A stretch of DNA of 63,705 bases, the filler included, from Octopus bimaculoides (taxonomy: Eukaryota): assembly GCF_001194135.2 (NCBI RefSeq). It is 6 parts of 5 records of this genome, joined end to end, with 100 filler letters (N's around TTAATTAATTAA, not from the genome) between each part and the next. Parts side by side here need not be neighbours in the genome. Positions count along the whole stretch, not along the records: positions 1 to 21,743 come from NC_068985.1; 5 more parts are not named here. One strand, written 5' to 3'. Position numbers and translations under genes: made by a program. The notes beneath the pieces were generated by a model. That model did no database searches. It worked only from the letters and a program-made list of their open reading frames with translations, and had not been told where the DNA came from. Below, piece by piece: positions 1 through 63,705 of the stretch; within the stretch, counting starts at the first letter, position 1, and each line of letters starts with the position of its first letter.

Positions 1-112
1 CCTTATTATTATCCTCATGGTTATTAATATTGTTTTTAAAGAATTTTAAGTTACCTATGTTGTTTTTATGAGGGTACTTTGGTTTATTTAGTTTATTTAC
101 TTTGTTTATTCC

Positions 113-146
<34 letters not shown>

Positions 147-152
147 GTTGTT

Positions 153-251
153 GTTGTCAGTTGTTTCAATTCCTTTGCTACCATTTTCAATATAGGAGAC
201 CCTTTCTTTATATCCTGCCTTATTTAGTGCTGCATTATAGAAATTAGCTTC
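153..251 (-). mobile_element. Penelope-like element RT/thumb-region fragment
   Basis: Manual translation gives EANFYNAALNKAGYKERVSYIENG, resembling the recalled PLE motif Y(N/Q)xALxKxGY. Other PLE pieces occur in the window. Confidence 0.5.
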
Positions 252-277
252 ATTATATATATATATATTTTTTATTT

Positions 278-309
<32 letters not shown>

Positions 310-605
310 TTATTTTATTTTATTTTATATTATTGTTTCATTTTTGTTATATTGTTTTAACCACCAACTTCTCCCATCTTTTAACACTATCCTTCTAGCT
401 AATATAAACTAGTATTGTTTATTTAACATTCACTCTACACTAAATTGTGGCCCAGTATGGACGGATTCCGGAGTACCGAGGAACTTCTGTGTAAATTAAG
501 AATTCTACGAGGTATATTACAATGGAAAATACCAAACAGAATCTCACCTTTTATCTATCATGTTTCTTCCTACTTTAACTTATTCTATGTGATATAATTC
601 TTGGG

Positions 606-690
606 AAAGAATACATTTGCGGCTGAAGATAGCTTTATACTATGATGCAACAACTATAAAGCTTGAAACACATGTACCGCAGAATCCTTT
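606..690 (+). ncRNA. Type I hammerhead ribozyme motif (probably from a PLE pseudo-LTR)
   Basis: Core CTGAAGA 623-629 and GAAA 665-668. Stem II 631-639/655-663 is 9 perfect bp with U630.U664 at its base. Stem III is ACA/TGT with a 2-nt loop. GTA triplet 674-676. Stem I 616-622/677-683, then an ACA bulge and 6 of 7 further pairs. Confidence 0.8.
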
Positions 691-729
691 GTGTTTTGTT
701 TTTATTTTATATTTCCAATTTATATATAT

Positions 730-905
730 ATATATATATATATAGTAATGGTACCATGTAAAAAAACACCCAGTACACTCTCAAAAGTGGCTGGTATAAG
801 GAAGAGCATCCAGCTGTAGAAACCATGCCAAAACAGACTATGGAACTTGGTGTGACCCCTTGCCTTGCCAGTAGCATAGAAAATGGATGTTAAATGATGA
901 TGATT
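730..905 (+). mobile_element. SINE with GGAAGGGCATCCAGCTGTAGAAAC central domain and (GAT)n tail, diverged copy
   Basis: Matches copies at 5568-5918, 61668-61826 and 63565-63705. The central motif resembles the V-SINE domain (from recall). Confidence 0.7.
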
Positions 906-1223
906 ATATGAATTCTGAGAATCATGCACCTAACACATGTATAATTTTTTGCATATTGAAATTAATACTACATGAAGAATGTTGTGAAGCAGCCATAATT
1001 TTCTAGAAGTCACATGGTTAAATAAGTCTATATTCACATCTCAAAACTTTGTTTTGTAAATCTTTCATAACACAAGAACCTCTTACCAAGTCAGACTAAC
1101 TCAATTAGGTGTTTTGGGGAACAACTAGTTTCAGACCAAAAGATCATTGATCAACCACTTGTACATAAAAAAAAAACAGCCTACTATTGATGATCTTATG
1201 AAATGTCTCACTTGTTCTTGCAG

Positions 1224-1604
1224 GTTAACTACAGTACACCAGACTTTATTGTCATTGTGGAGTTCCTGAAAGGATTTTGCTGCCTAAGTGTTGTGAAAGA
1301 TTTCTACAAGTTCCGCAAGTACAATCTACAGGAGACAGCCAGAGCACTGCAACGCCTGGCTGCAAATCAATGTGAAACCACAGAAGAACAACCAAATGCT
1401 ACAGCTCTAGCAGAGAGCACACCTGACACTAATCTCATTCATGCCAGCACTCTTGCTAAATCTGACTCTAAAAATGAATTAAGTGCTACCATTGTCAATT
1501 CCAAGGACAAGTTAAACACTAATAGATCTAACTGTACTGAAATACAGAATGATTGTAATCAGTCTAGTGAAAAATCAGAAACAGAAACTGGTGAGAAAGT
1601 TTAG
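1224..1604 (+). CDS. THUMPD1: THUMP domain-containing protein 1, last coding exon
   Basis: Acceptor ttgttcttgcag| at 1223, phase 0. VNYSTPDFIVIVEFLKGFCCLSVVKDFYKFRKYNLQE matches the recalled THUMPD1 C-terminal motif (VVEIIKAVCCLSVVKDYMLFRKYNLQE in human). An acidic low-complexity tail follows. Upstream exons are outside the window. Confidence 0.9.
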   Translation, partial: VNYSTPDFIVIVEFLKGFCCLSVVKDFYKFRKYNLQETARALQRLAANQCETTEEQPNATALAESTPDTNLIHASTLAKSDSKNELSATIVNSKDKLNTNRSNCTEIQNDCNQSSEKSETETGEKV

Positions 1605-1933
1605 CAAGAACTGTTGTGAACTAGTTCCATTGCTGGCAGCAGTGCAGATCGGATGAATTTTAAGAACGTGTGCAGTCTTTTGAAATCAACTCCCTAAGAT
1701 GTACTTTCCTGTTGTTTGTTTCATTCAGTTCTATTTAGTTGTAAAAATATCTGTTACCATTTCTTTAAACCCTGCTGTTCTGTTGTTATTTTTTATAGGT
1801 TTTATAGAAATGGGACACAGGTAAAGATATGGCAAAAACTCCAGTATATTACTGGTATTTATTTTGACAATCTTAAATGGAGTGACAAGAGAATCGGGTT
1901 ATTACTACTTTGGACCTTCACTTTTTGACATAT

Positions 1934-1939
1934 AATAAA
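1934..1939 (+). promoter_or_regulatory. Candidate polyadenylation signal of THUMPD1
   Basis: AATAAA about 330 nt after the stop, followed by GT-rich ttgtgtatg. Confidence 0.4.
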
Positions 1940-2664
1940 TTGTGTATGAAAGATTATTAATATAGATAAACCCATCATCAAAGTATCTGATATCTTACAA
2001 GAGATAAGTAGACAGACAAGTAGTTAAATAGATAGATATACTGGAGACAAGTAGTTTAACACAGTAATGAGTGATTCCCTGCTTTACTTACAGTTAGAGA
2101 TGTGATCACAGTATGGTGTAAGTAAGAGGACGCAAACAGCTGTCTCACCTGCTTGTCTGATATGTTATTGACCTGATCAACCACTGTCCACTGCAAACTC
2201 TTTTCAGGAACCAATTCCAAAGATGTTTTTTGATGCAAGAGTTTACTCCCAGACTGGAGTGTCTGATCTTCTTCAGTCCATCAGAAAAAAAGTGAAGCCT
2301 CATTGGTTGATCAGTGACCAACTCACTTTACATGACAAGCTGGTCTGACTGCAGACAAATGTTCTTTCAAAAACTAAAGAAACAAGGTTAGGAGGTGGCA
2401 TCTACAAACTGAACCAAGTTATTCCAATATGAGTTACACACAAATATTTTAATCTTTAATTGGTAAATCATCAATCAAATTAATTAATTAAAGTGAGAAT
2501 GAGGCAGAAAATGGTCAAGTTCTTGTTCCAAACCTCATCTGAGCATTTTTATCCATTGAGGGCCGTGATGTTCTTTAATTACCTTCATTTCTGTTGACAA
2601 AAAAAAATAACAGAGAAATGTTTTAAATACTGAATAATGTAAAATGAATGAAATACAAAGGTTA

Positions 2665-2670
2665 TTTATT
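2665..2670 (-). promoter_or_regulatory. Candidate polyadenylation signal of the minus-strand coiled-coil gene
   Basis: AATAAA on the minus strand about 50 nt after the predicted stop at 2719. Confidence 0.35.
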
Positions 2671-2718
2671 AACTACATAATTGTGTGTGTAAACCTGAGC
2701 AGGAAGAAGGCTCCAGAG

Positions 2719-2728
2719 TTACCTGCTC
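2719..2728 (-). CDS. PAN/coiled-coil gene, terminal exon coding part (R-S-R-stop)
   Basis: Acceptor tcttatttccccag|G AGC AGG TAA. Phase 2 matches the previous exon. Confidence 0.5.
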
Positions 2729-3634
2729 CTGGGGAAATAAGATCAGTCAAAGAATTTAGTATATTTTATTAATCCCAGGTAAATTTGATGATAGCAGTGA
2801 GATTTAGTTGCTAAACAACTAATTACATGGCCATTGGTTCAAACCGTTCTACCATTGTGTTGTACCTTTGGGCAAAGTATAATCTGGTTTGCACCTAGGT
2901 GGCACAACCACTTCTTAACATCAGAAGTAGGACGAACAGGCTGGCATGGAAATGTGAAACATCAGTAAAACAAATCTTGTATATGTTTGTGTGAAACGTC
3001 AAAAATCTAATGTAGATGATTTTTGTGATTACATCTATTTAATTTCTTTAATGTCCTACTTTAGTCTTTCGTTTTTGTCACTTTTGAAAAACCATTGCTT
3101 CATCATCATCATCATCATCGTTTAATGTCCTTCTTCCATACTGGCTAGCCAGGCAGGAGCCTGCATCAGACTTCTCTGTCTGTTTTGACACGGTTTTTAT
3201 GGCTGATGCCCTTTATAACACCAGCCACTGAGTGGCACCAGCACAGACGAGGTCAGTTTCAGCATGGTTTTTACAGCTGGATGCCCTTCCAGATGCTAAC
3301 CACTTTACTATGTGGTACCAGCACTGGCAGAGTCACCAAGTAACTTGCAAGACAAGAAATCTTTGAGAGGAGAAGAGGCATTGGAGGATGCAATCTTGTG
3401 CCAGATGATGAACGGTTAGAGTATGACAGACAAAATGTCTTGCTGTAGAAGAGGTACATGGCTACCCGGCCAGAGTTTGACATAATATTCCTTAAGACAA
3501 ACTTCACTCTCTCAGTTTATCAGCCATCTTCTCACAGTAGTCAGCTGACTCATTGACTGTCTACTATTAGAATAAAGCTAGTAAACAGAGTAAGAGAGAG
3601 AAACATTTGTATGTAACAGTCATTGTTCACTTAC

Positions 3635-3670
3635 CGTGGTGGAGGAGCTTGCCAAGAGGTATGTTTAATC
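3635..3670 (-). CDS. PAN/coiled-coil gene, 36-nt exon (IKHTSWQAPPP)
   Basis: Acceptor tttatttccatacag| and donor |gtaagt, phase 2-2. Confidence 0.65.
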
Positions 3671-4847
3671 CTGTATGGAAATAAATTGAAAGCAGTGAAA
3701 TTGTTTGGAATGAAATAAAACAAGAATCAGATTGGTGTTAAGTTTTGTGTTGGATAGCCCCCACCATCATCTTTGCTGTGATACAGTTGTAGCTCATCAA
3801 TGTAATCATTCAGTATTTCTAGTCATTTCTCGTGATGTGAGATACATGTTTGGCTAGTGAGCATACAATACTATCCTGTTTAATACCAACCCTACTAATT
3901 AGACAGCTTTTACTCACCAGTGCAACTCTTACAAACACTCTTACCTCCCAAACTGCAAGCAGTGATTTTAATTCCTTGCTAAAAGAATTTCTACTAATTC
4001 TGTGGAATCCACTTTCCCTTTATTTTTCAATCACATGGCTTTCTAAGCCATATATCTTAATACAAATCATTCACATTTGTAGCCCACTTTGCATCTAACT
4101 CTACACAATTGGTAAATTTTCAAAACTATCTCTCTCTCCATTACACCAAGCTAATCATTTTCCTATATACACACCAAATGTGGAAGAACATTGGGTCACT
4201 TCAAAACAATCAAACCAGATCTTCACACTGTCTTGTCCATTGTCTTCAAACAATGCAACCCAAAGTTAACAGATTTTCTACAGCTGGATGCCCTTACTGT
4301 TACCAATCCTCACCTGTTTCCAAGCAAGGTAATATCTCTTCATAGTTGGACATGATTATACACAACTGGAAATGACGGTGACACTTGCTTACAACTATTG
4401 AATGATGTTAAGACAAAGAGATACAACAAACAAGCACACACTCATGTATGTATATATACACAAACGGCAGGCTTCTTTCAGTTTACACCTACCAAACCTC
4501 ACAAGGCTTTGGTCAGCTCAAGGTGATAGCTAAAGACATTTGCCCAAAGTGTTGTATATGTCTTCTACTTAGATCTAAGAATAGGGAGAGAACTTCTGAC
4601 ATTTGTTTAATATAAATCTTAGGGACAAAGAAGTATTTAGACAAATTAGATGTATTTCTTTTTTTTACCTCTAAATGACTGTTAAAATGTGGGATTACTC
4701 TAGCTTCTAACACAAAATGTAATTTTTGGTTGTGAACTAAGGTAAACCAGCTTGAAATTCTATTACCTGTTTTGACTGGCTATATTAACTACAATCAACC
4801 ACACTGAAAAATTATTGTCGGGATTGGATAACCAATAAAATGCTTAC

Positions 4848-4909
4848 TCCACTTTCTTGTGTTGATATTTTCCCTTCTTTGCTTGTGGTTTGTGGATAAC
4901 TCTGGTTTT
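4848..4909 (-). CDS. PAN/coiled-coil gene, 62-nt exon (KTRVIHKPQAKKGKYQHKKV)
   Basis: Acceptor cttttatcatctttcacag| and donor |gtaagc. Phase 0-2 bridges the neighbouring exons. Confidence 0.65.
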
Positions 4910-5505
4910 CTGTGAAAGATGATAAAAGTAGAATGAGTAAACTGTCCACTGGACAGCAATATCAATTACAGCAGTAACACACCAGCATCAGTTGTCAAGC
5001 GATGTTGTGGGGACAGACACACATATATATATATACATATATATACGATGGGCTTGTTTCAGTTTCCGTCTACCAAATCCACTCACAAGGCGATAGTAGA
5101 AGACACTTGACCAAGCTGCCATGCAGTGGGACTGAACCCAGAAGCATGTGGTTGGTAAGCAAGCTACTTACCACACAGCCACTCCTGCACCTAAAATTTT
5201 AGTAAGACCCTTTAATGCAGGCCCTGGGTGAGACTGAACCCTGCTCAGGATGGTCAATGTAGTTGTCTGCTTATGTCTCTACCCACAAGGCCACCAAGAC
5301 ACCCATATATATATATATATATTTCGAAACGCCGGTGTTAAAACAGGGGTAGCTGATGAAGGAAAATGTTCTCTATGTGGCTTGTGTGTTTTCTTGTCTA
5401 CGTTTGTTTGCAATGTCCTGTACCCAGATATGCACCTATACATACAGATGGATGTCGGTATGCACATACCTGTACGTATATATGCCTATACTCATTTACT
5501 ATTTG

Positions 5506-5567
<62 letters not shown>

Positions 5568-5569
<2 letters not shown>

Positions 5570-5918
5570 ATTTTGAGCGTGACCGTTGCCAGTGCCGCCT
5601 GACTGGCCTTCGTAGGGTTTTCGAGTGAGATCGTTGCCAGTGCCCCTGGACTGGCTTTAGTGTGGGTGGCACATAAAAGACACCATTTCGAGCGTGGCCG
5701 TTGCCAGTACCACCTGACTGGCCTTCGTGCGGGTGACACGTAAAAGCACCCACTACACTCTCTGAGTGGTTGGCATTAGGAAGGGCATCCAGCTGTAGAA
5801 ACTCTGCCAAATCAGATTGGAGCCTGGTGTTGCCATCCGGTTTCACCAGTCCCCAGTCAAATCGTCCAACCAATGCTAGCATGGAAGGCGGACGTTAAAC
5901 AATGATGATGATGATGAT
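5568..5918 (+). mobile_element. SINE (V-domain-like, RTE-type tail) with three internal tandem units
   Basis: Repeats of TTCGAGCGTGRCCGTTGCCAGT...GACTGGCCTT, then the GGAAGGGCATCCAGCTGTAGAAAC domain and a GATGATGAT tail. Confidence 0.8.
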
Positions 5919-6088
5919 ACACACACACACACACACACACTGACAAACAGAGAGTATCAACAGATGATCGTAAAACAAGGTTGTTTAGAGAAAGGCAAAA
6001 GACAAAGTTGTTTAAAGAAAGGCAAACGTATTCATTTGTAACAATAGTAAAGGGAGTCAGAAGGAAGAGATGTAAATATGTCACTAAC

Positions 6089-6328
6089 CAAATGAAGTCC
6101 CAGTTTCATATTTTTCTGATTATTCTTCATTTCCCCAAAGCTTGTCTCTAATTCGTTGATACGCATAGCCAGTTTATCAACAACATCTCTCTGAAGGTTT
6201 GGAGTCTGTGAGGCACTGAACAATAACTGGTTGTTCTTGTTCTCTTCAATCTGTTTCATGGCACTGTTTAACATTGTCTGCAAAAGTTCTTGTTTGTTTT
6301 CAATTTCTTTGATTTTCGAAATCGGTCC
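6089..6328 (-). CDS. PAN/coiled-coil gene, exon GPISKIKEIENK...KLGLHL (80 codons)
   Basis: Acceptor tttctctctccag| and donor |gttagt, phase 0-0. Heptad-like E/K/Q/L-rich sequence. Confidence 0.85.
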
Positions 6329-6827
6329 CTGGAGAGAGAAAGCAAAAAGAAAATATCTCATGCTTCAATAGTAACACACTGCATTGTAGGGGAACCTATG
6401 AAGCCACCCCATCTACAGGGTTGCGCAATTTGCTAGAAATTGAAAATTTACCCAACAACTACTCACTGCATCTATCCTGTCACCATCTACACACAGTCCT
6501 TATTTGGTTAACATCCACCCTGTTATCATCACACAAATACACCACCTTTGTTGTATTCCTCTCAGGGGACTTGCAGAGAAAAGACAACGAGTTGTACAAT
6601 TTAGTTATTACATTTATTTACTAATTACATACAAAGAACGCACTCACCGAATGTTCATTATTAAGAAACAAGAATCATGTCCTCGCCATATATATCAATA
6701 ACATTTCACTTTCACAATCACACAAAACAACAATGAAACAAGGACCTCAGACGAACTACATTGAAACACAGGACCTCAGACAAACAAACAAATCTAACAG
6801 TTCATATAATAACCTTGATTATCTTAC

Positions 6828-7070
6828 CTGTGATATCTTCAAAGTGCTGATGTCATTCTGCAGATCGCTCACTTTTAATGACATCTCCTCTAACTGTGCT
6901 TTAATGTCATTTTGCATCATGGTAACTGATGATAAAGATTTAATGATTTTCTCCATCTCATTGGCCGTATTCAAGGAGCGAGTATGTTCTTCTTTCAACT
7001 GTGTCTTCAACATGTCGATATCCTGTCTGGTTTCTTTTCGCTCAGCTTCAATCTTCAGGTTTATTCGAGA
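6828..7070 (-). CDS. PAN/coiled-coil gene, exon SRINLKIEAERK...LKISQ (81 codons)
   Basis: Acceptor ttttttgaaatag| and donor CAG|gtaaga, phase 0-0. Confidence 0.85.
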
Positions 7071-8804
7071 CTATTTCAAAAAATTAGAAATTAAAATAAA
7101 ATCAAAACTTTTGTTATAGATATTTATTGGAACTCACAAGTATTCCAAGTAAATTTTTGTCAGAGAATGGCTATGAGATAAAAGTGCTGGACTACTGACC
7201 ATATGATTGTATGCTCAAACTTTACCACCACCAGCTTTTGTAAATGAGATAAATATTGGAAAAACCTTTGAGCAATGCAGGTGAGGAGTTAGACAAAATA
7301 TATAAGGTCATGTCAATAAATGAAAACAAAGAGAAGAGATTTTATATTACCTTACACAGGTTGTCTACTGATCTTATTTAATAATTGAGAAAAACAATCC
7401 CTTTTTCAAACAGAAGAAAGTAAATAATCAGAGAGTGGAGAAATGTGTTCTTTCTAGTAAACCATTCAACAACATACAAGAATGACTTGTTGGTAACAAT
7501 ACATTTCTCCATAGTCTTTAATTATATTTTCTTATATTTGAAGTGGGGAACTTTTTCCAAAATATCATACAATCATTAAATAACCTATGTAATATAATAT
7601 AATATCTATTTTGTTGTTATTGATTGACAACGCCTTACATATACTTTGCCTAACTCCTCACCTGCATAGATCAAAGGTCTTCTTTTCTTTTTGAAACATT
7701 TATCTTATTTATGCATACTGCAACGCTTCAAACAAATTACAACACTTTTAGAGCTATTGTGTTGTACTCTTGAAAAAGGCATCTACAAATCTGGATAACC
7801 AGCTTTAAAAACCAATACATTCATTATTGCAACAACATATGTAAACAAACATCTTTTTGTTTGTTTTTTGGAAGCATCAAATGTGTATCAAGAAAGTAAT
7901 ATTTCAAATGCAGTATAGCCGTGGATACAGCAGAAAGATTGGATATTTTACTCTCATATGACTGAAAAAGTTGTCATCAGAAAGCTGCAAGGCTGTCAGC
8001 AGGCAGTTTAGCTTAATGGTTATACCCAGCTGGTATCTGAGAGGTGTAGGTTTGAATCCTGTGGCTGTCTGCTGACAACTTTTTCTGTCATATAAAGGTA
8101 AAATACCCAATCTTTCTGCTGTTTTCACAACTATACTACATTCAAAATATTACTTTCTTATCTGTATGATACATTCATTATTGTATTGATATAAACTTGT
8201 TACCAGTTCAAATATGCTTGAGTATATTTGAACCTGTAAGAAGGCTACTTACTGTAATTTGTCACAAAGAAAAATTCTTGCAGAAGACAAATAAGTGTAA
8301 ATACACTTAATCAGTTTGAAATGCTTCCTACTCTGATTGATAAATGTATGTCTTTCAGAGTAGTTATCTCCTCTTCAGCATCAAACAATGGAAAGGGAGG
8401 CACTACAAGCTAACAATGGAAGCCCAGGTCTCTCTCATTATATTCCAATCAACATACTGTGACTGGTTGCATTAAATGGTGGTTCATCTGTACTTTATTG
8501 TATTGATGCACATATAGTGAACCCTTGTAGTGGTCCATGTATTAAGTAATGTGAGGTATAGTGGTATTGTGATGGCTTTCAGCTAAAAGTAGATGGAATG
8601 AACATGGGATGGTAGCTAGACAAAAGATATGTTTTGGTATAAGCATATGTAACAAGATGACAATAACCAATCTAAATAAATTAGAAAGGCTAACTTAGTA
8701 ATCAGCCAAAAGTAAATTAGATGGCAAATGATGAAATGATAAATTTGCATACTTATCTAACTGACACCAGACACACATTACAAACTAAAAGTAGATTAGC
8801 TTAC

Positions 8805-9050
8805 CTCTGGATCCTTTAGTTTGTTCAATTCCAGCTTAATATTCTTGATAAGCTGCAGATTATTTACTGTCTGTGATTTCAAGGTCTTCATGCTGCTAAT
8901 GGCCTCTGTTGCATCTTCTGCAATTTGTCTGACATTCATCTGCAGTTCTGAATACTGCTTGTTGTGCACATCACTGTTGCTACGGATATGCGTCAAGTCC
9001 TCTATCAGACTCTCTTGTGTCTTTCGTACTGCCTTTATTTCTGGTTCCAG
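8805..9050 (-). CDS. PAN/coiled-coil gene, exon LEPEIKAVRK...KLKDPE (82 codons)
   Basis: Acceptor ttcttttccatttccag| and donor GAG|gtaagc, phase 0-0. Confidence 0.85.
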
Positions 9051-10596
9051 CTGGAAATGGAAAAGAACAATAACATTAACAACAGCAACAACAGCTGTGC
9101 ATGCATAACCTCACAGAATCTATAAAAATTATCTGAGTCATTTCAAAGTTTACCTTACAATATCTAAAAATCTCCAGTATTGTAAAAGGTGTCAGAAGGA
9201 ATTACTTTCAGCATTATAAGCTCCATTTTTAAGACCAAATTTCACTGGAAAATTGTCTTTAATCTCTCCAGAGTCAATTAAATATATACCAGTAAAATAC
9301 TGGAGTCAACCAAATCAAACCTTTCCCTCAAAATGTGCTGTTTTATATGAATCTTAGAAATCATTATTTCAAATTTCCAGTTTAATTTGTGAAAGGTTTG
9401 AGTATAAATTTCATAAATTTCCCATCACTGTCCCACCAAAATATGTAAGGAGAATAACCATTCTTATATTATTTTGATAAATTATTTATTACCAAATTTC
9501 TAAATGTCTTAGATGAATTCTTAATAAGATTATAATTTATCCATTCTATAAACTTCAGCTTTAAAGTGTATATTTACAATATTTATAACCACATCCCATT
9601 TCATTTCATGCAACTTCTGAACATCATCAGGAATTTTGTTCCTGTACATGTATATGTACTAGGGATAAGTATATGTACTAGTGGATATGGACTAGATGAG
9701 ATGTTAAAATGATTATAATTTACCCAGGCTATAAACTTCAGGTCTAATGTGTATATCAACAATATTCATATCTAGAACACATCTCATTCCATTCATTTTC
9801 TGGATATCATCAGGTCTTTTATTTCTGGATTTGTGCCTGTACATATCCAGCCAATAATGTCCTTATCCACTAAACATGTGTTTAAGGACTTACTACCATT
9901 AGTTTGAATCTGGTCTGGAATCATGTACATATATACAACCATGAAAAAGACAACAGAAATCAGAGATGTCATCATCATTTAATGTCCATGTTCCATATTG
10001 GCATGGGTTGGATGGTTTTCCAGTCTGATTTGAAATGGTTGCTATGGTTGGATGGTCTTCTTAATGCCAACCACTTTACAGCATACACGAGATGTGTTTT
10101 CATGCCAGCAGCACTGATGTTGCAATAAACATCATGAATATACAGTCTAAAAAAAAGTCTCAATAAATCATATCAATAAAGATTATTTGTTGTTAAAAGG
10201 GCAATAGATTGGCAGTATTTAGTCTGGCTCTTTAGGTTTTGAGTTCAAATCCTGCTGAGGTCAACCTTGCCTTTCATTGGGTCAATAAAATAAAATATCA
10301 ATCAAGTAATGACGTCATTTTTATCAACTAACTCCACTCTCACCAAATTTATGGAAGTGTGCTTATGTTACAAACAATTATTATTTGTTGTTGTAAGAAG
10401 AAGGGGATGTGTGGAAGAGGGTACCACTTTCAGATAACTACACATACAAAATTAAAAAAAGGACAAATAAAATTAAGTTAACTGATGTGAACTAAATTAG
10501 GATTGGTCAGAGCACATTCACACACCCCTACTCCTAGCAACAAATATTAATTGTGAAAGCAGCTTAGGATGACATGGAAAAACAATCAAAAGTTCT

Positions 10597-10831
10597 TTAT
10601 TTCTTTATTGCCCACAAGGGGCTAAACATAGAGGGGACAAACAAAGACAGACAAAGGGGTTAAGTCCATTACATTGACCCCAGTGCGCAACTGGTACTTA
10701 ATTTATCGACCCCAAAAGGATGAAAGGCAAAGTCGACCTCGGCGGAATTTGAACTCAGAACGTAACGGCAGACAAAATACTGCTAAGCATTTCGCCCAGC
10801 GTACTAACATTTCTGCCAGCTTGCTGCCTTG
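10597..10831 (-). mobile_element. tRNA-derived SINE (family with GGCAAAGTCGACCTCGGCGGAATTTGAACTCAG), full length with 15-bp TSD
   Basis: ACAATCAAAAGTTCT flanks both sides (10582-10596, 10832-10846). B-box-like GAGTTCAAATTCC. More than 20 related copies lie in the window. Confidence 0.9.
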
Positions 10832-13800
10832 ACAATCAAAAGTTCTATTGATTACTGGCTTTCTATTCTCTTTCAATTTATGTGTGCGTGTGTGTGTGTG
10901 CGTACATGTATGCATGCATGTGTGTGTCCATCTGTCTGTCCTCTGATACATTTGCATTACTCTTAGGTTGACTATATGAAACTATTAATCATTTTGGTTT
11001 TGCTCATTCCATACTCTTTCAAGTTCCAGATATACTAGGAGAGTGTAGACAGAATTTTTATGTTTCTAAATCAGGAGCAAGTGTGTGTTTAATGTGCTTG
11101 CTCATGTTTTTGTGAGCCAAATATAGATTTTCTCATTTCCATCTACCACCACCAACATCCTATCTCGATACACCAATGCACTCAGGTAATGTGTTTGCCT
11201 TTTTCTTTACATGTATGACTATTTCTGTTGTTTCTAACCATCAAGAGTTAATGTTAACAGAGAAACTATAACATTGACGAACAAAAGTCAATGTAAGAGT
11301 CTGTAGGTGGTTTCTGCATCTGCTAGAAATCACACTCTACTGTCTTAAAAAGAAAGGACACATTTGATTATATAGTCTTAGATAGTTTATGTCTAAATAA
11401 AAGCTACAATGGTGATGAATGGAAAATTTTTGATAACAAGGCTAATGGATCAGGATTAATCTGGGGTTAAACAATAACCAAGATGTCTTACTTGTGTCAT
11501 CTTGCTCTCTGCACTCCACAGTATATTGCTGCAGCTGTCTTCCCCTCCATTGAACCATAAAGGTTTCCTCTGCCAAGTCCACTGAATCCAGTCTTCACAT
11601 GTATAGGTAGGCAAACCCTAATATTAACCATTATCTGGGACCCTGACACGTGCTGCTTCTCCAAGTCAGAGTAGACCTAGGAGCAATAGTGGCTAAGAGA
11701 TGGTTCTACACTCTGTGAAAACCCTGAGGTCTCCTGAACCAGAGCCCCACCACTGGATGCAGTTTAAAGTCATACAAATATAACGGTGTATACATACACA
11801 CATCTGCATATTCATATATAGCTATTTGGGCAAGGTAAAATGCAGTAGGAATAATATGGAGGTTGTAGGAAGTTGTGTGAGGGTTAGTAGTGGTGTGCTA
11901 TTATATGTGTGGGTTAAAGACATTTCTTACAAGGGAGGAGTTTCTGTCTGCAGAATGAGATTAACTCAGTTTTGAAATTAATGTTTTATTTGCTGAAGAG
12001 AACTGCTTTCCTTTCTGTGATGGAGAGGGAACAGAATTTAGAGCCTGAAGTTTAATATCCAAGTAATGGAATGTGAAGTGTTGGAGTGTTTCAAGTTTTC
12101 CAAATGTGGTTACCTGGCTTCATGTTAGATTTTTCTGTAAATATTTCTAAATGTGTGTTCAGATGTTGCTTAAAGCAAACTTTGAATTTGTTTGGAGTTA
12201 GGTCAAGGATTTGTCTATTTGAAGAGCATATGGTTACGTTAACAGCATATACTATGTTATGGTGAAGGTATTTGTAGTTGAGTGGATAGTGGAGTTAGAA
12301 TCAAGTGTTGAGGATTTCTTGGAATGAGTTACGTTTCTTTACAATTTATATTGGATAAAACTGGACAAGATTTAGGATTGTTGAAGACTTTCATAAACTG
12401 ATCCAACAATTCAATTCATCTGTAATTGGTCTTTCTTGTGTATTTCTTTTGCTTTAGAGGCAGTTGATGATAATGTGCTACTTATTGGATACAAAAAGTT
12501 CTTATACTATCTGATTATATCAGTAATTAGCACATACTCTGCTTCAGATATTCTAAGCATCTCTATGGCTATTTCTTATAAACTAGTCTGCCTTTTCTGT
12601 TCTCATAGTCCTTAATTGCACATAGCAACTATACTGTTGTCAACTTCATTGGTTGATCTCTTTCTTGTTGTAGATCCATAAAACATAAAAGCAGAAACAC
12701 TGATTCCAAAGGAATTCTTTGTAATTTCACAATTTCACATGCCAACCAATTCACCACTATCTCAGCACAAGACATGAACATTATACATGTCAGAAATCTA
12801 CCTCTTCAAATAATGGAAATGTAAGGATAAAGAGAAATCCTGTTAAACACTCTCACATAAGTTCGGAGTCATGCAAATCCACTGAGGTAAGTGAACTAGT
12901 TGGCCTATTTTAATTATACACTCTAAACACTAAATCACCATTTGTTGAAGGAGGCCTTTACATGAACGAAAGCTTCCTCATTATCAAAAACATGAATCCC
13001 TGAGCCACAAACATATTCATGAGGGCTTCTCTGCTGAAAGGCTCCAATGTGAAAATCTGAATAAATACCAACATAGAAAAAGTGTATAATTAATTTACTC
13101 TAGACTGTAATAACTCCCAATACACACCTTGCAAAAATTTTATTTTGAAAATCTAACAAAATAACCCAACATACATACATCTTTCAATGATATAACCCTC
13201 CATAAGCAACAAACCCAAGAAATATTTTCTTCAAAGCTTGCCTTAATAAAAATGAATACTCATACAATATCCTTATACTAAGTGATTCCAAAGAACACAT
13301 CAAATCCATCCCATCTCAAAACAAGCTTAAAACTAAGAATAGAAAAATGAAAATCACCTAGTATAACTCACCATGCAATTTACAAGTAACCACAACCAAT
13401 ATTAAATGTTTTGGCAAGGTTTTTATGGCTGGATGCCCTTCCTATACATACACATACATATATACACATATGTGTGAATGGATAAATAGAGGTTGTGTGC
13501 ATATGTAGTTGTCTTATCATATGTTATTGGTTTAACTTTGCCTTTCATATTTTAAGAGCAAGGATATACAAGTTCTATTTAAGAAAATAGATATCAGCCA
13601 TGTGCTGTGGATGTCAATGCAATCAACAGTACACCAATAATTTTATACAATAATAAAAACTAATACACACGCACACATACACACACACTCATATGTAATT
13701 AAAAACACGGAAGTCTTTTCTCAGTCTGTAACCATGTAATAATAACATTATGAGCTACCAAGTAGCATTAAATACAGTGTTACCCAGTTTAACACCACTA

Positions 13801-16466
13801 CAAAATCTGATCCTTGGATGCCTTTAACACAGTTCATTCTGTTGCAAGCATTTCAGCCAGATCTCTGGTCTGAGAATAAATTCCTTCTTTCTTGCTTTCC
13901 TCCCACCTGTCTCAGTGGCCCGAAAAAGATCATGGGTTCTGCCCTTCCTCCTTGGACTAAGCAATATAAGAAAAATATAAAAAAGCCATTACATATTTGT
14001 TTTCATTTAGGATTACATATCATTTATTATGATGTTGCATTTGATATTATTTATTATTACGTAGCATTAGACACCATTTGTTGTCATGCAGTATATTAGA
14101 TACTATTTGCTAGTGTCTTAATTAACAAGGAGAGGATTTTTGTGTAGTTGCACAACCTTCTAGAAATAACAGATCGTACACCTACATAGAAGCTTTCTCT
14201 CTCTCTTTCCTATTTTCCCAAGTCACACCCTATTGTCTTGGATAATGTATTCTTAGACCCACTAGGTCTGAAACATAAGTGATAACCATGAATGGAATGC
14301 TTTTAATTATAGGTCTACTTGACCAAAGCCTATATGAAGCTTAAAAAAAGAAAGCATCAACCAGTCCTGTTCACCCTTCAAGCAATTTTCAAAATATTCC
14401 CATAATAGTGGGATACAACAAGCAATTGTAAGCCTGAAGCCTCAGAAATTCCAGAATAATGTCATTTTTTAAATTTGGATGTCTCTATTTGAGGTTAGTC
14501 TGCTACTGTTCTTTTCATCTGTTATAATTCCATCAATATTTACCATTCTATTAGTTTGTTACTGTTCTATTGATCTGTTACTATTCCATCTATATGTTAC
14601 CATTCTATCAGTAATTTTTCAATTAAGGACAATCAGAACAAATAATAGTAATGTTCTCTCCTTCTTAGAAGAATCAATGAAAATTGCTACGAATCTAGAG
14701 AAAACATACCATAAAGTGACACCTTTCAAACACTCATAAACAACACACAACTCAAAGCATCATTGATCTTATAAATGCTGAATTCTTATCTAATTTCAAA
14801 TTTTGGCCCAAGGCTAGCAATTTCAGAGGGGTGATAGTTGATTACATTGACCCCAGTGCTCAACTGGTCCTTGTTTTATCAACCCTGAAAGGATGAAAAG
14901 TCGACCTTAGCAAAAACTGAACTCAGAACATAAAGCCCAACAAAATGCCACCAAGCATTTTGCCCTGCATGCTAACAACTCAGCCATCTCACTACCTTGA
15001 GTTCTTATCTAATTGAAGTATTGGCTGGTCGTTGTAGATATGAAAGAATCCAAAAGCCCAACATATATTTTAATCCTAAACCTCTACTGTCCTGTTTTAC
15101 AAAATGGTAAATATGTCTTGCATTAGAATACTGCACACATATAGATTCACATACACACCCATATTCAAGACCACATCAAAGAAAACCCACTTGACTTACT
15201 GCCCTTCACTTATTAACGCAACTATCTGGATCTCTATGAAATCACCAAATACTATCTACAAATATCTCTTGTATTCACTGTTACTCTCAAACAGTATTAT
15301 TTGTTTCAGCATCCTGTACAATACATGGGTACATCCACCTCTATGTACTCATAATTCATACTCAGTAACTGAAACTAAATACAGGAATCCCTTGCTTTAT
15401 GGAAGTAATGTGTTCCTGAAAATCTGGCTGTAATGCAAATTGCATAATGCGAAATCAATTTTCATACTGATTTTCATATTATCAAGTGAGATTGTGTTCC
15501 TAAGAAAATAACAGAGAACAAGCGATATGATTGCCTTGATACATGAAAATAACAAATTCTAAACATACACAGTACAATATAGACACATAAAACACAAAAA
15601 CATTTTCAAAAGAATACATTAGGGAATTAATAAGAATTGTAATATTGTAAGAGTACATTCTTATCACAAAAGATGTTGACTACTGTGTGAGGTGGGGGTG
15701 GAGTGAAGAAAAAAGCGTTACTAGGAGGATGAGAGACAATATTTACAATGTTATAATTCATTATCACCAACATCAGCTTGAGGGGTGAAGAACTTATCCA
15801 AAGTTGTTTCTTGTTTATGGTGCATCATCTCTTTCTACAGCACAGTATAGGAACTGAGATCATTGTAAATTCCTTTTGTAAGTTTTGTTATGTTCATAAT
15901 TGGAATCATTATCAGCAAAAACCTACACACTTTCCTCTATAAGTGCCAAACATTAAGGAATAATTTTTGCAGTCAATTTAAGTGGTGCATCACAATATCC
16001 TTCTGAATTTGATGTAGACTTTCTGCTTGAGTTTCTGAGTTTCTGTAAGAGCAAAATTACTGACCATATCCCAAAAGGAAGGAAGGAAGGAAGGAAGGGA
16101 GGGAGGGAGGNNNNNNNNNNNNNNNNNNNNNNNNNNNNNNNNNNNNNNNNNNNNNNNNNNNNNNNNNNNNNNNNNNNNNNNNNNNNNNNNNNNNNNNNNN
16201 NNNNNNNNNNNNNNNNNNNNNNNNNNNNNNNNNNNNNNNNNNNNNNNNNNNNNNNNNNNNNNNNNNNNNNNNNNNNNNNNNNNNNNNNNNNNNNNNNNNN
16301 NNNNNNNNNNNNNNNNNNNNNNNNNNNNNNNNNNNNNNNNNNNNNNNNNNNNNNNNNNNNNNNNNNNNNNNNNNNNNNNNNNNNNNNNNNNNNNNNNNNN
16401 NNNNNNNNNNNNNNNNNNNNNNNNNNNNNNNNNNNNNNNNNNNNNNNNNNNNNNNNNNNNNNNNNN

Positions 16467-16700
16467 TGGCAACGATCTTACTTGGCTTGCCGGGTCTTCT
16501 CACGCACAGCCCATTTCCAAAGGTCTCGGTCCGTAGTCATCGCCTCGGTGAGGCCCAATGTACGAAGGTCTTGCCTCACCACCTCAGCCCAGGTCTTCCT
16601 GGGCCTACCTCTTCCACGGGTTCCCTCAACTGTTAGGGTGTGGCACTTTTTCACGCAGCTATCCTCCTCCATTCTCACCACATGTCCATACCAGCGCAAT
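16467..16700 (-). mobile_element. RTE-clade LINE, 3' end of ORF
   Basis: LRWYGHVVRMEEDSCVKKCHTLTVEGTRGRGRPRKTW is the typical RTE C-terminus (LRWxGHVxRM...RxRGRPRxxW). Confidence 0.9.
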
Positions 16701-17171
16701 TGGTTTGAATTAATCAGGTATTATCTTGTATCTTTGACATATCGATGATGTGATTGCTTATCTTTAGAATAATATTGTAGGTAGGTGAGAGAGGCCAGAT
16801 CTGGCCAGTTTGAAAATAATACAGGTAAGTTATTTTGGCTGGATATGACTGGTTTAAGTGCTAAAGGGTTAAAGTAAGAAGTTTGTATCCTAAAACCAAG
16901 AACAGTCCCAAGCAGGTTAGTATCAAAAGAGTTACAAGTGTCAAACCACATGTTTTTAGCTCCTAAACTTCAAAACATCATGCTCCATGAATCAAATAAA
17001 GTAGAAAAAAGACTAACCTTTTGTAGAAATACCAGTGAAATGGATCTCTTGATCAGTTAAATTTGAGTTATAAGTTAGCTCAAGCAGAGCTGGTCAAAGT
17101 TAGCCAAAAAATAACAGCTATTATATCATTGCTACTAAGTTGTACCTAAAAATAAGGAAAATATTTTATAC

Positions 17172-17597
17172 CTTCTGACGTGCATACAAAACTTCTTGTT
17201 TGATAGTTTCCAAGTTATGTTGCAGCGTTTTGTCTCGCATGTTAATCTCAGCCAAGCCCTTGCTCAAATTATCGGATTCTATTTTTACATTTTTCAATTC
17301 TACTGGAATTACAGATGTCTTATCTTGGATGTTTTCAATCTGTGCAGTCAGATCACTTAACATATGTTTGATCTGTGATTGTTTCTTTTCAAAATTGAAC
17401 TGAGTCTTCTTGAAGGCTGCAACATCAGCCATTGTTTTTTCCATGTTCAAAATGAGGCTCTCTACTTTTCGGTTCAGTTTGTTCATCTCCATTTCTTGCT
17501 GCACTTTACTGTTTTGTAGCTCATCGATTATTTGAGATTTTGTCTTTGATGCCTTCTCAGCCTCCAATCGCATCTCACTGACCTTTTGTCGAATTTC
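17172..17597 (-). CDS. PAN/coiled-coil gene, exon EIRQKVSEMRLEAEK...LYARQK (142 codons)
   Basis: Acceptor ttttattctccttgaaag| and donor AAG|gtataa, phase 0-0. Long heptad-like ORF. Confidence 0.88.
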
Positions 17598-18145
17598 CTT
17601 TCAAGGAGAATAAAATGGAAGAAAATTATTAAAAGAGAAAGGAGGAGGAGAATGTAAAAATATTCTTGTATCAGTCATAATCATGAAATGTGAGTGGTTT
17701 AGTAGATAGGGAATAGGACAACCAGCTAGGAGGTCAATGGATCACATATATACACACACATACAATCAGCAACAGTCCCTGTCTCTTAAGAGTAGAACAT
17801 GAGAATTTCATGTTGCTTTGTTTTAACTTTACATCCACCTCTTGTTTCTTAAATCAACAGCATGCAACCATAAGACTCTCTCCAACCCACACTTTATCAT
17901 CTACCTAATCCACTCACAAGGCTATAGTAAAAGACACTTGCCCAAAGTGTTGCACAGTAGGATTGAACCCCAAACCACATGGTCAGGAAGCAAACTTCTT
18001 AGCTGTATAGCCACACATCCATCTCACAGTCAAACCTGCATCTTTGACACTATATCTATATAAAAGATGCTAGACTCCTTTTAATCATAGTTCTGCTGGA
18101 TCAACGAAAGCCTAGGTCAAAACAACAACAAAAAAGTGTCCTTAC

Positions 18146-18279
18146 ATCAAAATCTTCTATGTCTTCTCTCAGCTGATTGACTTTACTCTGCAGAGCTTCA
18201 AGTTTACGCTGGGTGCCCTCACTCATTCCTTTGTACAACTTATTGTAGTCTTTAGTTTCGGTAGTGACATCTATGGCTG
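18146..18279 (-). CDS. PAN/coiled-coil gene, exon AIDVTTETKDYNKLY...DIEDFD (5' boundary 18279, or ATG at 18331 in an alternative model)
   Basis: Donor GAT|gtaagg. Acceptor gttattgtttggcctttattag| in phase 1. In-frame ATG at 18331 gives a hydrophobic N-terminus. Confidence 0.8.
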
Positions 18280-18807
18280 CTAATAAAGGCCAAACAATAA
18301 CATGGATTAAATGCAGTGCAACATAAAACATTATCCCCCAAATATTATTATCATCATTATCAACATTATTTTCATATTCAACATTATTGCCATCATCAAC
18401 ATTGTTTTCATCATCACCTTCAACCACATTGTTATAATAAGCACCATATTCATCATAATCATCATCATTAGAAACAAGTCAACAAGAAAGGCCTTTATGC
18501 GGTCGCTGAATCTGCTAGAAATAGCAACCAACTCTTTTCTTACATCCTACCATCTAAAACAGGAAAAGACACACTAAATAATGTAGTCCTGTATTCCTCT
18601 AAAAAGACAGGGTGGTCACTACAAGAATACCTTTGGTTACAGTCTAAAGTTGACCTGGTGCTAAACATCATCATCATCATCATAAACAGACCCAACAATA
18701 AAACCTACAATTCAATCATCATTCTGTTAGCAAATATTTTTGTTTCTTTTTTTTTTTAATTTACATGTTGAGAAAAAAAATTTATTAAAACAGCAGATAT
18801 TTCTTAC

Positions 18808-18822
18808 TTGCAATGAATTCAA
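18808..18822 (-). CDS. Candidate 15-nt micro-exon (VEFIA in phase 1-1)
   Basis: aatttcttctttccag|TTGAATTCATTGCAA|gtaaga. It keeps frame between the PAN exon and the first coiled-coil exon. Confidence 0.5.
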
Positions 18823-19007
18823 CTGGAAAGAAGAAATTCCTAGAGGCAGACCTTAAAGTTTAACAAAAGTAAGAGGTATACCACAAGTCTGATATTACAA
18901 TACTATTATGAACAATAAAGATTTCTTTTTGTTTTCTGTCACAGTGCATTGAATGAAGAGGACATTATGAAACCAGGTTAAATAAAGTGTTGGGGTTTAC
19001 ATAGAAA

Positions 19008-19330
19008 TCATATAAGGGGAGAAAAAAACTGAATGAGATAAAAAGGATGACACAATCCTCCTGATGTATGAGAATCTCTAACAAGGATCAGCCAAGGAGC
19101 TCCACAAATCAATATCACCCTGAGCACCACGAGCAGGTACCCTTTCCTACTCTGAGCAGATTCATTCATTCTTACCATTTTTAATGTCTCCAACCTATTA
19201 GCAAATTTCCTGGAGAAGAAAATCTCCAACTTCACCCACATGCCCCTTTCAAAATGGAACTTGAAAAAATCAATGAGGACTTCACTGAAGGAGAAAGAGC
19301 CTGTCTTCAATTGTTTCAGTCTCATCTACC
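19008..19330 (-). mobile_element. Decayed CR1/L2-type LINE reverse transcriptase fragment
   Basis: LIDFFKFHF...MVRMNESAQSRKGYLLVVLRVILICGAPWL loosely follows LDFSKAFD...QRVRVNxxxS...SGVPQGSVLGP. Confidence 0.5.
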
Positions 19331-19390
19331 TCACAACCTCTTTCGCCATGGTCATCAGACAAAGGAAAACTATCTACCCTTCCAAATTAA

Positions 19391-19599
19391 CCCTTTAACA
19401 TTTGAATTGGCCATATCTAGCCCAAACCTGTTTTATGTTTAAACTAGCCAGATCTGGCCTCTCACACATACTCTACAATGCCAGTCTAAAAATAATCAAT
19501 CATATTGTCAAAATCTTGACCCTACAAGATAATACATAATTCAAAACAATGTGAATAAATGAACATTACATATGACAGTGTAATACAAATGCTAAAGAG
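19391..19599. mobile_element. piggyBac-like MITE (TTAA TSD, CCCTTTARCATT TIR)
   Basis: TTAA|CCCTTTAACATT ... AATGCTAAAGAG|TTAA. Sister copies at 21011-21213 and 16705-16868 (truncated). Confidence 0.8.
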
Positions 19600-20149
19600 T
19601 TAAAGGAGGACAGTGGGGCAATATTCATGATGGATTCAATTGACCGCTAGATTTGTCCAACACACAACAACAACTGTTTGGCATAACTTTTTAACTCATT
19701 AATACCTAGACACTGGAAAAGTTCATGCAGAATGGTTTTCATCATGCTGCACATATCACAGATAGACTGCCAGGGTTAGAATGCCCTTCATTATAGATAT
19801 TTTCTATCAGAGCCAAATTGGATTAAACAGCTACAATATCAACAACAAAAATATTAGTGCGTTTATGTGTTTAGATGTATGTATGTTTATGTATGCATTA
19901 TTTAGAAGTGAGGTCAGCCTGGAGGTATAGTAGAAAATACTTGCCCATGGTTCCATGTTGTGGGACTTAACCTAAAATCACATGGCTGGGAAGCAAACTT
20001 CTTAACCACACAGATGCGCATGCATGTGTTCATTCATGTTCATGCATGCATGTATGTGTGCATGTGTGTGTGCATGCATGAATTCTTTCAAAGTAAGCCA
20101 TCACCCTAGCGTCAATTGAAAATACAGAAAAGTTTTAGGTCATATCTAC

Positions 20150-20350
20150 CTCCTGCACTTTTGTCTCTTGATCTGCCCGAAACTTGCATATTAAGGTGAA
20201 TGGTGGAGGACAGGTAACACTTCCCTGATTGCTTGTCAAAGTTGAAGAATTTGCATTTGATTGTCGTTTCTGAATCACAGGCTTTGGCACAAGTATCCCG
20301 AGTAAACTTGCCTCGCTTCACAATTCCATTACTGGTGTTTCCCATACAAA
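20150..20350 (-). CDS. PAN/apple domain exon (201 nt, phase 1-1)
   Basis: CMGNTSNG...TCAKACDSETTIKCKFFNFDKQSGKCYLSS has the PAN CxxxC...C+xFxF...CxL pattern. Acceptor ctttcttctctgacaactcactgtag|, donor G|gtagat. It could instead read through to TGA at 20112. Confidence 0.8.
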
Positions 20351-21010
20351 CTACAGTGAGTTGTCAGAGAAGAAAGGAAGAAAGATCATTTACATCTAAA
20401 TATATATACATATGTGCTAGCATGGAAAGCAGACGTTGAACGATGATGATGATGATGATATGATGATGTGTATGTCTAAACATATACGCGTGTGTGTGCA
20501 TACATAAGCATGACAAAGAGAACATGGAAACAAAAGTAATGATGGTGACTGGATGTTTTCATTGCTTTCATCCTCTGTCCTTGTTGCCTCTTTGACACTC
20601 TGTGGCCTGCACTTCCCCATGGCTTCTTTGCCATCTTGACACTCATCTATCTCTCCTCCTGCCTCTGTAATCTTCTTGTTCTTCCTCTTTCACTGATCCC
20701 CTCCCCTACAGCCTCACTGCATCCTCAACATCCTCTTACCTTTCTCTTTCTATTGCACACTGCTCCCTCCACCACCCGCTCATATTCACCCATATAATGT
20801 GGGATAACAATAGATTGTTCCCTACTCATCTCATCACGCTCACCTTTATCATTCACTGTCCATCTGTCTGTCTGTCTGTCTCTCTCTCTCACACACACAC
20901 ACACACACTTATTTCTCTTCCATTACTCCCCATCCAGCACTGTCTCTTCTGTTACCCCTCCTTTACCACCTTCTGACGACAATAAATCTGTTCTTCCCAT
21001 CATACTTTAA

Positions 21011-21213
21011 CCCTTTAGCATTTAAACCTGCCATATCTGGCCATGTTCAAATTGGCCATATCCAGCCTCTCACAACAAACCTACAATGTCATTCTTAAAA
21101 ATAAACAATTGCATCATCGGAATCTTGAAGCTACATGATAATACATGTTTAATCCAAAACAATGTGAGTTTAATAAGCATTACATTTGACAGAATAATCT
21201 GAATGCTAAAGGG
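21011..21213. mobile_element. piggyBac-like MITE
   Basis: TTAA|CCCTTTAGCATT ... AATGCTAAAGGG|TTGA. Confidence 0.8.
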
Positions 21214-21392
21214 TTGACTCATCTTAACATCTTGATTTAAGCTCAGTTTATGTCATCATCCACCCTTCCATTTTTCCTGTTAGTCTTACAAGTTACAAGG
21301 TAACCCCTGTGGAGGCACATGGCTTAGTTGTTAGAGTGTTGAACACCAGGATTGCAAGGTTGAGGTTTTGATTCCTAGATTGAGTGACACTG

Positions 21393-21615
21393 CATGACAC
21401 TTTTTCACACAGCTGTCCTCGTTCATTCGCAACACATGACCCATACCAGCGCAGTTGTCTCTCTTGCACACTACATCTGATGCTTCTTAAATCCAACTTT
21501 TCTCTCAGGATGCTTACACTCTGTTGTGCATGCACACTGACATTACACATCCAGCGGATGTCCTCAGCAGTCATGGCCCATGTTTCATTGCCATGTAGCA
21601 TGGCTGTTCACACGG
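21393..21615 (-). mobile_element. RTE-clade LINE fragment
   Basis: MLHGNETWAMT...LREKLDLRSIRCSVQERQLRWYG. Same clade as 16467-16700. Confidence 0.85.
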
Positions 21616-21691
21616 TTATTAATAATAGTAATAATAATATAAGTTAGGATATTATAACACTTATATATACATATGCATATATATATACATA

Positions 21692-21743
<52 letters not shown>

Positions 21744-21926
21744 NNNNNNNNNNNNNNNNNNNNNNNNNNNNNNNNNNNNNNNNNNNNTTAATTAATTAAN
21801 NNNNNNNNNNNNNNNNNNNNNNNNNNNNNNNNNNNNNNNNNNNTTTTACATGCGTCTCTACTCTATACTGTTTTTTCATCCATCCTTTTCCCATTTCCTT
21901 TTTTTCCTCTTCACCGTTTTCTATCC

Positions 21927-21958
<32 letters not shown>

Positions 21959-21959
21959 G

Positions 21960-22300
21960 TATTTGTGTTTTCCCCTCTCTCGTTGCTCACATGTGACCAT
22001 CGTCCATCTTTCTTTTCCTCACGTGACCATCTTTCTTTTCCTGCCCGACGTTTTAAGGACAGCACATCTACCTCGCTCTTCTATCTTTTTCTCTTTTCGT
22101 TCGGTTTCCTTATATGTCGCGACTGTCCTGTGTTTTTCTAAAATCTGACCCTCCATAAATCCAAATTTTTATTTTGGAATTTATGGGAGTAACTGTCTTC
22201 GGAGACTCATATTCTGGTTGAATGCTCAAAATGAGGACTAGATAGACAGCCGGCAATCGATGAAGCGTCGTTCTCTGTGCTACTTGTCCTATTTTCCATT
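21960..22300 (-). repeat. Interspersed repeat with a diverged copy in opposite orientation at about 34480-34840
   Basis: Shared GTGACCATCGTCCATCTTTCYTTTCCTCACGTGAYCATCTTTCTTTTCCT and TGACCCTCC..AAATCCAA segments. Class not identified. Confidence 0.7.
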
Positions 22301-22759
22301 TTACTCTCGCTCATTGCATACTTAACTCGTTCATTTTCGTGCATAATGTTCTTTACATAGTGACGTCAACTAATAGAAACCTAGTGTGTTACTCCTCGTT
22401 GAGTAATTATTTCGATCTACACTCCTCACTATCTGACTTTCTTTACCGCTGTTTATTTCAGTTGCCGCTTTTCATCACCTGTTCCTAGAAATTTTGCTTT
22501 ATCTCTCTTTCATTCTCTCTCTCACCGTCTCTCTAACTCACTCTCTCCTCTCTTATTCTCTCTCTCTTGCTCTATCACCCAGCCATTTCCCTATTACTAT
22601 CATTTCGCTTACTTCATTGCTTAACATACCTTCTTTCCCCTCCTTAAAGTTGCAGCACATCGTATGACCTGACTACTAATGATGTTTCCATTTATAGCAT
22701 TACAAATAAAGGGGATTCCCAAAGGCACACATGTTCATCTGGCTTACACATACGACGTA

Positions 22760-23820
22760 GTTGAATTTAATTGATTTCAATATATCGGTAGATCATCCAG
22801 ATTCAAGCAGTGAGAAAAAGCTCTTGGATATTCTTGAAATTGCTGTTCTCAATATGGAATAATTTTACTAGAAAAACAACGCTAAAATTATTTCAAATTT
22901 TGCAAGACAATTTGCAAATGGAACTCAATTTGACGAAGGCAACATCTCATTTTACAAAAGGTCACCATTTAATGTAAGCGTATAATATTTGGCTGAAGAA
23001 CTTCTACACTGATAGTCAATACACAGATGTCCGTAAACAAATCATTTACTACACAAAGTAATTTTAACTCCTGCAATCCAGTAAAGTTCATCATCTTTAA
23101 ATTATATAACGCAGCAATGTTTCCTTTGAGTCCACAAACCGCCGAGATTATGTTATTCCAGCTAGGTGGAATAAGGACAATGCACCGGCAGCAGCAAAGG
23201 TACTTTCTTACAGTTACCCATTTTACCCTTCATAAAGATATTCAGTATTCAATAACTAGCGATCCATTTCGTTAATACTCCAGTCGCTTATGCTTCTCTT
23301 AGAACATATCACAGATTGACCCATTTCAAATATTTCGACCAGCTAATTTTACACAGACTTGCAAAACGTCCATCGCAAAAACGTAACATATCAGATCATG
23401 ATCTGCATGTTTTGAACTTCCTCGCTTTTATTTATAGTCTATCCAACTTAATGTTAAGCATACCATATCCGTTAACATCATATATCTAAAGGACCGTAGA
23501 TATTTGAGTATACTGAACATACTTCCTCGATCATTCTTTAATATAACTATCAGTGTGGCCCTTACTACCTTGGCATATTCGCTGTCCATTATAAAGCCCC
23601 TATTTCTCAGTTAACTGGAACTTGTTATAAGGACATGTTCATCGTTCTCACTCCCCAAACCATAAATGACACAACACTTTTATGCAATACGGTATCAATT
23701 AGTATACAACCCAACACTTCGCATCTATCATATCCAGCAAATCCTGCAAATGAGTCAATCTCTTGTGTATTTTCGCTTCTACCAACCATTACAACATCTC
23801 CGTTCCTATTTTTATAAGGT
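22760..23820 (+). mobile_element. Highly decayed CR1/L2-like LINE
   Basis: DFNISVDHPDSSSEKKLLDILE resembles the APE GDFNIHVD motif. KYFDQLILHRL and INDTTLL resemble RT motifs. Many stops and frameshifts. Confidence 0.35.
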
Positions 23821-24440
23821 CAACTTTTTCCTGAAACAATATCCGGAATCACAATTTTCCCCTTTCATCAACTTTATTGCAAATATAATCCGTACACATC
23901 GTCCCTTGGTTCGACTGTGTCATCAAAATCATTATTTGTCCACAAAATTCAAACACAGCGAGTTTTGATACATTAGTCAGGGAGACAAATAGAGCATTTA
24001 AAAGCGTTTCCGATCTTATAACAGCACTCTAAACCGTAGTTTAGCACCACCCTTTACTTTAGTCACTCAGATGTGCATTAGCCATAGTAGTATTGTCCTA
24101 CACCATAGGGTTCCATGCTTTTGTTTCTACATTGAATAACAAATCATTATGACACTAAGCAGAGCCGGCTCAGTTAGAATGCATAACAGCTTTGCTTTCC
24201 GCGTGTGCCAATAATTTCGTCTAAATTGTCCCACTCATATGCATTTCAATGTTTCATCTGCAAACATCTATCTACACACAAACATTCAAAAAGAGGATTG
24301 TGCTTTATATATATATATATGTATATGTGTGTTTGTGTGTGCGTGTGTGCATTACATGTACATATCTACATATATATCTATATTATGTATATATACTTAA
24401 TCAAATATACTATGCATATGTAAATGCATATTATACGTAG

Positions 24441-24472
<32 letters not shown>

Positions 24473-26514
24473 NNNNNNNNNNNNNNNNNNNNNNNNNNNN
24501 NNNNNNNNTGAGAAGATAAATCATATACCGTGGTTGCTGTTATTGTCGTTCTGTATTAGGATGTGGCATTTATATCCTGTAAATTCTCTATTTTATTATT
24601 TCAATTGAAAACATGTGAGGTCTTCAGTAACGTCTCGTCACCGAGTGCTCAGTTAATAACTAATAATATCAACACCAGAAACAGAAAGACAGAAAATTTG
24701 AATAGAATTGTTACGAGAATGTACAAACATTTCAGTGCGTACGCGAAAGATATTTTATTCCTTCTAGAATAATCGTCATAAAAGTTGATGTTTATTTCTT
24801 TCTTCATTTGTATTCTGTTTTCCGATTTCGTGGATGGCATTTTTTTTTTTTTTTTTCATATTTCATTGTGAAAGATATTGGAGTGGTTATAGAATAGAAG
24901 AATGTATGAAAATAACAGAAAACAATTTCTGCATAATTCTAATTTTATATTATTATTCATAGCACAATAGGAAAACGGAATATCTGGTGGTGATAGAAAT
25001 ACGAAGCAATTACCGAAATGCATAAAGTATTATTCCTTTAGAAAATGGCTAAGTCAGAAGTTGGCATAGTGTTTAGATCAATAAAGAAGGAAATAAAGAC
25101 AGTTGGAAAAGTCAGACATGGGGAAAATGCGAATTTTGTCACTTAAAAAAATATCAAATACAAGTCAGTGGTTTGTTGTCTTTATTCCGTTAACTTTTAC
25201 GATTTTATAAGCAAATACAATATTTAAGTATAATTCTAGCAAATTTAAGGGGAGAAGTTTATTCGACTACGGCGTCTTGGCCTAAGTAACTGATTGGTAC
25301 AATATTCTATCAGCCCCAGAAAAGTTAAAATGATATCTGACTTCAGTAAGGACTATACTCAGGATATGAGGGTCAAAAACGAAAAGCGGAAAGCATATCT
25401 CTGACTGTCTAAAATGTCTGTCCCCACCGTCAGAGATTCTCATTTTCTGGTACAAATAATTATATTTATTTAATTACAAATACAAAATAGAGGCCTTGTT
25501 GAAGATTTTGTGTTCTGTCTATTGTCTGATTTTCGTGAGAGAGTATTTCTAAATTCTCTGCATAGACTAAAGGTGAAACTATGTATACTCCGAGTATTTT
25601 AACAGAATAATATTTTAAGAGTTCGTTTATATGGTTTAGTCGAACTTTGACTTCTTAATACGATAAATACACAAAAGTGTGTGCCTCTGTGTGTGTGTGA
25701 GTTTGTTTGTGTGTATTTGTGTGTGTGTGAGTTTGTGTGTGCGCGTGTGTATGTATGCATTCATACACACATGCACTGTTAAATTTTTTATTGACTCTCA
25801 ATCAAAATAATTTCAAACATTCAAACATTTTGATACGAAGATAACTGGTATGTGACACTTCAGTTTTTAGTTCTAAATATAATGTTGAGAAACGGTAAAT
25901 AGACAAACGGATAGCTTCCCAGTTAGTTAACTAAATAGATGCATAGATAGATCGATAGATTGGTAGATAGCTAGTGAGGTGGAGAACTTGAGCATACAAA
26001 GTATAACGCATGCGCTTGGAAATCTATGCTGTTTCTCGCCGCGCAACAGAAACCCAAAGCTCTTCTTTATGCAGTACACATTTAAACAGAAGCAAGTATT
26101 TGAACCGTATATCGCTTATGCATGTGGGATATAAAAAATGGCAATCACAATGATATTAATCTTAGAAAAGAGAAATAATCCATTTTCCTTTAAGTGAACA
26201 TTTAAAAATATAAAGTGACTCCATTAATATTAGTGATGAATGGATAACAAATTTCGAATATCAAATGAAAGGAGAATAGCCATCACAAAAACACAGATAT
26301 CAAGGCCGAAAGTGGAGTATAGAAAAGTGATAAAACAGAGAATTTACATATCCTGTGTTATCTACACCTTCCAAATTCCTGATGCTCTCCATTGTTTTTA
26401 TATCATGTACGTGTGTACGTGTATGTTTGTGTGTGTGTGCGTATGTAAGCATGTATGTGCGATGTGTTGGGGGTATCGTGTGCTGTGTTTGTATGAATAT
26501 GTATATATGTATAA

Positions 26515-26990
26515 ATTCGTTTCTACTCTAGGCACAAGGACCGAAATCTGGGAGGAGGGGGCCAGTCGATGAGATCGACCCCAGTACGCAACTGGTACTT
26601 AATTTATCGACCCCGAAAGGATGAAACTCAAAGTCGACCGCGGCGGAATTTGAATTCAGAACGTAACGACAGACGAAATACCGCTAAGCATTTCGCCCGG
26701 CGTGCTAACTTTTCTTATTTCTTTACTGCCCACAAGGTGCTAAATATAGAGGGGACAAACAAGAAGAGAGAAAAGGATTAAGTCGATTATATAGACTTCA
26801 GTGCGTAACTGCTTCTTATTTAATCGACCCCGAAATGATGAAATGCAAAGTCGACCTCGGCGGAATTTGAACTCAGAATGTAGCGGCTGACGAAATAACG
26901 CTAAGCATCTTGCTCTTAAGAAAGAGAGAGTAAGAAAATACTTCTGAGCATTTCGCATGGCGTGCTCACGATTCTGCCACCACGTCGCCT
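26515..26990 (-). mobile_element. Two nested/tandem copies of the tRNA-derived SINE
   Basis: Two GTCGACC.CGGCGGAATTTGAA.TCAGAA cores. Confidence 0.85.
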
Positions 26991-26999
26991 TGGAAAATT

Positions 27000-27331
27000 A
27001 TAAAATTACATTATTTACATTATTTACATTCGATGTATATTTGTCCCCATATTGTTTGTTGTTAACACAACGTTTCGGCTGATATACCCTCCATATGAAA
27101 ATACGAAAACTAAAAGAAGCAGCAAATATGCTAGGACACAGCAACCTCCTAAGCAGACCGCGTGCAGATATAAGTAGCATATGGGAACCGGTATTAAGGA
27201 AGGATAGAAAAATATTAGAATTATAAGTCCTAAAATTCACTCCATAATTGCTCACGGGCATATGGCATAGTGCTTCAGAGCTATTAACCCCAATATTCCG
27301 AGTACGATTCCAAGCAGTCACCTGAACAATA

Positions 27332-27371
<40 letters not shown>

Positions 27372-27560
27372 TAATAATAATAATAACATCGATGAATACC
27401 TTAGAAATGAGAACCCATGCTCGAAATGACCCCGAAACACCCGAAGAAAACTGGAGGGTACATCAGCCGAAACGTTGGGTTAACAACAAACAAGATGAGG
27501 AACCATATCCGTCGAATGTAAATTGTGTACATAATTCCTCATCTCCTAAATGTAGAACTG
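27000..27560 (+). mobile_element. Penelope-like element 3' end: inverted truncated pLTR, GIY-YIG C-terminus, pLTR
   Basis: KIRKLKEAANMLGHSNLLSRPRADISSIWEPVL resembles the PLE endonuclease end. GGAGGGTAYATCAGCCGAAACGTTG.GTTAACAACAAACA is present in both orientations (about 27050-27092 minus, 27453-27492 plus). Confidence 0.75.
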
Positions 27561-27579
27561 AATTATAAAATTGTTTTCA

Positions 27580-28330
27580 AATCTTGGCACAAGGCAGCAC
27601 TTTAGCTGGAAGCGGGCAAGTCAATTATATTGACCCCAGTGTACCTGAGTTTTGTATCTTTTATCGGCCCCGAACGGATGGGAGTCAAAGACGTCTGCAG
27701 CAGAATTTGAACACCAAACGTGAAGATAGATGAAATGCTACTACGCATTTCGTCCGCGTGCTCATGATTTTGATAGCTACCGCTTTGGACAGTTGTAATA
27801 TGAATACTTTTCGCGTTATTTCGTCTGTCTGTACGTTCTGAGTTCAAATCCCGTCGAGGTCGACTTTGCGTTTCATCCCTTTGGTGTCGATGAAATACGT
27901 ACTAGTGAAAGACTCGGATCGAAGCAATCGATTATCCCCCTTACCCAAAACTTTTCAAGGTCTTGTTCTTAGAGTGGAAATAGTCTTCATTCCACAAAGG
28001 TCGACTATGCCTTTCATTCTTACGAGATCGATAAATTAAGTAGCAGCTGCATACTGGTTCGATCTAATCGACTGGCACCCAGCCTGAAAAATCTTTGGCC
28101 TTGTTCCCAAATAGGTAGGAATATTAATACTTTTAGAGGTGGTCAACTGACAAAATCTACACTGTGAGCTACAAATTACTTAGCGGCATTTCTAAGTTGA
28201 AATTCGGCCGATGTTGAATTTGCCCTTCACTTTTTGAGACCAACAATATAAGTACCAGTTGAGCGCGTGGGTCAAGTATTTGACTAGTACCTTGCACAAA
28301 ATTTCAGGCCGTGCGCCTCTAGCACAAAGA
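27580..28330. mobile_element. Cluster of diverged tRNA-derived SINE copies in both orientations
   Basis: Repeated GTCGACTTTGC.TTTCATCC and AAGTACCAG segments. Confidence 0.75.
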
Positions 28331-28481
28331 AACATAACCTCTTTCAAAATCGAAATTTTAAAAAAGCGGGTCATTCTCTGAGCTACTTTCTTTTCGCTTC
28401 CAGTCTTCCCCATTACCCTCCCTGTTGATATTTCTACCTTCACTCTATCTCATTCTCTGAATTCTCACTCTATCACTATCT

Positions 28482-28512
<31 letters not shown>

Positions 28513-31489
28513 NNNNNNNNNNNNNNNNNNNNNNNNNNNNNNNNNNNNNNNNNNNNNNNNNNNNNNNNNNNNNNNNNNNNNNNNNNNNNNNNNNNATATA
28601 TCTTCTCTCACTCACTCAGTCTACTCATTCTCACTATGCTGCTCATTAAGTTGATTTCCTTCTCTCTCCACTCTTATCACTCTCTCTATATCTCTCTGAC
28701 ACTCGTCATATCAGTGTTATCATAGCATGTTCCCTTCTCCAATGCATCTTAAATTCAATATGTGCAAAAATTCATCACCTCGCACACATTACAGAAGCAT
28801 TGATTAGCTAATATCGGGATTATTTTGGTATAGTTAGTGTGGCATTCTCTGTTTCCAGTATCGTAGTACCACCACCATATTGTGACAGATGGTTTAGATA
28901 CACTCTACAAGTGCAGTAACAGTAAACAAGACAACGGCGCAGCCATAATAACAGCATAGCCATCCTATAATCTCTTCACGAACAATCAATATTCCAATCG
29001 AACTAACCAAGCGACACGTTCCGACTTCACTGCAAACTCAACTTGAACTAACACAAAAACATCACTTCCACCGGTACAATTTTTAATCGCCCTGTCCACT
29101 CTATTTCTCGCAAGGGGACGTCGCGACTCTCATCATAAGTTAGATATATATTAATAAAATAATTCAATGCAGTAGCTATAAGTTTAGCCTGAACAAAACT
29201 CAACTTATTATACTAAGAATACGCAACTTTAAAAAATGACGTGTCAAATCATAAGTTACATTACACAATTTTCCATCAATCTTGAAATTACTTCCAATAG
29301 TTACCGACATTAGTAGACAAATAAAGGTAGCGAACTGACAGATTCTTTCCCGCATCGGACACAATGTTTAGTTGCATTTCGTGTTTCTTCACGTTCTCAG
29401 TTCACATTCTGTTGAGGTCGGCCTTGATATTCAACCTTTCGGGTTCGATAAAATAAGCACCAGTTGAAAAATATGGTCGATGTAATCGACTTAACAACCC
29501 GCCTCAAAATTACTGGTCTCGTGCCAAAATTTGAAATCAGTTTTAGTAGACGGATAAAGTCGGTGAACTGGATGAATCGTTACCACGTCGAGCAAAATAC
29601 TTTACGGCATTTCTTCCGTTTTAGCGTTCTGATTTCAAATACTAACGAGCTTGACTTAGATTTTCCTTGTTTCATGGTCGATTAAGCAACATGTGCAACG
29701 AAAAGAAGAAAAAATATAACATTAGATATATTCACATATATTCACATGCACGATGTGCAAGTTTTAACACAACTTTTTCCTACATACATACATACATATA
29801 TGACGGATACAAATTCGTGTTGGAGTATTGCCTCTCCTAGACAGAAGTTGTAGCAACAACGGAGGGGCTTCCAACTACCATTGTGCCAACCACTAACTCA
29901 GGAAACTAGCCCAAGTATTTTCACGTCCCCATGCATACATACTTTCATACGTTCACATATGCACATATTATCGGAACTCATGAACTATTCTGCCTTTGAC
30001 AGGTCTTATTTTCCCTTCTAGAGGGCATCCAACATTCATTCTCCTCACTAAGAAAGCTTGGTGGGGTTTCAAGTTTAGTCGCCGACGGCCTGACCATGGG
30101 AAAGTATGTACTGGGTTGGGTTACATGTTACCAGTTGCGCCCAAGATCGACCTGATATACATACATACATACCAACATACATGCACATTATATATATATG
30201 TGTGTGTGTGTGTGTGCGTGTGTGTGTGACCGTGTCTCTGCGTGTGCATGAATATTTATATATATANNNNNNNNNNNNNNNNNNNNNNNNNNNNNNNNNN
30301 NNNNNNNNNNNNNNNNNNNNNNNNNNNNNNNNNNNNNNNNNNNNNNNNNNNNNNNNNNNNNNNNNNNNNNNNNNNNNNNNNNNNNNNNNNNNNNNNNNNN
30401 NCACAACTGTTCCTTTGTGCTTGGTTCTAAATAAAAAAATATACATATACGTACGTATATATACACACATATATGTATACACACACACACACATACATAC
30501 ACACACACATATATTTATGCTTTAAACACATGATGCTTTATTTTACTGGAAAACAATACTCCTGTATTGCACTATTTTGATTTCTTTCTTTAAAGACGTG
30601 TTCACTGTTATCGCTTCTGTTGGCAGCTAGGCGTTCAAGCCACTACACTGGCATTGACGTGGCAACATTTGAAATTTTGTTTTGGAAAATCTAGCTGAAG
30701 GTAACTAATCAAATTTACGTTAACAAAGGTATCTCGAAGAGTTTGAAACCTAGGCACTAGATAATCCACATATCAGTTGGACATTTATCTGATGCTTTTC
30801 CTACACGATAGCATTTCTTATGTTCACTGTCCGCACACATATTTGCAAATATACACAGTGAAACTATTATCGCGTCGTATAATATCGACTGTTATTTCCA
30901 GTAAATTCTGCTGTATTGTTGTATCTCCAGCCTATATTTATATTTATGCTTTAACCGCATGGTGCTTTATTTCACGAGAAAATCATACTCTTGTATTGCA
31001 GTATGTTAAATCTTTTCTTTTAAAACTTTTTCACAGTTCTCCCTCCAGTTAGCGGCTAGGCGTACAACCGATAATACTGGCATTGATGTGGCAACAATTG
31101 AAATTTTGTTCTTGTGAAAGTTTGAAACTTAGGTCCTAGTTTATTCACTTCTGGATTTTATTTTGGCAGATGCTAAAATTTTCTTTGTCATGTATGGACG
31201 TCTACTTGAGGAAACAACAGAAGGCTCCCCGCCAAAACATAGTTTCATTTTGCTTGACCTTTATTTTTAAAGTGTACACGTTTTTTTTTGTCTACATGTT
31301 AAATAAATACATTATATCAGAATATGCTTTATTTTTTTGGTAATATTATTTCCTTAGGAACGTATATAAAGTAATATAAAGTATTAAACTAGCTAAAACT
31401 ATGAGTGGGGGTTGTCCATTCCGCGCCGCACTAACCGTGAAAAGTACAGACCCGCACAACCGGAGGGTTAAAAGATAAGATATAAAAGA

Positions 31490-31910
31490 GATATAAAAGA
31501 GATATAAAAGAGATATATGTGTGTGTAGGCGCGTGTTTCTGATTTTGTGTGCGCGTATTTCTGTGGGTCTGTGCATGTATGCATGTAGGTATGTATGTAT
31601 GTATGTATGTATATATGTATGTATATATATGTATGTATGTATGTATGTATGCATGCAGGCATGCATGTATGTATGTATGTATGTATATATGTATGTATGT
31701 ATATATGTGTGTATGTATGAATGTATGTATGTATATATGTGTGTATATATGTATGAATGTATGTATATATGTATGTATATATATGTAAGTATGTATGTAT
31801 GTATGCATGCAGGCATGCATGTATGTATGTATGTATGTATGTATGTATGTGTATATGTATGTATGTATGAATGTATGTATGTATATATGTGTGTATGTAG
31901 GCGTTTGTAG
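31490..31910. repeat. Compound (TATG)n microsatellite with a higher-order duplication of about 155 bp
   Basis: GCATGCAGGCATGCATG occurs at about 31651 and 31805. It produces the spurious YIHT/VCMY ORFs. Confidence 0.9.
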
Positions 31911-33473
31911 ACATACAGGAAGATATATACACATATATACATAAGAGTATATTGCACTCCCACGTTCTAGTGTATCATAATTATGTGTCAGCAGATGGAA
32001 AATAACTAAATGAAAGTGTAAAGTAATACTTCCTGATGAATTAATTCTGTATTCTTATTATTCATAATTAAGCTTACTTCTTACATTATCATCAGCTCAT
32101 CTTCCTACGCACCTCTCGGGAGAGCACGTTGCCTACTTAGGAGAATTACTACACATAAATCTCATTTGGATGCTCTGCAACAGATAAAAGAAAATAAATG
32201 AATTCAAATATTCTGAGGTTAGTAGAACATTACAGTGTTAGATTCCCCCATTCCCTTGCTAACAGGTATGTGTTCACACACGTGTACACAAAGAGACACG
32301 GCAACAAATATGTATAATGAGACACAGCATAATTAATACATCTTGCAGAGTATGTTTTATCCATACGTAGAGGGTGAGTTTTCCGTTACCGCTGCTACTG
32401 AAACCGGAGAAAGCGCATCCCGCAACAATTTCATTTATCAGTTTTATACGTATACAGTCACACAGATAGAACTTCACCATCAGTTTGTTGTTCCAAGAGA
32501 CAGAACTGAATACACAGGTTTCTTTGGTTTCCAGAAGGCTGTTACACTGACCTCATGTGTACCGAAGAAAGAGAAAATATCCTACTGAACACAACGCATC
32601 ATGATGCTGCAATTGATAAAAGTACAAAAGAAAGAAGACACCAGAGAGTATTACATTCTACAACTGTACTACAATGTTTCCAGAAATACTTGACGTTGGC
32701 CAATTACAGTTTTCTACACCATACACACTTTCATATGTGTGTATTTATGTATGTATGTATGTATGTATGAATGTATGCATGTAAGTGTGTATATGTGTTT
32801 GTGTGAGCGCGCTCGTGAGTGTATAATGACGACCTGGTTCATAACAAATAGTAAAGTGTACCACCGTTTACTCGGGAAAATTGGACAATAAAAGGAAAGT
32901 CCTTTTACGTTTTAAGCAAACGTTTTGAGAAACAGAGACAAAGATGGCGGACTTAAACAGGTGATTGAAACACAATGTATGTATCTAAGTATCTATGTAT
33001 GTATGTAAGTATGTATGCGTGTATCTATGTATATATACATGTATATACACTTGTATGTGTCCACCGCATACAATATTTAAATGAGAATAACTTTAGATTT
33101 CTAAATCCTACATTGATATTCATTTGCTCACAATATAAGAAACATGAGTTTGACAAATATGCATGTCTTCTGTGAAAAGAGAAAATATGATCCCTATCAA
33201 ACATATATTTGTATATTGACTTATCTTTTGGTAACCTAACTATACCTTTTTACCATATTATTTAATCAGTCATTAGAGTGCGACGATACTTAGCGTGCTG
33301 AAGGGTTTAGTAGAACCAATCGTCCCCACTACTTATTTATTTTTAAACCTTTTCCTTATTCTAATAGTCACTTTGCCGAAAAGCTGAGATACCAGCATGT
33401 GTACGAACTACCGTCGATTTTCCAGCGGTTGTAGTGGACAAACACAAACAGAAAGTCAAACATACGTTGGAGT

Positions 33474-33504
<31 letters not shown>

Positions 33505-34075
33505 TACACACACACACACATACCCACACACGCCCGCACGCACCCACACACACGCACACACACGCACACACACACACACACACTTACATATAAGCGATGT
33601 TTATCGCCACTTCAGCACGGCTGTTCCATAGGAACCGATGTGACTGCTACTTTTAACCCAAGGAGTACGACTCCTTCAGATTGTTATTGAATGTAATCTC
33701 CACCCGATATTTATAGCAAGAAGAGAATGAAGACCTTCCATCTTCTAGCCACGTATGGTTTCGAGAGATTTGTGGTCATCTTTGGTGGTCGATACTCGTA
33801 TGCTTGAGATAGCAGTAGTTCACTCAAGATATCAAGTCACACACGATCTCTGATCTTGCAACAATCAAATTATATAGTTAGAAAATCCCTATAAAAGATG
33901 AAAGTTGCTATTTTTAAAGCCATGCGAACGCCTCCGGCAGCTGAGTGACCGTCTACTCAGCTATTAGAATGACCGCTAAGTGAGTGGAGGGAGTAAAGGT
34001 AAGGGGGTAAAAATGTCCATAGTATTCGCGTAAGCGCACCAGTACTACTTTTCTATCAACACACACACACACATA

Positions 34076-34125
<50 letters not shown>

Positions 34126-34935
34126 GTAACGGACACTTTATCTGAGATCGAGTGGTGAGGCAAAAAAATGCAGTGTGGGAGGTGTTTATAAGCCGATTAA
34201 AAACAAACAAAAACATGTACATGTAAGTTGCCAAAATGTTCCAGTCGCTTTGAAATAGTGATATGGTCACCGACAACATTACATGCTGCATCTGCGAAAG
34301 TAACATTTAGTGTATGGTATGTATGTCTCTATGTATGTATGTATGTTTGTATGTATGCTTGTATGTATGTACAGATGTCACAAAAGGTAAACAACATGAA
34401 ATACGAAAATAACTTTGGGTACGCAAAAGCGTGCGATATAAATGGAAAGCAAGAAAAGTAACATAAAAGATTACCCGTTGTCAGTTGTCGGCTGTCCTTC
34501 TACTCCCTATTTCGAACAGTGAACGACAAGATACGACATTGCAGGCAGTTACTCCCCCGAACCAAATTAAAATGTTGGATTTGCGGAGGGTCAAAGTTGG
34601 TTACAAAACAGGACATACAACAAACCAAAAGAAACGAATACAGACAGGGGGAAGTAAGCGTTAGGCTCAGACGAGTTATGGTAGCGAACGATGGAAGAAG
34701 ATTCTTTGATAAGAGAAAAGATAAGAGAGGAGAGGAGACAGATAGGGATGCATCTGGACTGCACAACAGATTGGAGGAAAAGAAAGATGATCACGTGAGG
34801 AAAGGAAAGATGGACGATGGTCACGTACGAGCAAAGAGAGAGTAAAGGGGGAAGAAGGAGAGGGAGACAAACAGATAGTAAACGGTGAAGGGGAGAAAAA
34901 TGAAGCAGAGAAAGAATAAGAGAGAAAAGCAAAAT

Positions 34936-34984
<49 letters not shown>

Positions 34985-35213
34985 AANNNNNNNNNNNNNN
35001 NNNNNNNNNNNNNNNNNNNNNNNNNNNNNNNNNNNNNNNNNNNNNNNNNNNNNNNNNNNNNNNNNNNNNNNNNNNNNNNNNNNNNNNNNNNNNNNNNNNN
35101 NNNNNNNNNNNNNNNNNNNNNNNNNNNNNNNNNNNNNNNNNNNNNNNNNNNNNNNNNNNNNNNNNNNNNNNNNNNNNNNNNNNNNNNNNNNNNNNNNNNN
35201 NNNNNNNNNNNNN

Positions 35214-35255
<42 letters not shown>

Positions 35256-36526
35256 AACAGTAAAGGAAATAGTCACATCAACTATATTGAGATAAAACTT
35301 ACTTGGAAATGGATGCATTGCGCTCAATTAAATCATAGTATGAATAATATATATATATATATGCATATATACACACATATGTACATACATACATATGTAT
35401 GTATATAGGCATGAATATATGGGTACAGAACGTCACAAAACCTGAACAACATGATCTATATGTCTATGTATATATGCGCGTAAATTTTTATGTATGCATA
35501 TATTGATGGCTTGTAGTGATGAACTTCAGTATAATATATATTATGCAAAAGGTGATAGCCAGAATTTCTATAAAATCATTCATTCCGTCTCTTTTCGGGA
35601 TTACTCATGAAATATATCTCATAGAAAATTCACATCGCTTACATATATGTGAGTCGAAAAGCATTTATTGTTGAATTTGTTTTCTTGAGATTTGAAAACA
35701 GATTTTTGAAGTGCGATTAGTTGACATGGTCGTTATCATTTTGTATCTATGTGCATATGTGCGTCTCTATATATGTGTGTCTAAGTATATGCGTTTTCTG
35801 AGGTTTTGATCAAAGAAAGAGAAAGAAAGGAAGAAAGAAAATAAAATGTCAAAGAAAATCATATACCGTTTATCAATACACATTATCCGAAACTGACCAA
35901 CTAAAAAAAACAAAGCAACAATAAGTTTTACAAAGACACTAGACGAAATACTGATTGGTGAAAATCTCAAAATGAATACTAAACGTAAAACAAAGCATCA
36001 ATCCCAAAAATTGCACGAGAGCAAAATTTGCATCAAAGGATAATTCAGAAATCTCCATGAACCGCAGATGCGGAATATGTAGTAACAACAAAAAATTCAA
36101 TATCTGAAAACTAGTTCCGGCGTGCAAGAATCCAGAGACAACATTTTAGATAAAGATAATTACGTTAAATTCGACTGAGCAAACATCTGAAAATATGCGT
36201 AAACATCAGATTCAAGACCTTTCCTTTCTACACAGACATATATATGTACACGCGTACAGATATATACATACAAGTATATGTATATACATATATAAATATA
36301 TATNNNNNNNNNNNNNNNNNNNNNNNNNNNNNNNNNNNNNNNNNNNNTTAATTAATTAANNNNNNNNNNNNNNNNNNNNNNNNNNNNNNNNNNNNNNNNN
36401 NNNTAAAGTTAGTCAGACCTAAAGCTTCTAAAGCTTCTAAAATTAGAAAAAGGACGCAAGCAAGCTCATTTTTATCTCTTGATAATTAAAATAAGTTCAT
36501 TGATTGATGTTTGGACAGACTATTTT

Positions 36527-36716
36527 CTTTTCTTTTCTACTCTAGGCACAAGGCCCGAAATTTGGGGGGAGGGGACCAGTCGATTAGATCGGCCCCAGTG
36601 CGCAACTAGTACTTAATTTATCGACCTCGAAAGGATGAAAGGCAAAGTCGACCTCAGCGGAATTTGAACTCAGAACGTAAAGACAGACGAAATACCGCTA
36701 AGCATCTCGCCCGGCG
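36527..36716 (-). mobile_element. 5'-truncated tRNA-derived SINE with 19-bp TSD
   Basis: TGTTTGGACAGACTATTTT at 36508-36526 and 36717-36735. Confidence 0.9.
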
Positions 36717-37162
36717 TGTTTGGACAGACTATTTTAACGGAACGTCGGCATGCAAACTATTACTGTATAATTAATTGTGTATACAACTTCTAATTCGTCC
36801 CACATAGAATAAACTTATCTTATGCTTATCTTAACAATGTTACTAGACAATAAGAAGTGAAAGACTTTAATTTTGTTGACTAATAAAACTGCAGCGATGA
36901 TGTAACGAAGTTAATGCTTGATATTCTAAAAAACTATGATACTCTAGCCTCTATCTGTCGTTGTGGAATCTATAATAACGGAAGTAATATGTTTATCTGG
37001 TTGTTATAAAAGTTGTCAAGCAATTTAAGTCCTTCCAGTCAACTGGGTGTGTTTTTCTCTTTGTACATGCTACAGTGTCAACTTAGGTGGAGCTAAAAAC
37101 CACCGAATGTTGTTATAAAGTAAACTGTTTCCTTTGGTTCCATTCAGTATCTCTGCAATATA

Positions 37163-37201
37163 TGCAGCAGCAGCAGCAGCAGTAGCAGTAGTAGTAGTAG
37201 T

Positions 37202-37288
<87 letters not shown>
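37163..37288. repeat. Alternating (CAG)n/(TAG)n microsatellite
   Basis: Direct reading. Confidence 0.95.
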
Positions 37289-37289
<1 letters not shown>

Positions 37290-37499
37290 TCTGTCTTCAA
37301 TGGTAACAAATACCAAAACATTGAATAGTAGCTTCATTGCATGATACTTCTCAAACTCAATGAGCAGTAAGAGTTTAAAGTGCACAACCACTTGCAACCT
37401 ACAAAAGGTAATTATGGCTTCCCTGATTCTAAATCTCACTCCAGAAACGATTTCAAGCTTAAAAAGTGTCCAAAGTTATTTAGAATCCTTTCAATGTAT

Positions 37500-38830
37500 T
37501 ATTATAGCATCAATGTGAACCGAAATTTTAACAGCAGTTGACTTTCATTATATCGTTTTTCAACCCAAGGCTACTTTTTTTAATTGGTCTGTTGTCATAT
37601 CTTCTTCACCAGTTCTCAATGTCCAGTAGGCTGTGTGTGTTTTAGAAATAACTACACTTAGTTTGTCAGAGTTTACAAATATTTTATTTAACTACCTCGC
37701 TGAGTTTATAGATGCACATCCGATAAATTAATAATATGAAAGTGGTACTAGAGCACTCTTATTCATTGCATAGTATGAATATCCGTTGGCTGACTCTATT
37801 AGTTAAGGCTTTGAATTAGAAAGAAACAGAGAGATGAGACGCTATCCTAGGAAGGGAAAACGACCGACCTGTACAAATCTTGAAATAACTTTCACTAAGT
37901 TGAATTAGTTCGCCAGAAAGGTTCTAGAATCTTTTTGGCGGAAAAATTTACACACTTATTCTAAACTTGTTGCCACAGCTATGAATAAGTCGGCCAGACT
38001 ATATTCGCGTAGGCATTAATACCTTTTATGGAAATATATTAGCTCGTGATTCTAGACTGGGAAAAGTCTTAGAACTATGATTTGAATCTCAGCCGGGTTC
38101 TCGTTACATTACAGTTAATATAGAAGAGAATAATTTGAAGTCTTTAATAGGTGAGCTCGATTCCTTATGCCAAATATGGGACAGTTTCTTAGTAACGCTA
38201 AAACTCTAGCAGGAAATATTGAAAACTGAAATTAATTTTACAAGAGATAGATGAAAAAGAAGTTCTTTAGCGAAGATAAGAGTAAGGCATATTTATTCTA
38301 TGACCGTGACTAGGTTTAAGGTAGAAAGTCTTTTACGCCATATTTGCTCCAATCATATCCAATATTTCATGACAACTCAATACCGCATCTCATTTCAATA
38401 AATCATTTGGATTCATTTAGAAATATCTCGAAAAGGAAAATGATCAGATTGAGTTCAATGTTAATCAATTGTGTGAAATATGCAACATCGATACAATATC
38501 AATTGATATAGAAGGTGAAATATTCCATTTAAAATCAATATATGAATCAAATATTTCTCAAACCTTGATTCCATCAATTGAATTATTAAACTCACTCAAC
38601 TGTAACTTGAAGTTCTATTCCCAAATATAATTATAACGCTTCCAGTTTCACACACTGAACAGCATTCAGTGTTTTGGTTTCTGTAAAGAATGTTATGAGA
38701 TCAAAGATGCGTCAAAGATAGGTTAGCTAATCTCGAGATATTAGAGGTGGAATCACCCGCTGAAAGTGAACTTTATGACTCCGCAATTGATGCCTTTAAT
38801 AATCGGAAGACTAGAAAACTTCCCTTCTGG
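37500..38830 (+). pseudogene. Decayed hAT transposase (ZMYM1/PRKRIR-like dimerisation domain at the 3' end)
   Basis: About 38615-38830 reads LFPNIIITLPVSHTEQHSVFWFL*RML*DQRCVKDRLANLEILEVE...DSAIDAFNNRKTRKLPF, the hAT C-terminal pattern (LPVS...RL..L..L.IE...ID.F...K.RK). The 5' limit is approximate. Confidence 0.75.
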
Positions 38831-39046
38831 CGTAGGTACGGCTCTGTGGCTATGAAGTTTACTTCGTAACCTCATGGTTTCAGGTCCAGTCGTATGTGCG
38901 GCAGCTAGTCAAGTAGCTTTTATTATAATCCAGGGTCGATTTATGATTTGGGAGTGAATATGGGGGACGGAAACTGTGATGTAGTTCGTCGTGTATGTAA
39001 TGTGTGTCTTTTATCGTTTGTCTTTTAATTGTTTCAGTCATTAGAC

Positions 39047-39558
39047 CAGGAGTCGGGTAAACTTTTTTAACCAATTACCCCAAAATATATTCATTTACGC
39101 CGACGTTACCCCCTTGATTTGAAGGGAAGAAAATCATAGATTATTTGAATTCAAAGGGTTTATTGAATCTATTTATATGTAGAATACAATTATGAATATT
39201 AAAAGTATAAAACAAATGCGATAAAATAAATTCGTATCGTCATTATGAAACAAAGGGATTTTCCTAGAAACTTTTTCACTTTAGGTTTAGATGCCAGAGC
39301 AATTTAGATAGAGTTTTCGGAGTCCAATCGATTACTTACATTTGTTTTTATGTCCATTAGAGTGGAAAAATCCTTGTTTGCAAAGGTAGGTTGTGGCAAA
39401 AAGTAGCAAATTTTGACTACCTGCCAGAAGAAAAATTTCTGTTGTAACAAAGAACACGTTTTTTAGATAATTTTATTTATGTCTAATGAGTCCTCATTAG
39501 CCCAAGAATTTCATTTTTACCCCACTTGGGGTAATTTACCCGTTTTGGCCGACCCTTG
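39047..39558. mobile_element. hAT (Buster/Charlie-type) MITE
   Basis: TIR CAGGAGTCGG / CCGACCCTTG. Imperfect 8-bp TSD CATTAGAC / CATTAAAA with central TA. Confidence 0.7.
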
Positions 39559-39760
39559 CATTAAAATGCAGTCATGCTGGAACACCGCCTTGAAGAATTT
39601 TAGTTGAATGAATTGACCCCAGTACTGAATTTTTTAATCCTGGTACTTATTCTATCTTTCCCTTTTGCCAAACCGCTAAGTTGCGAAGGGACATAAATAC
39701 ACCAACATCGGTGGAGGACAAACAAAAAGAAACGCACACACACATATGAATATATATATA

Positions 39761-40180
39761 TTCATATATAATAGTGGATAAACAATTTAAGTATCTATAC
39801 ACGAAAGAGGTGACCTTTGACAGGACACCTTACATGCTAGAAAGGGGCAGTCAAAGCCCAAACCACGAATAAAAGCAATTTCAAAAGGAATGAAAATAAA
39901 AAATATTTTTGTAGTTACCGTCAGACTCGCGTTTCTCTATCAATGTGCAAATAAAATAACTGACGAAGTACAGATGGCAAATTATTTTATTTACACATTG
40001 ATACAGAAACTGGAGTCTGAGGGTAACTACAAAAATATTTTTTATTTTAATTCCCTTTGAAATTACTTTCATTCGTGGTTTGGGCTTTGACTGCCTTTTC
40101 TAGCATGTAAAGTGTCCTGTCAAAGGTGACCTCCTTTCGTGTATAAATACTTAAATTGTTTATACACGATTATATATGAA
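39761..40180. repeat. Fold-back (palindromic) element with arms of about 200 bp
   Basis: The left arm TTCATATATAATAGTGGATAAACAATTTAAGTATCTATACACGAAAG... is the reverse complement of the right arm across nearly its whole length. The spacer is short. Confidence 0.9.
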
Positions 40181-41099
40181 AACATGTTATCTATTGACTT
40201 TATTACGCATGCTAGCCACCGGTATGAAATTGCTTCTAAATTTTCTACCCTTACTACGTTTATCGTAATTTGAATTTAACATATATATATATATATATAN
40301 NNNNNNNNNNNNNNNNNNNNNNNNNNNNNNNNNNNNNNNNNNNNNNNNNNNNNNNNNNNNNNNNNNNNNNNNNNNNNNNNNNNNNNNNNNNNNNNNNNNN
40401 NNNNNNNNGTGTGTGTGTAAAGTTTGTAGTGTTAGAACAGGTACAAGTCTTTAAACTGCCTGTTAAGACCGTTCGCAAAAAAAAAATGAAGAATCGTTTG
40501 GTTAAATTTAGTTGTAGATTCTCTTCGTCTGAAGAAAAGAAACCGAGACGGTCATAGCCGGAATAATTATTAATTAAAGGTGTTTAATGAATATTGACCG
40601 AAGCTAAATAACAACAGAAACCCTTTCAGGAACTTTGGGCTTTTTTGTTTATTTTGTTTTGTTCGTTTGTTTTTATGGGGAGAATCCAAACAATAGCTTA
40701 TCTATTCATTCTTAATAAATTCTGGTTGATTCGAGCATGATAATCTGATTGCTGTTGCTTTTCGTCATTTGAGAACACCTTCTTTCTTTAGACTAAATGT
40801 GTTCATGACACACGCAATTCACCGATTCACCAGTGTAAAGGAACATTTAGATACCGCAGTGTTTCGACTCAGCTGTGTGTCTCCTCAGTCAGAGCTATAG
40901 AACCAGCAAACGAATTTTTTGCTGATGTATTCTGATGTCTGCCAAGCAGGTAACAATCCATGGGGAACACGCTGAACGGCTAGAAACCAAACAATAATGG
41001 ACCTATTCATTCTTAATACATTCTGGCAAAATCGAACATCATATAAAGGGATGAGATGATCTTCGATAACGAAAAATAACATCGAATCTTCCACAAAAT

Positions 41100-41505
41100 T
41101 TTGGTTTCAAATTTTGGCACAAGGCCAGCAATTTCGAGAAGGGGCTAAGTCGATTACATCGACCCCAGTACTCTAATGGTACTTATTTTATCGATCCCGA
41201 AAGGCAAAATCGACCCCGGCGGAATTTGAACTCTGAATGTAAAGACAGACTAAATACCCGGCGTGCTAACGATTTGTGCCAGCACGCTGCCTCAAAATAT
41301 TGATTTCAAATTTTGGTTCGGGAGTAGGTTTAAGTTAATTACATTGACCCCTGGTGTTCAACCGGTACTCTTTTTATCAAGCCCGAAAGGTTGAAAGGCA
41401 AAGTCGACCACGGCGGAATTTGAAATTAGACTGTAAAGACGGACAAAATGCCGCGAACTATTTTGTCCGGCATGTGCTAACAATTCTGCCAGCTCGCCGC
41501 CTTAA
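41100..41505 (-). mobile_element. Two tandem tRNA-derived SINE copies
   Basis: Two GGCAAA.TCGACC.CGGCGGAATTTGAA cores. Confidence 0.85.
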
Positions 41506-41603
41506 ATCTGCCACAGAATATTAAGAAAGAATAGATACGTTATTGTTTGGTATAGTTTTCTGTTTAAACTTTAATCAAAAACCTTGTTTTATTTTCTCAA
41601 CAG

Positions 41604-41942
41604 ATGGAACGTGCATCACTGACGCTGACGGTGGGAGGCCAACCAAAGACTGATGCTGACGCAAAACCGAAACACAAGGTGGTTTCATACAACTACAGCT
41701 CAGTTGAACGGAGTCGAGAACAGGTGAATTTTACATTCACTATCACGAAATCGCGTGCTCTGTCCAGTGTCGTTGTTTACAGAAACTATGATGACTGTCC
41801 TGAATTCGAGCCCTTGCTATGGCACAAGACGACACTGTTTTACTCGGTTGGTATCAACCCAAAGCAATATATTACAACGGTTGTGATTTATCAAGGGGAA
41901 AAACCGGAAACGTTTGCGAGTAAAGTATTTTGCGACCTTTAA
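41604..41942 (+). CDS. Orphan exon-like ORF (112 aa, beta-rich, one Cys pair), product unknown
   Basis: Starts exactly at strong acceptor ttgttttattttctcaacag|ATG. It is the only stop-free frame and is non-repetitive. Internal donor CAG|gtgaat at 41723 is possible. Confidence 0.45.
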   Translation: MERASLTLTVGGQPKTDADAKPKHKVVSYNYSSVERSREQVNFTFTITKSRALSSVVVYRNYDDCPEFEPLLWHKTTLFYSVGINPKQYITTVVIYQGEKPETFASKVFCDL

Positions 41943-42438
41943 TTTAGCGTGATGTCGTAATTGAATGGTGAAGTGGTGGTGGCGAATAGAGGACAAATTG
42001 TAGAAATGGTGAATAACTTTAGCTTTCGAGAATAATGAATATATGACGCGTGCGTGCGCGTGTGTGTGTGTGTGAATGAAATCTTGTATGAGCATATCGT
42101 GAACTAAAAGATAAAATAAAAGATTTAAAAAATTGTTGATTTCAAACGGAGGTAGAACGCTTCAGAAGTTGCGGACGTGTGTGACTGATTAGATCAACCC
42201 TAATGTTATTCACCAGGTAATTATTTTATCAAAAACCCGGGAAATGAAAACCAAACGTACATTTTGGAAAGGAAAGCACAACAGAACGAAATAACTAAAT
42301 TAATTACAGAACGTGCCCAGTTTTATAAAATATAACAGACACATTACCACGGATGTACACGCATTTTGCAATCGTTTCTAAATACCATTTAAAAAATAAT
42401 TTCAACGTTTACGAATTTTATGAAAGACATTTTATTCA

Positions 42439-42517
<79 letters not shown>

Positions 42518-43639
42518 TCATTATTACTGTAGTTGATGTCAAAGTGTTTACTGTCGTTGTTGTTATTCTCAAGGTAACGATGAATTTAAATGTCATTAAA
42601 TGTTTGGAAGATATTGACTACAGTGAGATTTGTTTTTGTTCTTATTCTTATTTTTATTCTTTTGGTAGCTGTACTCTAGCATGGCCAAACCCTATTAGGT
42701 GGAAGTCGTGAAAAAAGAGTAATAATAACAGGAAAAAAAACTGATTGCAGTTTATTATTGTTGCTTTCCTTTGTTGTGTTTGATTTTATAAATATTGGTT
42801 TCAAATTTTGGCACAAGGCCAGCAAGATCGGAGCCGAGATTAAGTCGATAAAATCGATCCATCAGTGCTCAACTGGTATCTATTTTATCGACCCCGAAAA
42901 GATGAAAGGCAAAGTCGACCTCGGTGACATTTGAATTCAGAACGTTAAGACGGACGAAATGCCGCTAAGCATTTTATCCCGTGTGCTAATGATTCTGCCA
43001 GCTCACCACCCTAATCTGATTATATAAATAACACCTTTTATCATTCACTTGTTTTAGTCATTTAGCTACGGTCATGCTGGGGCCCCGCCTTGAAGGACTT
43101 ATCCGAACAAATCGACCTCAATATTTAATGGGGGGTATGTTTTCTTAAGTCGGGTTCCTTTGCCGAAGTGCTAAGTTACGGGTACAAAAACCAACACTAG
43201 TTGTTAAGCTATGAGGAGGAAAAACACAAATACACACACGTACGACGGTCTTCCACACAGTTTCTGTTTACCAAGTTTACTCACAAGATATTGGTCGGTC
43301 CGACGCTATAGTAGAAGAGGCTTAACAAATATGCCACGTAGTAAACTGAACCCAAAACGACATGGTTGCAGAACTATTTTCTTAACCGCGGAGCCATGCT
43401 TATGCCTATAAAATTTTCCAAAATCCACGATGTTTTTTTTTTTATATATTTTGAGTCAGAAACAATAAGTTCTTAAACTGATGGTATTTTCGAAAGAGCA
43501 TGCTACAAAGAATGCATCAATTCGTATTGATGCATTACAATTGTAGGCCAACTTTTACAGAACTAGTCCATGTTGATTTGGTTTCAGTTGTTGATCATTT
43601 ATTTCATAAATTATGTTAAGTCATCACAGTCCAAACAAC

Positions 43640-43923
43640 GGTGACCGGTAATAGTCGCGGGAAGAAAATCACAGTAATAAAGTCACAATTTTGGCTAGGA
43701 AAAAAAGTCACAATTAATTTATGGAATCCGGACAAAACCCCACTACGACAAAACCCCACTACGACAAAACCCCCCTACGACAAAACCCACTCAGACAACC
43801 CCAACCCGGACAAAACCCCTGTTTTTTTTTTCCTATTTTTCCTGTAACCTTTTTTCCCTGACTTTTTTTCCTGTAACTTTTTTTCCCTGACTTTTTTTCC
43901 TGTGACATTTTTACCGGGATTCC
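43640..43923. mobile_element. Non-autonomous DNA element with repetitive inverted arms (MULE/Foldback-like)
   Basis: Left CCGGTAATAGTCGCGGGAAG..AAAAAAGTCACA mirrors right (TTTTTCCYTGTRAC)n..TTTTTACCGGGA. Internal 15-bp tandem GACAAAACCCCACTAC. Confidence 0.55.
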
Positions 43924-44092
43924 ATGCAACAATTTCCTCCTGGCATATATATTTATATATAAGATTGTTACNNNNNNNNNNNNNNNNNNNNNNNNNNNNN
44001 NNNNNNNNNNNNNNNNNNNNNNNNNNNNNNNNNNNNNNNNNNNNNNNNNNNNNNNNNNNNNNNNNNNNNNNNNNNNNNNNNNNNNNNNNNNN

Positions 44093-44171
<79 letters not shown>

Positions 44172-45854
44172 CTGTGTCTGTGCCTGTGTCTGTGTCTGTG
44201 TCTGTGCGCGCGCGTAAAGGCGAACTTTGGGTTAGTTAAAATGTTTTAAATTCTAAAGACAAATTCACTGTAGTTACTATGAAGAAAAAACTCTCTCGGC
44301 AAAATGTGTAAAAACACCATATTTGCACAATGTTGCCCTCAATCGGATTCTCAGATACATCGTTTCTGGTTATTTAGCATTCCTCAATGGAGAATACCGA
44401 AATGAGGTAACTCAGGACAATATTGACTGAGTTGCGCTATTGGACCGCCTCGTCGGTAGAAATTCAGCAGTATCAGTCCCAAGCAATGTTTAAGCATAAG
44501 CAAACTTTATGTTAGTTGACATATTTCAACTTCTAAAGGCAAGTTCACTGCAGTTGCCATGGAGAAAAAATTCTCTCTTATGGTAAAATGTGTGTGTGCG
44601 TGTGTTCGTATTCATCCCCCGTCACCGCTTGACAACTGGTGTAGATTTGTTCACGTCCCTGTAGTTCGACAGAAAAGACTGACTGAATAAGTACCAGACA
44701 TTAAAAAAAATAAGTACTAATGTCGATTTCTTCGACTAAAACCCTTCAAGTCCAATGATTGAAAGAAATAGAATATTAAAAACTATCAAAAAAATGTCAC
44801 TAGTTAATCGGGTACTTTTTGGTTATCTCACCCCCATTAAAAAATTGCCGTTAAAAAATTGGGTTATCTCCCCACTAAAATATTGAGTTTATGTGGTGAC
44901 AAGAGATTGAATTAAAAGGGTTAGATCCTTTTGATTCAATACTACAACACATTGTTGACTTTTGGCCTCCTCAATAGACATGGTATGATTTGTTATAAAA
45001 TGTTATTAGATTCAATAAGATGTTTAATTTTTTCAGTTTTCATGTTTATCTGGCTACCCGTTGGCCTTTGTATATCTTCTTTCCAGTACGTCCTGAGAGA
45101 TGAAACTGCTTGAAATTACTGCTGTCTTTTAATTTGATTTCAAATTTTGACACAAGGCTAGCAATTTTGTAGGGAGGGGATAAATATATTATAGCGACCC
45201 CAGTGTTCAACTGGTACTTATTTTATTTACCCCGAAAGGATGAAAGGTAAAATTCAACTCAGCAGAATTTTAACTCAAAACGTAAAGATGGACAAAACGC
45301 CGTCAAGCTTTTTGCCCGGCACACTAACGTTTCTTATTTCCTTACTGCCCACAAGGGGCTACACACAGATGGGACGAACAAGGTCAGACAAACGGATTAA
45401 GTCGATTATATCGACCCCAGTGCGTAACGGGGACTTATTTAATCGACCCCGAAAGGATGAAAGGCAAGGTCGACTTCGACGGAATTTGAACTCAGAACGT
45501 AGCAGCAGATTCCAGTTCCACTGACACAGCGTAATCTTGACGTAATTTTAAGGCACAATCAACGCGTCAGTATGTCCAAGGGTGGATTTTTTTAATTACT
45601 GGTTCCAGGCTACCTGATAGGCTTCTACAGATTCCTTCAATACACTTTCATTCACAGGGTTTAGATTGACTCGAGATTATGTGAACGCACATTTGACCAA
45701 AAAAGCCATGCTATGAGACCGAATGCGGGGCCCCATGGTTGCGAAGCAGACTTCTTAGCCACTCGCCCTAGCCTGCATTTATTTTAAACACACACACAAA
45801 ACACACACAGACATGCACACACACACACACACATACACATGTATATGTGTGTGT

Positions 45855-45907
<53 letters not shown>

Positions 45908-46129
45908 AAGTATGGGGATTTAGTTCCCAAGTGATCTAAACGATTAAGTACGCTAGGTAAGTGCCGTAACGGATTGCTAGGGCTCCAAGGTTATAGCCGA
46001 GATGGTGGTTATGGAGCAATTGCAGTTTTCTGATGCAGCGGATATATAATTGTTAAACAGGTCAGTAAACATTAAGGCAAGGCAAACATCTCAAGTCGTA
46101 TACAATATCATTATAGGAAGAAATTCAAA

Positions 46130-46185
46130 ATCTTACAACTGTTTCTGGGATATCCCTGAGTATGGGATATTCCGTCATCAGAGAC
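46130..46185 (-). ncRNA. Type I hammerhead ribozyme motif
   Basis: Minus strand: GTCT CTGATGA CGGAATATCCC ATACTCA GGGATATCCCA GAAAC AGTT GT A AGAT. Stem II 9/11 bp, stem III ACA/TGT, GTA triplet, 4-bp stem I. Confidence 0.7.
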
Positions 46186-46330
46186 AAATAGGGGGGAAAA
46201 TAGGGAAAATGAGAATGGTATATATTAATGAGATGACGACATAGAGGAAGGAAGTAAAAGAATAAGGAGATGGAAAGAAAGAAGAAAAAAGAAGCATAAA
46301 AGTTCATAGTTCAACTTTCCGAAGTTATAG

Positions 46331-47265
46331 AAGCCAGAGCATGAGTCATTATATACCAATGCCGCCGCCACCCCCACCATCGCCAACACCAACACCAGCA
46401 GCACCGGCTCCAACAACACTAATATCGACGACAGCGGTGGTAACAACAACAACAACATCAGTAGCAACAACAGCAGCAACAGTAACAACAAGTGTAGCAC
46501 CGGCAACATACGCAGGTGCGACAACATTACCGATGCCACCACCACCTCCAGCAGCACCAACACCAGCAGCCCCAGCTCCAGCATCAACAGCAACAACAAC
46601 AGCAACAGCAACAGCAACAGGTGCAGCACCGACATCGCGCGCCTACGGGAATACCTTGGATGTACTGGGAATTCTTCCAAGCAACGCATTGCCAACTATA
46701 AATCCTTCTCCAAGGTCCCGGAGAGGAGATATGTAACATCGCTTGCCAGCCACGTCTGGCAACTAAGAGGCGGCAGAATCCCACACTCGATCTTATGAAA
46801 GATCCTCGAAAACCCAGGCCCCTACATCAACGGGACGAAGCGCTGCAAGTTATGTATAGCTGAATGCTCGAGAATCCTAAAAGACTTGCACGAGCCAGGG
46901 AGCATCCTTAACTCCAGAACGGAGATTTTCGGGCCATGTTTGCTCTTTTGGAAATTCCTGCTGGCATTTTGGAATCCGCAAGATGGCAGTACAGCCAGAA
47001 GTCGATAGCCAAGGGCAACGGGAGATAATCCCCTATTGAAAAACTTCGTAGCATTTTGGAGACGGCAAGATGGCGGCATAGCCGGAAGTCGATAGTCGAT
47101 GGCCAATGGCAAATGGAGATAATCTCCTTGTTTACATTCATAACGAGGCCTTTCCCCACTCCATATTTTGAAGAGGTCTTAGACCAACAGGTCTTGGGGT
47201 CTGACGATACACCATAAAGTTAAACCCTTTATGGACGGGAAACCCAGGGTAATCCCATAAACCGG
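46331..47265 (+). mobile_element. Penelope-like element: GIY-YIG endonuclease 3' part plus pLTR
   Basis: EYLGCTGNSSKQRIANYKSF...TSLASHVWQL...PYINGTKRCKLCIAE...ILNSRTEIFGPC with one internal stop. Two tandem units of about 88 bp at 46978 and 47066. Hammerhead at the 3' end. Confidence 0.85.
47190..47263 (+). ncRNA. Type I minimal hammerhead ribozyme motif in a PLE pLTR
   Basis: TGGGGT CTGACGA TACA CCATAAAG TTAAACC CTTTATGG ACGG GAAA CCC A GGG T A ATCCCA. Stem I 6 bp, stem II 8 bp with a mismatched base, palindromic stem III. Confidence 0.7.
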
Positions 47266-47829
47266 CCTTCCCCAGTAAAAAATTATACTGATCTACATCT
47301 TAGAGTGTACTTCTTCTCCGGATTTATGTTTTCTGCAAACGATATATATATGAACGACAAATTAAGTAAAGCATAAGTTGGGAGGTATGAGATGGATATA
47401 TGTCTTTCACCAGTTGATATCCATAAGGTGACAGCCGTTTTGCAGACAACATCATGCAAAAATAATTTATTTTCGTGTATAATAAACCATTTCTTTATAT
47501 TCTATTGTATATATTATATACAATAACTTTCAAAGATTGGATTTACTGAATTTCAACTGCTTAGGACCCTACATTATAATCCTACGTATTAGTTTACCAT
47601 GTGGTATGTAGCCGGGTTCACTAAAGGAGCTTTTTGTGATTAGCACTGGATTATATAAATCCGTATATTGTACATTAAATTTATAAAGGACTAATAGATA
47701 TCTGCATATGAAACTGTCCACACGTTAACAGTGATCTAAGGTTGAAAAGGAAAAACGAAGGGCTATATCGAGGAACATAGACTTCCAAAATGAAGGAAAC
47801 ATTTCGGAGAAGAGAAACATTTCTGACAG

Positions 47830-48146
47830 TAACGGAAATAGATTTTCGAAATAACAGCGAAAACACCTAAAGCTCCACGAGGCTCCGGCAGGGGATGATG
47901 GCGAACCCTGCTGTACTCTTTCACCACAACTTTCTCTCACTCTTTCTTTCTGTTTCTGTTGTACCTGTAATTCAAAGGGCCAGCTTTGTCACACTGTGTC
48001 ACGCTGAATATCTCCGAGAACTACGTTAAGGGTACACGTGTCTGGGGAGTGCTCAGCCACTTGCACGTTACTTTCACGAGCAGGCTGTTCCGTTGATCGG
48101 ATCAACTGGAACCCTCGACGTCGTAAGCGACTGAGTGCCAACAACA
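47830..48146 (+). mobile_element. SINE (family with AGCGAAAACACCTAAAG / TTCAAAGGGCCAG segments)
   Basis: Related to 54345-54650 (tRNA-like head with A and B boxes) and 57070-57385 (minus). Confidence 0.7.
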
Positions 48147-48194
48147 TGTATGTATGTATGTATGTATGTATTATGTACGTATGTATGTATGTAT

Positions 48195-48599
48195 GTTTCT
48201 TCTATTTTTTAATTATTATAAATCTTCCAATGAGGATGGAGCAGGTTTCCAACAAAGAGACACAGCTCCATCTTTTACATTTGGAACTTGAGCAAAATCT
48301 TGCATATTTTTACTGTTCCACTCACAGATTGGATTTGTAATGTACGAATCAGCCGGTCGATTTCTCTTTCTGAAAATTCCAGTTTATCCAGATTCTCCTT
48401 TAAGCATTTACTAACAAAACCTAGTGCTCCAATTATTATTGGTATGAATATGAATTCATAGTCTGGATATAGAAGTTGGAGGTTTCGAAACAGTTGACCA
48501 TAAATATCTTCTTTTTCTTTGATTTTCAAAGAGATATTTATATCTACAGGGCAGTTGACCTCTATGACGGTACATACTTTTGTCCACCCCACCCCCATA

Positions 48600-48630
<31 letters not shown>

Positions 48631-48905
48631 TCCCTTCTGTTTTTAAGTATTTAATTTCTTCCTCTACAGAAGGAGCTGGTTTCGAACAAAAATACAAAGC
48701 TCTAACGTTGGAATTTAGATAGTATAAACAATGTTACATTTTAAACTTGAGAAAGTTCTTACATATTTTTACTGCTCCACTTACAGACTGTATATGTAAT
48801 ATGCAAGTTAGTTGGTTGATTTCTTTTTCTGAAAACCTCGCTGGAGGTTTTGAAACAGTTGTCCATAGTTATCCTCTTTCTCTTTGATTTTCAAAGAGAT
48901 ATTCA
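48195..48905 (-). mobile_element. Two tandem 3' ends of an RLE-encoding non-LTR retrotransposon (R4/Dong- or NeSL/HERO-like)
   Basis: CTVIEVNCPVDINISLKIKEKEDIYGQL...FIPIIIGALG...LQIQSVSGTVKICK is the restriction-like endonuclease tail (D..KxxKY...PIxIGALG). The second copy at 48632-48905 has an internal deletion. Both 3' ends run into (ATAC)n. Confidence 0.85.
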
Positions 48906-48908
48906 CAT

Positions 48909-48947
<39 letters not shown>

Positions 48948-63404: not shown

Positions 63405-63556
63405 GGCTGTGTGGTAAGTAGCCTGCTTACCAACCACATGGTTCCGGGTTCAGTCCCACTGTGTGGCACCTTGGGCAAGTGTCTTATATTATAGTCTCAG
63501 GCCGCCCAAAGCCTTGTGAGTGGATTTGGTAGACGGAAACTGAAAGAAGCCCATCA
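63405..63556 (+). mobile_element. tRNA-derived CORE-like SINE (CCTTGGGCAAGTGTCTT family)
   Basis: GGCTGTGTGGTAAGTAG...GGGTTCAGTCCC head. Further copies near 4450, 5050, 17900, 19910, 43240, 45650, 60640 and 62560. Confidence 0.85.
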
Positions 63557-63564
63557 TATATATA

Positions 63565-63705
63565 TCATCATCATCGTTTAACGTCCGCTTTCCATGCTAG
63601 CATGGGTTGGACGATTTGACTGAGGACTGGTGAAACCGGATGGCAACACCAGGTTCCAGTCTGATTTGGCAGAGTTTCTACAGCTGGATGCCCTTCCTAA
63701 CGCCA
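63565..63705 (-). mobile_element. SINE (V-domain-like, RTE-type tail), runs off the window end
   Basis: Near-identical to 61668-61826 and to the 3' part of 5568-5918. Confidence 0.85.

What the first reader, a model, noticed from the sequence alone, without database searches (positions are those of the whole stretch)
606..690. Near-intact hammerhead ribozyme in sense orientation in the probable last intron of THUMPD1
Seen: complete core (CUGAAGA, GAAA, GUA), 9-bp stem II, 3-bp stem III with a 2-nt loop, and 7-bp stem I extended past an ACA bulge by 6 more pairs. The one atypical position is U.U at the base of stem II. Known: metazoan Penelope-like elements carry minimal hammerheads with very short stem III that may act as dimers, and a bulged stem I supports loop-bulge tertiary contacts in natural type I hammerheads. 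Inference: this copy could cut the THUMPD1 pre-mRNA between 676 and 677, about 550 nt before the last acceptor, and so affect splicing or output. The intron assignment assumes the previous exon lies upstream of the window.
Basis: partly seen in the sequence, partly recalled or inferred. Interest (0 to 1): 0.8.

Follow-up and report, generated by a model that had tools for sequence, protein, structure and literature searches.

The report
Lone hammerhead ribozyme motif in intron
A single, well-formed hammerhead (self-cutting RNA) motif lies in sense orientation in the intron before the last THUMPD1 exon; it is most likely a stray copy left by a ribozyme-carrying retroelement and, being alone and weakly built, probably does little to the gene.

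Summary
The motif is really there at 606-690 (+). It has CUGAAGA, GAAA and a GUA cleavage triplet, a 7-bp helix I, a 9-bp helix II and a minimal helix III, with predicted cleavage at 676/677. That site is 547 nt upstream of the acceptor of an exon whose start matches the end of the THUMP domain of THUMPD1. It is far better than chance: about 3e-6 to 8e-6 expected per window, and the best of 719 decoy cores reached 13 stem pairs against 19 here.

It is not a textbook hammerhead:
- No Rfam hammerhead model scores it, even at E<=10.
- The pair next to the core (10.1-11.1) is U.U.
- The "3 bp + 2-nt loop" helix III is sterically impossible; it is really 2 bp plus an ACAU tetraloop.
- The competent fold takes only 3-5% of the predicted ensemble.
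- No second copy exists in the window to form a dimer.

The architecture does match known metazoan retroelement hammerheads: long helix II in Penelope-like elements, and U.U plus a 2-bp helix III in axolotl retrozymes. I found no homologue, orthologous intron or flanking element remnant, so family membership and conservation remain untested.

Most likely this is a solitary retroelement-derived hammerhead, slow or dead as a monomer, with no demonstrated effect on THUMPD1.

The parts
606..612 (+). Distal extension of helix I, 5' strand. It pairs with 684-690: 6 pairs interrupted by an A610.C686 mismatch.
   Evidence: Read from the sequence. Not part of the MFE fold, which pairs 609-615 with 690-696 instead.
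613..615 (+). ACA bulge in the 5' strand of helix I
   Evidence: Sequence. This is the same strand as the helix I bulge of the Schistosoma type I hammerhead (own knowledge). The distance does not match the length of helix II here.
616..622 (+). Helix I, 5' strand (UUUGCGG). It pairs with 677-683: 7 bp, including one G.U.
   Evidence: Descriptor scan. P(helices I+II) is 0.68-0.78 in local context, 0.45 in 300 nt and 0.08 in 500 nt.
623..629 (+). Core box C3-A9: CUGAAGA (N7 = A)
630..664 (+). Helix II hairpin. U630.U664 mismatch at positions 10.1-11.1; 9 Watson-Crick pairs, 631-639 with 655-663; 15-nt loop at 640-654.
   Evidence: The hairpin is stable in every context tested (P 0.70-0.85).
665..668 (+). 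Core box G12 A13 A14 A15.1: GAAA
668..675 (+). Minimal helix III: A668-U675 and C669-G674, closing an ACAU tetraloop. The third pair, A670-U673, would leave a forbidden 2-nt loop. ACACAUGU is one G-to-A change (at a CpG) from the perfect palindrome ACACGUGU.
   Evidence: infinite energy for the 3-bp form; P(I+II+III) is 0.03-0.05. The palindrome remark is inference from the sequence.
676..677 (+). Predicted scissile bond: after A676 (H17 of the GUA triplet) and before C677 (N1.1)
   Evidence: Hammerhead numbering applied to the sequence. No cleavage data exist.
677..690 (+). Helix I, 3' strand (677-683), plus the distal extension (684-690)
1224..1604 (+). Last coding exon of a THUMPD1-like gene. 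Acceptor ttgttcttgcag|GTT at 1212-1223; stop codon at 1602-1604. The motif lies in the intron upstream, on the same strand.
   Evidence: sequence; Pfam THUMP C-terminal end, E=0.059; PDB 2DIR, human THUMPD1, E=0.02; related-species ORFs P0001 and P0002
254..334 (.). (TA)n / (TTTTA)n low-complexity tract. Together with (TA)12 at 721-744 it brackets the roughly 400-nt block that carries the motif near its 3' end.
   Evidence: Reading this as a microsatellite insertion target is inference from PMC8557442.
745..915 (+). SINE-like repeat immediately downstream. It is not part of the hammerhead unit.
   Evidence: Copies at 5742-5830, 3306-3252(-), 10077-9954(-) and 13447-13407(-), none with a hammerhead upstream. 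It is present at the same place in related-species contig L001.

Best explanation
This is a solitary type I hammerhead motif left in the THUMPD1 intron by a hammerhead-carrying retroelement. The source would be a Penelope-like-element terminal repeat or a monomer of a non-LTR retrozyme-type repeat. When transcribed as part of the pre-mRNA it can in principle fold into three helices around an intact catalytic core and cut itself after A676.

As a lone copy it is expected to cleave slowly or not at all. Helix III is only 2 bp, the pair next to the core is U.U, helices I and II have mismatched lengths, and there is no partner for a dimer. It therefore most likely rides along in the intron without a role in THUMPD1 expression.

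Shown: the motif, its statistical excess over chance, its strand and its position relative to the exon.
Inferred: the retroelement origin, the low activity and the lack of effect on the gene.
For: (1) All 11 invariant core positions plus H17 are present, and helices I and II are long (7 and 9 bp). The motif is unique in the window.

(2) Chance expectation is about 3e-6 to 8e-6 per window. Descent from a real hammerhead is therefore far more likely than coincidence.

(3) Its unusual features are those of known metazoan retroelement hammerheads:
- Helix II of 7-8 bp and a very short helix III in Penelope-like elements (PMC4209133).
[quoted passage not shown] (4) Octopus genomes carry Penelope families (PMC13282606 and PMC8967140). 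Canonical Penelope-like elements universally carry hammerheads (PMC8557442).

(5) Dispersed monomers in introns are commonplace. About 43% of Xenopus retrozyme copies overlap introns (bioRxiv 10.64898/2026.07.22.740005).

(6) The motif sits about 40 nt upstream of a (TA)12 tract, with another (TA)n tract about 400 nt upstream. Penelope-like elements insert preferentially into (TA)n and carry the hammerhead near the 3' end.

(7) Weakness as a monomer:
- The hammerhead-competent fold takes 3-5% of the ensemble. Helix I is lost in longer context.
- The local fold z-score is -0.67.
- No second copy was found by descriptor, BLAST, covariance model or local alignment.
Against: - No homologous copy was found anywhere, so membership in a repeat family is not shown.
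- No reverse-transcriptase or endonuclease remnant, or any other protein-coding trace, lies in the flanks.
- The 381-nt block is not unusually self-paired (z = +1.07), unlike retrozyme RNAs.
- G10.1-C11.1, a hallmark of Penelope-like-element hammerheads, is absent.
- Loop 3 is not palindromic.
- Rfam models do not score the motif.
- Activity was not measured, so 'slow or dead' is inference.
- Only 605 nt upstream of the motif are visible.
Confidence: 0.6

Rival explanations
1. Domesticated intronic ribozyme. The motif self-cleaves the THUMPD1 pre-mRNA at 676/677 and thereby tunes splicing of the last intron or mRNA output. It would work like the amniote intronic hammerheads or the CPEB3 ribozyme.
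For: - Sense orientation with an intact core, 547 nt upstream of the last acceptor.
- Precedents exist: conserved intronic hammerheads in RECK, CTCL and DTNB (PMC6155905).
- An intronic ribozyme whose inhibition raises CPEB3 expression (PMC10919898).
- A U.U at 10.1-11.1 does not abolish cleavage in axolotl HHR_Amex2.
Against: - No conservation evidence could be obtained.
- No Rfam hit, including the intronic HH9 and HH10 models.
- The competent fold is only 3-5% of the ensemble.
- No dimer partner.
- Kinetics (inference): polymerase needs only seconds to tens of seconds to cover the 547 nt to the acceptor. The closest natural analogue cleaves 22% per hour as a monomer, about 0.004 per min. 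Even a good coral retrozyme hammerhead reaches only about 0.8 per min.
- Retrozymes are statistically depleted from introns, which suggests active sense copies are selected against.
Confidence: 0.1
2. Chance look-alike. An AT-rich 9-bp hairpin happens to be flanked by CUGANGA and GAAA boxes and by complementary arms, with no hammerhead ancestry.
For: - The motif is simple, and consensus-conforming sequences are expected by chance in large databases (PMC3088659).
- Hairpins of 9 bp or longer are 2-3 times more frequent in this window than in Markov sequence.
- The features outside the search descriptor are not the canonical ones: N7 is A, 10.1-11.1 is U.U, loop 3 is not palindromic, and there are no recognisable loop-loop contacts.
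- No Rfam hit and no relatives found.
Against: - Expected about 3e-6 to 8e-6 per window and at most about 1 per whole genome at this stringency.
- The best of 719 decoy cores reached 13 stem pairs against 19 here.
- About 90 kb of unrelated control loci gave a single loose hit, with a 2-bp helix II.
- Genomes with Penelope-like elements hold hundreds to thousands of true copies, so the prior odds favour descent.
Confidence: 0.07
3. It is the visible end of a larger or still active element, such as a tandem retrozyme array or a full Penelope-like element, whose remainder lies upstream of the window edge. In that case a dimer partner would exist and the RNA would be processed for transposition.
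For: - Only 605 nt upstream of the motif are visible.
- Hammerheads of these elements normally come in tandem or in both terminal repeats.
Against: - Positions 1-335 are low-complexity (TAT)n, (TA)n and (TTTTA)n, with no similarity to the hammerhead block.
- No coding remnant lies upstream.
- Downstream come a SINE and the THUMPD1 exon, so no element body follows.
- Retrozyme units are 150-450 bp, so a neighbouring unit should already be visible within 605 nt. It is not.
Confidence: 0.08

Closest known systems
Minimal hammerheads of metazoan Penelope-like elements (Cervera & de la Pena 2014, PMC4209133)
   Same: - Type I topology and an intact core.
- Unusually long helix II (7-8 bp there, 9 bp here).
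- An extra or unpaired nucleotide right after A9.
- A very short helix III with a C15.2-G16.2 pair.
- Mostly found as single dispersed copies.
- Low activity as monomers.
   Different: - G10.1-C11.1 is highly conserved there and is absent here (U.U, or A-U with a spare U before G12).
- Helix I is longer here (7 bp against 4-5 bp).
- Loop 3 (ACAU) is not palindromic.
- No terminal repeat, reverse transcriptase or endonuclease lies nearby.
Type I hammerheads of non-LTR retrozymes, especially axolotl HHR_Amex2 (Cervera & de la Pena 2020, PMC7229834)
   Same: - A U.U mismatch at the base of helix II.
- Helix III of 2 bp capped by a tetraloop.
- AT-rich surroundings.
- Weak cleavage as a monomer is to be expected.
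   Different: - Retrozymes are tandem repeats of 150-450 bp giving highly self-paired circular RNAs. Here there is one copy, no repeat unit and no excess structure (z = +1.07).
- Helix II is 9 bp rather than about 4 bp.
- No sequence similarity was established.
Conserved intronic hammerheads of amniotes (RECK / HH9, CTCL-C10orf118 / HH10, DTNB)
   Same: A type I hammerhead in sense orientation inside an intron of a protein-coding gene, thought to derive from retroelement hammerheads.
   Different: - Those are ultraconserved across species, match Rfam models, have canonical 6-bp and 4-bp helices with loop-loop contacts, and cleave as monomers.
- None of that is shown here, and Rfam gives no hit.
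CPEB3 HDV-like intronic ribozyme
   Same: A self-cleaving RNA in an intron upstream of an exon. Its cleavage competes with splicing and lowers host gene output (PMC10919898).
   Different: - It belongs to a different ribozyme class.
- It is conserved in mammals.
- Its measured half-life matches polymerase transit time.
- Nothing comparable is known here.
Schistosoma Sm-alpha hammerhead (the crystallised full-length type I motif)
   Different: There the bulge docks on the loop of a 4-bp helix II. Here helix II is 9-10 bp, so loop 2 lies about half a helical turn beyond the bulge.

Membership tests
Hammerhead ribozyme, type I | Invariant core: C3 U4 G5 A6 N7 G8 A9, G12 A13 A14, A15.1-U16.1, and H17 not G | tested here: met
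   CUGAAGA at 623-629, GAAA at 665-668, A668-U675, A676
Hammerhead ribozyme, type I | Three helices radiating from the core, with the open end at helix I | tested here: met
   Helix I is 7 bp and helix II is 9 bp. Helix III is only 2 bp plus a tetraloop, because the 3-bp form with a 2-nt loop is forbidden.
Hammerhead ribozyme, type I | Standard pairs directly next to the core (1.1-2.1, 10.1-11.1, 15.1-16.1), the curation rule of Perreault et al. 2011 | tested here: not met
   C677-G622 and A668-U675 are fine. 10.1-11.1 is U630.U664. The rule is quoted. A natural exception with U.U exists.
Hammerhead ribozyme, type I | Score at or above the gathering threshold of an Rfam hammerhead covariance model (RF00163, RF00008, RF02275-7) | tested here: not met
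   No hammerhead match at gathering score, nor at E<=10 on 550-750 or 604-692
Hammerhead ribozyme, type I | Helices supported by covariation among homologues | tested here: inconclusive
   No homologue was retrieved. ORF-based protein searches, collection pattern scans and in-window searches were all negative. The related contigs stop at position 811.
Hammerhead ribozyme, type I | Site-specific self-cleavage giving 2',3'-cyclic phosphate and 5'-OH ends | not testable with these tools
   Needs an in vitro transcription and cleavage assay, or RNA end mapping.
Hammerhead ribozyme, type I | Tertiary contact between loop or bulge 1 and loop 2, needed for fast cleavage at physiological Mg2+ | tested here: inconclusive
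   The bulge lies after 7 bp of helix I, while loop 2 lies after 9-10 bp of helix II. Canonical figures are 6 and 4 bp. No 3D modelling was possible.
Penelope-like-element minimal hammerhead | Located in the terminal repeat of an element that encodes a reverse transcriptase and a GIY-YIG endonuclease | tested here: not met
   No such ORF or Pfam trace in the 605 nt upstream or downstream. A 5'-truncated solo fragment cannot be excluded.
Penelope-like-element minimal hammerhead | [quoted passage not shown] | tested here: inconclusive
   The long helix II and the C-G at 15.2-16.2 are met. U630 can be read as the extra nucleotide. G10.1-C11.1 is not met. Loop ACAU is not palindromic, though it is one CpG transition away from ACGU.
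Non-LTR retrozyme | Tandem repeats of 150-450 bp, each with a type I hammerhead | tested here: not met
   A single copy. The covariance model's next best hit is 14 bits, E=0.2. The flanks show no similarity to the hammerhead block.
Non-LTR retrozyme | A highly self-paired monomer RNA | tested here: not met
   336-716 folds no better than shuffles (z = +1.07).
THUMPD1 (host gene assignment) | A THUMP domain followed by the THUMPD1-type C-terminal tail | tested here: inconclusive
   Only the last 24-26 residues of the domain are in the window. Pfam THUMP gives E=0.059, below the cut-off. The best PDB match is human THUMPD1, E=0.02. The upstream exons lie outside the window.

The most novel reading that the evidence does not exclude
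The motif is a domesticated, evolutionarily conserved hammerhead in the last intron of cephalopod THUMPD1. It would cleave co-transcriptionally, perhaps helped by host factors or a non-canonical tertiary contact made by its long helix II. It would thereby set the level or the 3'-end choice of the mRNA for a tRNA/rRNA acetylation cofactor. This would be the first regulatory intronic hammerhead outside amniotes.
Probability: 0.06. Interest if true: 0.6.

Novelty: new member of a known kind. Interest (0 to 1): 0.3.

Why it matters
If it is only a stray retroelement hammerhead, it is ordinary. Such motifs occur by the hundreds to tens of thousands in many animal genomes, and nearly half of them sit in introns. 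It would still be a small addition, because the literature search found no paper describing a hammerhead in an octopus genome. The motif also combines traits of two described classes: the long helix II of Penelope-like elements, and the U.U plus 2-bp helix III of retrozymes. If it proved conserved and active, it would extend intronic ribozyme control of host genes from amniotes to molluscs and give a tractable case for how slow ribozymes compete with splicing.

Tried and rejected
- **Rfam cmscan:** the whole piece at gathering score, and two small ranges at E<=10. No hammerhead family matched. The hits were weak chance matches to mir-9, snoRNAs and ZNFX1-AS1.
- **Orthologous intron:** the THUMPD1 exon peptide found two Logan ORFs. 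Their contigs, L001 and L002, are 85-87% identical in DNA but begin at window position 811, inside the SINE. L003 has only 271 nt upstream. None reaches 606-690.
- **ORF trick to fish repeat copies or orthologues from assemblies:**
  - The frame spanning the motif (593-721) and the frame at 427-594 gave no candidates.
  - The exhaustive representative search gave three hits that are ORFs through unrelated tandem repeats, scoring by summed weak matches. One was fetched (L012, a 188-bp satellite) and has no hammerhead.
- **Exact look-up of the window's own exon ORF:** not on record.
- **Pattern scans:** two metagenome scans found nothing. A 17-mer scan of viral contigs gave eight chance matches with no hammerhead context.
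- **tRNA scan for a SINE head:** none.
- **Pfam on flank reading frames:** nothing.
- **Second-copy or tandem-unit hypothesis:**
  - The covariance-model hit at 878-950 (14 bits) and the shared 10-mer AACACATGTA (667-676 and 931-940) are not significant.
  - An alternative register, with a 5-bp helix III (668-672 with 690-694) and cleavage after 695, has only a 4-bp helix I made mostly of G.U pairs. I rejected it.
- **Complementarity of 667-690 to exon 1269-1292:** this includes 12 contiguous pairs, 679-690 with 1269-1280. About 9 such helices are expected by chance in 1.3 kb, so it is not significant.
- **Run accession search:** looking up SRR11869391 to name the related species found nothing.

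Full report
**What is in the sequence**

On the + strand, 606-690 reads AAAGAAUACAUUUGCGG-CUGAAGA-U-AGCUUUAUA-(15 nt)-UAUAAAGCU-U-GAAA-CACAUGU-A-CCGCAGAAUCCUUU. In hammerhead numbering:
- C3-A9 is 623-629, with N7 = A.
- G12-A15.1 is 665-668.
- U16.1 is 675.
- H17 is A676, so the scissile bond would be 676/677.
- Helix I is 616-622 with 677-683: 7 bp, one of them G.U.
- Helix II is 631-639 with 655-663: 9 Watson-Crick pairs and a 15-nt loop.
- The pair next to the core, 10.1-11.1, is U630.U664.

First, a 3-bp helix III closed by a 2-nt loop is not an allowed hairpin; the energy model returns infinity for it. The real helix III is A668-U675 and C669-G674 closing an ACAU tetraloop. Second, the distal '6 more pairs' of helix I contain an A610.C686 mismatch, and the predicted fold does not prefer them.

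**Is it more than chance?**

Yes.
- A loose descriptor (I>=3, II>=2, III>=2 bp) finds this locus and nothing else on either strand of the 21.7-kb piece.
- In 40 Mb of first-order Markov sequence modelled on the window, the rate was 0.003 per window at (5,4,2) and zero at (7,5,3). Extrapolating at about 0.39 per extra pair, and an independent analytic estimate, both give about 2.6e-6 per window for (7,9,3).
- I also ran a control that keeps the real sequence: 719 permutations of the two core boxes scanned on the actual window. The best decoy reached 13 stem pairs against 19 for the true core.
- Real sequence has 2-3 times more hairpins of 9 bp or longer than the Markov model. I therefore put the figure at about 5-8e-6 per window, or roughly 0.1-1 per 2.7-Gb genome.

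**What speaks against a textbook hammerhead**

- Rfam's hammerhead models give no match at gathering score. They also give none at E<=10 when only 201 or 89 bases are searched.
- One large curated survey discarded any candidate with a mispair at 10.1-11.1 (PMC3088659).
- The local fold is no more stable than shuffles (z = -0.67).
- Helices I+II occupy 68-78% of the ensemble locally, 45% in 300 nt of context and 8% in 500 nt. Adding helix III brings the competent fold down to 3-5%.
- Canonical type I motifs place the interacting loops after 6 bp (helix I) and 4 bp (helix II).

**What it resembles**

Each oddity has a precedent in hammerheads carried by animal retroelements.
- Penelope-like-element minimal hammerheads have a helix II of 7-8 bp, an extra nucleotide after A9 and a vestigial helix III. 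They occur mostly as single dispersed copies and cleave poorly, only as dimers or with an artificially extended helix III (PMC4209133).
- Invertebrate retrozyme hammerheads have a 2-bp helix III capped by a tetraloop.
[quoted passage not shown] It cleaves 22% in one hour as a monomer and efficiently as a dimer (PMC7229834).

Octopus genomes contain Penelope families, and canonical Penelope-like elements universally carry hammerheads. In Xenopus about 43% of retrozyme copies overlap introns, and monomers are evenly dispersed.

The motif lies about 40 nt upstream of (TA)12 (721-744), with another (TA)n/(TTTTA)n tract at 254-334. That is compatible with insertion of a roughly 400-nt, 5'-truncated element end into a TA microsatellite, a known target preference. 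This is suggestive only.

Helix III plus its loop reads ACACAUGU. That is one G-to-A change at a CpG away from the perfect palindrome ACACGUGU that dimer-forming hammerheads show. This hints at an aged copy and is inference.

**What could not be shown**

I found no relative of the motif.
- In the window, BLAST, the descriptor and a covariance model of the motif run with filters off give nothing. The next best hit is 14 bits, E=0.2.
- The flanks carry no diverged second unit.
- The downstream repeat (745-915) is a SINE-like family whose other copies lack the motif.
- No reverse-transcriptase or endonuclease trace lies nearby.
- The 381-nt block is not rod-like (z = +1.07).
- The only related-species DNA I could fetch (L001 and L002, 85-87% identical) starts at window position 811. 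Conservation of the motif is therefore untested.
- Attempts to fish copies from assemblies through spurious ORFs, and by pattern scans, all failed or gave chance hits.

**Host gene**

The exon starting at 1224, after ttgttcttgcag, encodes VNYSTPDFIVIVEFLKGFCCLSVVKDFYKFRKYNLQE...
- Its first 24-26 residues match the C-terminal end of the THUMP domain (Pfam positions 61-84 of 84, E=0.059).
- The best solved structure is the THUMP domain of human THUMPD1 (2DIR, E=0.02).
- The stop codon is at 1602-1604.

The THUMPD1 assignment and the intronic, sense position of the motif are therefore reasonable. They rest on a truncated domain and on upstream exons that lie outside the window.

**Mechanism and verdict**

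I think the most likely reading (about 0.6) is a solitary retroelement-derived type I hammerhead that is transcribed within the intron but cleaves slowly or not at all. The cleavage site is only 547 nt from the acceptor, which polymerase covers in seconds to tens of seconds (own knowledge of elongation rates). The nearest natural analogue cleaves at about 0.004 per min as a monomer (derived). Even an efficient coral retrozyme hammerhead reaches only about 0.8 per min. An effect on splicing is thus unlikely unless host factors accelerate cleavage.

The rivals are:
- a domesticated regulatory ribozyme (about 0.1);
- a chance look-alike (about 0.07);
- the edge of a larger element lying upstream of the window (about 0.08).

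The finding is a new member of a known kind and of modest interest. The genome-wide family search and the orthologous-intron alignment listed under next steps would settle it quickly.

Noticed in passing
window 745-915 (+); copies at 5742-5830 (+), 3306-3252 (-), 10077-9954 (-), 13447-13407 (-): A SINE-like repeat family with the core GCATCCAGCTGTAGAAACC...GACGTTAAA and a (GATGAT)n tail. The copy at 745-915 is present at the same place in related-species contig L001, so it predates the split of the two species.
   Followed up: partly
window 16478-16699 (-) and 21293-21601 (-): Two ORF fragments of the type '...LRWYGHV.RM...GRPRKTW...', similar to each other (16641-16702 matches 21395-21457). 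From memory they look like the C-terminal part of a non-LTR (LINE) retrotransposon ORF. Pfam gave only noise.
   Followed up: partly
window 16111-16466: An assembly gap of 356 N next to the LINE-like fragment.
   Followed up: no
window 17166-17573 (-), 18101-18427 (-), 6032-6361 (-): Minus-strand ORFs rich in coiled-coil-like sequence, with weak Pfam matches to CENP-F, tropomyosin and similar families. They may be exons of a neighbouring gene that converges on THUMPD1.
   Followed up: no
window 667-690 and 1269-1292: The 3' half of the motif is complementary to part of the THUMPD1 exon: 18 of 24 Watson-Crick pairs, with 12 contiguous pairs between 679-690 and 1269-1280. This would compete with helix I. 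About 9 such helices are expected by chance in 1.3 kb.
   Followed up: yes
window 113-146, 254-334, 721-744, 5306-5321, 5510-5567, 21696-21743: Many (TA)n, (TAT)n and (TTTTA)n microsatellites. Several directly adjoin repeat insertions, and the piece ends in a (TA)n run.
   Followed up: no
window 1605-2060; L001 715-1148: The sequence after the stop codon stays about 85% identical to the related species over about 450 nt, no less than the coding part. AATAAA lies at 1934 and ATTAAA at 2487. This is probably the 3' UTR.
   Followed up: no
L012 2864-4653 (NCBI GCA_023525975.1, CM042027.1): An unrelated eukaryotic 188-bp satellite (9.5 copies, 98% identical) that is read as a 287-aa ORF in the protein library. 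It matched the query only through summed weak repeats.
   Followed up: yes

What the first reader, a model, noticed from the sequence alone, without database searches (positions are those of the whole stretch)
2719..20350. Uncharacterised PAN/apple plus long coiled-coil plus basic-tail protein assembled from 10 phase-consistent exons
Seen: exons of 201 (1-1), 15 (1-1), 134 (1-0), 426, 246, 243, 240 (all 0-0), 62 (0-2), 36 (2-2) and 10 nt join without a stop into about 537 aa. The order is PAN domain, about 430 aa heptad-like region, then KTRVIHKPQAKKGKYQHKKVEIKHTSWQAPPPRSR. Known: PAN domains mediate protein or carbohydrate binding in extracellular proteins, and coiled coils oligomerise such heads. 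I do not recognise a named family with PAN on a long stalk and no C-terminal fibrinogen or lectin domain. Inference: a lineage-specific secreted oligomeric or structural protein.
Basis: partly seen in the sequence, partly recalled or inferred. Interest (0 to 1): 0.7.

Follow-up and report, generated by a model that had tools for sequence, protein, structure and literature searches.

The report
Secreted PAN-headed coiled-coil rod gene
This is a real Octopus bimaculoides gene, already in RefSeq under the wrong name "myosin-9", that encodes a secreted protein with a small PAN binding head, a roughly 400-residue coiled-coil rod and a basic tail; it belongs to an uncharacterised mollusc-wide family whose other members end in C-type lectin domains, and its rod has barely changed between octopus and argonaut.

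Summary
The exon chain is real. Three points are wrong or missing:
- The 15-nt micro-exon is in no gene model and is not conserved.
- The last coding exon is at 2590-2575 (…PPPR|NEGN*), not 2728-2719.
- A signal-peptide exon lies about 8.5 kb beyond the window.

The assembly gap sits inside intron 4 and hides no conserved exon.

The protein is not a myosin. It has a signal peptide, a four-cysteine PAN domain, about 400 residues of near-continuous heptads, and a tail with net charge about +8.

It is not lineage-specific. Lottia, Solemya, Pinctada and scallops have collinear PAN plus coiled-coil proteins. Exon borders are the same, and the 246- and 243-nt exons are the same size. Scallop members and one transcript from an unidentified organism end in C-type lectin domains. 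Octopods have no such domain.

Between Octopus and Argonauta, the 378-codon rod core has dN 0.009 and dS 0.93 (omega about 0.01), while its immediate flanks have dN 0.33.

Most likely function (inferred, not shown): an extracellular oligomeric spacer or cross-linker. Expression, oligomer state and ligands are unknown.

The parts
20150..20350 (-). PAN/apple-domain exon, 201 nt, phase 1-1. It is a cassette exon, skipped in predicted isoform X3.
   Evidence: Pfam PAN_1 E=4e-8, 33.3 bits against cut-off 21.4. Identical to XP_014786820.1 residues 18-84. Splice sites are conserved in Argonauta. Four cysteines are invariant across the family. The best PDB matches by structure and by sequence are the HGF N domain and the plasminogen PAN domain.
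18808..18822 (-). Candidate only; not part of any gene model.
   Evidence: Strong acceptor and donor, and the only such candidate of 31 in the intron. Absent from all Octopus and Argonauta proteins and not conserved in Argonauta.
18146..18279 (-). Exon 3, 134 nt, phase 1-0. It encodes the linker and the start of the rod. It has a tandem CAG|CAG acceptor (18279 or 18276).
   Evidence: The 3' border matches Lottia (131-nt exon) and Solemya.
17172..17597 (-). Exon 4, 426 nt, phase 0-0, 142 codons of coiled coil.
   Evidence: One amino-acid difference from Argonauta, dS 0.87. A 46%-identical exon of exactly 426 nt occurs in an unidentified organism (Logan run ERR3431203).
16111..16466 (.). Assembly gap (N run) inside intron 4.
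   Evidence: The E4|E5 junction is identical in gap-free Argonauta contigs. No conserved block lies nearby.
8805..9050 (-). Exon 5, 246 nt, phase 0-0, coiled coil. It ends in the family-wide KL.DP. landmark.
   Evidence: The exon has the same 246-nt size and the same borders in Lottia and Solemya.
6828..7070 (-). Exon 6, 243 nt, phase 0-0, coiled coil.
   Evidence: The exon has the same 243-nt size and the same borders in Lottia and Solemya.
6089..6328 (-). Exon 7, 240 nt, phase 0-0. It encodes the end of the conserved rod core (to about residue 490) and a divergent last third.
   Evidence: The matching Lottia exon is also 240 nt.
4848..4909 (-). Exon 8, 62 nt, phase 0-2. It encodes the lysine-rich tail KTRVIHKPQAKKGKYQHKKV. 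Skipping it gives predicted isoform X2, which ends …HLD*.
3635..3670 (-). Exon 9, 36 nt, phase 2-2. It encodes EIKHTSWQAPPP.
   Evidence: The DNA is conserved in Argonauta (87% over 45 nt).
2575..2590 (-). The true last coding exon (R|NEGN plus the TAA stop).
   Evidence: The acceptor and first codons are conserved in Argonauta.
2400..2470 (-). Conserved 3'UTR block containing ATTAAA at 2460 and 2453. Probably the polyadenylation region (inferred).
   Evidence: 78% identity to Argonauta at the matching distance from the stop codon. ATTAAA positions.

Best explanation
Shown or strongly supported:
- The window holds exons 2 to 10 of a single-copy Octopus bimaculoides gene (RefSeq XP_014786820.1, misnamed 'myosin-9').
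- The product enters the secretory pathway through an N-terminal leader. It carries one minimal PAN domain with two disulfides, a rod of about 400 residues of heptad repeats with a few stutters, and a 37-residue tail with net charge about +8.
- It is the octopod member of an old molluscan family: signal peptide, PAN, coiled coil, then usually basic repeats and C-type lectin domains. No C-type lectin domain is found in the octopod proteins or loci; that this reflects a loss is inferred from the relatives.

Inferred mechanism:
- The chains assemble in parallel into a rigid oligomeric rod. The rod would be about 55-60 nm long if continuous. A trimer is the best guess, by analogy with lectins that have coiled-coil stalks and because isoleucine is frequent at both a and d heptad positions.
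- This clusters several PAN heads at one end and several basic tails at the other. PAN heads would bind a glycan or protein ligand. The basic tails would bind polyanions such as sulfated glycans.
- The molecule would therefore work as a fixed-length extracellular spacer or cross-linker in a matrix, mucus or cell coat.
- Predicted alternative splicing removes the head (in-frame skip of the PAN exon) or the tail (skip of exon 8). This would produce one-ended molecules that cap or weaken the cross-links.
- Rod exon sizes have been kept exactly for over 500 million years (dating from general knowledge) while the sequence drifted. That suggests rod length and heptad phase matter.
- In octopods every rod residue is additionally frozen. 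That suggests the rod surface itself has become a binding or self-assembly surface.
For: Gene model:
- 100% identity to XP_014786820.1; exon mapping.
- Orthologues with the same exons in O. sinensis, O. vulgaris and Argonauta hians.
- Between Octopus and Argonauta only the exons are conserved.

Secretion:
- Hydrophobic leaders in the Octopus, Argonauta, Lottia, Solemya and scallop sequences, with small residues at -1/-3.
- A disulfide-bonded PAN domain directly follows the leader.

PAN domain:
- Pfam hit above threshold.
- Invariant C-x3-C-x7-C-x11-C pattern.
- AF2 model with core pLDDT 76-84. Its top 27 PDB structural matches are PAN domains of HGF or plasminogen, with probability up to 0.96.
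- Profile search of PDB sequences also finds HGF and plasminogen (E=0.004).

Rod:
- Periodicity 3.52 residues.
- Unbroken heptad registers over residues 153-275, 275-363 and 363-440. Stutters fall close to the E4/E5 and E5/E6 exon borders.
- Predicted helices span residues 105-506 with short breaks.
- a positions: L13, I11, V9, Q7. d positions: L19, I15.

Family:
- An exhaustive HMMER search finds only 12 proteins with E<1e-3. The ten whose source organism is recorded are all molluscan; two come from unidentified sequencing runs, and one further hit (P0019, PAN-only) was not traced.
- Pfam finds PAN plus Lectin_C in the scallop proteins and in P0012.
- Landmarks are collinear along the alignment.
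- Exon borders and phases are identical. The 246- and 243-nt exons are the same size in Lottia and Solemya, and the 240-nt exon also in Lottia.

Selection (Octopus versus Argonauta):
- Rod core, 378 codons: 7 amino-acid changes, dS 0.93, dN 0.0093.
- Rod flanks: dN 0.33. PAN: dN 0.077.
- Neighbouring gene THUMPD1: dN about 0.14.
Against: - No expression, localisation, ligand or oligomer data exist. I found no paper on any family member.
- The full-length AF2 model has low confidence (mean pLDDT 48), and no multimer prediction was available.
- The a/d residue composition is mixed, so the trimer guess is weak.
- The isoforms are computational RefSeq predictions whose RNA support I could not inspect. 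The immediate stop created by skipping exon 8 is not conserved in Argonauta.
- A plain spacer role does not need the b, c and f heptad positions to be frozen, so the omega of 0.01 is only partly explained.
- Similarity between the octopod tail and the scallop basic repeats is not statistically significant.
Confidence: 0.45

Rival explanations
1. Self-assembling extracellular filament or fibrous material. The rods pack side by side in a fixed stagger, in the way intermediate filaments, paramyosin, whelk egg-capsule proteins or bee silk do. They would form a cuticle, egg-coat, sucker-lining or sensory-matrix fibre. The PAN head and basic tail would serve only as end-to-end or anchoring contacts.
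For: - It best explains why all heptad positions of a sharply bounded 378-residue core are frozen (omega 0.01) while the flanks vary freely (dN 0.33).
- It also fits the exact conservation of rod exon sizes and the long unbroken registers with regularly placed stutters.
- Secreted coiled-coil materials are known (general knowledge).
Against: - In scallops the rod evolves at an ordinary rate: 67% identity between two pectinid genera, lower than for their PAN domain.
- Relatives carry lectin domains, which suit soluble or adaptor proteins better than bulk fibres.
- There are no internal sequence repeats.
- Secreted silk-like proteins usually evolve fast (general knowledge).
Confidence: 0.25
2. 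Soluble humoral pattern-recognition molecule, that is an agglutinin or opsonin. Multivalent PAN heads, plus C-type lectin domains in other molluscs, would bind microbial glycans. This would resemble collectins, ficolins or molluscan FREPs.
For: - The architecture of a head on a coiled-coil stalk, with C-type lectin domains in relatives, resembles collectin-type and tetranectin-type lectins.
- The protein is secreted.
- The heads evolve faster than the stalk.
Against: - The gene is single-copy with no lineage expansion, whereas immune lectins usually diversify (general knowledge).
- The PAN domain is under clear purifying selection (dN/dS about 0.07).
- Octopods have no lectin domain in this gene.
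- An ultra-conserved stalk is not expected for an immune effector.
Confidence: 0.12
3. Type II membrane-anchored or ER/Golgi-lumenal spacer. The N-terminal hydrophobic segment is not cleaved, so the PAN domain and rod project from a membrane, as in CLIMP-63, GOLIM4, LOX-1 or SRCL.
For: - The octopus leader has 13-14 consecutive hydrophobic residues, no charged n-region and a weak cleavage motif.
- Many lectins with coiled-coil stalks are type II membrane proteins (general knowledge).
Against: - Leaders in Argonauta (NSYG|K), Lottia (SNG|AP) and Solemya (VWG|A) have typical cleavage sites.
- There is no cytoplasmic N-terminal segment before the hydrophobic stretch.
- In type II lectins the binding domain lies far from the membrane. 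Here PAN would sit right against it.
Confidence: 0.08
4. Two genes rather than one. The PAN exon would belong to a separate small gene that reads through to the TGA at 20112. The coiled-coil gene would start with signal exon joined to exon 3.
For: - A PAN-less product is predicted in Octopus (X3, and UniProt A0A0L8FU99) and in Argonauta.
- The donor GAG|gtagat is not a strong site.
Against: - PAN and rod are on one polypeptide in every distant relative and on one probable transcript contig.
- The PAN exon's acceptor and donor positions and its phase 1-1 are conserved in Argonauta, Lottia and Solemya.
- On its own the PAN exon would have no leader peptide.
Confidence: 0.04
5. A cytoskeletal myosin heavy chain or a paramyosin-like protein, as the database names suggest.
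For: Only the automatic names 'myosin-9', 'myosin-8' and 'paramyosin-like'. They reflect coiled-coil composition.
Against: - No Myosin_head, IQ or Myosin_tail_1 match at E<=1.
- No PDB myosin match by phmmer. With the family profile, myosin rods score no better than designed coiled coils.
- The leader peptide and the disulfide-bonded PAN domain place the protein outside the cytosol.
Confidence: 0.01

Closest known systems
Molluscan PAN, coiled-coil, C-type lectin proteins. All are uncharacterised predictions: Mizuhopecten XP_021339426.1 and OWF37128.1 ('Mucin-19'), Argopecten XP_069117543.1 ('myosin heavy chain, clone 203-like'), Solemya KAL5008502.1, Pinctada KAK3092385.1, Lottia XP_009046490.1.
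   Same: - Leader peptide and the PAN signature C-A-[KS]-[AS]-C-x2-E-x4-C-x-[FY]-F-x7-C.
- Collinear rod with the KL.DP.S landmark.
- Identical intron positions and phases, including 246- and 243-nt exons.
   Different: - The octopod protein stops after a short basic tail. It has no Cys-loop or basic repeat region and no C-type lectin domain, and the locus holds no relic of one.
- The octopod rod is ultra-conserved (98% amino-acid identity between Octopus and Argonauta). Scallop rods are 67% identical between genera.
PAN (N) domain of hepatocyte growth factor and of plasminogen; leech anti-platelet protein.
   Same: - The same small alpha/beta fold with the two core disulfides.
- These are the best PDB matches both by structure and by sequence profile.
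- The HGF N domain is a heparin-binding module (general knowledge; heparin complexes appear among the hits).
   Different: - In those proteins PAN is followed by kringles and a protease domain, or stands alone. None has a coiled coil.
- About 30% identity, and a weak Foldseek E-value (0.15).
Lectins with coiled-coil stalks: tetranectin, langerin, the collectin neck, and SRCL/COLEC12.
   Same: A binding domain made multivalent by an alpha-helical coiled-coil stalk. Family relatives have a C-terminal C-type lectin domain.
   Different: - The stalk here is several times longer, at about 400 residues.
- There is no collagen G-X-Y region and no transmembrane anchor.
- The head is at the N-terminus and is a PAN domain.
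- No sequence homology to these proteins was detected.
PAN-domain proteins of apical extracellular matrix (Drosophila NompA, C. elegans LET-653).
   Same: Secreted proteins that use PAN modules within an extracellular matrix (general knowledge).
   Different: Those proteins combine PAN with ZP domains and have no coiled-coil rod. The resemblance is recalled from memory and was not tested here.
Non-muscle myosin II heavy chain (myosin-9), the name given in RefSeq.
   Same: Only the heptad-repeat composition.
   Different: No motor domain, IQ motif or myosin-tail domain. The protein has a secretory leader and a PAN domain.

Membership tests
PAN/apple domain (Pfam PF00024) | Profile match above the curated threshold | tested here: met
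   PAN_1 33.3 bits for the exon ORF and 30.1 bits for the joined protein, against a cut-off of 21.4; E=4e-8.
PAN/apple domain (Pfam PF00024) | Core cysteine pattern for the two inner disulfides | tested here: met
   C38-x3-C42-x7-C50-x11-C62 is invariant in nine family members. The extra Cys19 is not conserved, being Tyr in O. sinensis. Disulfide pairing itself cannot be tested here.
PAN/apple domain (Pfam PF00024) | Alpha/beta hairpin-loop fold like the HGF N domain | tested here: inconclusive
   The AF2 model has mean pLDDT 66.5, with the core at 76-84. The top 27 Foldseek PDB hits are PAN domains of HGF or plasminogen (probability up to 0.96, TM 0.55), but the best E-value is only 0.15.
Coiled coil | Heptad periodicity of hydrophobic residues over long stretches | tested here: met
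   The spectral peak is at 3.52 residues. Viterbi register assignment is unbroken for 122, 88 and 77 residues; a and d positions are 55% and 58% Leu/Ile/Val. A family profile hits only generic coiled coils in the PDB.
Coiled coil | Oligomeric, parallel assembly | not testable with these tools
   No multimer prediction or experiment was available. The monomer AF2 model has pLDDT 48.
Molluscan PAN, coiled-coil, C-type lectin family | N-terminal leader followed by a family-type PAN domain | tested here: met
   The leader exon lies outside the window.
Molluscan PAN, coiled-coil, C-type lectin family | Collinear rod with shared intron positions, phases and exon sizes | tested here: met
   The PAN exon is phase 1-1. 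The rod exons are 131/134 nt, 426-432 nt (split in two in Lottia), 246, 243 and 240-249 nt, with the same borders in Octopus, Lottia and Solemya.
Molluscan PAN, coiled-coil, C-type lectin family | C-terminal C-type lectin domain | tested here: not met
   The octopod proteins have no Lectin_C hit. tblastn with relatives' C-termini finds nothing significant in the Octopus or Argonauta loci. THUMPD1 begins about 1 kb after the stop codon. This member is therefore a truncated variant.
Myosin-9 / myosin II heavy chain | Motor (Myosin_head) domain, IQ motifs, Myosin_tail_1 | tested here: not met
   None of these appears at E<=1 in Pfam. phmmer finds no PDB match.
Collectin / SRCL-type lectins | Collagen G-X-Y region plus a C-type lectin domain | tested here: not met
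   The protein has only 14 Gly in 551 residues and no G-X-Y run. It has no C-type lectin domain.

The most novel reading that the evidence does not exclude
With no C-type lectin domain in this gene, the octopod lineage turned the coiled-coil stalk itself into the functional surface. A sharply bounded 378-residue extracellular rod has been frozen at every heptad position (omega about 0.01, comparable to core cytoskeletal proteins), whereas the same rod drifts freely in other molluscs. That would point to a previously unknown, precisely registered extracellular assembly, or a periodic binding partner, specific to octopods. Examples would be a nanometre-scale ruler or filament in a sensory, synaptic or cuticular matrix.
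Probability: 0.25. Interest if true: 0.65.

Novelty: new variant of a known kind. Interest (0 to 1): 0.4.

Why it matters
- It corrects a misleading database name. 'Myosin-9', 'paramyosin-like' and 'Mucin-19' are all the same secreted family.
- It defines an uncharacterised, mollusc-wide architecture: PAN head, long coiled-coil stalk, C-type lectin tail. It shows that octopods have a lectin-less version.
- Two features invite experiments. First, rod exon sizes are identical in gastropod, bivalve and cephalopod although sequence identity is only about 20-25%. That suggests a molecular ruler.
- Second, the rod has an omega of about 0.01 within octopods, which is unusual for an extracellular coiled coil.
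- If the rod proves to be a self-assembling or partner-templated structure, it would be a new extracellular structural element in cephalopods.
- If it is an ordinary matrix cross-linker, the finding is mainly a useful re-annotation.

Tried and rejected
- Profile search of the 5.8-billion-protein set with alignment A2. The word prefilter was swamped by coiled coils and returned only the octopod proteins plus a spurious archaeal hit.
- The same tool with P0010, the E4-like exon from an unidentified organism. It found only itself, so the source organisms of runs ERR3431203 and SRR8281679 remain unknown.
- Full-length AF2. Mean pLDDT was 48, too poor for a fold search.
- PDB sequence searches. The single sequence gave nothing. 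The rod profile hit only generic or designed coiled coils.
- Internal repeat origin of the roughly 80-residue exons. No pair scores above shuffled controls.
- Homology of the octopod tail to the scallop basic repeats (a K-T-Y-S-W motif noticed by eye). It is not significant, z<2.
- A relic C-type lectin exon in the Octopus or Argonauta loci. None found.
- Dual coding, an antisense ORF, or nucleotide-level constraint such as RNA-editing structures as the cause of rod conservation. Rejected because synonymous sites are saturated (dS 0.93) and introns cannot be aligned.
- THUMPD1 microsynteny outside cephalopods. Absent in Lottia within 10 kb.
- Rfam. No RNA family matched in the window.
- Literature. 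Six full-text searches by accession, gene name and domain terms found nothing.
- Genomic loci for the two scallop proteins could not be retrieved.

Full report
**1. What is in the window**

The window is AT-rich eukaryotic DNA (28-44% GC). It is 100% identical to Octopus bimaculoides chromosome CM046605.1 in reverse orientation. N runs bound it on both sides, and the internal gap at 16111-16466 is the same gap in that assembly. The finding's gene is on the minus strand.

**2. The observation**

A 517-aa query made of E1 and E3-E8 is 100% identical, over its whole length, to RefSeq XP_014786820.1. That protein is named "myosin-9 isoform X1" and is 551 aa long. tblastn places E9 in the same protein. 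Eight exons are therefore exact.

- **Micro-exon 18822-18808.** It is in none of the nine octopod protein models and has no counterpart in Argonauta. It is the only one of 31 phase-compatible AG..GT candidates in that intron with strong splice sites. I keep it as an untested candidate.
- **Last coding exon.** It is 2590-2575 (CG|A AAT GAA GGT AAT TAA, giving R-N-E-G-N-stop), not 2728-2719. Argonauta has the same acceptor and first codons, and a conserved 3'UTR block at the same distance downstream.
- **Phase-1 start.** The missing exon encodes MVTVFILYFIICISFNK. It lies about 8.5 kb beyond the window, past a 1.5-kb N run.

**3. The assembly gap**

The gap lies inside intron 4, the 8.1-kb intron between E4 and E5. 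E4 ends in phase 0 and E5 starts in phase 0.

- The junction ARQK|LEPE is identical in two gap-free, 99.8%-identical Argonauta hians haplotigs.
- The same border exists in Lottia and Solemya.
- Only exons are conserved between Octopus and Argonauta, and nothing is conserved near the gap.

There is no sign of a lost exon. An octopus-only cassette exon within the unread bases cannot be excluded.

**4. Predicted isoforms**

- RefSeq X3 and UniProt A0A0L8FU99 skip the PAN exon (201 nt, phase 1-1, so the frame is kept).
- X2 skips the 62-nt exon 8, so exon 9 reads GAT TAA and the product ends …HLD* without the tail.
- These are computational models. I could not inspect their RNA support.
- The immediate stop in X2 is not conserved in Argonauta.

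**5. What the protein is**

*Not a myosin.* Pfam finds PAN_1 (33 bits against a cut-off of 21.4) and no myosin domain.

*The PAN domain.*
- It has four family-invariant cysteines, C-x3-C-x7-C-x11-C.
- An AF2 model of the exon has core pLDDT 76-84.
- Its best PDB structural matches are the HGF N domain, the plasminogen PAN domain and, lower in the list, leech anti-platelet protein. Probability reaches 0.96 and TM 0.55, but the best E-value is only 0.15.
- A sequence profile of the family's PAN domains finds the same HGF and plasminogen structures.

*The rod.*
- Residues 100-510 or so show hydrophobic periodicity of 3.52 residues.
- Heptad registers run unbroken over residues 153-275, 275-363 and 363-440. 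Stutters fall close to the E4/E5 and E5/E6 exon borders.
- AF2 predicts helices across residues 105-506 with short breaks, at low confidence.
- The roughly 80-residue exons are not detectable sequence repeats of one another.

*The tail.* KTRVIHKPQAKKGKYQHKKVEIKHTSWQAPPPRNEGN has net charge about +8. Argonauta keeps the basic character and the TSWQAPPPR motif.

**6. Relatives**

An exhaustive HMMER scan of 1.84 billion cluster representatives found only 12 proteins with E<1e-3. Where the source organism is recorded, it is a mollusc:
- Lottia gigantea
- Solemya velum
- Pinctada imbricata
- Argopecten irradians
- Mizuhopecten yessoensis
- Gigantopelta aegis

Two further hits come from unidentified sequencing runs. 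One further hit (P0019, PAN-only) was not traced.

These proteins share a leader, the family-type PAN domain and a collinear rod with landmarks such as KL.DP.S. The scallop proteins and the 785-aa ORF P0012 end in C-type lectin domains. Some also carry long lysine-rich repeats.

Gene structure settles the homology:

| Exon | Octopus | Lottia | Solemya |
|---|---|---|---|
| Leader | phase 1 at 3' end | same | same |
| PAN | phase 1-1 | phase 1-1 | phase 1-1 |
| Exon 3 | 134 nt | 131 nt | phase 1-0, same 3' border (about 90 nt) |
| Exon 4 | 426 nt | split in two | 432 nt |
| Exon 5 | 246 nt | 246 nt | 246 nt |
| Exon 6 | 243 nt | 243 nt | 243 nt |
| Exon 7 | 240 nt | 240 nt | about 249 nt |

Borders are the same in all three species.

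A 46%-identical exon from an unidentified AT-rich genome is also exactly 426 nt.

The octopod and argonaut loci contain no lectin exon. THUMPD1 begins about 1 kb after the stop codon on the opposite strand.

The octopod protein is therefore the lectin-less member of an old molluscan family, not a lineage-specific invention.

**7. Selection**

Nei-Gojobori estimates, Octopus against Argonauta:

| Region | Codons | dS | dN |
|---|---|---|---|
| Rod core (residues 113-490) | 378 (7 aa changes) | 0.93 | 0.0093 |
| Rod flanks (28 + 24 codons) | 52 | 0.83 | 0.33 |
| PAN | 54 | 1.06 | 0.077 |
| THUMPD1 exons (neighbouring gene) | 162 | 1.47 | about 0.14 |

- Omega for the rod core is about 0.01.
- The THUMPD1 figure is rough. 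It comes from partial tblastx blocks, two of them short and doubtful.
- Synonymous sites are saturated and introns cannot be aligned. The constraint therefore acts on the protein, not on the DNA or RNA.
- In scallops the rod is only 67% identical between two genera and is less conserved than the PAN domain. The freezing of the rod is therefore an octopod feature.

**8. Mechanism (inferred)**

- The protein enters the secretory pathway and forms a parallel coiled-coil oligomer.
- A trimer is the best guess. Isoleucine is frequent at both a and d heptad positions, and related stalk-plus-lectin proteins trimerise (general knowledge).
- The rod would be about 55-60 nm long if continuous.
- Clustered PAN heads at one end and clustered basic tails at the other would make it a fixed-length extracellular spacer or cross-linker.
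- Splice forms lacking the head or the tail would act as one-ended caps.
- Exact conservation of exon sizes despite sequence drift supports a length or phase constraint.
- Freezing of every rod residue in octopods suggests an added role for the rod surface, either self-assembly or a long binding partner.
- That last point is why the fibrous-material reading is my strongest rival.

**9. Limits**

There are no expression, localisation, oligomer or ligand data. I found no literature on any family member.

**10. Verdict**

- This is a real gene.
- The gene is already annotated but misnamed.
- The domain reading is right. The 'lineage-specific, no lectin relatives' reading is wrong.
- Interest is moderate. 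It rests on the unusual constraint on the rod and the newly defined family.

Noticed in passing
window 1203-1604 (+): This is the last coding exon of the neighbouring THUMPD1-like gene. It has a weak Pfam THUMP match at its start and corresponds to the called gene with a THUMP domain. The two genes converge, with about 1 kb between their stop codons. The arrangement is conserved in Argonauta but not in Lottia.
   Followed up: partly
window 16481-16720 (-) and 21296-21607 (-): Two intronic or flanking ORF fragments share a Q-L-R-W-Y-G motif (BLASTP E=8e-4). They have no Pfam match and are probably decayed mobile-element pieces. The first abuts the assembly gap, which may explain why the assembly broke there.
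   Followed up: partly
window 5069-5170, 17900-18001, 19903-20004; also 10663-10832 and 14836-15000: Two families of short interspersed repeats, about 100-170 nt long and 64-86% identical, lie in the gene's introns. They look SINE-like. Their ORF-like translations (…HSQGDSRRHL…) recur.
   Followed up: no
window 7890-7985 / 8064-8159: An inverted repeat with 96-nt arms, 85% complementary and 78 nt apart, lies in intron 5. It looks like a MITE or a hairpin.
   Followed up: no
window 5510-5567, 254-308, 21662-21743: (TA)n microsatellites. The last one runs into the N run that ends the piece, so that scaffold gap also sits in simple sequence.
   Followed up: no
window 6733-7119 (+), 8821-9108 (+), 17200-17403 (+): Long ORFs lie antisense to coiled-coil exons 6, 5 and 4. 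Synonymous sites of those exons are saturated between Octopus and Argonauta, so these ORFs are not conserved. They are best read as by-products of Lys/Glu/Leu-rich codon usage.
   Followed up: partly
window 18276-18279 (-): Exon 3 has a tandem CAG|CAG (NAGNAG) acceptor. Using the downstream AG would delete one alanine codon in frame.
   Followed up: no
L004 (Logan ERR3431203) and L005 (Logan SRR8281679): L004 is an unidentified AT-rich genome. It carries a 426-nt exon 46% identical to Octopus exon 4, with the first 47 residues about 80% identical (my reading of the aligned sequences). L005 is a 4.2-kb contig with an uninterrupted ORF encoding PAN, coiled coil and two C-type lectin domains. I could not determine the source organism of either.
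   Followed up: partly
L001 versus L003 (Argonauta hians): The two Argonauta 'paralogues', annotated as isoforms X1 and X3 on different contigs, are 99.8%-identical haplotigs of one locus. Both carry the PAN exon.
   Followed up: yes
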